Assembly (NCBI GenBank): GCA_030390025.1 | Contig: JASTWF010000033.1 | Location: 2,482,001-2,546,000, forward strand | DNA from: Squalus acanthias | Lineage: Eukaryota | DNA: 64,000 nucleotides | Reading direction: 5' to 3' | In this document: positions 1-64,000 of the stretch, in pieces | Numbering within the stretch: the first letter of the stretch is position 1 | Layout of the letters: every line of letters starts with the position of its first letter | The notes under the pieces: generated by a model | Seen by the model: only the letters and a program-made list of their open reading frames with translations | Told to the model about the DNA's origin: nothing | The model's database searches: none | Position numbers and translations under genes: made by a program

Positions 1-3000
1 GAGACTGAGAGAGAGTGAGACCGAAATTAAGACAGAGTGAGACCGGGACTCTGATGAGAGTGAGACCGAGATTGAGACAGAGTGAGACCGAAACTGAGAG
101 AGAGTGAGACCGAGATTAAGACAGAGTGAGACCGGGACTCTGATGAGAGTGAGACCGAGATTGAGACAGAGTGAGACCGAGACTGAGAGAAAATGAGACC
201 GAGACTGAGAGAGAGTGAGACCGAGAATGAGAGAGAGTGAGACCGAGACTGAGACAGAGTGAGACCGGGACTCTGATGAGAGTGAGACCGAGATTGAGAC
301 AGAGTGAGACCGAAACTGAGAGAGTGAGACCGAGATTAAGACAGAGTGAGACCGAGACAGAGAGAGAGTGAGACCGAGACTGAGAGAGAGTGAGACCGAG
401 ATTGAGACAGAGTGAGACCGAGACAGAGAGAGAGTGAGACCGAGATTGAGAGAGAATGAGACCGAGATTAAGACAGAGTGAGACCGAGACTGAGAGAGAG
501 TGAGACCGAGACTGAGAGAGAGTGAGACCGAGACTGAGAGAGAGTGAGACCGAGACTGAGAGAGAGTGAGACCGAGACTGAGAGAGAGTGAGACCGAGAC
601 TGAGAGAGAGTGAGACCGAGACTGAGAGAGAATGAGACCGAGACTGAGAGAGAGTGAGACCGAGACTGAGAGAGAGTGAGACCGAGACTGAGAGAGAGTG
701 AGACCGAGACTGAGAGAGAGTGAGACCGAGACTGAGAGAGAGTGAGACCGATACTGAGAGAGAGTGAGACCGAGACTGAGAGAGAGTGAGACCGAGACTG
801 AGAGAGAGTGAAACCGAGACTGAGAGAGAGTGAGAGAGAGACTGAGAGAGAGTGAAACCTAGACTGAGAGAGAGTGAGACCGAGACTGAGAGAGAGTGAG
901 ACCGAGACTGAGAGAGAGTGAGGCCGAGACTGAGAGAGAGTGAGAGAGAGACTGAGAGAGAGTGAGACCGAGACTGAGAGAGAGTGAGACCGAGACTGAG
1001 AGAGAGTGAGACCGAGACTGAGAGAGTGAGACCGATACTGAGAGAGAGTGAGACCGAGACTGAGAGAGAGTGAGAGAGAGACTGAGAGAGAGTGAGACCG
1101 AGACTGAGAGAGAGTGAGACCGAGACTGAGAGAGAGTGAGAACGAGACTGAGAGAGAGTGAGACCGAGACTGAGAGAGAGTGAGACCGAGACTGAGAGAG
1201 AGTGAGAGAGAGACTGAGAGAGAGTGAGACCGAGACTGAGAGAGAGTGAGACCGAGACTGAGAGAGAGTGAGACCGAGACTGAGATTGAATGAGACCGAG
1301 ACTGAGATAGAGTGAGACTGAGACTGAGAGAGAGTGAGACCGAGACTGAGAGAGAGTGAGACCGAGATTAAGAGAGAGTGAGACCGGGACTCTGATGAGA
1401 GTGAGACCGATATTGAGAGTGAGTGAGAGACGGAGACTGAGAGAGAGTGAGACCGAGATTGAGAGAGAATGAGGCCGAGACTGAGAGAGAGTGAGACCGA
1501 GACTGAGAGAGAGTGAAACCGAGATTGAGACAGAGTGAGAGACCGAGACTGAGAGAGAGTGAGACCGAGATTAAGAGAGAGTGAGACCGGGACTCTGATG
1601 AGAGTGAGACCGATATTGAGAGTGAGTGAGAGACGGAGACTGAGAGAGAGTGAGACCGAGATTGAGACAGAGTGAGACCGAGATTGAGACAGAGTGAGAC
1701 CGAGACTGAGAGAGAGTGAGACCGAGACTGAGTCAGAGTGAGACCGAGATTGAGAGTGAGTGAGAAACAGAGACTGAGAGAGAGTGAGACCGAGACTGAG
1801 AGAGAGTGAGACGGTGATTGAGACAGAGTGAGAGACCGAGACTGAGAAAGAGTGAGACTTAGACTGAGAGAGAGTGAGACCGGGACAGAGAGAGAGTGAG
1901 ACCGAGACTGAGAAAGAGTGATACCGAGACTGAGAGAGATTGAGAGAGAGACTGAGAGAGAATGAGACCGAGACTGAGAGAGAGTGAGACCGAGACTGAG
2001 AGAAAATGAGACCGAGACGGAGACAGAGTGAGGCCGAGACTGAGAGAGAATGAAACCGAGACTGAGAGAGAATGAGACCGAGACTGAGAGAGATTGAGAC
2101 CGAGACTGAGAGAGAGTGAGACCGAGACTGAGAGAGAATGAGACCGAGACTGAGAGAGAGTGAGACCGAGACTGAGAGAGAGTGAGACCGAGACTGAGAG
2201 AAAATGAGACCGAGACGGAGACAGAGTGAGACCGAGACACTGATGAGAGTGAGACCGAGATTGAGAGTGAGTGAGAGACCGAGACTGAGATAGAGTGAGA
2301 CCGAGACACTGATGAGAGTGAGACCGAGATTGAGAGTGAGTGAGAGACCGAAACTGAGAGAGAGTGAGAACGAGACTGAGAGAGAGTGAGACCGAGATTG
2401 AGACAGAGTGAGACCGAGACTGAGAGAGAGAGAGAGAGAGACTGAGACAGAATGAGACCGAGATTAAGAGAGAGTGAGACCGAGATTGAGAGTGAGAGAG
2501 AGACCGAGACTGAGAGAGAGAGAGACCGAGACTGAGAGAGAGTGAGACCGAGACTGAGAGAGAATGAGACCGAGATTAAGAGAGAGTGAGAGCGAGATTG
2601 AGAGTGAGAGAGAGACCGAGACTGAGAGAGAGTGAGACCGAGATTGAGACAGAGTGAGACCGAGACTGAGAGAGAGTGAGACCGAGATTGAGAGAGAGTG
2701 AGAGACAGAGACTGAGAGAGAGTGAGACCGAGACTGAGAGAGAGTGAGACCGAGACTGAGAGAGAGTGAGACCGAGATTGAGAGAGAGTGAGACCGAGAT
2801 TGAGAGAGAGTGAGAGACAGAGACTGAGAGAGAGTGAGACCGAGACTGAGAGAGAGTGAGACCGAGACTGAGAGAGAGTGAGACCGAGACTGAGTCAGAA
2901 AGAGACCGAGACTGAGAGAGAGTGAGACCGAGACTGAGTCAGAGTGAGACCGAGACTGAGAGAGAGTGAGACCGAGATTGAGAGAGAGTGAGACCGAGAC

Positions 3001-6000
3001 TGAGAGAGAGTGAGAGACAGAGACTGAGAGAGTGAGAGACAGAGACTGAGAGAGAGTGAGACCGAGACTGAGTCAGAGTGAGACCGAGCCTGAGAGAGAG
3101 TGAGACCGAGACAGAGAGAGAGTGAGACCGAGACTGAGAGAGAGTGAGACCGAGATTGAGAGAGAGTGAGACCGAGACTGAGAGAGTGAGAGACCGAGAC
3201 TGAGAGAGAGTGAGACCGAGATTGAGAGAGAGTGAGACCGAGACTGAGAGAGAGTGAGAGACAGAGACTGAGAGAGAGTGAGACCGAGACTGAGAGAGAG
3301 TGAGAGACAGAGACTGAGAGAGAGTGAGACCGAGCCTGAGAGAGAGTGAGACCGAGACAGAGAGAGAGTGAGACCGAGACTGAGAGAGAGTGAGACCGAA
3401 ATTAAGACAGAGTGAGACCGGGACTCTGATGAGAGTGAGACCGAGATTGAGACAGAGTGAGACCGAAACTGAGAGAGAGTGAGACCGAGATTAAGACAGA
3501 GTGAGACCGGGACTCTGATGAGAGTGAGACCGAGATTGAGACAGAGTGAGACCGAGACTGAGAGAAAATGAGACCGAGACTGAGAGAGAGTGAGACCGAG
3601 ACTGAGAGAGAGTGAGACCGAGACTGAGACAGAGTGAGACCGGGACTCTGATGAGAGTGAGACCGAGATTGAGACAGAGTGAGACCGAAACTGAGAGAGA
3701 GTGAGACCGAGATTAAGACAGAGTGAGACCGAGACAGAGAGAGAGTGAGACCGAGACTGAGAGAGAGTGAGACCGAGATTGAGACAGAGTGAGACCGAGA
3801 CAGAGAGAGAGTGAGACCGAGATTGAGAGAGAATGAGACCGAGATTAAGACAGAGTGAGACCGAGACTGAGAGAGAGTGAGACCGAGACTGAGAGAGAGT
3901 GAGACCGAGACTGAGAGAGAGTGAGACCGAGACTGAGAGAGAGTGAGACCGAGACTGAGAGAGAGTGAGACCGAGACTGAGAGAGAGTGAGACCGAGACT
4001 GAGAGAGAATGAGACCGAGACTGAGAGAGAGTGAGACCGAGACTGAGAGAGAGTGAGACCGAGACTGAGAGAGAGTGAGACCGAGACTGAGAGAGAGTGA
4101 GAGACCGAGACTGAGACAGAGTGAGAGACCGAGACTGAGAGAGAGTGAGACCGAGACTGAGAGAGAAAGAGACCGAGACTGAGAGAGAGTGAGACCGAGA
4201 CTGAGAGAGAGTGAGACCGAGACTGAGAGAGAGTGAGACCGAGACAGAGAGAGAGTGAGACCGAGACTGAGAGAGAGTGAGACCGAGACTGAGAGAGAGT
4301 GAGACCGAGACTGAGTCAGAGTGAGAGACCGAGACTGAGAGAGAGTGAGACCGAGATTAAGTCAGAGTGAGACCGAGACAGAGAGAGAGTGAGACCGAGA
4401 CTGAGAGAGAGTGAGACCGAGACTGAGAGAGAGTGAGACCGAGACTGAGAGAGAGTGAGACCGAGACTGAGAGAGAGTGAGAGACCGAGACTGAGACAGA
4501 GTGAGAGACCGAGACTGAGAGAGAGTGAGACCGAGACTGAGAGAGAGTGAGACCGAGACTGAGTCAGAGTGAGAGACCGAGACTGAGAGAGAGTGAGACC
4601 GAGACTGAGTCAGGGTGAGAGAGAGACTGAGAGAGAGTGAGACCGAGATTAAGTCAGAGTGAGACCGAGACAGAGAGAGAGTGAGACCGAGACTGAGAGA
4701 GAGTGAGACCGAGACAGAGAGAGAGTGAGACCGAGACTGAGAGAGAGTGAGACCGAGACTGAGAGAGAGTGAGACCGAGATTGAGAGAGAGTGAAACCGA
4801 GACTGAGAGAGAGTGAAACCTAGACTGAGAGAGAGTGAGACCGAGACTGAGAGAGAGTGAGAACGAGTCTGAGAGAGAGTGAAACCGAGACTGAGAGAAA
4901 GTGAGACCGAGACTGAGAGAGAGTGAGACCGAGACTGAGAGAGAGTGAGGCCGAGACTGAGAGAGAGTGAGACCGAGACTGAGCGAGAGGGAGAGAGAGG
5001 CTGAGAGAGAGAGAGGCCTAGACTGAGAGAGAGTGAGTCCGAGACTGAACGAGAGTGAGACCGGGACTGAGGGAGAGGGAGACCGAGCCTGAGAGAGAGT
5101 GAGACCGAGACAGAGAGAGAGTGACACCGAGACTGAGAGAGAGTGAGACCGAAATTAAGACAGAGTGAGACCGGGACTCTGATGAGAGTGAGACCGAGAT
5201 TGAGACAGAGTGAGACCGAAACTGAGAGAGAGTGAGACCGAGATTAAGACAGAGTGAGACCGGGACTCTGATGAGAGTGAGACCGAGATTGAGACAGAGT
5301 GAGACCGAGACTGAGAGAAAATGAGACCGAGACTGAGAGAGAGTGAGACCGAGATGAAGACAGAGTGAGACCGGGACTCTGATGAGAGTGAGACCGAGAT
5401 TGAGACAGAGTGAGACCGAAACTGAGAGAGAGTGAGACCGAGATTAAGACAGAGTGAGACCGAGACAGAGAGAGAGTGAGACCGAGACTGAGAGAGAGTG
5501 AGACCGAGATTGAGACAGAGTGAGACCGAGACTGAGAGAAAGTGAGACCGAGACTGAGAGAGAGTGAGAGACCGAGATTGAGAGAGAATGAGACCGAGAT
5601 TAAGACAGAGTGAGACCGAGACTGAGAGAGAGTGAGACCGAGACTGAGAGAGAGTGAGACCGAGACTGAGAGAGAGTGAGACCGAGACTGAGAGAGAGTG
5701 AGACCGAGACTGAGAGAGAGTGAGACCGAGACTGAGAGAGAATGAGACCGAGACTGAGAGAGAGTGAGACCGAGACTGAGAGAGAGTGAGACCGAGACTG
5801 AGAGAGAGTGAGACCGAGACTGAGAGAGAGTGAGAGACCGAGACTGAGACAGAGTGAGAGACCGAGACTGAGAGAGAGTGAGACCGAGACTGAGAGAGAA
5901 TGAGACCGAGACTGAGAGAGAGTGAGACCGAGACTGAGAGAGAGTGAGACCGAGACTGAGAGAGTGAGACCGAGACAGAGAGAGAGTGAGACCGAGACTG

Positions 6001-6955
6001 AGAGAGAGTGAGACCGAGACTGAGAGAGAGTGAGACCGAGACTGAGTCAGAGTGAGAGACCGAGACTGAGAGAGAGTGAGAGACCGAGACTGAGACAGAG
6101 TGAGAGACCGAGACTGAGAGAGAGTGAGACCGAGACTGAGAGAGAGTGAGACCGAGACTGAGTCAGAGTGAGAGACCGAGACTGAGAGAGAGTGAGACCG
6201 AGACTGAGTCAGGGTGAGAGAGAGACTGAGAGAGAGTGAGACCGAGATTAAGTCAGAGTGAGACCGAGACAGAGAGAGAGTGAGACCGAGACAGAGAGAG
6301 AGTGAGACCGAGACTGAGAGAGAGTGAGACCGAGACTGAGAGAGAGTGAGACCGAGATTGAGAGAGAGTGAAACCGAGACTGAGAGAGAGTGAAACCTAG
6401 ACTGAGAGAGAGTGAGACCGAGACTGAGAGAGAGTGAGAACGAGTCTGAGAGAGAGTGAAACCGAGACTGAGAGAAAGTGAGACCGAGACTGAGAGAGAG
6501 TGAGACCGAGACTGAGAGAGAGTGAGACCGAGACTGAGCGAGAGGGAGAGAGAGGCTGAGAGAGAGAGAGGCCTAGACTGAGAGAGAGTGAGTCCGAGAC
6601 TGAACGAGAGTGAGACCGGGACTGAGGGAGAGGGAGACCGAGTCTGAGAGAGAGTGAGACCGAGACTGAGAGAGAGTGACACCGAGACTGAGCGAGAGGG
6701 AGAGAGAGACTGAGAGAGTGTGAGTTCGAGACTGAGCGAGGGGGAGAGAGAGACTGAGAGAGAGAGAGGCCTAGACTGAGAGAGAGTGAGTCCGAGACTG
6801 AGGGAGAGGGAGACCGAGACTGAGCGAGAGGGAGAGAGAGACTGAGAGAGAGAGGCCGAGACTGAGAGAGAGTGAGTCCGAGACTGAACGAGAGTGAGAC
6901 CGGGATTGAGGGAGAGAGAGACCGAGACTCAGAGAGGGAGCACGGCTGAGAGAGA
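1..6955. repeat. 22-bp satellite (GAGACTGAGAGAGAGTGAGACC)n, running off the window start
   Basis: Directly visible tandem 22-mer with variant units (GAGATTAAGACAGAGTGAGACC, GGGACTCTGATGAGAGTGAGACC). It degenerates after about 6500. The Ser/Leu-rich minus-strand ORFs are translations of it. Confidence 0.98.
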
Positions 6956-6959
6956 GGAC

Positions 6960-9262
6960 GACGCACAGAACCCGTTCTTTATCTGCCCTTGGAGTGTTTT
7001 GTGGGACAGTGTAGAGCATAGAAGCATAGAAGCATAGGAGCAGGAGTAGATCATTCGGCCCCTCGGACCTGCTCCGCCCTTTAATGAGCTCATGGCTGAT
7101 CATCCAAATTCAGTACCCAGCCCCTGCTTTCTCCCCAAATCCCTTGATCCCTTTAGCATTAAGAAATATATCTATCTCCTTCTTGAATATATTTAATGAA
7201 TTGTGCTCAACTGTCTTCTGTGGTAGAGAAATCCACAGGTTCACCACTCTCTGGGTGAAGAAATTCCTCCTCATCTCAGTCCTAAATGGCTTACCCCTTA
7301 TCCTTCGACTGTGACCCCTAGTTCTGGACTCCTCCGCCATCGGGAACATCCTTCCTGCATCTAGTCTGTCTAGTCCTGTTAGAATTTTATAAGTTTCAAT
7401 GCGATCCGCTCTCATTCTTCGAAAATCTAGCGAATATAAGCGTAATCCACCCAATCTCTCCTCATACGTCATTCCTGCCATCCCAGGTATCAGTCTGGTG
7501 AATCTTCGCTGCACTCCCTCCATGGCAAGAACATCCTTCCTCAGATAATGCGACCAAAACTGCACACAATACTCAAGGTGTGGTCTCACCAAGACCTTGT
7601 ACAACTGCAGCAAGACATCCTTGCTCCTGTACTCGAATCCTCTCGCTATGAAGGACAACATACCATTTGCCTTCTTAACCGCCTACCGCACCTGCATGCT
7701 TCCCTTCAGCGATTGGTGCACACGGACTCCCAGATCTCGTTGCGATTCCCCTTTTCCCAATCTGTTGCCATTCAGATAATAGTCTGTCTTCCTGTTTTTG
7801 CCACCAAAGTGGATAACCTCGCATTTGTCACATTATACTGCATCTGCCATGCATCTGCCCAATCACCCAACCTGTCCAAATCATACTGGAGTTTCTCTGC
7901 ATCCTCCTCACACCACACACGCCCACCCAGCTTTGTGTCGTCTGCAAACTTAGAGATATTACATCTAGTTTCCTTTTCCAGATCATTAATATAAATTGTG
8001 AATAGCTGGGGTCCTAGCACCGATCCCTGTGGTACCCCACTAGTCACTGCCTGCCACTCGGAAAAAGACCCGTTTATTCCAACTCTTTGCTTCCTGTCTG
8101 CCAACCAGTTCTCTATCCAAATCAGTACCTCACCCACATTCCCAGGTGCTGTAACTTTGCACGCTTATCTGTTATGCGGGACCTTATCAAAAGCCTTCTG
8201 AAAGTCCAAATACACCACATAAACTGTTTCTCCCTTATCTATTCTACCAGTTACATCCTCAAAAAATTCCACTAGATTAGTCAGGCATGATTACCCTTTT
8301 CTAAATCCATGTTGACTTTGTCCGATCCTGTCACTGTTTTCCAAGTGCTCTGCTATGACATATTTTATAATGGACTCTAGCATTTGGCCCACTGCCGATG
8401 TCAGGCTTACCGGTCTATAATTCCCCGTTTTATCTCTACCACCTTTTTTAAATACTGGGCTTACATTATCTACCCTCCAATCCATGGGAACTGTTCCAGA
8501 GCCTGTAGAATTTTGAAAGATGACCAGCAATGCATCTACTTTTTCTCGGGCCACTTCCTTAATTACGCTCGGATGTAGATTACAGGCCCTGGGGATTTAT
8601 CGGCCTTCAATCCCGTTAAGTTCCCTAGCACCATTTCCCTACAAATAGTGATTTCATTCAATTCCTCCCTTTCATTAGACCCTATGTTCCCCGACATCTC
8701 TGGGAGTTTATTTGCGTCCTCCTTTGTGAAGACAGTACCAAAGTATGTATTTAATTCGTCAGCCATGTCTTTGTTCCCCATTATAAATTCCCCTGATTCT
8801 GACTGCAAGGGACCTAGAGAGAGCTTAATTTTGTATCTATCGCGTGCTGTTAATGCCCTGGGAGTGTTTGATTTGACAGTGCAGGGGGAGCTTTAGTCTC
8901 ATTCGAAGCCTTGCTGTATCTGCATTGGGAGTGTTTGATGGGACAGTGTAGAGGGAGCTTTACTCTGTATCTAACCCGTGCTGTACCTGCATTGGGAGTG
9001 TTTGATGGGACAGTGTAGAGGGAGCTTTACTCTGTATCTAACCTGTGCTGTATCTGCATTGGGAGTGTTTGATGGGACAGTGTAGAGGGAGCTTTACTCT
9101 TTATCTCACCCTTGGTATACCGGCCCTGGGAGTGTTTGATGGGACAGTGTAATGGGAGCTTTACTCTGTATCTCACCCTTGATATACCTGCCCTGGAAGT
9201 TTTTGATGGGACAGTGTAGATGGAGTTTTACTCTGTATCTAACCCCGAGCTGTACCTGCCGG
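6960..9262. repeat. 67-bp minisatellite (GGGAGTGTTTGATGGGACAGTGTAGAGGGAGCTTTACTCTGTATCTAACCCGTGCTGTACCTGC...) split by a CR1 insertion; pieces at 6960-7016 and 8816-9262
   Basis: Unit starts at 8927, 8994 and 9061 (period 67). A partial unit ends at 7016 (…GGGACAGTGTAGAG) and the array resumes after the CR1. Confidence 0.9.
7017..8815 (-). mobile_element. 5'-truncated CR1 LINE (ORF2 RT and C-terminus, 3' UTR, (CTTCTATG)n tail); frameshifted
   Basis: ORF pieces contain [40 protein letters not shown] and RRNFFTQRVVNLW. CATAGAAG repeats at 7017-7036 are the reverse of the CR1 octamer tail. Confidence 0.96.
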
Positions 9263-9489
9263 GGGAACAGATTAAACTAAAATGGCTGTCATTAACCACG
9301 CCTCAAATTCCTGAGCATTCATCTGAGACTGTTTTTGTGTCGGTCAGTCCTGTTAGTACAAAATTCTTTCTGTTCAGCCTGTAAGGTTCTGTCTAGCGCT
9401 GGGGTCCGGGTTCCTCGGGCAGTTCCTTCACGGGTCAATGCTGAGTGTTGCTATTGAACCCTGGGAGTCGTCACGGTCAGACTCTATCG

Positions 9490-9582
9490 TGATTTATGCT
9501 TCCATAACATCGGCCATCTCCGCCCCTGCCTGAGCTCATCTTCTGCTGAAACCCTCAACCATGTCTTGGTTACCTCTAGACA
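9490..9582 (+). mobile_element. short L2 LINE ORF2 fragment
   Basis: CTCATCTTCTGCTGAAACCCTCAACCATGTCTTGGTTACCTCTAGAC matches the reverse complement of the L2 segment at about 22850-22920. Confidence 0.55.
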
Positions 9583-9651
9583 CGATATCCTGAGAACAAA
9601 TAGTTATAAATAATGTAATAGGAATATAATAAATGGTTTTTAATTCACTGA

Positions 9652-11382
9652 TTGAATTGGTACTAAGTAAAATAATGGGACTCAAGGCGGATAAATCCCC
9701 TGGACCTGATGGCTCACATCCTAGGGTCTTGAGAGAAGTGGCAGTAGCAATTGTGGATGGTTTGGTAATAATGTTCCAAAACTCCCTGAACTCAGCAAAG
9801 GTCCCGGCAGATTGGAAAACTGCTAATGTAACACCCTTATTTAAAAAGGGTTGTAGGCAGAAGGCTGGAAATTATAGACCAGTTAGCCTAACATCTGTGG
9901 TGGGTAAAATTTTGGAGTCTATTATTAAGGAGACAGTAACGGAACATTTAGATAAACATAATTTAATAGGACAAAGTCAGCATGGCTTTATGAAGGGGAA
10001 GTCATGTCTGACAAATTTGCTCGAGTTCTTTGGGGACATAACGTACAGGGTGGATAAAGGGGAACCAGTGGACGTAGTGTATTTAGACTTCCAGAAGGCA
10101 TTCGACAAGGTGCCACATAAAAGATTATTACTCAAGATAAAAAATCACTGGATTGGGGGTAATATTCTGGCATGGGTGGAGGATTGGTTATCTAACAGGA
10201 AGCAGAGAGTTAGGATAAATGGTTCATTCTCAGACTGGCAAACAGTAGCCAGTGGTGTTCGGCAGGGGTCGGTGCTGGGTCCCCAACTCTTTACAATCTA
10301 TATTAACGATTTGGAGGAGGGGACCGAGTGTAACATATCAAAGTTTGCAGATGATACAAAGATGGGAGGGAAAGTAGAGAGTGAAGAGGACATAAAAAAC
10401 CTACAAGGGGATATAGACAGGCTGGGTGAGTGGGCACAGATTTGGCAGATGCAATACAATATTGGAAAATATGAGGTTATGCACTTTGGCATGAAAAATC
10501 GGAGAGCAAGTTATTATCTTAATGGCGAGGAACTGGAAAGTACTGCAGTTCAAAGGGATCTGGGGGTCTTGGTGCAAGAAAATCAAAAAGTTAGTATGCA
10601 GGTGGAGCAGGTGATCAAGAAAGCCTATGTACTGTTGGCTTTTATTGCTAGGGGGATAGAATATAAAAACAGGGAGGTATTGCTGCAGTTGTATAGGGTA
10701 TTGGTGAGACCGCACCTGGAGTACTGCATACAGTTTTGGTGTCCATACTTAAGAAAATACATACTTGCTCTCGAGGCAGTACAAAGAAGGTTCACTCGGT
10801 TAATTCCGGGAATGAGGGGGTGGACATACAAGGAGAGGTTGAGTAGATTGGGACTCTACTCATTGGGGTTCAGAGAATGAGAGGCGATCTTATTGAAACA
10901 TATAAGATTGTGAAGGGGCTTGATCGGGTGGACGCGGTGAGGATGTTCCCAATGATGTGTGAAACTAGAACTAGGGGACATAATCTTAGAATAAGGGGCT
11001 CCTCTTTCAAAACTGAGATGAGGAGAAACTTTTTCACTCGGAGGGTAGTGGGTCTGTGGAATTTGCTACCCCAGGAAGCTGTGGAAGCTACTTCATTAAA
11101 TAAATTTAAAACAGAAATAGACCGTTTCCTAGAAGTAAAGGGTATCAGGGGTTACGGGGAGCGGGCTGGAAATTGGATATGAGTTTGAGTTCGGATCGGT
11201 CAAGGCCCTGTGAGTGGCGGAGCGGGCCCAGGGGCCGAGTGGCCTGGTCCTGCTCCTGCTTCTTGTGTTCTTTAGAGTTGAGGTTGGATCAGATCAGCCA
11301 TGATCTCATTGAATGGCGGAGCAGGCTCGAGGGGCCGATTGGTCTTCTCCTCCTCTATTTCTTATGTTCTTATGTTCTTATG
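9652..11382 (+). mobile_element. 5'-truncated CR1 LINE with a long open RT region (ORF 9633-10880), a frameshift near 10870 and a doubled 3' end
   Basis: KSPGPDG, NYRPVSLTS, QHGFMKGKSCLTNL, YLDFQKAFDKVPH, QGSVLGP and SKFADDTK motifs; (TTCTTATG)n tail. Confidence 0.96.
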
Positions 11383-11429
11383 TAAGGCCTGTGATCAGAG
11401 CGGGGCGTCATGCTCCGCTAAACAAATTG

Positions 11430-12040
11430 CATAGAATGTACAGCACAGAAACAGGCCATTCATTCCATCGAGCCTGTGTCAGCTCTTTGAAAGAGCTATT
11501 CAATTAGTGCCCCTCCCCTCTTCTTTTCCATTATTCCTGCAAATCCCTCACTTCCATAAGTGATCCCGTTCCTTTTTGAAAGTCATACTGATCTTCTTCT
11601 ATCACATTTTCAGGCAGTGCATACACGATCATAACAACTCGCTTCTTAGAACAGATTCTCCTCATCATCCCTCTGATTCTTTTCCGAATTATCTTATATC
11701 TTTGTCTTCTGGTTAACGACCAGATATTTTCTCCTTATTTACTCTATGAAATCAGTCATACTTTTGAACATCTCCATTAAATCTCCCTTTTTATTGCGTG
11801 CTCTCTGGAGAACAACTTCAGCTTCACTTGTCTCTCCGCATAAATTATGTCCTTCATCCTTGGTACCATTCCAGTAAATCTCCTTTGTGTCCACTCCAAG
11901 TCCTTGAAATCCTGCCTAAAGTGTGCAGCGAAGAATTGGACACAATACTCCAGCCGGGGCTTAAAATTGTACAGTTAAGTTTATATTTTCTCTACTCATT
12001 TTCCTCCCAGATTTATCGTGCACATTTCTCTGCATTAAAT
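11430..12040 (-). mobile_element. decayed CR1 3'-end fragments
   Basis: CATAGAATGTACAGCACAGAAACAGGCCATT end motif and GGACACAATACTCCAG (reverse of LEYCVQ). Confidence 0.6.
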
Positions 12041-12074
12041 GTCTTTAGTCTTTATTTCATTTTTATTAATACAT

Positions 12075-13061
12075 CTGTTGTGGCCATGGATGACACGGGT
12101 CAGCAATTAATGCACATCCTTAATTGCCCTTGAGAAGGTGGAGTTAAGCCACCTTCAGGAAGCGCTGCAGCCCGTGAGCTGAAGGTTCCCCCACAGAGCT
12201 GTTAGGAAGGGAATTGCAGGATTTTGACCCAACGACGATGAAGGAACGGCGATATACTTCCAAACCAGGAAGGTGTCTGAATTGGAAGGGAACTTGGAGG
12301 TGGTACGTTTCCTTACACCTGCTGCCCTTGTCCTTCTAGGTGATAGAGTTCGCGGGTTTGTGAGATGCTGTCGAAGAAGCCTTGGCCAGTTGCTGCAATG
12401 CATCTTGTAGATGGTACACACTGCAGCCACGGTGCGCCGGCGATGGAGGGAGTGAACGTTTAATGTCCTGGTTTTGGTGCCAATCAAACAGGCTGCTTTG
12501 CACTGGGTGATGTCGAGAATCTTGAGTGTTGTTGGAGCTGCACTCATCCAGGCAAGTGGAATGTATTCCATAACACTCCTGACTTGTGCCTTGTATTTGG
12601 TGGTAATGCTTTGGGATGTCAGGATGTGAGACAATCGGAGTAGAATACCCAGGCTCTGACCTGATTTTGTAGACACAATTCTTATGTGGCTGGTCCCGGT
12701 CCAGTTAAGTTTCTGTTGAATGGTGACCCTCAGGATAATGATGGTGGGGGATTTGGCGGTGGTAATGCCACTGAATGTCACGGGGAGGTGACTCTTGTTA
12801 GAGATTGTCATTGCCTGGCACTAGTTTTGTGCGAGTGTTAATTGCCACTTATCAGCCCAAGCCTGAAATTCGACCGGGTCTTGCTGCATGTGGACACGGG
12901 CTGCTTCATTATCTGAGTAGTTTCGAATGGAAGTGACCACTGCAAACTTAAGCGAATATCCACATTTCTGACCATATGATGAAGGGATGGTCATTGATGA
13001 AGCAGCTGAAGATGGTTGGGCCAATGAGACTTCATTGAGCAACTCCTGCAGCGACGTCCTC

Positions 13062-13062
<1 letters not shown>
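12075..13062 (-). mobile_element. non-LTR retrotransposon of the CR1/L2 group (Zenon-like type), 3' part of ORF2
   Basis: ORF 12155-12811 contains YKAQVRSVMEYIPLAWMSAAPTTLKILD and SLHRRRTVAAVCTIYKMHCSN. Same family as 35585-36865. Clade assignment is from recognition only. Confidence 0.8.
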
Positions 13063-13092
<30 letters not shown>

Positions 13093-13095
13093 AAT

Positions 13096-13136
<41 letters not shown>
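13062..13136. repeat. interrupted (TA)n microsatellite
   Basis: Two TA runs separated by GGCATAATTTGA. Confidence 0.95.
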
Positions 13137-13139
<3 letters not shown>

Positions 13140-13140
<1 letters not shown>

Positions 13141-13720
13141 TAGATCATTAATATTTATCAAAAAGATCAATGGTTAGAATAGGTACCCCTTGGGGAACCA
13201 CTGGATACTTCCCTCCAGTCTGAACAACAACCATTCATCACTGCTTTTTGTTTTCTGTCCCTAGCCAAAGTCAGATCCCCATTGCCACAGCCCCTTTAGA
13301 CTTAACGAGTTTGTTTAATGGCACTTCATTAAATGGATTTTTAAAGTCCAAACACGCCAAACTCATCAATCCTCTACGTTAATTCATCAAAAAACTTAAT
13401 CAAGATTGTCAGACACACTTTGCCGTTAACATTTCTGTGCTGGTTGTCATTTATTAATCCATGTTTCTATCCAAGTGACAGATAATTTTCTCCGGGAATA
13501 TGGCCTCTAGAAGTTTCCCCTCCGCCGACGTTAGCCTGACTGTCCTGTAGTTACAGGGTTTATCGCTCACTTCTTTTTTATAACTGGGTGTAGCATTTGC
13601 AACCGTGCAATCCTTTGGCACCACTCCCATATCCAAGGAGGATTGAAAGATTCTGGCCAGATCCTGCGCTATTTCCACCATTCCTTCACTCAGCAATCCT
13701 CATACATTCCATCCGGACCG
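13140..13720 (-). mobile_element. old CR1 RT-region fragment
   Basis: ORF 13454-13696 (IFQSSLDMGVVP, NYRTVRLTS). Confidence 0.75.
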
Positions 13721-13991
13721 CGGAAAAGTTCTAATTTACTATGGTAGAAAACGTGCTGGATTGAAAATGGTTAACTTAAACTGTTTGTTCATTGACTGTA
13801 ATTAATGTCAGTCTCCATGGACCCAAATTGTATCAGTGCAAGGTTTCCCTCTTCTATTAATAAGGGACTCCTTTCAATGTGTTATCCCATAGTATCAGTG
13901 ACGGCATTACCTCTGGTACTAACAGGGATCAGCGCGCTGCTCCACAGAGAGGGAGTCGGAATCTGAGAAGAGTAGATTGGAATGTTACACA

Positions 13992-14129
13992 ATGGGCAAG
14001 AGTTTTTCCTCGGCGTTTGACTTTCTTTATGAATATTATGATATGCTATCATTACAAGTCGGATCCTTTACGCACTTCAGACGATTCAATCCATTTACTA
14101 TCCCCTCCTTGCTGTTGTTGGTGTTCCTG
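13992..14129 (+). pseudogene. candidate first coding exon (N-terminus and first half of TM1) of a GPR139-like GPCR, frameshifted
   Basis: 14060-14129 reads RILYALQTIQSIYYPLLAVVGVP followed by G|GTAAG, a phase-1 donor that fits the phase-1 acceptor at 34620. That frame has TGA at 14039. The ATG at 13992 (MGKSFSSAF…) is in another frame, so a shift near 14058 is needed. Confidence 0.7.
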
Positions 14130-14249
14130 GTAAGGCTCTCTATATTGCTATTACGTCTATAAACCGTGTTTAACAGCATTACTGTTCTTATCTTTTACTC
14201 TCCCCTCCTTTGCTGCGGTTGTTATTCCAGGTAGAAAGAAAAATAAAGG

Positions 14250-14350
14250 CTTTCATTTATATAGAGTCTTTCACGACAACCGTACGTCTCAAAGTGCTTT
14301 ACAGCCAATTAAGTACTTTTTGAAGTCGAGTCACTGTTGTAATGTGGGTT
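14250..14350 (-). mobile_element. 3' fragment of the Deu-type SINE
   Basis: TTCATTTATATAG…CAAAGTGCTTTACAGCCAATTAAGTAC…GTCACTGTTGTAATGTGGG matches 15755-15852. Confidence 0.8.
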
Positions 14351-14509
14351 GTCTCTGTATCCAGCTATTAACTCTCCAAACCTTTGCCGACTGTATTACT
14401 ATTCTCGGAAGTTACTCTCTCATCTTTGCCACTGTTGGTGCTCCTGTTAAGTCTCTGCATCCAGCAATTAGATCTGCTCACCACGTCTCACTGTATTACT
14501 GTATTTGTC

Positions 14510-14990
14510 ATTTAAATCTTGGGAATACCAAAACCATTGTCTTCATTCCTCGTTACAAAGTCCATTTTTTTAATCTACCAATTCAATCCCCCTCCCTGGC
14601 CAACGTGTGAGGATGAACCAGACTATTCGCAAGCACGGCGTTTTTTTGACCCTGAGCTGAGTACCGACTTCGTATCCTCTGAATCACCAGTCCTGCCTAA
14701 AACCACCTCCATAATATCGACCGTGCCCGCATCTCCTCAGCCCTTCCACTGCAGAAACCCTCAGCCATGCCTTTGTTAAACCTGACTGGACTATTCCAAT
14801 AATCTCCTGGCTGACCTCCATAAACTTAAGCTCATTCAAAACTCTGCTGCCCATAACCGAACACGCACCATTACCTGTTAACCCATCAACCCTTTGCTCG
14901 CTGACCAACATTTGCTCCCGAGCGGTAAATGCCTCGATCTTAATATTCTTATCATTAAGATCAAATCCCAACGTGGCCTCACCCCTACAA
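14510..14990 (+). mobile_element. decayed L2 LINE ORF2 fragment
   Basis: Similar to the reverse of 22700-23100 (CTATTCCAAT…CTCCTGGCTG…AAACTTAAGCTCATTCAAAACTCTGCTGCCC). Confidence 0.6.
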
Positions 14991-15750
14991 TTAGTCCCAT
15001 TCTCCAGTTCTTTTCCCGTAGTCCTGCAAATTGTTACCCTTCAAGTATTAATCCATTTCCCCTTTTAAAGTTAATTTATTCCCTGCTGTGCCTCTCCCAG
15101 TAATTCTGTCACTATTTTTCTTTCTCTCTGTCTCTCACTCTCCCACTTCTCTCTCTCTGTTTCTTGCTCATAGAATCATAAAATGGTACAGCACAGAAGG
15201 AGGCCATTCGGCCCATCGTGTCCGTGCCTTCTGTTTGAAAGAGCTGTCTCATTATTCCTACTCTTTAGCCAGAGCCCTATAAAAAAATCCTCTTCAACTA
15301 ATTATCCCATTACCTTTCGACAGTTACTATTGAATCTTCTTCCACCACGTTCTCAGACAGTGCATTCCAGATCACAATAACTCACTGCAAAAAGAAAATT
15401 CTCCTCATCGCTCCTCTGGTTCTTTTGCCTATTACCTTAAATCTGTGACCTCTGTTTAACCACCTTTCTGCCACTGGATAAAACAATTGACAAATGCACT
15501 CGATCAAATCCCATCAAAGTTTTGAAATCTATATTAAATCTCCCTTTATGAAAAAGGACTAAGATAGAGAAGGTGTAAAAGGTTTCAAGTTGAGAAAGGT
15601 CAATTTTACTAAGCTGAGATGTGAGTCACCAAAAGTGAACTGGAAACAGCTACTTGAAGGTAAATCAGTGTCACAGCAGTGGGGGGCATTCAAGGAGGAG
15701 ATAGTGACGGTTCGGAGCAAATATGTTCCCACAAAGAAAAAAGGAAAAGG

Positions 15751-16192
15751 AAGACTTGCATTTCTATAGCGCCTTTCACGGCCAGCGGACGTCTCAACGC
15801 GCTTTACAGCCAATGAAGTATATTTGAAGTGGAGTCACTGTTGTATTGTGGGAAACACGGCAGCCCATTTGCGCACAGCAAGGTCCCACAAACAGCAATG
15901 TGATAATGAACAGATAATCTGTTCTGTTATGTTGATTTAAAGGTAAATATTTGCCAGGACACCGGGGATAACTCACCTGCTTTTCTTCGAAATGGTGACA
16001 CGGGGTCTTTTACGTCCACCTGAGAGAGCAGACGGGCTCTCGATTTAACGTCTCATCCGAAAGACGGCACCTCCGACAGTGCAGCACTCGACTGGAGTGT
16101 CAGCATAACTTTATGTGCTCAGGTCCCTGGAGTGGGACTTTAAACCACAACCTTCTAACTCAGAGGCGAGTGTGCTACCAACTGAGCCACAG
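15751..16192 (-). mobile_element. near full-length tRNA-derived Deu-domain SINE (SacSINE1/AmnSINE1-like) inserted into an old CR1 fragment
   Basis: Reverse strand: A box TGGCTCAGTTGGTAG, B-box-like GGTTTAAAGTCCC, central CTTTCGGATGAGACGTTAAATCGAG…CTCTCAGGTGGACGTAAAAGA, and an L2-like tail AAAGGCGCTATAGAAATGCAAG. Flanks 15560-15750 and 16193-16345 are CR1-like. Confidence 0.85.
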
Positions 16193-16359
16193 TTGACAAA
16201 AAGAATGGGACTCAACAAACTAGAGCCCAATGAATGTAAAGGAGCATACAGGGAAGTATAAGGGAAATAAGGGAAGCGTTTCTCAGATACTGAGAGCTCA
16301 CAACTACAGAGAGCCAACAGGAGTATATAAATTGCAGGGGTTAAAAAGGATTTCATAGG

Positions 16360-19060
16360 ATTACATAGCATATACAGCACAGAAATAGGCTGTTTGACCA
16401 AACAAGTCTAGGCCAGTGTTTATGCTGCACTCGAGTCTCCTCCCGTCTTTCCTCATCTTATTCTATCAGCATAACCCTCTATTCCCTTCTCCCACATATG
16501 CTTATCTAACCGCTCCTTGAATGCATCTACACTACTCGCTTCAACCAATGCCTATGGCAGCGAGTTCCACATTCCCACCACTCTCTTGGTAAATAAGTCT
16601 ATTCTGAAATTCCTATTTGATTTTTTGGTGACTATTTCATATTGATGATCTCTTGTTTGCTCTCCCCCAAAAGTGGATTCACAGTCTCTGTATCTACTCT
16701 ATCAAAAGCATTCATGATTTTTAAGAGCTCTATTAGTTCACCACTCAGCCTTCTCTTTGCAAGAGAAGAGACCCAGATTCTTCATCATTTCCTGATAGGT
16801 GTTCCCTTGCATTTCTGGTATCTTCTTTTTAAATCTTCTCTGTTCCCTCTCCAGTGCCTCTATATCATTTTTTATAATGTGGCGATCAGAATTGCACATA
16901 TTAATCCAAGTGTGGTCTAACCAAGTCCTCACCAAGGTTCAATGCAAGTTTAGCATAACTTCACTACTTTACAATTCTATCTTTCTGGAAATAAACACTA
17001 GTGTTTGGTTTGCTTTCTGTATGTCCTTGTTAACCTGTGCCAATACTTTTCAATGATTTGTGTATTTGTACTCCTAGATCCCTTTATTCCTCACACTATT
17101 GTTGATTCTTATTTTCCAAGTAATATGTGACCTCCCTATTTGTCTTACCAAAATGAAACACCTCACATTTCTCTGTGTTTAATTTAATTTTCTAATTATA
17201 TGCCCATTCTGCAAGTTTATTAATGTCTTCTTGTAATTTGTTGCAGTCCTCCTCAGTATTGGCCATCCACTCCAATTTGGTGCCGTCTAAAAATTTAGAA
17301 ATTGTGTTTTAGATTCCAAAGTCTAATTCATTAATATAAATTATTAACAACAGTGGTCCCAGCACTGATCCTTGTCGAACACCACTACCCACCTTCTGCC
17401 ACTCTCAATAGCTACCCTTTACCCCTACTCTTTGCTTTCTTGGTTGAAGCCAACTAGCTATCCATTCTGATTTCATTACTGCATTTGCATTGTCTACTCT
17501 CTCTGTTAACTCTTCAATAAATACCATTCGTTTGGTCAATCAAGATTCTCCCTTTTGAATTCCATGCTGACTATTAATTCTTAGATTTTTCATTTCTAGA
17601 TGTACTTAAATGTTATCCTTTAGCAGGAATTCCATTATTTTTCCAACCACCGATGTTAATCTGATTGGCCTATAGTTCCTTGGATATGTTCTATCTCCCA
17701 TCTTAGATATAAGTTTTACGTTAGCACTCCACTCGACCTCTGGCCATACACCATTTTCTAACGAAATATTAAGTATGTGTAGTAAGGCCTCTGCTATCTC
17801 TTCCCTAGATTCTCTTAAATGCGTGGATCCGCCCACACCAGGGGTTTTATCCTCTTTGAGTTTGATTAGATTATTTAGTATATCTCTTCATTTTATATTA
17901 AAAGCAGTTAACTCATTACTAATCTCGTCATCCGATGTCATCTCCACCTCTTCTATCTCCCTGGAAAATACTGAAGAAAAGGAATTATTTAATATCTCTG
18001 CCAACTCTCTTTTGCTGCCTGTGGTATTCTCGTTTCCATCACTTAGTGGCTCTATTCCCATCGCGACCTTCCTTTTTTAATGATATGCCTGTAAAATATT
18101 TCAATATTTTGTTTTATGTTCCTTGATAAATTAATTTCTTAGTTCCTGTTTGCCTTCCTAATTGTTTTTTTGACACCTCTTCTAATCCCTTCATATTCTC
18201 TCTCATCACTCTCCCCTGCTGACCATGGACTTAATGAATGCCGCTTTCCTTCTGCTCAATTTTTCCCTTATGCCTTTCTTCATCCACGGTGTCTCAATAA
18301 TGTTTACCTTGTTCTTGTTTATTAGCAGAATATATTTTTCCTGGACTCTGTTGAAGACTGTTTTTAATGTTTCCCATTGCTGTTCTACATCATTGTTTGC
18401 CAATGTTGCCCATTTTATTTTCCTCAGTGCTTGTCTCAGTCCCTCAATTTCAGCTGTTCTCCAATCTATTACCCTTGTCTTTGTCATACCTATTTCCTTC
18501 TCAATTATTATCTTAAAGCTTATTATATTATGGTCACTATTGCCTCGACGTTCCCCTACTTTTACTTCTCTTATCTGCTAAGGTTCATTCTCTTTTATTG
18601 ATCCAATAGTGAATCCTCCCTTGTTGGGCTTTTTACATATTGGGTTAGAAATGAGTCTTGTACACATTGTTGCAGGTCCATTCTCTTATTCCCTTATCCT
18701 GCCTCATTTGGCCAATTAATATCTGGGTTTTTGAAAGCCCCCATGATTATTATTCTGTGTTTTTTACTAATTTCCCTAATTTGTCTTCATATGTCTTCCT
18801 CCACCTCTCTTCCAATATTAGGTGGTATATTGACGACCCCTGTTAGTGTGATTGATCCTTTAAAATATTTCATCTATATCCACTTTATATATATTTCTTT
18901 CTTGCTGATACCTGCGTCACTTTTATCTACTGCCATTATGTTACCCCTAATAATTACAGCTACTCCACTTCCCCTTTTTCCCTTTTTGTATCTTTTCTAA
19001 ATATGTCATAACCAGCAATGTTTAATTTCCAGTCCTTATTTTTCGGTAGCCATGTCTCAG
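16360..19060 (-). mobile_element. old CR1 LINE, ORF2 from the endonuclease region to the 3' end, heavily decayed
   Basis: ORF pieces DIEALEREQRRF, NYRPIRLTSVVGKIME and QQWETLKTVFNRVQEKYI…TPWM. Confidence 0.85.
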
Positions 19061-20937
19061 TGAAATCAAAGAGAGGAGATGAAAAAAGTATTATCTAATT
19101 AAATCAAGGAAAACACAAATATATTTCATAAACAGATAAAGAGCAATGGGATAACAAAGGAAAGAGTAGAGTCTATTAGAAACCAAAAAGGTAACCTGTG
19201 TGTAGAGGTGAAAGACATGAGTATGGCTGTTAAGGAATACTTTGTTACTGTCATCACAGAAAAGAGTAGTAATGCAGATACTGTAGTTAAAGAGGAAGTG
19301 TGTGAACTATTACATGAGCTTAGCATAAAGAGAGAGGAAGTATTAAGACCTTTTGCATGTTTGAAAGCAGATAAATTGTCAGGCCCGGATGAAATGTATC
19401 CGAGGCTGTTAAGAGAGGCAAGAGAAATGTGCGGGTTAGGTTGATTTGGCTATGATAAATTGACCCTTAGTGTTAGGGGGGGATTAAATATGTGGGGTTA
19501 TGGGTATAGGATGGGATATGTTAGGGGGAATTAAATATGTGGGGTTACGGGGGTAGGGTGGGATATGTGTACTGTGGGGATTAAAGCAGGGACAGGGTAC
19601 TGGATTTGGATGATCAGCCATGATCGTATTGAATGGTGGAGCAGGCTCGACGGGCCGAATGGCCTACTCCTGCTCCTAGATTCTATGTTTCTATGTTTCT
19701 ATGAGAAGATTGTTTCTGAGAGACTTGATTGAATGTTTTGAGGAGGTAACGAGGAGGGTCGATGAGGGTAGTGCATTTGATGTAGTCCACACAGATATTA
19801 GCTAGGCGTTTGACAAGGTTTCAATTGACAGGTTGGTCAAAAAAGTAAAAGCCCATGAGATCCAATGGAAAGTTGGATCCATAGTTGGCTCAGTGACAGG
19901 AAGCAAAGTGTAATGAACAATGGGTGTTTTTTGTGAATGGAAGACTGCTTCCAATGGGATTATGCAGGTCTTAGTACCAGGTGCCTTGCTTTTTGTGGTA
20001 TATATCAATGATTTAGACCTCAATATAGGGGGCATGATTAAAAAGTTTGCAGATGCTACAAAAATTGTCCCTGCGTTTGGCAGTGAGGAAGAAAGCTGTA
20101 GACTGCAGGAAGATATCAATGGACTGATTAGGTGGGCAGAAAAGTGGCAGAAGGAATTCAATCCGAGGAAGTGGGGAGGGCTAACAAAGCAAGGGAATAC
20201 ACAACAAATGGTAGCATACTGAGAATTGTAGAGGAACAGAGGGACCTTGAAGTGCATGCCCACCGATCCCTGAAGGTAGCGGGACAGGTAAATAAGGTGG
20301 TTAAGAAGGTATACTGGATAATCTCCTTTTTTTAGCCGAGGCATAGAATGTAACAGCAGAGAGATAATGCCAGAACTGTAAAAAGCACTAGTTAGGCCAC
20401 AGCTAGAATACTGCGTACATTTCTGGTTACTTTACAGGAAGATGTGATTGCACTAGAGAGGGTACAAAGGAGATTTACGAGGATGTTGCCAGGACTGGGG
20501 AATTTTAGCTATGAGGAAATATTGCACAGGCTGGGGCTGCTTTCTTTGGAGCAGAGGAGGCTGAGGGAAGATTTAATTAAGATGCATAAAATAATAAGAG
20601 GCTTGGATGCAGTAGATGGTAAGCACCTATTTCCATCAGCGGAGTGATGAATGACGAGGGGCATAGATTTAACGTTATTGGTAGAAGGATTCGAGGGGAG
20701 TTGTGAATTCATTTTACCAAGTGGGTAGTGGGGGTCTGGAACTCACTGCCTGAAAGGGTGGTAGAGGCAGAAACCCTCATCACATTATAAGGTAGATTTG
20801 CCACAACTTTCAAGGCTACGGACCAAGAGCTGGAAAGTGGGATTAGGCTGAATAGCTCTTTTGCGACCAGTGCAGCCACGCTGGGCCGAATGGCCTCCTT
20901 CTGTGCCGTACATTTCTATGATTCTATAATTCTATGT
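19061..20937 (+). mobile_element. old CR1 LINE ORF2 3' part, interrupted at 19429-19703
   Basis: KLSGPDEMYPRLLREA, YINDLD, KFADATK and LERVQRRFTRMLPG; (ATTCTAT)-type tail near 20915-20937. Confidence 0.88.
19429..19703 (+). mobile_element. headless V-SINE (HE1-like) body joined to a CR1 3' tail, copy 1
   Basis: GTGCGGGTTAGGTTGATTTGGCTATGATAAATTGACCCTTAGTGT resembles the V-SINE conserved domain. It ends in GATCAGCCATGAT…GGCCGAATGGCCTACTCCTGCTCC…(TTTCTATG)n. Nearly identical to 43193-43456. Confidence 0.8.
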
Positions 20938-20944
20938 TTCTTGA

Positions 20945-21690
20945 CATTCGCTGCTCTAAAAATAACGATCCCAGCTTCTCCAGTCTCTCCACGTAACTGA
21001 AGTCCCAGATCCCAGGTACCATTCTGGTAAAATCCCATCACATCCTCTAATCCTTGACATGCTTACCAAACTGTGGTGCCCAGAATAGGACAAAATTCTC
21101 CAGCTGTGGCCTAACCAGTGATTTAGAAAAGGTTAGCATTTCTTCCTGGTATTTGTTACTCTGTGTCTCTGTTTGTAAAGCCAAGGACTCCGTATGTTTT
21201 ATTAGCAGCTGTCGCAACTTGCCCTGCCACCTTCAAAAAGTTGTATAATAGTCCCCAGGTCTGTCTGATCGTGCGCCCATTTTAAAATTGTGCCGTTGAG
21301 TTTATGTTGCCTCTTCTCATACTTCCTACCAAAATGTATCACTTCACACACCTCTATGTGTTAAATTGTTTCTGCCATGTAACTGCCCATTTCACCAGTC
21401 TATCTGTGTGCTCCTGAAGTCTGTTACTACCTTCTCACTGTTAATTAACATTTCCGAGTTTTCTATGATCTGCAAGCTTTGAAATTATATGCTGTATACC
21501 CAATTCCATGGCATTGATATACATGAAAAGAGCAATGGTCCCAATACCGACCCCTGGGGAGCACTAATTTATACTTCCCTCCAGTCTGAAAAACAATCGG
21601 TTACCACTACTCTCTGTCTCTTAGGCAATTTCCGAGCTATGTTGCCACTGCCCCTTTAATCCCACGGGCTTCAATTTTGTTATTATCCTT
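20945..21690 (-). mobile_element. decayed CR1 RT fragment
   Basis: GTGGCCTAACCAGTG (reverse of LVRP) and CCCAATACCGACCCCTGGGG (reverse of PQGSVLG). Confidence 0.7.
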
Positions 21691-21874
21691 TCGAAAGGAT
21701 AGGGAAATTGGGAAAGTGTGAGTAGTATCAATCATAAAACCATAGAATTGATGAGCCAAGTTGCTTTGACAATTTGTTTAGCGGTGCATGACGTCCGCAT
21801 GGATCATATGTCTCGCCTGGTTTCAATCAATGAATTACAAAATTATTGACTTTATTCCCATTTTATTATTTATA

Positions 21875-22070
21875 TTTATTTGTTCTCAGGATATGGGTGG
21901 CGCTGTCAAGGCCGGTGTTACTTGTCCATCCCTTGTTACCCATGATAAAATGGTGGGCCTTCATCTTGAACCGCTGCAGTCCGTGTGGTGAAGGTGCTCC
22001 CACAATACAATTACGGAAGGAATTTCAGACTTTTGACCCAGTGACGATGAAGGAACGGCGATATATTTGA
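21875..22070 (-). mobile_element. 3' end of the CR1/L2-group (Zenon-like) LINE
   Basis: Matches 12080-12260 and 35590-35775 (CCGCTGCAGTCCGTGTGGTGAAGGT…GACGATGAAGGAACGGCGATATA). Confidence 0.75.
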
Positions 22071-22071
22071 A

Positions 22072-22260
22072 GGGTGCGGTAGCATAATATTTATGTTGCT
22101 GGACTAGTAAACCAGATGCCTGGACGATTGATCCTGAGTTCCAATCCCAACAGCTGGGGAAATTAAACTCAATTTATGAAACAAATGTGGAATAAAAAGC
22201 TTTTGTAAGTAATGGTGACCATGGAACTACCGGATTGTAGTAAAAACCCATCTGGTCTTC
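22072..22260 (+). mobile_element. 5' part of a second tRNA-derived SINE family
   Basis: CTGGACTAGTAAACCAG…GAGTTCCAATCCC (B box)…GTAATGGTGACCATGGAACTACCGGATTGT; same family as the reverse of 25770-26048. Confidence 0.7.
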
Positions 22261-22262
22261 TT

Positions 22263-25095
22263 TAACAACAACAACAACAACAACAACAACAACTTGTTAT
22301 ATAGCGCCTTTAACGTAGTAAAACTTCACAAGGCACTGCACAGGATAATTATGAGTCAAACAAAATTTCACGGAGCCAGGTAAAGAGAAATTAGGGCAGG
22401 TGACCAAAAGCTTGGTGAAAGAGGTAGATTTCAATGTGCATCTTTAAGGAGGAAAGAGAGGTAGCGAGCCGAAAGTTTTAGGGAGTAAATTCCAGAGGTT
22501 AAGGCCGAGGCGACAGAAGGCACAGCCACAAATCATTGAGCGATTATCATCAGGAGTGCTCAAGAGGCCAGAATTAGAGAAGCGCAGATATCTCGATGGG
22601 CGGGGGGACGGGGTTGTGGATGAAAAAGATTACAGAGATAGGGAGAGGCGAGCCATGGAGGGATTTTAAAAAAAGGATCAGAAATTTTAAATCGAGGCGA
22701 TGCTTAACCAGGAGCAAATCTAGTAAACCGAGAGCATGGGTGATGGGCGAACGGAACTTGCTTGATTTAGGATATGTGCAGCCCTGTTTAGTATGACCTC
22801 AAGTTTCCGTAGGGTAGAATATGGGATGCCAGCCAGGAGTGCATTATCATATTCAAGTCGAGAGGTAACAGAGGCATGGATGAGGTTTTCACCAGCGGAT
22901 GTGCTCAGGCAGGTGTGCAGACGGTCGACGTTACGGAGGTGGAAATAGGCACTATTAGTTATGCTGCAGATATTTGTTCGTAAGCTCATTTCAAGGTGAA
23001 ATACGACACCAAGGTTGCGAACAGTGTGGTTCAGCCTCACAAAAATGTTAGGGAGAGGGATGGAGTTAGTGGCTAGGGAACAGAGTTAGTGGCAGGGGCC
23101 AAAAACAATGGCATCGGTCCAACCAATAATTAATTCGAGAACATTTCAGCTCATCCAGAACAGTACGTATGACAAACAGCCGAGAGAAGAGGTAGTGAGG
23201 TAGAGCTGGGTGTCGTCAGCCTACATGTGGAAACTAACGCTGTTTTCGGATGATGTCGCCAAGGGGTAACATGTATGAGAAATAGGAGGGGGCCAAGGAT
23301 AGTTCATTGGGGGACATCAGTGGTAACGATGCGGGTGCGTGAAGAGAAAACCATTGCATGTGATTCTCTGGCTACGATTAGATAGATAAGAATGGAACCA
23401 GGCGAGTGCAGTCCCACCCAGCTGGACGACGGTGGATAGGCGTTGGAGAAGGATGAAGTGGTCAACCTTGTCAAAGGCTGCAGACAAGTCAAGAAGGACG
23501 AGGATGGAGAGTTTACCTTTGTCACAGTCACAAAGGATGTCATTTGTGACATTGATGAGAGCCGTTTCGGCCCTGAGGCAAGGGCGGAAGCCTGATTGCA
23601 GGGGTTCAAACAAGGAATTGAGGGAAATATGCCACGGATTTGGACACATTCAATTACTTTGGAGAGGAAAGGGAGGTTGGAGATGTGGTGGTAATTTGCA
23701 AGACCGGTTAGGTCAAGGGTTCTTTATTGAGGAGAGTTTGCTGATGGCAGTTTTGAATGAGAGAGGGAGCTGTGACTAGAAGTTTACCGCAAGGATCGGT
23801 TCTTGGGCCCAAGCTATTCACAATCTATATGAATCATTAGGATGAGGGATATAATTGTAACATTTCCCAATTTTCTGATGATACAAAGCTAGGTGGCAGT
23901 GCCAGTTGTGAAGAGGTTATGAAGAGGCTTCAATGGGATCTCGACAAGCTCAGCGAGTGGGCGAGGATATGGCAGATGGAAAATAGCGTGGATAAGTGTG
24001 AAGTTACCCACTTTTGTAGAAAAAACAGAAATGCAGAGTATTTCCAAAATGGTGAAAGATTGGGGAATGCAAATGCTCAAAGGGACCTTGGTGTCCTTGT
24101 ACATGAGTCATTGAAAGTGAATGTGCAGGTGCAGTAAGCCATTCGGAAGACAAATGTTATGCTGACCTTCATTACAAGAGCATTTGAGTACAAGAGTAAA
24201 TAAGTCTTACTCCAATTATATTGGGCCTTGTTGAGACCACACCTGGAGTACTGTGTACAATTTTGGTCTCCTTACCTAAGGAAGGATATACTTGTCATAG
24301 AGGGTGTGCAACGAAGGTTCACGAGATTGATTCCTGGGATGGCAGGACTGTTGTATTAGAAGAGATTGAGTAAACTAGGCCTGTATTCACTTGAATTCTG
24401 AAAATTTGAGAGGGGATCTCATTGAAGCATACAAAATTATTACAGGGCTTGATCTGCTGGATGCTTGGAGAATGTTTCCCTTTGCTGGGGATTCCAGAAA
24501 CAGGGGCCACAGCCTCAGGATAAAGGGTAGGCCATTCAGGACTGAGATGAGAAGAAATTTCTTCCCACAGAGGTTGATGAATATTTGGAATTCTCTACCC
24601 CAGAGGGCTGTGGAGCTCAGTCATTGGGTATATTCAAAACAGAAGTTGCTAGATTTGTGACAACTAAAGGCATCAAGGGATATGGCGATAGGGCCGGTGA
24701 ATGGAGTTGAGGCAGAAGAACAGCCATGATCTTATTGAATGGCGTAGCAGGATCGAACTGCCGTATGGCCTACTCCTGCTCCTATTTCTTATGTTCTTAT
24801 ATTCTTAGTTCAGGGCTAGTGCAGGGGGGAACCTTAGAGGAAGTTTGGCCCGGTGGGCTAGAGGAAGAAAGGGAAGTGGCAGAGGCAGCTGAACGGATGG
24901 TCTCAATCTTAGAGACAAATATGTCCATGAGCTCCTTACACTTGTTATCGGAGGTGAGGGTGTGCGACACAGGGGAGAGGGGTTTAAGAAGACGGTTAGC
25001 AGTCGAAAATAGGAGCCGGAATTTATCTTTTCATTCCAAAATGATTCTGGAATACTGAACAATTTTGGCAGATGAGAGCAGGACCCGAAAATGAA
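22263..25095 (-). mobile_element. L2 LINE with a (TTG)n tail at 22263-22293, interrupted by the CR1 at 23776-24803
   Basis: L2 motifs EPLQSGFRPC…ETALINVTND, LVLLDLSAAFDKVDH and AYFHLRNV…VTSRLEYDNALL. 3' end AAGGCGCTATATAACAAG. L2-like sequence resumes at 24804. Confidence 0.88.
23776..24803 (+). mobile_element. 5'-truncated CR1 nested in L2
   Basis: LQWDLDKLSEWA, LRGDLIEAYKI and RTEMRRNFF; TTCTTATG tail. Confidence 0.92.
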
Positions 25096-25244
25096 TTATG
25101 AGGTCCTGCCTGAACGTTCACACCAGTTAAAGACACACCAGTCACACAGGCATCTTTAATAGACAGACCCAGTCACACAGGCGTGTTAAGGAGAAACAAC
25201 GGTGAAAGCTCAAGGGTCTAGAATTCCCTCTCGAGCGAGTTAGA

Positions 25245-25405
25245 TATAATACTCACAACTAGGGGGATCAAGGGGTATGGCGAGAAAGCAGGAATGGGGT
25301 ACTGAGGTAGCATGTTCAGCCATGAACGCATTGAATGGCGGTGCGGGCTCGAAGGACCGAATGGTCTACTCCTGTACCGATTTTCTATGTTTCTATGTTT
25401 CTATG
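25245..25405 (+). mobile_element. CR1 3'-terminal fragment
   Basis: GATCAAGGGGTATGG…TTGAATGGCGG…(TTTCTATG)3. Confidence 0.85.
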
Positions 25406-25619
25406 AAGGCACGAAACAGAAGGTTTCGGACTGGAATTTCTAGGCCCCCATATCTGTCCTTACAGATTCTTAGATAATTAATGTTCGAACACAGCTTGTA
25501 ATCTTGTCCTGAATATGATGCCTCAGAACGTGCTTATTTTTGCAGACTCTGAGTTTTAATATGTTTAATTATCCTTAATTTTGAGAAAGTTTCGGTGTTT
25601 TTTATTTATTGAATCATTC

Positions 25620-26048
25620 ACGAAATGTGGGCATCGCTGGCAAGGCAAGCCAATCCCTAATTGTCCGTGAGAAGGTGGTGAGCCGCCTTCTTGAAGCGCT
25701 GCAGTCCTTGAGTTTAAGATACTCCCACAGTGTCTGACTTTGGTATAACTGTGTGGCTCTCTTGGCCTTTTCGGAGGGCAGTTAATTGTCAACCACATAT
25801 GGGCAGCCCAGGTAAGGATGGCAGATCTCCTTCCTTAAAGGACCTTAGTGAACCAGTTTGTTTTTTCCAACAATCCGGTAGTTTCATGGTCTCCATTACA
25901 GATACCAGCTTTTTAATTCCAAATTTATTTAATTAACTGAATTTAAATTCCCCAGCTGCCGTGGTGGGATTTGAACTCACGTCTCACGGATTATTAGTAC
26001 AGGCCTCTGGAACACTAGTCCATTAAAATAACCACGATGCTAATACAT
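25620..26048 (-). mobile_element. tRNA-derived SINE (about 25770-26048) adjoining a Zenon-like LINE 3' end (about 25620-25730)
   Basis: Reverse B box GGGATTTGAACTC at about 25966; body matches 22072-22260. Left part matches 35597-35715. Confidence 0.7.
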
Positions 26049-26467
26049 TCGGTGTCCACAGATAGTAATCCATAACACTCTTGACTTGTGCCTTTTAGGT
26101 TTTGGAAATGCTTTGGGGAGTCAGGAGGTGAGTTACACACCGCAGAAAACCAGACTCTGACCTTCTGTTATAATTATTTATGTGGCTGGTCCAGTTGATT
26201 TTCTGATTAATGGCGACCCCTAGGATATTGATGCTGGAGGATTCGGTGATGGAAATGCAATTTACTGTCAACTGGAGCAATTTAGAATATCTCTTGCTTA
26301 AGGTGGTCATCGCCTGTTGCTTGTGTGGAGACAATTTACCACAATGGCACCAGGGATGAGGGACTTCAATTAAGTGGAGAGACTAGAGAAGCAGGGCTTC
26401 TTTGCCTTAGAGCAGAGAAGGTTAGGGGGGGATTGAATAGATGTGTTCAACATGTTGCGTGTTCTGA

Positions 26468-26725
26468 TAACCCGGGAGAGTTCAAAAGCAGCGGGAGCAG
26501 GGCGAGATCGATAAAACCCGGGAGAGTTCAAAAGCAGCGGGAGCAGAGCGAGAGCGCCAAATTCCGGGAGAGTTCAAAAGCAGCGGAGCAGAGCGAGAGC
26601 GCCAAATCCCGGGAGACTTCAAAACCAGCGGGTGCAGAGCGAGAGCGCCAAAACCCAGGAGAGTTCAAAAGCAGCCGGAGCAGAGCCAGAGCGCCAGAAC
26701 CCAGGAGAGTTCAAGAGCAGCGGGA
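26468..26725 (+). repeat. ~46-bp tandem repeat (about 6 copies) at the CR1 5' end
   Basis: CCCGGGAGAGTTCAAAAGCAGCGGGAGCAGAGCGAGAGCGCCAAA repeated. Confidence 0.9.
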
Positions 26726-29700
26726 GACGCTGAGACACAAAGTGAGTGTGAAGAAGTAAAAACTTATCGAAGTGTGACGTCACCAGAAAGCAGGCAAGTG
26801 ATTGGTTGGTGAGTATTTCTCTATTTCACGCCTTTTTTCCAAACTTGAGCGTCTAAATTTAAGTGCCTTGGTGTAGATTAAAAGATATAAGTTTTCCAAA
26901 TTTAAAACTAATCGTTTAATTGAGATTGGAGACCAGGCAATGTGTTGGTGTGGGAGCTGGAGGACAGCATTGAGGTCCAAGACGACCACATCTGCAGCAA
27001 ATGTTGGCTGCTGGAAGAACTTTGGCTCAGAGATGATGAGCTGGAGTCCGAGCTTCATAATTGCGAAATATTAGGGAGGGGGAGTGTTACCTGGACACTA
27101 AGCTCCAGGAGGCAGTCACAGCCACTAAAATAATTCCTTCCAATTTGGTCCATGGTCTGGGACAGGAGGGTGTGACTACAAGCGAAGCAGGTATTGGGAT
27201 CCAGGTGGAGGAGCCTCAGCCCTTGGCCTTGTCCAACAGGTACGAGATTCTTGCTCCCTGTGTGGACGAGGCCAGGGACTGCAGGGAAGGTGAGCAAACT
27301 GACCACAGCACCATGGTAAAGGGAACCATTCAAGTGGGGGGAGCAAAAATATATGTTGTAGTGATTGGGGAGAGTATAGTGAGGGGGATAGATACTGTTC
27401 TCTGCAGCCGAGAGCCTGAGTCCCGAAGGCTGTGTTGCCTGCCCTGTGCCAGGGTTAAGGACATCTCCTCTGGGCTGGAGAGAAATTGGAGTGAGAGGGG
27501 GAAGATCCAGTTGTAATTCTCCATGTTGGTGCCAATGACATATGTAGGACAAAGAAAGAGGTTCTGCTGACTGAGTATGAGCAGCTAGGGGCTAAATTAA
27601 AAAGAAGAACCACAAAGGTAATAATCGCTGGATGACTACCTGAGCCACGAGCGAATTTGCATCGGATAAATAAGTTCAGAGAAATGAACGAGTGGCTCAA
27701 AGATTGGTGTGGGATAAATGGGTTTAGATTTGTGGGGCACTGGCACCAGCACTGGGATAAGGGGGAGCTGTTCCGTTTGGACGGGCTTCACTTGAACCAT
27801 GCTGGGGCTCGAGTCCTGGCAAATCGAATAACTAGGGCTGTAGAGAGGGCTTCAAACGAAATAGTGGGGTGGGGTGGAGGATCCAGGTGAGCGGGAAAAT
27901 GAAAAGTCAATGAGAAATGAGAAAGCAATAGAGCAGGTTACAGATGGGGGAAACAATAACCAGTGTGTGACAGGAAGGGACAGAATGTTGAAAAATGAGA
28001 GTGTAACAGAAAAAAAGGCCAAAACAAGGAAAAATGTGCAAAAGACAAAGCTAGAAGCTCTATATCTGAATGCACGCAGCATTCGTAACAAGATAGATGA
28101 GTTGACGGCTCAAATAGATACAAATGGTTATGATCTGATCGCCATTACAGAGACGTGGTTGCAAGGCGACATGGCCTGTAACTGAATATTCTAGGGTATA
28201 TGATAATTCGGAAGGGCAGAAAGAAAGGAAAGGGAGGTGTGGTGGCTTTGTTGGTAAAAGATGGGATCAGTGCAGTGGTGAGAAGTGATATTGGCTCAGA
28301 AGATAAAGATGTAGAATCGGTTTGGGTGGTAATAAAAAATAATAAGGGGAAAAAGTCTCTGGTGAGCTTATTATACAGGTCCACGAACAGTAGCAATGCT
28401 GTTGGACAGAGTATAAATCAACAAACAATGGAAGCCTGAAAAAAAATGTTCTCTAATTATCATGGGTGATTTTAATCTCCACATTGATTGTACAAATCAA
28501 ATTGGCCATGGTAGCATGGAGGAGGAGTTCATAGAGTGCATCCAGGTTGGTTTCTTAGAACAGTATGTAATGGAACCAACCTGATAGCAGGCTATCTTGG
28601 ATCTCGTATTATGTAATGAGACAGAATTAATAAATAATCTCATAGTAAAGGATCCTCTCGGAAAGAGTGCTCATAACATGGTTGAATTGCAAATTCAGTT
28701 GGAGGGTGAGAAAGTTGTATCCCAAACCAGTTACCTGATCTTAAACAATGGCAAATATAATGGCATGAAGGCAGAACTGGCTGAAGTGGACTGGAAAAAC
28801 AAATTAAAGGGCAAGGAATTTGAAATGCAGTGGCGGACATTTAAGGAGATATTTCATAACTCTCAACAAAAATATATTCCAGTGAGAAAGAAAGATTTTA
28901 AGAGAAAGGTGCACAATCCATGGCTAACTTAGGAAGTAAAGGGTGGTATCAAATTCAAAACGAAGGCATACAATGTTGCCAACATTAGTGGGAGAGCAGA
29001 GGATTGGGAACTATTTAAAAACCAGCAAAGGATGACTAAAAAAATAATAAAGATAGAGAAGATTAATTATGAGAGTAAGCTGGCAAAAAACATTAAAACA
29101 GGTAGTAAGAGCTTCTACAGGTATATAAAAAGGAAGAGGGTAGCTAAAGTAAACGTTGGTCCCTTAGAGGATGAGATTGGGGAATTAATAATGGGGAACG
29201 GGGAAATGGCCGAGACTCTGAACAAATATTTTGCATCTGTCTTCACTGCAGAAGACACGAACAACATCCCAATAATGGATAATCAACGGCCACAGGGAGT
29301 GGAGAACTGAAGACAATCACTATCACTAAGGAAATGGTACTCGGTAAAATAAGGGGACTAAAAGACAGGTCCCCTGGATCAGATGGCCTGCATCCCAGTG
29401 TCTTAAAAGAAGTGGCTGCATAGATAATGGATGCATTGGTTGCAATACGCCAAAATTCCCTAGACTCTGGAGAGGTCCATGGATTGGAAAACCGCTAATG
29501 TATCACCCCTATTTAAGAAAGGAGGCAGACAGAAAGCAGGCAACTATAGACCAGTTCGCCTAACATCTGCTGTTGGGAAAATGCTGGAGTCCTTCATTAA
29601 GGAAGCATTTCCAGGGCATTAGAAGAACATGCTGTAGTCAAACAGTGTCCGCATGGTTTTAGGAAAGGTAATTCATGTTTAACAAATTTGCTGGATTTCT

Positions 29701-30932
29701 TTGAGGATGTAACAAGCAGGGTGGACAAGGGTGAGCCAGTGGATGTGGTGTATTTGGATTTCCAGAAGGCATTCGATAAGATGCCAAATAAAAGTTTACT
29801 GCATAAGATAAGAGCTCACGGAATTGGGGGTAATATATTAGCATGGATAGAGAATTGGCTAACTAACAGAAAGCAGAGATCGGGATAAATGGGTCATTTT
29901 CTGGTTGGCAAACGGTAACTATTGGGGTGCCACAAGGATCGGTGCTGGGGCCCCAACTATTTACAACCTACATTAACGACTTGGATGAAGGGATCGAGTG
30001 TAATGTAGATAAGTTTGCGGATGATACAAAGATGGGTGGGGAAGCAAGTTGTGCAGAGGACTCAAAGAATCTGCAAAGGGATATAGACAACTTTGGTGAG
30101 AGGGCAAATATTTGCCAGATGGAGTATAATGTGGGAAAGAGCGAGTTTATCCACTTTGGCAGGAAAAATAAAAAAGCAAACTATTATTTCAATGGAGAGA
30201 GATTACAACATGCTACAGTTCAGAGGGACCTGGGGTCTTTGTGCATGAAACACAAAAATTAGCATGCAGGTGCAGTAAATAATCAGAAAGGCAAATTGCA
30301 TGTTGGCCTTTATTTCAGGGGGGTTGGAGTATAAAAGCAGGGAAGTCCTGCTACAACTGTACAAGGTATTGTTGACACCACACCTGGAGTACTGCGTACA
30401 GTTTTGGTCTCCTTATTTAAGGAAGGATATACTTGCATTGGAGGCAGTTCAGAGACGATTCACGAGGTTAATTCCAGAGATGAGGGGGTTGACTTATGAG
30501 GAAAGGTTGAGCTGGCTGGGCCTATACTTATTTGGAATTTAGATGAATGAGAGGTGATCTTATCGAAATATATAAGATACTGAGGATGCTCGACATGGTA
30601 GATGCACAGAGGATGTTTCCCCTCGTGGGGAAATCTAGATCTCTGGGGCACAGTCTCAGAATAAACGGTCGCCCTTTTAGAACTGTGATGAGGAAGAACT
30701 TCTTCCCTCAGAGTGTCGTAAATTTGTGGAATCTTCTGCCCCAGAGAGCTGTGGAGGCTGGGTCATTAAATACATTTAAAGTGGAGATAGACACATTTTT
30801 GCAAGATAAGGGAGTGACTGGTTGTATGGTGCGAGCTAGGAAGTGTCTTTGAGCCCAAGATCAGCCATGATCTTATTGAATGGCGGAGCAGGCTCTAGGG
30901 GCCGTGTGGCCTATTCATGCTCGTATTCTTAT
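26468..30932 (+). mobile_element. near full-length CR1 LINE: repeat-containing 5' UTR, ORF1 (Cys motif, coiled coil, SGNH esterase) and ORF2 (APE and RT), with many stops and frameshifts
   Basis: ORF1 pieces HICSKCWLLEELWLR, VVVIGESIVRG and DGLHLN. ORF2 YLNARSIRNK…IAITETWL, LDLVLCNE, YLDFQKAFDK, PQGSVLGP, KFADDTK and RKNFFPQSVVNLWN. 3' UTR GATCAGCCATGATCTTATTGAATGGCGG. Confidence 0.95.
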
Positions 30933-31055
30933 GATAGAGTAAGTAAGGGGAACATTTGCCACTGACTGACTTGTCATTACCAAATGACCGAACTTTGATC
31001 ACGCAGTGAGATGATTTGGAATGACCTCTCCGAAAGGTTGTTGGTGCAGATTCAA

Positions 31056-32460
31056 TGGGCTCAGTTGGTAGAAAACTCACCTCTGAGTCAGAAGGTTGTG
31101 TATTCAATTCCACTCCAACGACGTGAGTACAAAAATCAAGGATGACACTCCAGTCCAGCATTTAGGGAGCGCGGCACTGTCAGAGGGTCAGTACTGAGGG
31201 AGCGCCGCACTGTCGGAGGGGCAGTACTGATGGAGCGCTGCACTGTCGGAGGGACAGTACTGAGGGAGCGCTGCACTGTCGGAGGGGCAGTATTGAGGGA
31301 GCCCGCACTGTCGGAGGGGCAGTACTGATGGAGCGCTGCACTGTCGGAGGGGCAGTACTGAGGGAGCGCTGCACTGTCGGAGGGGCAGTACTGATGGAGC
31401 GCTGCACTGTCGGAGGGACAGTACTGAGGGAGCGCTGCACTGTCGGAGGGGCAGTATTGAGGGAGCCCCTCACTGTCGGAGGGGCAGTACTGATGGAGCA
31501 CTGCACTGTCGGAGGGGCAGTACTGAGGGAGCGCTGCACTGTCGGAGGGGCAGTACTGATGGAGCGCTGCACTGTCGGAGGGTCAGTACTGAGGGAGCGC
31601 TGCACTGTCGGAGGGACATTACTGAGGGAGTGCTGCACTGTCGGAGGGGCAGTAATGAGGGAGTGCAGCACTGTCGGATGGGCAGTAATGAGGGATCGCT
31701 GTACTGTTGGAGGGTGAGTACTGAGGGAGCGCTGCACTGTCGGAGGGGCAGGAATGTGGGAGTGCAGCACTGTCGGGTGGGCAGTACTGAGGGTGAACTG
31801 CACTGTCGGAGGGACAGTAATGAGGATGCGCTCTGCTGTTGGAGGGACAGGGAGCAATGCATTGTCGGAGGGACAGTATTGACGGAGCGCTGCACTGTCA
31901 GAGTAAAAGTACTGAGGGAGCGCTCTACTGTTGCCGAGGCAGTACTGAGGGAGCGATGCACTGTCGGAGGGGCAGTACTGAGGGAGAGCTGCTCTGTCGG
32001 AGGGCTGTACTGAGGGAGCGATGCACTGCCGGATGGTCAGTACTGAGGGAGCACTGTATTCGCGGAGGGGCATTACTGAGTTAGCGCTGCGCTGTTGTAG
32101 GTGCATTACTGAGGGAGACTGTCCTTTCGGAGGGATCTGATTTAGGATGCGACGTTAAACCGAGGCCCTGTTTGCTCTCTCTCAGGTGAATGTAAAAGAT
32201 CCCATGGCAATATTCGAAGAAGAGCAGTAGAGTTATCCTTAGTGTTCTGGTCAATATTTATCTCAATCAACATCACTAAAACAGATGACTTGGTCGTAAT
32301 TGCCATGCTGTTTGTGGGAACTTTCTATTTACAAACTGCCTGCCGTGTTTCCTGGAGTGCAACACAGACTTCACTTCACCAGTACTTCTTTGGCTCTAAA
32401 GTGCTTTGCGTCATCCCAAGGTCGTTAAAGGCGCTCTATAAATGCAAGTTTTTCTTTCTT
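31056..32460 (+). mobile_element. Deu-type SINE with an internally expanded 33-bp minisatellite
   Basis: Head GGGCTCAGTTGGTAG…CTCTGAGTCAGAAGGTTG at 31056, array at about 31150-32135, then SINE body GACGTTAAACCGAGGCCC…TAAAAGATCCCATGGC and tail AAGGCGCTCTATAAATGCAAG. Confidence 0.9.
31150..32135 (+). repeat. 33-bp minisatellite (CAGTACTGAGGGAGCGCTGCACTGTCGGAGGGG)n
   Basis: Roughly 30 directly visible units, degenerating toward the 3' end. Confidence 0.97.
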
Positions 32461-32599
32461 AATAGAAACATTCAAAAGGTAATTCGATATTACTTGAAAA
32501 GCAGAATTTTTCAGGACTATGGGGAAACGGCTTAATTGTTCACTACCATTCACGAAAGGATATGACAGCTTTGAAATAATCTGATCTGTTGCTTGTGGG

Positions 32600-33250
32600 A
32601 TCGCTTGAATCTGTCTAATTTCATCCCTCTGAGCACGATGGTAGTGGCACATGATACGATGGATGGTGTCCTCAGTGTGAAGGCGAGAATTATTCTCCAC
32701 AAATATTGTGTAGTCCTACCAATAGCGTCATGGACAGATGCATATGCGATAAGTAGATTGGTGAGGACGGGGTCATGCAGGCTATATTCTCATGTTGGTT
32801 CTCCCACCACCTGCCGCCATCCTAGACTGGCAGCTCTGTTCTTTAAGGCTCGGTTTATGATGGTGCTTCTGAACCAGTCTTGCTAATGGACATTGACATC
32901 TCACCCTCCCCACCCAGAGAATACATGTTGTGCCCTTTCTGCTCTCGGTGCTCCCATCAACTGGAGTTCAGCATGAAGATGTGCTGATTCATCAGCTGAA
33001 TGATGGCGGTAGGTGGTAATCAGCTGGAAGTGACCATGCTCATGTCTGACTGGAACCATGAGAATTCGTTATGCCCTTAGGCAATGTTGAGGACTCGCAG
33101 GATCTCTCCTAGTCGACTGTATACACCTGTGCAACCGCCTCTGGTGAGTCTGTCCTGCCGCTGGAACAGTATATACATTGGGATGATGATGGAGGACTCG
33201 GGAATGTTGACTGATTGTATTGGTTCTGTGACAGAGACTGTAGGTCCGCA
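32600..33250 (-). mobile_element. decayed LINE fragment, probably the endonuclease region of the CR1/L2-group family
   Basis: Recognition of GTCCTCAGTGTGAAGGCG…GTCATGGACAGATGCAT…GATTGGTGAGGA; no clean ORF. Confidence 0.45.
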
Positions 33251-33332
33251 TTGGACTCATCAGTCACCTGTGAACTCATTTTTAGTGCAGAGGCAAGTTA
33301 TCCTCGGTTCCGAGGGAGTGCCTAAGAAGAGA
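33235..33332 (+). mobile_element. RTE/BovB-like LINE 3'-terminal fragment
   Basis: CTCATCAGTCACCTG…GCAAGTTATCCTCGGTTCCGAGGGAGTGCCTAAGAAGA closely matches 61275-61370. Confidence 0.8.
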
Positions 33333-33455
33333 AACCACGTTACACTCTAATATTATTCTTGTTATTTACCGTGGAATACTCTGTTATTAATGGTATTCTG
33401 TGTTTTAAGTTCTTGCATCTTTGTTAATGCAAGAGTTGTTGTTTAAAAAGACTGA

Positions 33456-33483
33456 CACATCCTCGCTGCTGTTGGTGTTCCTG
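33456..33483 (+). pseudogene. second (proximal) remnant of the GPCR first exon
   Basis: Reads HILAAVGVP followed by G|GTAAGT (phase-1 donor), but TGA at 33453 is in frame immediately upstream. Confidence 0.6.
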
Positions 33484-33744
33484 GTAAGTTTCTGTATCCA
33501 GCTATTAATTCTATAAATCATGTTTAACTGTATTTCTCTCCTTATCATTCCCCATCCCATCCGCACTGCTGTCGGCTGTTGATTCTGAAGGTGATGCAGC
33601 GTTAACAAGATTCAATTGTTCTATATTCAACACAAGAAAATATATTGGACGGGAATCTTTGCTCAACGAATTCCATTCTGCTATCTACACTGAACATGTG
33701 TAACAGATGAGAAGAATATTGTCTTGGTTGAGGAGATTTTCACC

Positions 33745-33875
33745 TAATGACGAAAGATCATCGACCTGAATCGTTAACTCCCTCTCTCTCTGCAGATGCT
33801 GCCTGACCTGCTGAATAATTAAAACATTTTCTGTTCTTATTTCAGATTTTCAGCATCCGCAGTAATTTGCTTTTG
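33745..33875 (+). mobile_element. short Penelope-like terminal-repeat-type fragment
   Basis: TGACGAAAGATCATCGACCTGAATCGTTAACT…CAGATGCTGCCTGACCTGCTGA…CAGCATCCGCAGT; recognition only. Confidence 0.45.
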
Positions 33876-34620
33876 TTTTCACCGAATGCTCGGCATGGTT
33901 ACTGACACAGAGACACAGGAACAAATCCAGGCAGATCACAAACACATCTTTAAATGTCTGAAATATCAGCGAATCATTCAGTTCAAGTCAATGTCTCCTT
34001 TCCCACCATCTCCAGTTTTGCATTAGTGACCCTGCTTCTGATGGTTAGATTAGGATTACAAGGATAATTTACATTCTCAAAAAACGTTCAGTCAGCCAGA
34101 TTTCAATGCGTTTATTTCCAATCTTTATTTTGAATTTACAATTGGATCCCGTGCCCGTCTGTCACTGTTCAGTGGATCTCTCAGTAAGTCCCAGAGTGAA
34201 TCTCTAATGCCTCCTGATGTACTGCAGGATAAACAATCCCAGCTGATTGTAACTGAAGTACTGAGGATAATAAAATCCTTTCATATTTTCTCGACTAAAG
34301 TTCTCTGCACATGTTGGAAACCAAAAGGTGAAAATGTACAAAGATAAATCTCTTCCATTTGTGTTCAGATACTTTACAAAAGCGTTCGGCGGCTCGTTGC
34401 CTGTGGGATAAGTCGCGTGATTATGATGCTAATGAATGCATTTAGTGGGCTATATACCTTATAATGATAACTATTTATTTTAATTCAGAATCCATTCTTT
34501 TCAATGTTATTTGGAAAATCTTCCTTTCAATGAGCTACAATTTGTGTATTTTAAAAAAAAACTGCTGCTCTTGCTCCCAGCCTGATTTCTAACTTCCCTG
34601 TTTATTCCCCTTGCTCTCAG

Positions 34621-35522
34621 TGAACTTAGTGACGATTATGATCCTGTCTCGGGGAAAGTGCGGTCTCTCCAAATGTGTCACTCGCTACCTGCTGGCCATG
34701 GCAGCGGCGGATCTACTGGTCGTTATCCTCGACCTGATACTGAGGCAAATTCCGATTGTTTATTACCATCATTTTCATTTCGTGCGGTCCATCCCCGTGT
34801 GCAATATCCATGCCGTCCTGCTTTATGCAGCCACAGACTGCTCTGTCTGGTTCACCGTCACGTTCACCTTTGATCGATTTGTGGCTATTTGTCGCCAGAA
34901 GCTGAAAACGAAATATTGCACCGAGAAAACGGCGGCTGTAGTTCTGGGAACAGTGACTGTGCTGAGCAGTTTAAAGAACATTTCCTGGTATTTCATGTTC
35001 ACAGATCGGTATGGGCTTTGGAACATGCCCTGGTTTTGTGATGTAAAAGTCGCTGTTATGAAATCGCGTGCCTGGGCAGCAATCGAGCTCCTTCATTATA
35101 TTCTCACCCCGGTGGTCCCATTTGTGGTGATTCTGCTGCTCAATGGTGTCACCGTCAGACACATTTTAGTTGCCAGCAGAGCCCGCAGGAGACTCCGGGG
35201 TCCCAGCAGTGGGGAGAGTCCCAGAGACCCAGAGATGGAGAGCCGCAAGAAATCCATCATTTTACTGCTTGTTATCTCGGGCAATTTCATCCTGTTATGG
35301 GCAGTGTTTATGGTGGTTTATATGTGGAGTCGGATAGGTTCGATCAGGTATATGTCTGCAAATTCTCCTCCTTTTTTACTGGAATTGGGAATGATGCTGC
35401 AGATGCTGAGTTGCTGCACAAACACTGGGATTTATGCCGTGACCCAGACTAAGTTCAGAGAGCAGTTGAAGAATATGGGGAAGATTCCCTTTAGTCTGAT
35501 TGTAAAATTAATTAAAGGATGA
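34621..35522 (+). CDS. main coding exon of a class A (rhodopsin-like) orphan GPCR, GPR139/GPR142-like (end of TM1 to stop codon)
   Basis: Polypyrimidine tract and CAG acceptor at 34618-34620. Open frame with TM1 NLVTIMIL, TM2 YLLAMAAADLLV, TM3 C…SVWFTVTFTFDRFVAIC, TM5 VVPFVVILLLN, TM6 SGNFILLW and TM7 CCTNTGIY; TGA at 35520-35522. Confidence 0.9.
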
Positions 35523-35584
35523 TGTAAAGCGGAGACTTTGCAGCCTGACAGCTCCCTTGGTGTGACTTGATTTAAAAATGTTTT

Positions 35585-36865
35585 TAATCGTGTCCGGGAT
35601 CTGGGCGTCGCTGGCAATGCCAGCATTTATTGCCAATCCCTAGTTGTCCTTGAACAGGTGGTGATGAGCCGCCTTCTGGAACTGCTGCCGTCCGTGTGGT
35701 GAAGGTACTCCCACAGTGCTGTTAGGTAGGGAGTTCCAGGATTTTGATCCAGCGACGATGAAGGATCGGCGATAAACGTCTAAGTCAAGATGTTGTGTAA
35801 CTTGGAGGGGAACTTGGAGGGGATGGTGTTCCCATACGCCTGCTGCCCTTGTCCTTCTAGGTGGAAGAGGTCGCGGGTTTGGGAGGTGCTGCCGAAGAAG
35901 CCTTGGCGAGTTGCTGCAGTGCATCCTGTAGATGGTACACACTGCAGCCATGGTACGCCGGTGGTGGAGCGAGTGAATGTTTAAGGTGGTGGATGGGATA
36001 CCAATCAAGCGGGCTGCTTTGTCCTGGATGGTGTCGAGCTTCTTGAGTGCTGTTGGAGCTGCACTCATCCAGGCAAGTGGAGAGTATTCCCATCACACTC
36101 CTTACTTGTGGCTTGTAGATGGTGGAAAGGCTTTGAGGAGTCAAAGGTGAGACACTCACCGCAGAATAACTAGCCTCTGACCTGCTCTTGATCCACAGTA
36201 TTTATGTGGCTGTTCCAGTTAAGTTTCTGGTTAATGGTGACCCCCAGGATGTTGATAAATTGTGAATCGGCGATGGGAATGCCACTGAATGTCAAGGGGA
36301 GGTGGTTAGACTCTCGCTTGTTGGAGATAGTCTTTGCCTGGCACTTCTGTGGCGCAAATGTTACCTGTCACTTATCAGCCCAAGCCTGAACGTCGTCCAG
36401 GACTTGTTGCATGCGGGCATGGACTGCATCATTATCTGTGGAGTGGTGAATGGCGCTGAACACTGTGCAGTCACCAGCGAGCATCCCCAGTTCTGACCTT
36501 ATTTTGGAGGGAAGGTCATTGATGGAGCAGCTGAAGATGATTGTTCCGAGGACACTGCCCTGAGGAACTCCTGTAGTGATGTCCTGGGGCTGTGATTCTA
36601 TGACCTTCACCCACCACAACCATCTTCCTTTGTGCTAGGTATGACTCCAGCCAGTGGAGCGTTTTCCCCCTGATTCCCATTGACTTCAATTTTACTCGGG
36701 CTCCTTGATGCCAGGCTCGGTCAAGTGCTGCCTTGATGTCAGGTGCATTCACTTTCCCCTCACCTCTGGAATTCAGCTCCTTTGTCCATGTTTGGAACAA
36801 GTTTGTAATGAGTTCGGGAGCCTAGTGGTCTTGTCAGAACCCAAACTGGGCTTCAGTGAGCAGAT
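35585..36865 (-). mobile_element. CR1/L2-group (Zenon-like) LINE, RT to 3' end
   Basis: DIKAALDRAWH, GVPQGSVLG and SAAPTALKKLDTIQDKAARLIG; same family as 12075-13062. Confidence 0.85.
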
Positions 36866-39586
36866 GTGGAGTATATCAGAGTGTTGCAGTGAGGGGACCG
36901 GAGTTTATCAGAGTGGGGATGATCTATCAGTATTACAGTGAGTGGTGTGGGGTATATCAGAGTGTTACAGTGAGGGGTGTAGTGTATATCAGAGTGTCAC
37001 AGTGAGGGGTGTGGTGTATATCGGAGTGTTACAGAGAGGTGTGTGGGGAATATCAGAGTGTTACAGTGAGGGGTGTGGTGTATATCAGTGTGTTACAGTG
37101 AGGGGTATGGTGTATATCAGAGTGTTATTATGAGTAGTGTTGGGTAAATCAGACTGTTAGACTGAGAGTTGTACAGTATATCAGAGTCTTAAATTCAGGG
37201 GCGTGGGGTATATCAGAGTGTTATAGTGATGGGTGTGGCGTATATCAGTGTTACAACGTGGGTTGAGGTCTACATCTGAGATTTATAGGGATGTGGGTGT
37301 ATATCAGGGCGTTGCAATAAGAGGCTTGGTGTATATATCAGAGTGTTACATTTAATGGGGTGTGGTATATCAGAGTGTTATAGTGAAGATTGTGGGGTAT
37401 AGTATTGTGTTACATTGATGGGTTTAGGGCATGTCAGATTCTTACATTGTGTGGTGTGGGGTTTACCTGAGTGTTACAGTGAGTTGTGTGTGGTATATCA
37501 GAGTGTTACAGTGCCTGGTGTGCGGTGTATCAGAGTGTTACAGTGTGGATTGTAGGGTATATTAGATTCTTACAGTGAGGGGTGCGGGTTAAATCAGATA
37601 GTTACAGTGTGGTGTGTGTGGTATTTCAGAGTCTTATAGTGTTGGCTGTGCAGTGTATCAGAGCTTTGCCTTTAGGTGTGTGTGATATATAAGAGTGCTT
37701 CGGGGGTGTGGTGTATATCAGAGTTTTACAGTAAGGGGTGTGGAGTATGTCAGACTGTTACAGTGAGGGTTGTCGGGGATATCCGAGTGTTATAGTGTGG
37801 GGTGTGGGGTATATAAGAGTGATACATTGAGGGGTTTATCACGGTGTTACAATGTGGGGTGTAGTGTATATAAGAGTGTTACAGTGAGGGTTGTGAGGTG
37901 TATCAGAATGTCACAGTTAGTGGTGTGGGATATATCAGAGTGTTATAGTGTTGGGTGTGGTGTATATGCGAGTGATACATTGAGGGGTTTATCACGGAGT
38001 TACAGTGAGTGGTGTGAGGAATATCTGAGTGTTACATTGTGTCGTGTGAACTATATCAGAATCTGTTAGTGATGGAGTTGGAGGGTTTTGGGGGATATCA
38101 GAGTGTTATAGTGTGGTTTGTGGAGTATAAAAGAGTGTTACATTGAGGCATGTATCAGGGTGTTACAGTGAGGGTGTGGGCTATATAAGAGAGCAAATTT
38201 GAGGGGTTTAACGGGTGACATATCGAGGGGTGTGGAGATTATCATATTATGTTAGAGTGTGGGGTGTGGTGTATATAAGAGTGCTACATTGAGGGGTGCG
38301 GGGTGTATCCGCGTGTCACAGTGAATGGTGTGGGGTATAAAAAAGTGTTACATTGAGAGGTATGGGGTGTATCAGCGTGTCACAGTGAGTGGTGTGGGGT
38401 ATATCATATTTTTACACTGTTGGGTGTGGGGTATATAAGAGTGTTATATTGAGCGGTTTATCAGTGTGTTACAGTGAGGGGTGTGAGGTATATCAGAGTG
38501 TTAAATTGTGGGGATTGATGTATATCAAAATGTGTTACAGTGATGGAGTTAGAGTATATCAGAGTGTTACAGTGAGGGGGCCGGAGTATATAAGAGGGGA
38601 ACGAGGTATATGAGTATTACAGTGAGAGGTGTGGGGTATATCAGAGGATTACAGTGAGTGGTGTGCGTGTTTTCAGTATTAGAGAGAGGGGTGTGTGGTA
38701 TATCAGAGTGTTAGGGCGAGAGATTTGGGGAATATCAGAGTGTTACAGTGAGGGGTGTAGGGTATATCAGATTGTTACAGTGAAAGGTGTGGCTTAAATC
38801 AGAGTGTGGTGTGTGTGGTATTTATAGTGTGTTATAGGATTGGCTATGTAGTGCCTCCGAGATTTGCTGTGATGAGTGTGTGATATATAAGAGTGCTTCA
38901 TGGGTGTGCTGTATATCACAGTGTTACAGTGAGGGGTTTGTAGTATGTCAGAGTGTTACAGTGAGGGTTGTGGTGGATATCAGAGTGTTATAGTGTAGGA
39001 TGTGAGGTATGTAAGTGTGTTACATTGAGTGGTTTTGGGTGTATCAGAGTGTCAGAGTGAGTGGTGTGGGTTATATAAAAGTGTTACATTGAGGGGCATG
39101 GGGTGTATCAGAGTGTCACAGTGAGGGGTGTGATGTATATCGGTGTGTTACTGTGTGGGGTGTGGGGTTTATTAGAGTATTACAGTGAGGGGTGTGGGCT
39201 ATATCATATTGCTACAGTGAAGGTTTTCAACTATATCAGAGAATGTTACAGTGATGGAGGTGGATTATATCAGCTTGTGTCACAGTGAGGGTTGTGGGGG
39301 ATATCAGAGTGTTATAGTGTAGGATGTGAGGTATGTAAGTGTGTTACATTGAGGGGCATGGGGTGTATCAGAGTGTCACAGTGAGGGGTGTGGGGTATAT
39401 CGGTGTGTTACTGTGTGGGGTGTGGGGTTTATTAGAGTATTACAGTGAGGGGTGTGGGCTATATCATATTGCTACAGTGAAGGTTTTCAACTATATCAGA
39501 GAATGTTACAGTGATGGAGGTGGATTATATCAGCTTGTGTCACAGTGAGGGGTGTGCGGTATGTCAGATTGTTACAGTGAAGGGTG

Positions 39587-40489
39587 TGTACGAAAGGCTG
39601 ATATTTAAAGATATTTAGTAGCCGAGAATCATATATGTATAACTTCAAGTGTAGCCATTGAGCAAAAAGTATTACCCAGAATTACTCCTGAGTAACTAAA
39701 AAAGCTAAGACGTATTCAAAATGTAGCTGCACAGTCAAAAGCAGTGGTGAATACGTTTAGATAACAAACAACCACAGACTGTGAGTGAGGGTTAAATTGC
39801 AAAAAAAAAATATGATGATAAGTAGAAATTCGAATTCACTGAACAAAACTAATTGCAACGATATTTAAAAAATAATTAGTATAAGGACATAAACTGAGAG
39901 AGATCATGGAGATAAGGTATTTAACTGGTAGATTATAGTGAGATAGTTTGGATACATCAAGACTAGTGAAACAGCGCTGATATGGGCCCTTGGTATAAAG
40001 GCCTTGTACCAGGAAATCTAGAAATGAAAAAGATAAAGTAAATTCCAATGGGGTGAAAAACTATAAATCAGATAACACTGAACATGGCAAAGTTGGTGGA
40101 AAAATACTGGAAAGGCAGGAATGCTACCTTAGTCTGAGTGACAATAGTATTTTGACCATTTGAGCCAATTATAAAAGGTGATTTTGTTAAAGACCATATA
40201 TGGACAGTGGCCAAACCAACTTTTGATAAGAAAAGGTTTAAAACCTCGATACCCAAAGAACAGCTTCAGACAGACGTACTGCGAGGACAAAGTAACAGAC
40301 TTAAGACGACATTAGCTTTTGTCCGAGAGGTTCCAGAGATCTAGGGCTGCGAGCTACTCATTAAAACTATTGCCTCATATTAAGTATATTACGCTGTATG
40401 CTTAATAAATCTTCATCTATTGCTCAAACATACTGGCTGCTGCCTATTGGTGTCTTGTCCAAGAAAACAGTGATGGTTAAGATCTTACA
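39587..40489 (+). repeat. 5' LTR (903 bp)
   Basis: TGTACGAAAGGCTG…TAAGATCTTACA; TATAAAA near 40170 and AATAAA near 40404. Confidence 0.92.
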
Positions 40490-41593
40490 AATTGGCACCT
40501 TTCAGATAGGACAAGACAAAGCGGCTAGTATTGAGTAATAGATTTGACCTGGAAAGTAGCTTCCTGATCAGCTGCTGCTTCTGAGGAGGGATAAACCCCG
40601 TGGAGAGTGCCCGTGAATTCTGCGCCGATAATTATTGATGTTAGAGGCTTGTTAAAAAAATCACCAAATGGCTAGTAAAAGTTGTGTTAATGCATATAAG
40701 ATTAAGTTAGACAGCGGCGCCTTTGCGGAGGAAGTACAGGTTTTATTGACCGAGTCCCCTTTCAAAAAGTGATAAACTTTATTCTGGAAAATCTGTCTCA
40801 GAAAAAACACAATGGGTTAAGAGCGAAACATAGCCAGTTGGTTTAGCATAAAGTGCAGGAGAGAGAGGGAGAGATAGAGAAGGAAAAATATCTAATTTGC
40901 AGGCTAACCAATCTGAAAACTCAGCAAAGGAAGGGAAAAAACAGGGATTTCGAAAGCCAGGAAAAGCTGCTGAGACGCTGATGTAAAAAGAGGAAAAAAA
41001 AGAGAAATTTAAAGCTTTACCGACATGGAAGTTATTAACATCTGTGCCGAGAGAAATAAAACACCAGATTTGCTCAGTGAAAGGAACCTTAAAAAAAGCT
41101 GGAATTTCAGTTTGTGTGAAAGTGTGCGTTAAAGTGTAAAAGTTTTCCTGACTATGAATGTTTAAGAAGTTACAGTATTTCTTTTCTCTGAAAGTCTATC
41201 TATAAAACAAAACGTGTTTGTTATGTGTGTTTTAGCTCCACCCACTTCTCTGTGTTAAAAGCGTTTAAAACTTTTGTTTTGTCTTGGATTTTGGAAGTTT
41301 TAAGAATGTGCGAAGAAGATTATGCCCCAAGAATTGACAAAAAAACTTTGCAATACAACTTAAGTTAAGCTGGTGTGTAAAAACTGAGATGAACAACAAA
41401 AAGTTTGTTTAACAAAAGATTAACTTTCAGTCTAAGATTTAACCCTGGAGTCACGGTTGCTATCGTGAAATCTTCCAAAGCAATTTGATTTGATTTGTTA
41501 AAATGTGAAAAACTAATTTTCCTCCAGTTATATTCAATGTTTTTACAGTATTTTGGAAAGGCATCTGAAAAAAGGAGAATAAGAAAGATAATT

Positions 41594-42354
41594 GCCCGAA
41601 AATTAAACCTAATAAGCGAGAGTACGCACTGTGTACTCTCGCATATTAGATCCCGAATTGCCGGTTTCCTGCATGTACTGCGCATGCGTGGGAAACCGGC
41701 ACTTCGTGAATTGCAAAGGGGGCGGTTCCTAAGTGAACCGCGTGCGCACTACAGGCTGTGCGCACGCAGTGGACTTAGTTTTTTTTTCAGCTTTGAACGC
41801 GCAGGTAAGTGGTGAAGATTTTACACATAAAGAAAGCAGGCATAGGACCCCCTTTTAACAAGGTAAGTAGTTAATTAAGTGTTATTTTATTTTTTATTCA
41901 ACAGGTTTATCTTTTTTATAGACTTTAAAGAAAGGTAAGTTTATTTTTATAACTTTTAAAAAGATTATACATTTTTTCAAAAATTTAATTTTTTGTTTAA
42001 AGTGGTTAATTTATTTAACTCTACTTATTTTACTAATGTGATGGCTTTTTTAAATTTAATTGAGGTTTAGCTGTTCTTTTGGGGGTTTGTAGTATTCATA
42101 GCTTTGACAGCTCTTGCCGTCAAAACTATGAATGAAAGATGGTGTGCTGCCATTGGCTCTAACTGAATCACGTGATCCCAGAGCTCGCACAAACTAATTG
42201 CGCCTCTGGGGCACGCACACACTGCACGGTTGCAACAAGAAGAGGCTCTGAAACTAAAGTTCGTGTGGGCCCCAAACAAAAAGGTAGGCGCGGAGTGCGA
42301 TATCGCGGGGAATCCTTACCCCCGCGGGAACCATCCATGTTTAATTTCTGGGCC
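41594..42354. mobile_element. non-autonomous TIR DNA transposon (MITE-like, possibly PIF/Harbinger) nested in the LTR element
   Basis: Left end GCCCGAAAATTAAAC and right end GTTTAATTTCTGGGCC are imperfect TIRs, with ATT on both flanks. Homologous to 54990-55451 (inverted) and partly to 59932-60687. Confidence 0.75.
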
Positions 42355-43192
42355 ATTGTAATTTACTGTTTTCTACTAGCATGTGCGATTTTGTTTTGTT
42401 TTATCTGATCTGTTCGTGTTTAGTTAAAGTGTGAAAACACAACTGTGTTTTTCGATCGGGAATTTTTTTAAAAATTTACGTGAAGTGACGCAATTGCATG
42501 TGTCTGCCAATGTTTCACTCCACCTTCTTAAAAACATGCAAAGGAGTTAACCCTTTCCACCGACAGATGTTTAAGTTCACCGAGCAACAACTTTAGTATG
42601 AAATTTAAAGATATTGGAAATTAAGTTTCTTAATTTTAAATTAATATTTCCCCAGAGTGACAGAAGGAAAATTTTGATTTGATAAATTAACCCCTTGGGC
42701 TCTAAGCAGAGCGACCTTCGGATTCTCTTCTTTCTTTTGTTATATTGAAGTTACCTTGTAAACTAATTGCAGCACTTCTGTCTCTAATGTTAAAACACTG
42801 TGTAAGCCATCTAGCCTCAGAATCACTTGTTTCTGAAATTGGAAATGGAAGATAAATTGATAGAAATGAAATTGAACATTGAGAAAACCTGTCAGTTCAA
42901 CAATACTACTATTTGGATTTTGGCATAATTTTGAAATAACAAAATCGACTCGGGCACTATATATTGGGTAACTTTTGGGAAAATAAAAGATCCTCTAAAA
43001 TAATGATGAATAATTAGTGTTAATAATAAATAATTGTACTGAAAAGTAAAGTTCCTCCAGAGCTCATGAATGAGATATGAATGGTAATTAATGGGATGTG
43101 TAAAATGGAGAGAGGAAGTGATTGAGTGAATGAGATAGAAACAGGATAATTACACCAACAATTGGGAATTTTCCAAACTTTCTAATGAAAGT

Positions 43193-43456
43193 GTGCGGGT
43201 TAGGTTGATTTGGCTATGATAAATTGACCCTTAGTGTTAGGGGGGATTAAATATGTGGGGTTATGGGGATAGGATGGGATATGTTAGGGGGAATTAAATA
43301 CGTGGGGTTACGGGGGTAGGGTGGGATATGTGTACTGTGGGGATTAAAAGCAGGGACAGGGTACTGGATTTGGATGATCAGCCATGATCGTATTGAATGG
43401 TGGAGCAGGCTCGACGGGCCGAATGGCCTACTCCTGCTCCTAGATTCTATGTTTCT
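43193..43456 (+). mobile_element. headless V-SINE/CR1-tail chimera, copy 2, with AAAGT target-site duplication
   Basis: Near-identical to 19429-19703; AAAGT at 43188-43192 and 43457-43461. Confidence 0.82.
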
Positions 43457-45183
43457 AAAGTCAGGAAAGTGTAGTTAAGAACAGTAGATTGATAGTTTTC
43501 TCTTGGAGACATTTGTGTCCCTGCATTTAATGAACTTTTAAGAAAACTGAATTTGATAGTCTGGCCACTAGCCACGACATCGGGACCATGCAGAGGAAGA
43601 TGAACAAAGACCTCCACAAAATTTTTTGATATGATCAGCTGAAAGCCCGAGAATGGCTTGCATCTGATGGCATGTTTGACATAATATGGAAATACCAATG
43701 TGAGTTTGCAAATCTAATTCGTTACTATGAAGCAATTACCATCCAGGAATGTATGTTGAATGTGCACTGAAGAAGGGTCTCAGACATGCTCAGTTACTTG
43801 ACAACACCAAGACATGAAATGGTTAATGTGGCTCAGGAGAGCGAGACAACTTTTAAAGCATTGAAACATAAACCATCGAGAAACTATCTAACTAATGAAA
43901 CAATCAGAATAGAGTTAAACACACTGGTACCTGTTAGAGGGATTGAAATTTAAGTTGAAGTGGAGAGTTACATGGAATTTGGATTTGAATAATTGAGGGC
44001 TAAGGATAAATCATGCTTAGTAAGCATTACCCACAAGATGGATACGAGAAAAAGAGAGATCTGGGGAATCGTTTAAGTCCATGATTTGTTGATTAGATGT
44101 TAAACTGTAATGTCACATAAAATGATTGCAAGAATAAATTTAACTTGTAATTGTGTTTTGTAGGTAACAGAGCGTGGGGAAAAAACAGTCCGAATCCAGT
44201 ATGAGGTGGTTTTGGTGGTGCCTCCTGTGTCACTACTACCGCAACTATCATGCTTTACGGGTCTAACAGGACCTGTCCCTTCAACCAATATGTTTAACTC
44301 AATATCAAAACTTATGCTTAAGTGAAACTGACAGTAAATGTGATACTAAAGTATGAGCTGCACAATTATGTGGCACAAATTCGATACTACATTCCCCTCT
44401 TGTCTGAGGGTTTTAGTGAGCTCATGATGCGACTGAACTCCTCCCTAAAGCATTTTTATATTTTGGAGCAAGACAACTCGAGAATGGATGTTGAAATTGA
44501 CAGCATAGGGGACAACTCACACTGGGGCTCAATATATCAGCACAGCCTTACGTTCGTATTATTTCACACGCTCTGGTAGTTCTCCACCTTGTAATGATAG
44601 TGTATTTGATATATGTAGACTATGTAGTATGACTTTGATACATAAGCAAATTGTGTACTCATGCCTATGACTAACCAGCACTAACAAATTAATTGAGCAC
44701 ACCGAAAGAGGAGATCCGAAGCAAAGTAGAGGAGACCCCAGGCGGGGTAAGATCAGGAAAGATAGAAGAAACAGAGGCTACCCCAGGTGGGGCAGATTTC
44801 AAACACCGGAACAGTGAATTGAATTTAAGTAAGGGATCAGATCAGGGCCGTTACTGCCAGATCGTATGATGCAGCATTAGGAGCAGCGGGCGGAGGAAAA
44901 ATGATAGACTGGGACGCACTAGAAGGCAAGACATATCAGCACGGCCGGCATGATGGTTGGGGAGACCCCGGGGTGCACTCCAATCCTGAGGATAGGCGGT
45001 CGGCCCCTGTGAGTGTCATAGTTAGCACCCAGGCCTATAATGAAAAGGGGATAAACCCGCATTTGAGAAGCGCTCCGTTCCCCTCAATTAGGAGACTCAA
45101 ACTTGCAGCAACGCTTGTCAGAGAATAGATTGAAGTAGTCGAGGAATCAATGTTTAAAACATTCCATCATCGAGGTGTGGACT

Positions 45184-46088
45184 TGTAAGAAAGGCTGAAA
45201 TTTAAAGATATTTAGCAGATGAGAATCATATATGTGTAACTTCAAGTGTAGTCATTGACCAAATCTTATTAACCATATTTACCCCTGAGTAACTAAAAAA
45301 GCTAAGACTTATTCAAAACGTAGCTGGACAGTCAAAAGCAGTGGTGAATAAGTTTTGATAACAAACAGCCACAGACAGCGAGTGAAGGTTAAATTGCTTA
45401 AAAAAACATGTTATGTTGCTAAGTAGAAATTAGAATTCGCTTATCTAAACTAATTGCAACGATATTTAAAAAATAATTAGTATAAGGACATAAAATAAGA
45501 GAGATCATGGAGATAAGGTATTTAACTGGTAGATTATAGTGAACTAGTCTGGATACCTCAAGACTAGTGAAACAGCGCTGATCTGGGCCCTTGGTATAAA
45601 GGCCTTGTACCAGGGAAGCTAGACATGAAAGAGATAAAGTAAATTCCAATGGGGTGAAAAACTATAAATCAGATAACACTGAACATGGCAAAGTTGGTGG
45701 AAAAATACTGGAAAGACTGGAATGCTACATTAGTCTGAGTGACAATATTATTTTGACCATTGGAACCTATTAAAAAAGGTGATTTTGTTGAAGACCATCT
45801 ATGGACACTGGCCAACCAACTTTTGATAAGAAAAGGGTTGAAGCCTCGATACCCAAAGAACAGTTTCACTCAGACGTACTGCGAGGACAAAGGGACGGAC
45901 TTAAGACGACGTCATCTGTGTCCGAGAGGTTCCAGAGACCTAGGGCTGCGAGCCACTCGTTACAACTATCGCCTAATATTAAGTCTATTACGCTGTAAGC
46001 TTAATAAATCTTGATCTATTGCTCAAACATACTGGCTGCTGCCTATTGGTGTCTCGTCCAAGAACTCAGATTTCGTTAAGATCTTACA
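45184..46088 (+). repeat. 3' LTR (905 bp)
   Basis: TGTAAGA…TCTTACA form a perfect 7-bp terminal inverted repeat; collinear with the 5' LTR. Confidence 0.92.
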
Positions 46089-47478
46089 TGTGTGTGGTAT
46101 ATAATAGAGAGTGAGAGTTGTGGGATACCTCAGATTTTTAATGTGAGGGGTGTGGGGTATATCAGTGTTAGAGTAATGTGTGTGGCGTATATAAGAGTGT
46201 TAGAGCAAGGAATGTGGGATAACGCAGAGCATTACCTGAGTGGGTGTGCTATATCATAATGCTACATTGAGGGTGTGGGTTATATCAGAGTATTAGATTG
46301 AGGGTTATGAAGTATATCAGATTATGTTACAGTGTGGGGTGTGGGGTATATAAGAGTGTTACATTGAGTGGTGTGGGGTCTATTAGAATGTTACAGTGAG
46401 GGGTGCGGGCTATATCAGAGTGTTACAGTGATTGGTGTGGAGTATAGCAGAGTTGGTTACAGTGATGGAGGTGGAGTATATCAAAGTGTTGCAGTGAGGC
46501 TGCCGGAGTATATCGGAGTGGTGCGAGGTATATCAGTATTACAGTGAGGGGTGTGGGGTATATCAGAGGATAAAAGTAGGGTGTCGCGTATATCAGTTTT
46601 CTTTTCAGGGCTGTGACGTTTACCAGATTGTCAGAGCTTGGGATGTGGGGAATATCAGAGTGAATCAATGAGGGGTGTGGTGTAAAGAAGTGTTTTCCAG
46701 TAAGGGGTGTTGGCTTGATCATACTGTTAAAGTGAGTGGTGTGGGGTATACTATAGTGTTAATTTGAGAGGTGTGGGTTATATCAGCGCGTTATAGTGAT
46801 GTGTGTGGCGTATATCAGAGACTTATAGCGAGTTTTGTGGTCTATATCAGAGATTTACGGGGGTGTCGGCTATTTCAAGACGTTGCACTGAGAAGATTGG
46901 GGTAGATCAGAGTGCTACATTTAGTGGGGTTTGTACATCAGGGTGTTACATTGAAGAGTGTGTGGATTAGCAATGTCCTACAGTGAGGGGTGTAGAGCGA
47001 ATCAGATTGTAACAGTGCGGGATGTGGGTTATATCAGAGTTTTAAAGTGAAGGGTCTAGGTTATATCTAAGTGTTACAGTGAAGAGTGTGGAGTATAACC
47101 GATTGTTACAATGAGGGGTGTGTGATATATAAGAGAGTTAAAGTGAGAGGTGTGAGGTACATCATAGGTTTACGGTGAGGCGTGTGGGGTATATCAGAAT
47201 GTTACAGTGAGGGGTGTGGGGTCTATCAGAGTTTTACAGTGAGGGATGTGTCGTATACAAGCGTGTTACAGTGAGGGGTGTGTTGCAAAGCAGAGTTTTA
47301 CATTGAGGGGTGTGGGCTATATCATAGTGTTACAGTGAGGGTGTGGGTTATATCAGAGTGTTACAGCGAGCGGTGTGAAGTAAATCATTATATGTTACAG
47401 TGTCGGCTCTGGGGTATAGAAGAGTGTAGCATTGATTGCTATGGAGTGTATCAGAGTGCTACAGTGTGGGTGCGGTGT

Positions 47479-48909
47479 GGTAGAGAGAAAGCGGGGAATT
47501 ACAGACCGGTAAGCCTGACATCGGTAGTGGGGAAAATGCTAGAGTCCATTATAAAGGATGTAATAGCTGAGCATTTGAAAAACAGTGACAGGATCGGACA
47601 AAGTCAACATGGATTTACAAAAGGTAAATCGTGCTTGACTAATCTACTGGAATTTTTTGAGGTTGTAACTGGGAAAATAGATAAGGGAGAACCAGTAGAT
47701 GTGGTGTATTTGGACTTTCAAAAGGCTTTCGATAAGGTCCCCCATAAGAGATTAGCGGGTAAAGTTAAGGCACATGGGATGGGGGCAAGTTATTGACTTG
47801 GATAGAGAACTGGTTGGCGGACAGAAAGCAGAGAGTAGGAATTAATGGGTCTTTTTCCGAGTGGCAAGCAGTGACTAGTGGGGTACCGCAGGGATCGGTC
47901 CTTGGACCCCAGCTATTCACAATATACATTAATGATCTAGATAAGGGAATTAAATGTCATATCTCCAAGTTTGCAGATGACACAAAGCTGGGTGGGAGTG
48001 TGTGCAGCGAGGAGGATAGCGAGAAACTCCAGGATGACCTGGACAGGTTGGGTGAGTGGGCAGAAGCGTGGCAGATGCAATATAACGTGGATAAGTGCGA
48101 GGTTATCCGCTTTGGTGTCAAAAACAGGAAGGCAGACTATTATCTGAATGGCAATAGATTGGAAGAAGGGGAAGTGCAACGAGACCTGGGTGTCCTTGTG
48201 CACCAGTCGCTGAAAGTAAGCATGCAGGTGCAGCAGGCGGTGAAGAAGGCAAATGGTATGTTGGCCTTCATAGCGAAAGGGTTTGAGTATAGGAACAGGG
48301 ATGTCCTGCTGCAGTTGTACAGGGCCTTGGTGAGACCACACCTTGAGTACTGTCTGCAGTTTTGGTCGCCTTATCTGAGGAAGGATGTTCTTGCCATGGA
48401 AGGAGTTCAGCGAAGATTCACAAGGCTGATACCTGGGATGGCAGGCATGACATATGAGGAGAGATTGGGTCGATTGGGCTTATACTCACTAGAGTATAGA
48501 AGATTGAGAGGGGATCTCATCGAAACATATAAAATTCTGACAGGTCTGGACAAACTAGATGCAGGAAGAATGTTCCCGATGGTTGGAGAGTCCAGAACCA
48601 GGGGTCATAATCTACGGATAACGGGTAAACCATTTAGGACAGAAATGAGGAAGAATTTCTTCACCCAGAGAGTGGTGAACCTGTGGAATTCTCTACCACA
48701 GAAGGTAGTTGAGGCGAGGTCATTAAATATATTCAAGGATGAGTTAGATATATTTCTTAAAGCTAAAGGTATCAAGTGATATGGGGAGAAGGCAGGTACA
48801 GGGTACTGAGTTTAGATGATCAGCCATGATCTCATCGAATGGCGGAGCAGGCTCGAGGGGCCGAATGGCCTACTCCTGCTCCTATCTTCTATGTTTCTAT
48901 GTTTCTATA
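47479..48909 (+). mobile_element. young 5'-truncated CR1 inserted in the 32-bp satellite
   Basis: Almost uninterrupted ORF2 (47479-47796 and 47793-48779), with one frameshift near 47790 and a late stop. All RT motifs present; (TTTCTATG)n tail. Confidence 0.97.
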
Positions 48910-50285
48910 TAAGAGTGTTGCATTGAGGGGTTTATCAGGATGTTACAGTGAGGGTTGTGAGTTAAATCAGAGTGTCACATTTTGGAATGTGAAGTATATC
49001 AGATTGTTCTACATTGATGGAGTTGGAGTATATCAGAGTGTTACAGTGAGGGGGCTGGAGTATATAAGAGTGGAACGAGGTATATCAGTACTACAGTGAG
49101 AGGTGTGGGGGACATCAAAGGATTACAGTGAGTGGTGTGAGGGATATCAGTGTTAGAGAGAGGGGTGTGTGGACTATCAGACAGTTTGAGCGAGGATTGT
49201 TGGGAATATCAGTGTGTAACAGTGAGGGGTGTGGCGTGAAGAAGTGTGTTACAGTGAGGGATGTTGGCTGTATCATAGTGTTAAAGTAATGGGGGTGGGG
49301 TATATCGTAATGTTACAGTAAGGGATGTGGAGTATACCAGAGCGTCAATTTGAGGGGAGTGGTATATATCAGAGCGTTATAATGATGGGTGTGGCATATA
49401 TCAGAGTGTTACATTTAGTGAGGTGTGGTATATTAGAGTTTTACAACGAAAAGTGTGGGGAATAGCAGATTGTTACAGTGATGGTTGCTGTGCGTATCAG
49501 ATTGTTACAGTGACTAACGTGGGGTAAATCAGAGTGTCACGTGAGTGGTTTAGGTTATATCAGATTGTTCCAGTGAGGGGTGTGGTGTATATGTGATTGT
49601 TACATTGAGTCGTGTAGTGTATATCAGAATGTTACAGTGAGTGGTGTTGGGTGTATAAGCGTGTTACAGCGATGGGTGTGGGGTATATCAGAGTGTTACA
49701 ATGATGGTTGTGGCGTAAATAAGAGTGTTTCAGTGTAGGGTGTGGGGTAAAGCAGTGTGTTACAGTGAAGGGTTTGGGCTATATCATAGTGTTACTGTGA
49801 GGCTGTGGGTTATATCAGAGTGTTACAGCGAGGGGTGTGGGGTGTATCAGAGTGCCACAGTGAGTGATGTGGGATGTATCAGAGTGTTACAGTGTTGGGT
49901 GTGGGGGATATCACAGTGTTACATTTAGGGGTTTATCAGGGTGTTACAGTGAGGGGTGTAAGATATATAGAGTGTTACTTTGTTTGCTGTGAATTATATC
50001 AGATTGCGTTACAGTGATTGAGTTGGAGTATATCAGAGTGTTACAGTGATGTTCCGCAGTATACAAGAGTGGTACAACGTTTATCAGTATTACAGTTGGA
50101 GGTGTGGGGTATATCAAAGGATTACTTTGAGTGGTGTGAGGGATATCAGTGTTAGAGTGAGGGATGTGTGGTATATAAAAGTGTTAGAGAGATGGAATGT
50201 GGGGAATATCAGCGTATAACAGTGAGGGGTGTGTGGTAAAGAAGATTGTTACAGTGAGGGATGTTGGCTATATCATAGTGTTAAA

Positions 50286-53200
50286 CATAGAAACATAGAA
50301 ATATAGAACATAGGAGCAGGAGTAGGCCATTCGGCCAATCGAGCCTGTTCCGCCATTTAATGTTATCATGGCTGGGCATCCAAATTCAGTACCCTGTCCC
50401 TGCTTTCTCCCCATATCCCTTGATCCGCTTAGCCTTAAGAAATATATCCAACTCCTTCTTGAATATATTTAATGAATTGGACTCAACTGCCGACTGTTGT
50501 AGAGAATTCCACAGGTTCACCACTCTCTGGGTGAAGAAATTCCTCCTCATCTCAGTCCAAAATGGCTTACCCCTTATCCTTAGACTATGATCCCTGGTTC
50601 TGGACTCCACCGCCATCGGGAACATCCTTCCTGCATCTAGTCTGTCTAGTCCTGTTAGAATTTTATAAGTTTCAATGAGATCCCCTCTCATTCTTCGAAA
50701 CTCTAGCGAATGTAAGTCTAATCGAACCAATCTTCTTCATACGTCATTCAGGCCATCCCAGGTATCAGTCTGGTGAATCTTCGCTGCACTCCCTCCATGG
50801 CAAGAACATCCTTCCTCAGATAAGGCGAACAAAACTGCACACAATACTCAAGGTGTGGTCTCACCGAGGCCCAGTACAACAGCAGCAAGACTTCCTTGCT
50901 CTTGTACTCGAATCCTCTCGCTATGAAGGCGAACATACCATTTGCCATCTTAACAGCCTGCTGCACCTGCATGCTTACATTCAGCGACTGGTGCACAAGG
51001 ACACCCAGATTTCGTTGCACATTCCCTTTTCCAAATCTATTGCCGCTCAGATAATTATCTGTCTTCCAGTTTTTGCCACCAAAGTGGATAACCTCGCATT
51101 TATCCGCATTATACTGCATCTGCCATGCATCTGCCCAGTCACACAACCTGAGCAAATCATACTGGAGATTCTCTGCATCCTCCTCACAACACACACGCCC
51201 ACCCAGCGTTGTGTCGTCTGCAAACTTGAAGATATTACAGCTAGTTCCCCCATCTAGATCATAAATATATATTGTGAATAGCTGGGGTCCTAGCACCGAT
51301 CGCTGCGGTTCCCCACTAGTCACTGCCTGCCACTCAGAAAAAGACCCGTTTATTCCAACTCTTTGCTTCCTGTCTGCCAACTGGTTCTCTTTCCAAGTCA
51401 GAAGCTTACCCCCATTCCCAGATGCTTTAACTATGCACGCTGATCTCTTGTGCGGGATCTAATCGAAAGCCTTCTGAAAGTCCAAATACACCACATCCAA
51501 TGGTTCACCCTTATCTAAACGACCAGTTACATCCTCAAAAAAATCCAATAGATTAGTCAAGCATGATTTACCTTTTGTAAATCCATCTTGTCTTTGTCCG
51601 ATGCTGTCACTGTATTCCAACTGCTCTGCTATTACATTTTTTATAATGGACTCTAGCATTTTCCCAACTAACGATGCCAGGCTATAATTCCCCGTTTTCT
51701 CTCTACCAACTGTTTTAAGTAGTGGGGTTATATTAGCTAAACTCCAATCCATGGGAACTGTTCCAGAGCCTATATAATTTTGGAAGATGACGAGCAATGC
51801 ATCTACTATTTCTAGGGCCACTTCCTAAAGTAACCTAGGATGTAGATTATCAGGCCCTGGGGATTTATTGGCCTTCAATCCCGTCAATTTTCTGAACACC
51901 ATTTCCCTACAAATACTGATTTCATTCAGTTCCTCCCTCTCATTAAAACATATGTTCCCCGACACCTCTGGGAGGTTATTTGTGTCCTCCTTTGTGAAAA
52001 CAGAACCAAAGTATGTATTTAATTGGTCTGCCATTTCTTTGTTCCCCATTATAAATTCCCCTCATTCTGACCACAAGGGACCTACACTTGACTTCACCAA
52101 TCTTTTTCTCTTACCATGTCTATAGAAGATTTTACAGTCAGTTTTTATGTTCCTTGAAGCTTACTTTCATATTCTATTTTCCCCCTCTAAATTAATCCCT
52201 TTGTCCTCCTTTGCTCAATCCTAAACGGCTCCCAATCCTCAGGTTTGCTGCTTTTTCTGGGAAATTTATATGTCCTCTTATGCTATCCCTAATTTCCCTT
52301 GTTAGCCAATGTTGAGTCACTTTTTTTGTTTTATTTTTATGCCAAACAGGGATGAAAAATTTCTGTAGTTCATCCATGCGATATTTTAATGTTTGACATT
52401 GCCTATCCACCGTCAAACTTTGAAGTAACGTTGCCCAATTCATCCGAGCCAAGTCGCGCCTCATACCATCGTAGTTTCCTTTATTTAAATTCAGGACCCT
52501 AGTCTCTGAGTCAAGGACTTCACTCTCCATCTTAACATATTATGATCGCTCCTCCCCAAGCGGTCGCACAAGAAGATTGCTAATTAAATGTTTCTCATTA
52601 CATAATAGCCAGTCTAAGATGGCCTGATATCAATTTGGTTCCTCGACATATTAGTCCAGGAAACCATCCCGTATACATTCTCGGAATTCCTCCTCCACAG
52701 TATTGTTACTAATTTGTTTAGCTCAATCTATATGTAGATTAAAGTCATGCATGATAACTGCTGTGCCCTTATGGCACGCGTCTCTAATTTCCCTTTTAAT
52801 GCCATCCCCAACCTTTGTTTGGGGGTCTGTACACAACTCCCACTAACGCTTTCTGTCACATGGGATTTCTCAGCTCCATCCATAGAGATTCCACATCATC
52901 AGAGCTAATAACCTTCCTTACTATTGTGTTAAGCTCCTCTTTACCTAGCAATGCTACCCCACCTCCTTTTCCTTTTTGCCTGCTCTTCCTGAATATTGTA
53001 TACCCCTGGATGTTTAATTCCCTGCCTTGGTCACCCTGGCGTCAAGTCTCTCTAATATAAATTATATCATATCCGTTTACATCTATTTGCGCAGTGAATT
53101 CATCCACGTTATTGCGAATGCTTCTCGCATAAAGACACAAAGCCTTCACGCTTGTTTTTTTTAACACTCTTAGCCCTTTTAGAATTATTATTTACTGTAG

Positions 53201-53716
53201 CACTGCTTGATTTGCACCCTTGATTTCACTGCCTTCCACTTTTGCTTTTCTCCTTCCTGCCTTTTGTTTCTATCCTTGCTTCCCTTTCCTCTGTCTACCT
53301 GCACCGGTTCCCAACCCCCTGCCATTTTAGTTTAAACCCTCCTCAACAGCACTAGCAAACACTCCCCTCAGACATCGGTCCCAGCCCAGACCAGGTGCAA
53401 ACTGTCCAGCTTGTACTGGTCCCACCTCCCCCAGAACCTGTTCCAATGTCCCAGTAATTTGAATCCCTCCCCCTTGCACCATTCCTCTAGCCACGTATTC
53501 ATCTGAAATATCCTTCTATTTCTACTCTGACTAGCTCGTGGCACTGGTAGCAATCCTGAGATTACTACCTTTGAGGTCCTATTTTTAAATTTACCTCCTA
53601 ACTCCCTATATTCAGCTTTTAGGACCTCATCCCGTTTTTTACCTATATCGTTGCTACCTATATGCACCACGACAACTGGCTGTTCACCCTCCCCCTCCAG
53701 AATGCACTGCAGTAGC
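50286..53716 (-). mobile_element. CR1 LINE from mid-ORF1 (esterase) to the 3' tail, with TTAAA target-site duplication
   Basis: ORF1 VHIGSNDIG…VVISGLLP…DSLHL and ORF2 RT pieces. CATAGAAA tail; TTAAA at 50281-50285 and 53717-53721. Very similar to 7017-8815. Confidence 0.95.
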
Positions 53717-54989
53717 TTAAAGTGATGGGTGTGGGTTAAATCATATTATAACAGTGAGGGATGTGGGATATTTCAGAGTGTTATTTTGAGGGGTTTTGGT
53801 TATATCAAAGCGTTAAAGTAATGGGTGTGGCATATATCAGAGTGGTACATTTAGTGGGGTGCGGTAAATCAGAGTTTTATACTGAAGAGTGTGGGGAATA
53901 ACAGTGTGGTACAGTGAGGCGTGTTAAGCGTATCAAATTGTTACAGTGAGCGTTGTGGTGTATATCGGATTGTTACACTGAGTGTTGTGGGGTAAGTCAG
54001 TGTTACAGTGAGGGGTGTAGCGTATATCAGAGTGTTACAGTGAGGGGTGTAGGGTATATCAGACTGTTACAGTGAGGGGTGAAGTGTATTTCAGAGTGTT
54101 AGCGTGAGGGGTGTGGGGTATATCAGAGTGTTACATTGAGGGGTGTGGAGTATATCAGAGTTTTACACTGAGGGTTGTGGGTGATATCAGAGTGTTACAG
54201 TGTGGGTATAAAAAAGGGTTACATTGAGGGATGTATCAGGGTTTTACAGTGAAGGGTGTGGGGTATATAAGATTGTTACATTTACTGGTGCATCAGGGTC
54301 TTAGAGTGAGGGGTGTGGGGTAGATCAGAGTGTTAAAGCGAGGTTTGAGGTCTATATCAGAGATTTACGGTGGCGTGGTGTATTTCAGGGCGTTGAACTG
54401 AGAGGTTTGCTGTTTATCAGAGTGTTACATTTATGGGGTGTGGGATATCTGAGTGTTGCAGTGAAGAGTGTGGGGAATAGCAGTGTGTTACAGTGAGGGG
54501 TGTGTGGTATATAACACTGCTGAACTGAAGGATGTATCTGGGTGTTACACTGAGGGGTGTGGCGTAAATCAGTTTGTTACAGCGAGGTTTTAGATCGATA
54601 TATGATATTTATGGGGGTGTGGGGTATATCAGGGCGTTGCACTGAGATGTTTGGTGTATATCAGAGTGTTACATGTTGTGGGGTGTCGTATAACAGTGTA
54701 TTACCATGAAGATTATGGGGAATAGCATTGTGTTACAGTTAGGGCGTATCGGATTGTTACAGATCGGTGTGTGGGGTATACCAGAGTGTTAAAGTGAGCG
54801 GTGTGGGGTATATCAGAGTGTTAAAGTGAGTGGCGTGGGGTAAATCAGAGTGTTACTGTGAGGTGTGTGAGGTATATCAGAATGTTACAGTGAGCGGTGT
54901 GGGATATATCAGATTGTTACAGTGCGGGGTGTGGTGTATATCAGAGTGTTACAGTGAGCGGTGTGGGTTAAATCAGAGTGTTACATTGG

Positions 54990-55451
54990 GGAGCTAAACC
55001 TCAATTTTTTTTTAAAAAGCCATCACATTAATAAAATAACTATAGTTAAATAAATTAACCACTTTTGAAAAAAATTAAATTCTTTTTAAAAGTTATAAAA
55101 ATAAACTTACCTTTCTTTAAAGTCTCCAAAAAAGATAAACCTGTTGAAATGTTTTTTAAATAATACTTAATTAACTACTTACCTTGTTAAAATGGGGTCT
55201 TACGCCTGCTTTCTTCATGTGTAAAATCTTCAACACTTACCTTCCCGTTCAAACCTGAAAAAAAACTTAGTGCGCTGCGTGCGCACTGCCTGTAGTGCGC
55301 ACGCGGTTCACTTAGGAACCGCCCCCTTCACAATACCCGAAGTGCCGGTTTCCCGCGCATGCGCAGTGCATGCAGCAAACCGGCACTTCGGGACCTAATA
55401 GGCGAGAGTACACAGTGCGTAATCTCCCGTATTAGGTCTAATTTTCGGGCC
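54990..55451. mobile_element. truncated copy of the TIR element at 41594-42354, in inverted orientation
   Basis: Reverse complement of 41594-42070; ends TAATTTTCGGGCC followed by AAT. Confidence 0.85.
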
Positions 55452-55454
55452 AAT

Positions 55455-55737
55455 GATTATCTCCAACAAGCGAGAGTCTAACAAGCTCCCTTTGACATTC
55501 AACGGCATTCCCATCGCCGAATCAGCCACCATCAACATCCTGGGGGTTACCATTGACCAGAAATTTAACTGGACCAGCCACATAAATACTGTGGCAACAA
55601 AAGATTGTCAGAGGCTGGGTATTCTGCGGTGAGGGCCTTACCTTCTGACTCCCCAAAGCCATTCCACATTCTACAAGACACAAGTAAGGAGTGTTATGGA
55701 ATACTCCTCTTGCCTGGATGAGTGGAGCTCCAACAAC
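55455..55737 (+). mobile_element. CR1/L2-group (Zenon-like) LINE fragment
   Basis: Reverse complement of about 36050-36330 (CCTTTGACATTCAACGGCATT…TACAAGACACAAGTAAGGAGTG). Confidence 0.8.
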
Positions 55738-56990
55738 AGCCCCTCTGTCAGTGCAGCACGCCCTCAGTACTGCCCCTCCAAAATGCAGCGCTCCCTTGGA
55801 GCTGCCCCTCCTACAGCGCAGTGCACCCTCAGTACTGCCCCTCTGACAGTGCAGCGCTCCCTCAGTACTGCCCCTCCGCCAGTGCAGTTATCCTTCAGTA
55901 CTGCCCCTCTGACAGTGCGGCGCTCCTTCAGTACTGTACCTCCGATAGAGCAGCGCTCTCTCAGTACTGCCCCTCCAACAGTGCAGCGCTGCCTCAGTTC
56001 AGTCAAGTCTCACAGTGCAGCGCTCCTCAGTACTGTCCCTGCGACAGTGCAGCACTCCCTCAGTACTGCTATTCCAACAATGCAGCGCTCCCTCAATACT
56101 GACCCTCCGACAGTGAAGCTATTCCACATTACTGCCACTCTGACAGTGCAGCACTCACTCAGTACTGACCCTCCGACAAAGCAAGACTCCCTCAATACTG
56201 TCCCTCCGACAGTGCAGTGCCCCCTCAGTACTGCCCCTCTGACAATGCAGCCCTCCCTCAATACTGCCCCTCCGTCAGTGCAGTTATACCTCAGTACTCC
56301 CCTACGACAGTGCGGCGCTCCATCAGTACTGGCCCTCCAACGGTGCAGCGCTAAGCCCTTGTACTGTCCAGTCTGTCATTGCAGCCCTCCATCAGTACTT
56401 TCCCTCCGACAGTGCAGCGCTCCCTAAGTACTGCCACTCCAACAGTGCAGCGCTCCCTCAATACAGATATTCCGACAATGCGGCGCTCCCTCAGTACGGC
56501 CCTTCCGACAATGCAGCGCTCCTCATTACTGCCCCCCGAGAAGCAGTGCTGCTCAGTACTGGCCCTCTGACAAAGCAGCGCTCCCTCAATACTGATCCTC
56601 TTACAGAGCAGCTCTCCCGTAATACTGCCCTCCAACGGTGCAGTGCTCCCTCAGTATTGGCCCTCTGACAATGCAGCGCTCCCTCAATAATGACCCTCTT
56701 ACAGTGCAGCACTCCCTTAGTACTGCCCATCCGACAGTACAGCGCTCCCTCAGTACATCCCCTCTGACATTGCAGCGATCCCTCCTCAATGCCCCTCCAA
56801 AAGTGCGGCGCTCCCTCAGTACTGCCGCTCCGACAGTGAGGGCACCCACAGTGCTGCCCCTCCGACAGTGCAGCGCTCCCTCAGTAATGAACCTCCGACA
56901 GTGCAGCGCTTCCTCAGTACTGCTCCTCCGACAGTGCAGCGCTCCCTCAGTACTTCCCATTCAACTGTGCAGCCGGCCCTCAGTACTGCC
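55738..56990 (-). repeat. diverged array of the SINE-derived 33-bp minisatellite, without recognisable SINE flanks
   Basis: CTCCCTCAGTACTGCCCCTCCGACAGTGCAGCG units. Confidence 0.93.
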
Positions 56991-57084
56991 GTAATAGTTT
57001 CTATGGAAGCGAGATTGATTTTGTGATGGACGTCCAATCCCGATTGGGCCTGGATCTGTTCCTTCACATTAGGGATTCGGCACC

Positions 57085-57792
57085 AGCTTAAAGAGGACGT
57101 GTCTCCGTCAGTGACCTTGTTTAAATAGGAAGTCTCTCCTTCAGGGACCTTGTTTAAATAGGGAGTCTCTCCGTCAGGGAGCTTGTTTAAATAGGGAGTC
57201 TCTCCATCAGGGTCCTTGTTTAAAGAGGCAGTCTCCCTCCGTCAGGGACCACGTTTAAAGAGGGAGTCTCTCGATCAGGGACCCTGTTTAAAGAGGGAGT
57301 CTCTACGACAGGGACCCTGTTTAAAGAGGCAGTCTCTACGTCAGGGACGCTGTTTAAAGATGAAGTCTCTCCGTCAGGGACCCTGTTTAAACAGGGAGTC
57401 TCCCTCCATCAGGTATCCTGTTTAAAGAGGGAGTCTCCCTCAGTCAGCGACCCTGTTTAAAGAGGGAGTCTCCCTCCGTCAGGGACCCTGTTTAAAGAGG
57501 GAGTCTTTCCGTTAGTGACCCTGTTTAAAGAGGGAGTCTCTCCGTCAAGGACCCTGTTTAAAGAGGGAATTACTCCGTCAGGGACCCTGTTTATAGATGG
57601 AGTCTCTCCGTAAGGAACTCTGTTTGAAGACTGAGTCTCTCCCTCAGGGCCTCTATTTAAAGACGGAGTCTCCCTGTCAGAGGCCCTGTTTAAATAAGGA
57701 ATCCCTCTTTCAGTGAACCTGTTGAAGAGGCACTCCCTCCGTCAGAACCCTGTTTAAAGATGGAGTCTCTCCTTCAGGGAACCTGTTTACAG
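57085..57792. repeat. 33-bp minisatellite (CAGGGACCCTGTTTAAAGAGGGAGTCTCTCCGT)n
   Basis: About 20 directly visible units. Confidence 0.95.
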
Positions 57793-58330
57793 AGGCTGAA
57801 TGGGCCTCCTCCTGCTACTGTGCAACGGGCTCGAGGGGCTGAATGGCCTCCTCCTGTTACTGTGCAACGGGCTCGAGGGGCTGAATGGCCTCCTCCTGTT
57901 ATTGTATAACGGGCTCGATGGGCTGAATGGCCTCCTCCAGTTATTGTATAACGGGCTCGAGGGGCTGAATGGGCCAACTCCTGTTCCCGTGTAACTGGCT
58001 CGAGGGGTTGCATGGGCATCCTTCTGTTACTGTGTAACGGGCTAAAGGGGTGAAAGGACCTACTCCAGTTACTGTGTAACGGGCTCAAGGGGGTGAATGG
58101 GCCTCCTTCTGTTCCTGTGTAACAGGCTCAAGGGGCTGAAAGGGCCTCCTCCTGTTCCTGTGTAACGGGCTCCAGGGGCTGAATGGCCTCTCCTGTTCCT
58201 GCGTATCATGCTCGAGGGGATGAATGGCATTTTCCTGTTCCAGTGTAACAGACTCGTGGGGCTGAATGGGCCTACTCCTGTTCCTACAGTAACAGGCTCG
58301 AGGGGACAGATTGATCTCCTCCTGTTCCTA
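57793..58330 (+). repeat. ~42-bp minisatellite (GGGCTCGAGGGGCTGAATGGCCTCCTCCTGTTACTGTGTAAC)n resembling the CR1 3' end
   Basis: About 12 units; compare GCAGGCTCGAGGGGCCGAATGGCCTACTCCTGCTCCTA at 48847-48884. Confidence 0.92.
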
Positions 58331-58458
58331 CGAATCGACCGGTTGCTGTTTTCCCACAAACATGAGTTTTTCACCATCACTTTGATCGGGGGCCAGCCCT
58401 TAAACTACCAGATATAATGAATTTAATTTCACAAAATACCAAATTCAAAGATAGAAGG

Positions 58459-59915
58459 AACTCGCATTTCTACATCGCCTGTCACCACCTCAGGACGTCT
58501 CAAAGAGCTTCACAGCCAATGAAGCACTTTTGAAGTGCAGTCACTGTTGTAATGCGGGCAACGTGGCAGGCAAGCTCCCACAAACAGCATTGAGATAATG
58601 ACCAGATCAACTGTCTTTTTTAGTGCTGTTGGTTGTTATAACTATTGGCCCCAGGATACCACGGAGAACTCCCCCTGATCTTGTTCCAATAGTGGCCGTG
58701 GGAACTTTTAAGTCCACCTGAGAGGGCGGACGGGGGCCTCGGTTTAACTTCTAATCTGAAAGTCGGCACCTCCGACAATCCTGCCCGCGTCAGACGTGCC
58801 CCACTGACAGGGCAGCGCTCCCTCAGTACTGCACCTTCTGCAATCCTGCCACCTTCAGTCCTGCCTAACTGACAGTACAGCATTCCCTCAGTACTGCCCT
58901 CTGACAGTGCTGCGCTCCCTCAGTACTGCCCCACCGACAGTGCGGCGCTCCCTCAGTACTGCCCCTCCGACATTGCAGCGCTCCCTCAGTACTGCCCCTC
59001 CGACATTGCAGCGTTCCCTCAGTACTGCCCCTCCGACAGTGCAGCGCTCCCTCAGTACTGCCACTCCGACATTGCAGCGCTCCCTCAGTACTGCCCCACC
59101 GACAGTGCGGCGCTCCCTCAGTACTGCCCCTCCGACATTGCAGCGCTCCCTCAGTACTGACCCTCCGATAGTGCAGCGCTCCCTCAGTACTGTCCCTCCG
59201 ACATTGCAGCGCTCCCTCAGTACTGCCCCACCGACAGTGCAGCGCTCCCTCAGTACTGCCCCTCCGACATTGCAGCGCTCCCTCAGTACTGCCCCTCCGA
59301 CATTGCAGCGCTCCCTCAGTACTGCCCCACCGACAGTGCGGCGCTCCCTCAGTACTGCCCCTCCGAGAGTGCAGCGCTCCCTCAGTACTGCCCTCTGACA
59401 GTGCTGCGCTCCCTCTGTACTAACCCTCCGACAGGGCAGCGCTCCCTAGGTACTGAGCCTCCGACAGTGCAGCGCTCCTTCAGTACTGCCAAACCGACAG
59501 TGCAGCGCTCCCTCAGTACTGACCCTCTGACAATGCAGCGCTCCTTCAGTACTGCCCCTCCGACAATGCAGCGCTCCTTCAGTACTGTGCCTCCGACAGT
59601 GCAGCGCTCCTTGAGTATTGCCCCTCCGAAAGTACAGCGCTCCCTCAGTGTACTGCCCCTCCGACAGTGCAGCACTCGCTCAATATTGCCCCTCCGACAG
59701 TGCAGCGCTCCCTCAGTACTGCCCCTCCGATAGTGCAACACTCGCTCAATATGGCCCCTCCGACAGTGCAGCATTCGCTCAGAACTGTCCCTCCGACATT
59801 GCAGCGGTCCCTTAGTACTGACAACGCGGAGTGTTATCCCTGGAATATGTGGCTCGATCCCACGGCCTTCTAACTCAGAGGCGAAATAGAAAGCGAGCGC
59901 TACCCACTGAGCGTT
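58459..59915 (-). mobile_element. Deu-type SINE with an internally expanded 33-bp minisatellite (array at about 58800-59822)
   Basis: Tail and body at 58459-58780 match 15751-16080. Head CCTTCTAACTCAGAGGCG…GCTACCCACTGAGC lies at 59866-59912. Confidence 0.88.
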
Positions 59916-59931
59916 GGCTGACAACGACCAT

Positions 59932-60687
59932 GGGGCAGAAATTTGGGTCCCCACGGGTGAGTACGCGCTGTGTAATCACCCGTAGGGCCACCGGAACTGC
60001 CGGTTATCACGCATGCAAGGTAAACCTGAACTTCCGGTGTCGTGAAGGAAGGGGTTCGCGGGTCAACCGCGTGCGCGTGAGAGGCAGTGCTCACGCAGCG
60101 AACTTCAGCTTTTTTTACAGCTTTCTCCGTGAGGCTAAGTCCCCAGCAGCTGCGCGGGTGAAAAAGCAGGTGCAAGGCCTGCTTTTAACAACGTAAGTGA
60201 TGAATTAAGTAAAATTAAAAGCTTTGTTCCACAGGTTTATTATTTTTAAATACTTTAAAGAAAGGTAAGTTTATTTTTAGCCCCGTTAAAAACTTGAATA
60301 ATTTTTTTTCAAAAATAACAATTTTTGTTTAAAATGTTTATTATATGACATTTATAGTTATTTTAAAAATCTGATCTTTTAAACAAAATTATTTGAAATT
60401 TTATTTAGGTTTTGGGGCCGATCTCTATTCACAGATTTGACAGGTCTTCCTGTCAAATCTATGAAAGGAGATTCCCTGCTCCGATTGGCTCCTCATGGCC
60501 CACGTGATCCCAGGGGATGCTTTGAACTAACTGCTCCACTGGGATACACGAGCACTGCACACCGGCAGCTGGAGGAGGCCCAGGATCAGAATTCGACGCG
60601 GGCCCACAGCCCAACGGCAGGCGCGCTATGTAAGTGCACCCGCTCTGCTTGCTGCCGCGGGAAGCGTGCGACCCGAATTTCTGGCTC
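59932..60687. mobile_element. non-autonomous TIR DNA transposon related to 41594-42354
   Basis: Imperfect 18-bp TIRs GGGGCAGAAATTTGGGTC and GACCCGAATTTCTGGCTC; shared internal ACTTTAAAGAAAGGTAAGTTTATTTTTA. Confidence 0.75.
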
Positions 60688-60827
60688 ACATAGAACAATA
60701 TATCACAGCTCTTCACAATCAAGTTCAGTGCAGTGTAAAGCGCAGAGTAACATGCTGCAGCGCTCTGCAATATAGGAACATATAGTGCAGCACAGAATAG
60801 TCCTTGAAATATTAAAGTGCCAATCTT

Positions 60828-61377
60828 GAAGATTCACTGGTCCATTGGCGGGATAGGCGCACCAACGTCAGTGTTCTCACTCAGGCCAACATCCCCAGCA
60901 TCGAAGCTTTGACCACGCTCCATCAGCTCCGATGGATGGGACACATCGTCCACATGCCCGATATGAGACTCACAAAACAAGTGCTCTTCTTGGAGATGCG
61001 ACACGGCAAGAGAGCCCAAGTTGGTCAGAGGAACTGCTTCAAGGAGACCCTCAAAGCCTCCTTGAAAAAGTGCAACATCTCCACCGACACCGGGGAATCC
61101 CTGGCCCAAGACCACAGTGGAGGAAGAGAAGCATCCGGGAAGGTGCGGAACACCGGGAGTCTCTTCAGCAGGAGCCAGCGGAAGCCAAGTTCAAACAGCG
61201 GAAGGAGCGCACGTCAACTCAAGCACCCGACCCACCCGCCCCTTCAACCACCGTCTGCCCCACCTGTGACCGAGACTGTAGGTCCCGCATTGAACTCATC
61301 AGTCACCTGAGGTTTAATTTTTAGTGTGGAAGCAAGTCATCCTCGGTTCCGAGGGACAGCCTAAGAAGAAGAAGAAG
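60828..61377 (+). mobile_element. RTE/BovB-like LINE 3' end with (AAG)n tail
   Basis: QLRWMGHIVHMPDMRLTKQVLF…GQRNCFKETLKASLK, C-terminal CPTCDRDCRSRIELISHLR, and tail TAAGAAGAAGAAGAAG. Confidence 0.88.
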
Positions 61378-61479
61378 GGTGCACGTCCAGATAAACAAAA
61401 CATCCGGGTTTTTTACTTTGGCAAGTTCTTCTCTGCTTAACAAGGCGAGGTATGTCAGTGCTGGGGAAGAAAGCAATTC

Positions 61480-61745
61480 CACTTTATACCCATTGTCAGC
61501 ATCGTGCGCTCCCAGGAGCAGGTACAGCACGGGATAGATAGAGTGCAGAGCACAACAACATTACCCTGACAGTGTGTCCCCACTTTTTACCCAGTGTCAG
61601 CATGAGCGCTCCAAGAGCAGGTACAGCACGGGTAACATACAGTGTAGAACTCACTCTCCATTACCCCGACAGTGCGTCCCCCACTTTGTATCCAGTGTCA
61701 GCTTCGAGCGCTCCTAGTGCAGGTACAGCACGGGTTATCCACAAA
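61480..61745. repeat. three ~100-110-bp diverged tandem units sharing GCAGGTACAGCACGGG with the reverse of the 67-bp satellite
   Basis: GTGTCAGC…GCGCTCC…GCAGGTACAGCACGGG at about 61495, 61595 and 61695. Confidence 0.7.
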
Positions 61746-62087
61746 CCCTCCGGGGCTGGAGTTGACTCCAGTTCCCAGAGTGCGAAAGTTCAGAATCTGA
61801 CCCCCTGACCGCACCCCAATTCTTACGGATTAAAACGTAAGTTGCGGACGTTTTTTATTACGGCTTCCGTAAGAATCTGAGCACGAGGTAGCAGGAGAGA
61901 CGAAAGGCCACCATAAATAGGAGGAGAATGAGGACACTGGCCCAGATCGGAAGGGTGACGTTAAAATTGGCCAATATCTCGAACTTGGGAATGCATTTAG
62001 AGGTGTTGGTTGTCTTTCTAAACATATTGCAATGCTGCTAGGCTGAGTTCCCTACTTTACATCTGTAACAGAACAAATTAATAAATC

Positions 62088-62825
62088 ATTTAGGGACAGT
62101 CCCTAACTATCCATCAGGTACATGGGGATGAGACAGATGATTAAGGACAGTCTTTTTGTATGGAATGTCCTAACTATCCTGTTAAATGGGGTGGGAGGAG
62201 GGAGGAGTCTTATTGAGGAGCGAGCGTGTGTGAGTTTAGTGACGGTACCTGAAAGCCATCAGACACAAGGCTGAGGGAATGTGTGCTTAGGGACAGTCCC
62301 TAACTATCCATCAGCTACACGGACGTTAGGGTGCTTATTTAGGAGGGAGTGTGTTTAGGAAGGATTCCTAACTATTCAGGTATACGGGTGAGGGATCTGA
62401 TTGAGGAGAGTGTGTGAGAGTTTATTGACGGTCCATAACTATCCGGTTCATGTGTAACGGAGCTGATTGAGGACAGCGTGTGTTCAGAGTATGTCCCTAA
62501 CTATCAGGAACATCTGCAATGGAGCTGATTGAGGAGAGTGTGTGTTTCGATTATGTTCGTAACTATCAGGTAACTGTGTAAGAGAGATGATTGAGGAAAT
62601 GAATAATTTACGGTCTGTCCCTAACTATGAGGTACCTGTGCAAGTGAGCTGATTGAGGATTGTGTTTGTTTATGTACTGTCCCTTACTATCAGGTACATG
62701 GGTAAGGGAGGTGATTTAGGAGAGTATGTTGAGTTATGGACGGTCCATAACTATCAGGTGCATTTGTAAGGGAGCTGATTGAGGAGAGTGTGTGTTAAGG
62801 GACGCTCCCTAGCTATCAGGTACTT
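62088..62825. repeat. diverged ~62-bp minisatellite (GTCCCTAACTATCAGGTACATGTGTAAGGGAGCTGATTGAGGAGAGTGTGTG…)
   Basis: CTAACTATC and GATTGAGGA recur at ~62-bp spacing. Confidence 0.85.
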
Positions 62826-62837
62826 ATCTCTGAAAAA

Positions 62838-63392
62838 GACTCCAGCCCTACAACCCTCCCTATCTCCGTAACGTCCTCCAGCCCCGACAATGCTCCTTTT
62901 TGTGTAAACTCCTCCAACCCTACAAAACTCTCTTTCTCTGTAACCTCCTACAGACCTACAACCCTCCCTATCTCTGTAACGTCCTCCAGCCTCCAGCCCC
63001 CAGAGCCCTCCTTAAATCTATAACCTCCACTAGCCGCACAACCTTCCCTATCTCATTAACCTGCTCCAGCCCTACAACCCTCCCTATCTCTGTAACCTCA
63101 TCCAGCCCTACAACCCTCCCTATCTCTGTAACCTCATCCAGCCCTACAACCCTCCCTATCTCTGTAACCGCCTCCAGCCCTACAAACCTCCCTACCTCTG
63201 TAACCTCATCCAGCCCTACAACCCACCCAATCTCTGTAACATCCTCCAATATCTACAACCTCCCGATCTCAGTAACTTCCTCCAGCACTACAAACCTCTT
63301 TATCACTTTACCCTCCTCTGGCTCTACAACCCTCCGTAACTCTGAAACCTCCTCCAGCAGCTAGAAAACTCCCTATCTCTGTACACTCCTCC
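62838..63392. repeat. 36-bp minisatellite (CTCCAGCCCTACAACCCTCCCTATCTCTGTAACCTC)n
   Basis: Directly visible; the SSSPTTLPISVT ORF is its translation. Confidence 0.93.
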
Positions 63393-64000
63393 TTGGACCT
63401 GGTCCTGTGTAATGAGTCAGGATTAATTAATAATGTCCTAGTTAATGATCCCCTTGGAATGAGTGACCATAAAATGGTTGAATTCCATATCCAATTAGAG
63501 GGTGAGAAGGTTGGTTCTCAAACAAGCGTACTGAGCTTGAATAAAGGAGACTATGATGGTATGAGAGCGGAATTGATTAAAGTGGACTGGGAAAATAGAT
63601 TAAAGGGTAAGACGGTACATGAGCAGTGGTGTTCATTTAAGGAGTTATTTTACAACATTCAAAAGAAATATATTCCACTGAGAGAAAAAGGGTGTAAAGG
63701 AAATGACAGCCATCCGTGGCTAAGTAAAGAAATTAAGGATAGTATCCGACTAAAAACAAGGACATATAAGGTAGCCAAACTTAGTGGGAGGACGGAAGAT
63801 TGGGAAGTCTTCAGAAGACAGCAAAAAGTAACTAAAGAATTGATTAAGAAAGGGAAAATAGATTATGAAAATAAATTAGCAAAAAAATATAAAAACAGAT
63901 AGCAAGAGTTTCTATAGTTGTATTAAAATAAAAAGGGTGGCTAAGGCAAACGCAGGCCCCTTAGAGGATGAGACCGGGAAATTAATGGTGGGAAACATGG
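63393..64000 (+). mobile_element. 5'-truncated CR1 ORF2 (end of APE and linker), continuing beyond the window
   Basis: LDLVLCNE…DPLGMSDHKMVEF; homologous to 28597-29210. Confidence 0.93.

Follow-up and report, generated by a model that had tools for sequence, protein, structure and literature searches.

How a minisatellite comes to lie inside a SINE, and whether it grew there, arrived with its host or was copied in from another locus, is the question raised by positions 31056-32460 of the 64,000-nucleotide stretch of Squalus acanthias DNA analysed here (the window). An earlier note described this site as a minisatellite caught expanding inside a SINE, with the SINE acting as a dispersal vehicle for such repeats. 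We have examined the anatomy of the site, the origin of its repeat unit, the related arrays in the window and the routes by which they might have spread.

A SINE copy interrupted by a 33-bp array

The array-bearing copy (A31) lies on the forward strand and consists of a SINE head (31044-31155, 5′ end approximate), a tandem array that unit-by-unit alignment resolves into 30 units of 33 bp (31156-32135) and a SINE body with its 3′ tail (32136-32460). The head includes an A box (31057-31068) and an altered B-box-like stretch (31100-31111). When compared with an unexpanded copy of the SINE at 15751-16192, the head (31058-31158) matches at 80% across 102 bp, and for the body and tail (32141-32452) the figure is 75% across 315 bp. 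The local alignment scores are 103 for the head and 233 for the body and tail, and the best scores in 200 dinucleotide shuffles are 33 and 27, respectively. For the array, TRF reports a period of 33, 29.2 copies and 81% matches, and the consensus unit occurs in the window at 31352-31384. The joins are exact: the head runs into unit 1, and the last unit into the body, at the place where the unexpanded copy holds a partial unit.

These features confirm that the arrangement of head, 33-bp array, and body with tail is real. The bracketing of about 30 units by SINE head and body therefore stands as first described; the flanks are ‘intact’ only in the sense of being full-length, since they have diverged by ~13% from the family. 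Both palindromes attributed to the unit are indeed found in the array consensus (31352-31384), with the qualification that AGCGCT is the array state and the copy at 15751 reads AGTGCT.

The repeat unit is a segment of the ordinary SINE

The unexpanded copy occupies 15746-16198 on the reverse strand, with the ends of the family deduced from the loose ends seen at 15745/15746 and 16198. It keeps unit positions 13-33 (16089-16069), or 21 of the 33 bases, and exhibits a net loss of 11 bp at 16089/16090. The state of the wider family was read from contigs of 4 of the 24 listed runs, representing four organisms, that were placed on this copy (23,883-120,768 contigs per run). This reading rests on the 24 of 2,885 loose-end rows and the 40 of 216 letter rows listed, and the contigs used are biased toward the copy at 15751.

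At 16089, the commonest of the loose ends listed for each of the four runs (1010, 1168, 1313 and 638 contigs; agreement 0.53-0.62) has 12 letters in place of the single one in the copy at 15751 before the head resumes. These letters complete the unit in 4 of 4 runs, and thus the family carries one whole unit and the 11-bp loss is private to the copy at 15751. The observation that the unexpanded SINE holds less than one unit is consequently correct for this copy and reflects a deletion in it, not the state of the family. The earlier note had named a SINE consensus without the 33-mer as grounds for giving up its interpretation, and the presence of the 33-mer in the family reading of all four runs shows that these grounds do not apply. 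With the whole unit present in every run, and with two of the three arrays in the window positioned at this site, the proposal that the unit originates from a fixed segment immediately downstream of the head is borne out, and we consider it almost certain that the 33-bp unit derives from the SINE.

The family is dispersed and of high copy number, with loose ends that pile up at both termini in three of the four runs (among the rows listed). No array-type loose end occurs among the 24 of 2,885 listed. Because contigs break at arrays, a contig-based family reading under-counts array-bearing SINE copies. The window also holds a tail-only fragment of the same family (14235-14348, reverse strand), and there appear to be two variants of the SINE tail at 15781-15790, one in the copies at 15751 and 14246 and the other in A31 and a second array-bearing copy (A58, described below). 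The unexpanded SINE itself lies within an A-rich stretch, where it interrupts in antisense the open frame of an apparent LINE (15500-16330).

An A box is found both in A31 and in the copy at 15751. The B-box region of A31 is altered; in the family, a B-box-like motif results from the letters that predominate at 16141 and 16144. ARAGORN did not score the SINE head of A31 as a tRNA, and Rfam produced nothing at gathering score in the window, with only chance-level, non-tRNA matches for two heads. Over its last ~34 bp the SINE is similar to the 3′ terminus of a LINE copy (22285-22315; 82%, E 0.001). This LINE (22285-23720, reverse strand) is decayed, has a (GTT)n tail and is a candidate for the type of partner element that may have mobilized the SINE; a reverse-transcriptase fragment (RVT_1) was matched in it with an E value of 4.9e-06, below the cut-off, in one of three pieces scanned. 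The partner LINE presumably belongs to the L2 clade, and the SINE family is presumably SacSINE1/DeuSINE.

Anatomy of a plausible seed

Direct inspection of 16069-16089 together with the loose end reveals that the unit in the SINE can form a 12-bp stem with one G-T pair and a 5-nt loop. Each end of the unit carries the motif GTGC, and the two occurrences, at a distance of 33 bp, lie in a context where six of seven letters are alike. A short bounding repeat is an accepted starting point for minisatellites in the available parts of PMC6947457 and PMC3389668, and the hairpin and the GTGC motifs 33 bp apart make a plausible seed for duplication.

The hairpin may have helped the first slip. DNA folding of the 21-nt core yields −4.8 kcal/mol with the native T at position 16 (T16) and −1.6 kcal/mol with the C that the arrays carry there (C16). 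Given that C16 weakens the hairpin of the array, hairpin strength does not explain continued expansion. We rejected a strong structure for the array, for which three units fold with a z of −1.82 and 9 of 200 shuffles are as good, and likewise a G-quadruplex, for which there is no match with loops of at most 12 nt and matches appear only with loops of at most 20 nt. Folding of the head region of the deleted copy at 15751 is unremarkable (z −0.59).

Two further arrays of the same unit

Two more arrays with the same 33-bp consensus are present in the window, both on the reverse strand. The first belongs to A58 (58455-59915) and has 32 units (58767-59820) placed at the same internal SINE site as in A31, between a head that has lost part of its sequence (59821-59915; score 40, against at most 25 in 200 shuffles) and a full body and tail (58455-58766). 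The other array (A55, 55740-56989) has 38 units and a fragment, is 13.7% diverged, and shows no SINE head or body on either side (scores of 16 and 19, at the level of shuffles). SINE head and body therefore bracket two of the three arrays in the window, at exactly the same site in both flanked cases, and the terminal units run on into the SINE on both sides in these two and on neither side in A55. Two of the three near-full-length SINEs in the window bear arrays.

All three loci exhibit a unit taken from inside a SINE, at least four head-to-tail units, and a unit type that is common to the loci, which are among the attributes of SINE-derived satellites. A 20-nt motif of the unit had no matches in viral contigs and matched two metagenome contigs and two bacterial genomes; these were single matches, which we take as chance.

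An assembly artefact, or an unrelated minisatellite that was juxtaposed with a SINE by chance, is extremely improbable as an explanation of the site. The length of the array is that given by the assembly, which leaves some room for an artefact, yet most units differ from each other, as is not expected of a collapsed or stuttered read. The same insertion point is also used twice, and the family reading of the SINE includes the unit.

Age and local turnover of the arrays

The array of A31 comprises two parts of different age. Units 1-14 (31188-31648, forward strand) are recently homogenized, at ~5% from consensus, and include a five-unit block duplication (exact matches of 98 and 82 nt at lags of 164 and 165) as well as T at unit position 11 in five units. 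Units 15-29 (31649-32135, forward strand) are 14.1% from consensus and have few variants in common. The flanks differ from the family by ~13% in A31, as given above, and by ~15% in A58, as estimated from private changes in 382 ungapped columns. Units 15-29 are as diverged as the flanks, and therefore no less than half of the array must be of about the same age as the host copy. The picture of a repeat caught in the act of expansion thus suits the first 14 units, with their low divergence and block duplication, and does not suit the older half.

Signs of local turnover are not confined to this locus. A58 has A at unit position 23 in eight units and T at position 30 in seven, the latter in A58 only, and block duplications are evident in A31 and A58 and in no part of A55. 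A test for higher-order lags gave p 0.0015 at lag 2 for A58, p 0.135 for A31 and p 0.59 for A55.

A probable single founding event for the three arrays

The consensus sequences of A31, A58 and A55 are identical at 33 of 33 positions, and they depart from the copy at 15751 by C for T at position 16 and G for T at position 33. Neither position occurs among the 40 of 216 letter rows listed, all of which reach a majority of ~54% or more in some run. Because positions 16 and 33 are not among these listed majority changes, T is apparently the predominant letter of the SINE at the two positions. The probability of an identical consensus by chance would be 0.018 if the host units had each drifted by 4% beforehand.

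The 69 old units provide further information on these positions, with C16 in 46, G33 in 57, T33 in 5 and A at position 17 in 10. A17 is the product of CpG decay on the opposite strand, and the ten units that have it point to C16 as the ancestral state in the arrays. In the last unit, A58 keeps the SINE-type T33 and A31 has G33. Of the 68 old units in which position 1 is occupied, 25 are variant at it, and both A and T are found in each of the three arrays. The variable fraction is 5 of 14, 5 of 12 and 15 of 38 old units in three blocks, against a background of 10-13%; the binomial p values are 0.024, 0.004 and 3.5e-6, with a p of 1 in the final four units of A58 (0 of 4), figures to be read with the caveats that position 1 was chosen after looking, that array units are not independent and that only three arrays are compared. 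Old units differ at 9.2, 6.5 and 8.2 of 33 positions within arrays and at 8.0, 8.7 and 7.5 between arrays, and so are not more alike when they belong to one array than when they come from two.

The competing explanation is that each array was born independently from the unit resident at its locus, with the shared letters arising through a C16 SINE subfamily and recurrent mutation at the junctions. The seed anatomy is available in every SINE copy, and the arrays carry locus-enriched variants and block duplications with no common order of variants between them, all of which speaks for such births. In the accessible text of PMC3389668, moreover, most of the human repeats that derive from Alu arise when the element inserts or later. 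However, a slip from GTGC to GTGC leaves T33 at every junction, in conflict with G33 in 57 of the 69 old units, and three separate T-to-G changes plus three separate position-1 polymorphisms would be needed. We regard independent births as distinctly unlikely.

Given one consensus, the same two departures from the SINE and a shared variable position, one founding event, followed by copying of a seed that already had several units, is favoured over separate births, and the three arrays probably have a single origin. The view that each copy seeds its own array, as implied by the earlier note, is accordingly not favoured by the shared consensus and its two departures.

Possible routes of spread

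The course of events that we rank first, and that we hold as a tentative preference, has a seed carried by a SINE subfamily and then expanded in place. It would begin with slippage or unequal exchange at the 33-bp hairpin segment bounded by the GTGC near-repeat, whose anatomy is evident in the SINE, leading to a tandem duplication. The internal units of the founder would then have acquired C16 and G33 and become variable at position 1. In the third and least certain step, a SINE subfamily with a short multi-unit seed would have been retrotransposed to many loci by its partner LINE. Soon after insertion, when units were still near-identical, copies in repeat-rich regions may have grown to ~30 units, and parts of the arrays have gone on turning over locally, as is seen in A31 and A58. 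There is no indication of a function for the arrays, or of an effect on any gene or on the organism.

Carriage by the SINE accords with the use of one site in both flanked arrays, with their similar lengths and with the lack of an internal T4. A precedent in the window for an element that carries an internal duplication is provided by a different, 269-bp element present at 19425-19693 and 43189-43457. The two copies are 98-99% identical, have unrelated flanks and the same start, and constitute a young retroposon-like family; both hold an internal two-unit 47-bp duplication, and the LINE-type tail ends in short repeats.

Several observations weigh against the carriage of a seed. The flanks of A31 and A58 are 70.5% alike, compared with 75% and 73.7% to the unexpanded copy. 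A31 and A58 agree against the unexpanded copy at 30 sites, of which 20 show the family letter; of the other 10, 4 were set aside as alignment-ambiguous or at contig ends, leaving ~6 credible sites against an estimated ~3 expected, a difference short of significance. A55, moreover, is without any SINE flank. The flank comparison and A55 also count against carriage of the whole array. With regard to the latter, there is in addition no excess of common unit-variant order between the three arrays (54 observed versus 61.5 ± 8.7 in 300 permutations), and no target-site duplication above background was found, the longest matches being 5-6 bp, as in the background, and the copies being old. Inserts driven by L2 elements often lack target-site duplications. 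The check for common variant patterns and target-site duplications that had been suggested was thus run within the window, and neither rose above background. A role of the SINE as a dispersal vehicle is possible, and is weakened by the variant order, the target sites and the one array of three that is without flanks.

A more extensive form of carriage would have the whole element of 1.4-1.5 kb, array included, transcribed and retrotransposed as a SINE-VNTR composite comparable to SVA, with an L2-type LINE as its driver. The similar lengths of 30 and 32 units accord with this, as do old units that are as old as the flanks and radiate from one sequence, the presence of both SINE ends (a minor form in reptiles, in the available portion of PMC10702118), and the finding that no run of four or more T precedes the tail in A31 or A58. 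The last point says little, however, because the unexpanded copy also lacks an internal T4. The unit-variant order that such copying should preserve is not common to the arrays (with the caution that only three are compared), the position-1 letters of A31 and A58 fail to line up from either end, and the target-site duplication is again missing. We judge this origin of the arrays also to be distinctly unlikely. The broader proposition that a SINE subfamily of cartilaginous fishes once retrotransposed with an internal VNTR of up to 1 kb, as a polymerase III, L2-driven analogue of SVA, seems to us unlikely to a slightly lesser degree. If it were true, a VNTR-carrying SINE subfamily would have planted one minisatellite family throughout the genome, and some of its copies would afterwards have been stripped of their SINE ends or become long satellites.

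Ranked second, and somewhat unlikely in our assessment, is spread at the DNA level after one founding event, in which ectopic gene conversion or break repair would use the homology of head and body, with resident SINEs as landing pads. This would explain how the same array consensus occurs without clear kinship of the flanks, and how A55 comes to have neither SINE end and to be a neighbour of unrelated arrays. It also suits a window in which 17 tandem arrays occupy 20,231 of 64,000 bases (32%), and in which two of three near-full-length SINEs bear arrays even though the commonest family reading is a single unit, although contigs break at arrays, such that the commonness of the single unit under-counts array-bearing copies. 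Both array-specific changes replace T with G or C, which is the direction expected of GC-biased conversion, with two of two being too few to test. On the other hand, old units at ~14% and flanks at ~13-15% imply that copying had to occur near the time of insertion and then stop, and there are no common runs of variants between arrays.

Repeat-rich surroundings

Tandem repeats of other kinds are abundant in the window. A 22-bp purine-rich array of at least 312 units (1-6936) runs off the start of the window. A 67-bp minisatellite (8815-9259) lies at one end of an inverted LINE fragment, and 48 bp of its unit (83%) recur at the other end (6969-7016). A 32-bp repeat forms four or five blocks that have one consensus (36929-54985) and are separated by LINE copies and a 0.9-kb duplication; the blocks probably derive from a single old array that insertions have split. 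At 55451-59952 there follow four arrays that abut or nearly do so, namely A55, an unrelated 33-mer, a 42-mer and A58, and this cluster is bracketed by oppositely oriented copies of a dispersed repeat (54992-55450 and 59953-60560). An origin of the 42-bp array from a CR1 tail, suggested by eye, was unsupported by blastn (best E 0.05). The unit of a 36-bp minisatellite at 62840-63392 matches the reading-frame end of a LINE copy (22611-22645; 81% over 37 bp, E 2.5e-4), and no LINE flanks were found around this array.

Papers on sharks, in the parts available, report that simple tandem repeats are more frequent on small chromosomes and toward chromosome ends, with the units unnamed. The tandem-repeat content of the window resembles this pattern and no more than resembles it. 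The 33-bp family may be one source of such repeats.

Comparison with known systems

No description of the 33-bp family, including searches with unit motifs, was found in the literature; it may be filed in Repbase, Dfam or the supplements of papers, which lie outside the search. The SINE itself, at ~455 bp with a promoter-box head, a LINE-like tail and very high copy number in several organisms, is like the SacSINE1/DeuSINEs of cartilaginous fishes (PMC5499810, PMC4824008), for which the accessible text of PMC5499810 gives copies of up to 463 bp. The words ‘tandem’ and ‘minisatellite’ are absent from the main text of PMC5499810 as available.

The family fits within the SINE-derived satellites, a kind of repeat described in squamate reptiles as sSat1-3 (Vassetzky, Kosushkin and Ryskov 2023, PMC10702118). 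On the basis of the available part of that paper, the two systems are alike in that the tandem unit comes from the interior of a SINE, tRNA-related in reptiles and putatively so in the shark, and in that one dominant unit recurs across loci with variable unit number and alternating subvariants. They differ in SINE family and animal group, in unit length (67-290 nt for the sSats, 33 bp in the shark) and in their ends, because a single SINE end is retained at most sSat loci, those with two ends being a minor form, whereas two of the three shark arrays have both. The sSats are reported to be subtelomeric, and the same text treats their occurrence outside squamates as uncertain. The shark family extends SINE-derived satellites beyond scaled reptiles, and it offers a clean test case in which the segment of origin can be seen together with both flanks, a plausible seed motif and more than one array. 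It could therefore serve to separate retrotransposition, conversion between loci and repeated birth as modes of spread, a matter that reviews have left open.

Minisatellites derived from Alu and B1 elements are known in mammals, and the Haber-Louis model proposes duplication between flanking repeats of 5-10 bp (accessible parts of PMC6947457, PMC9659126 and PMC3389668). These resemble the shark arrays in having a unit from inside a SINE, a short direct repeat at its bounds and later local expansion, and the bounding repeat of the shark unit is 4 bp exact (6 of 7 letters) compared with the 5-10 bp of the model. Most human cases involve a single locus and few units, and multi-locus families account for 185 of 5,932 clusters in the available text of PMC3389668; the shark unit, in contrast, forms ~1-kb arrays at three loci in 64 kb.

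A different comparison is with elements that carry a VNTR as part of their own structure. SVA is a polymerase II, L1-driven composite. The shark case is instead a single SINE with its own segment amplified. As far as the available sections indicate, the SVA and LAVA elements of apes (PMC4432496) are similar to it in having a GC-rich VNTR within a non-autonomous element that could travel along, and the internal repeats of LTR12 (PMC3389668) likewise place a VNTR inside such an element. For SVA, mobility together with the VNTR has been demonstrated, whereas for the shark SINE it is a possibility.
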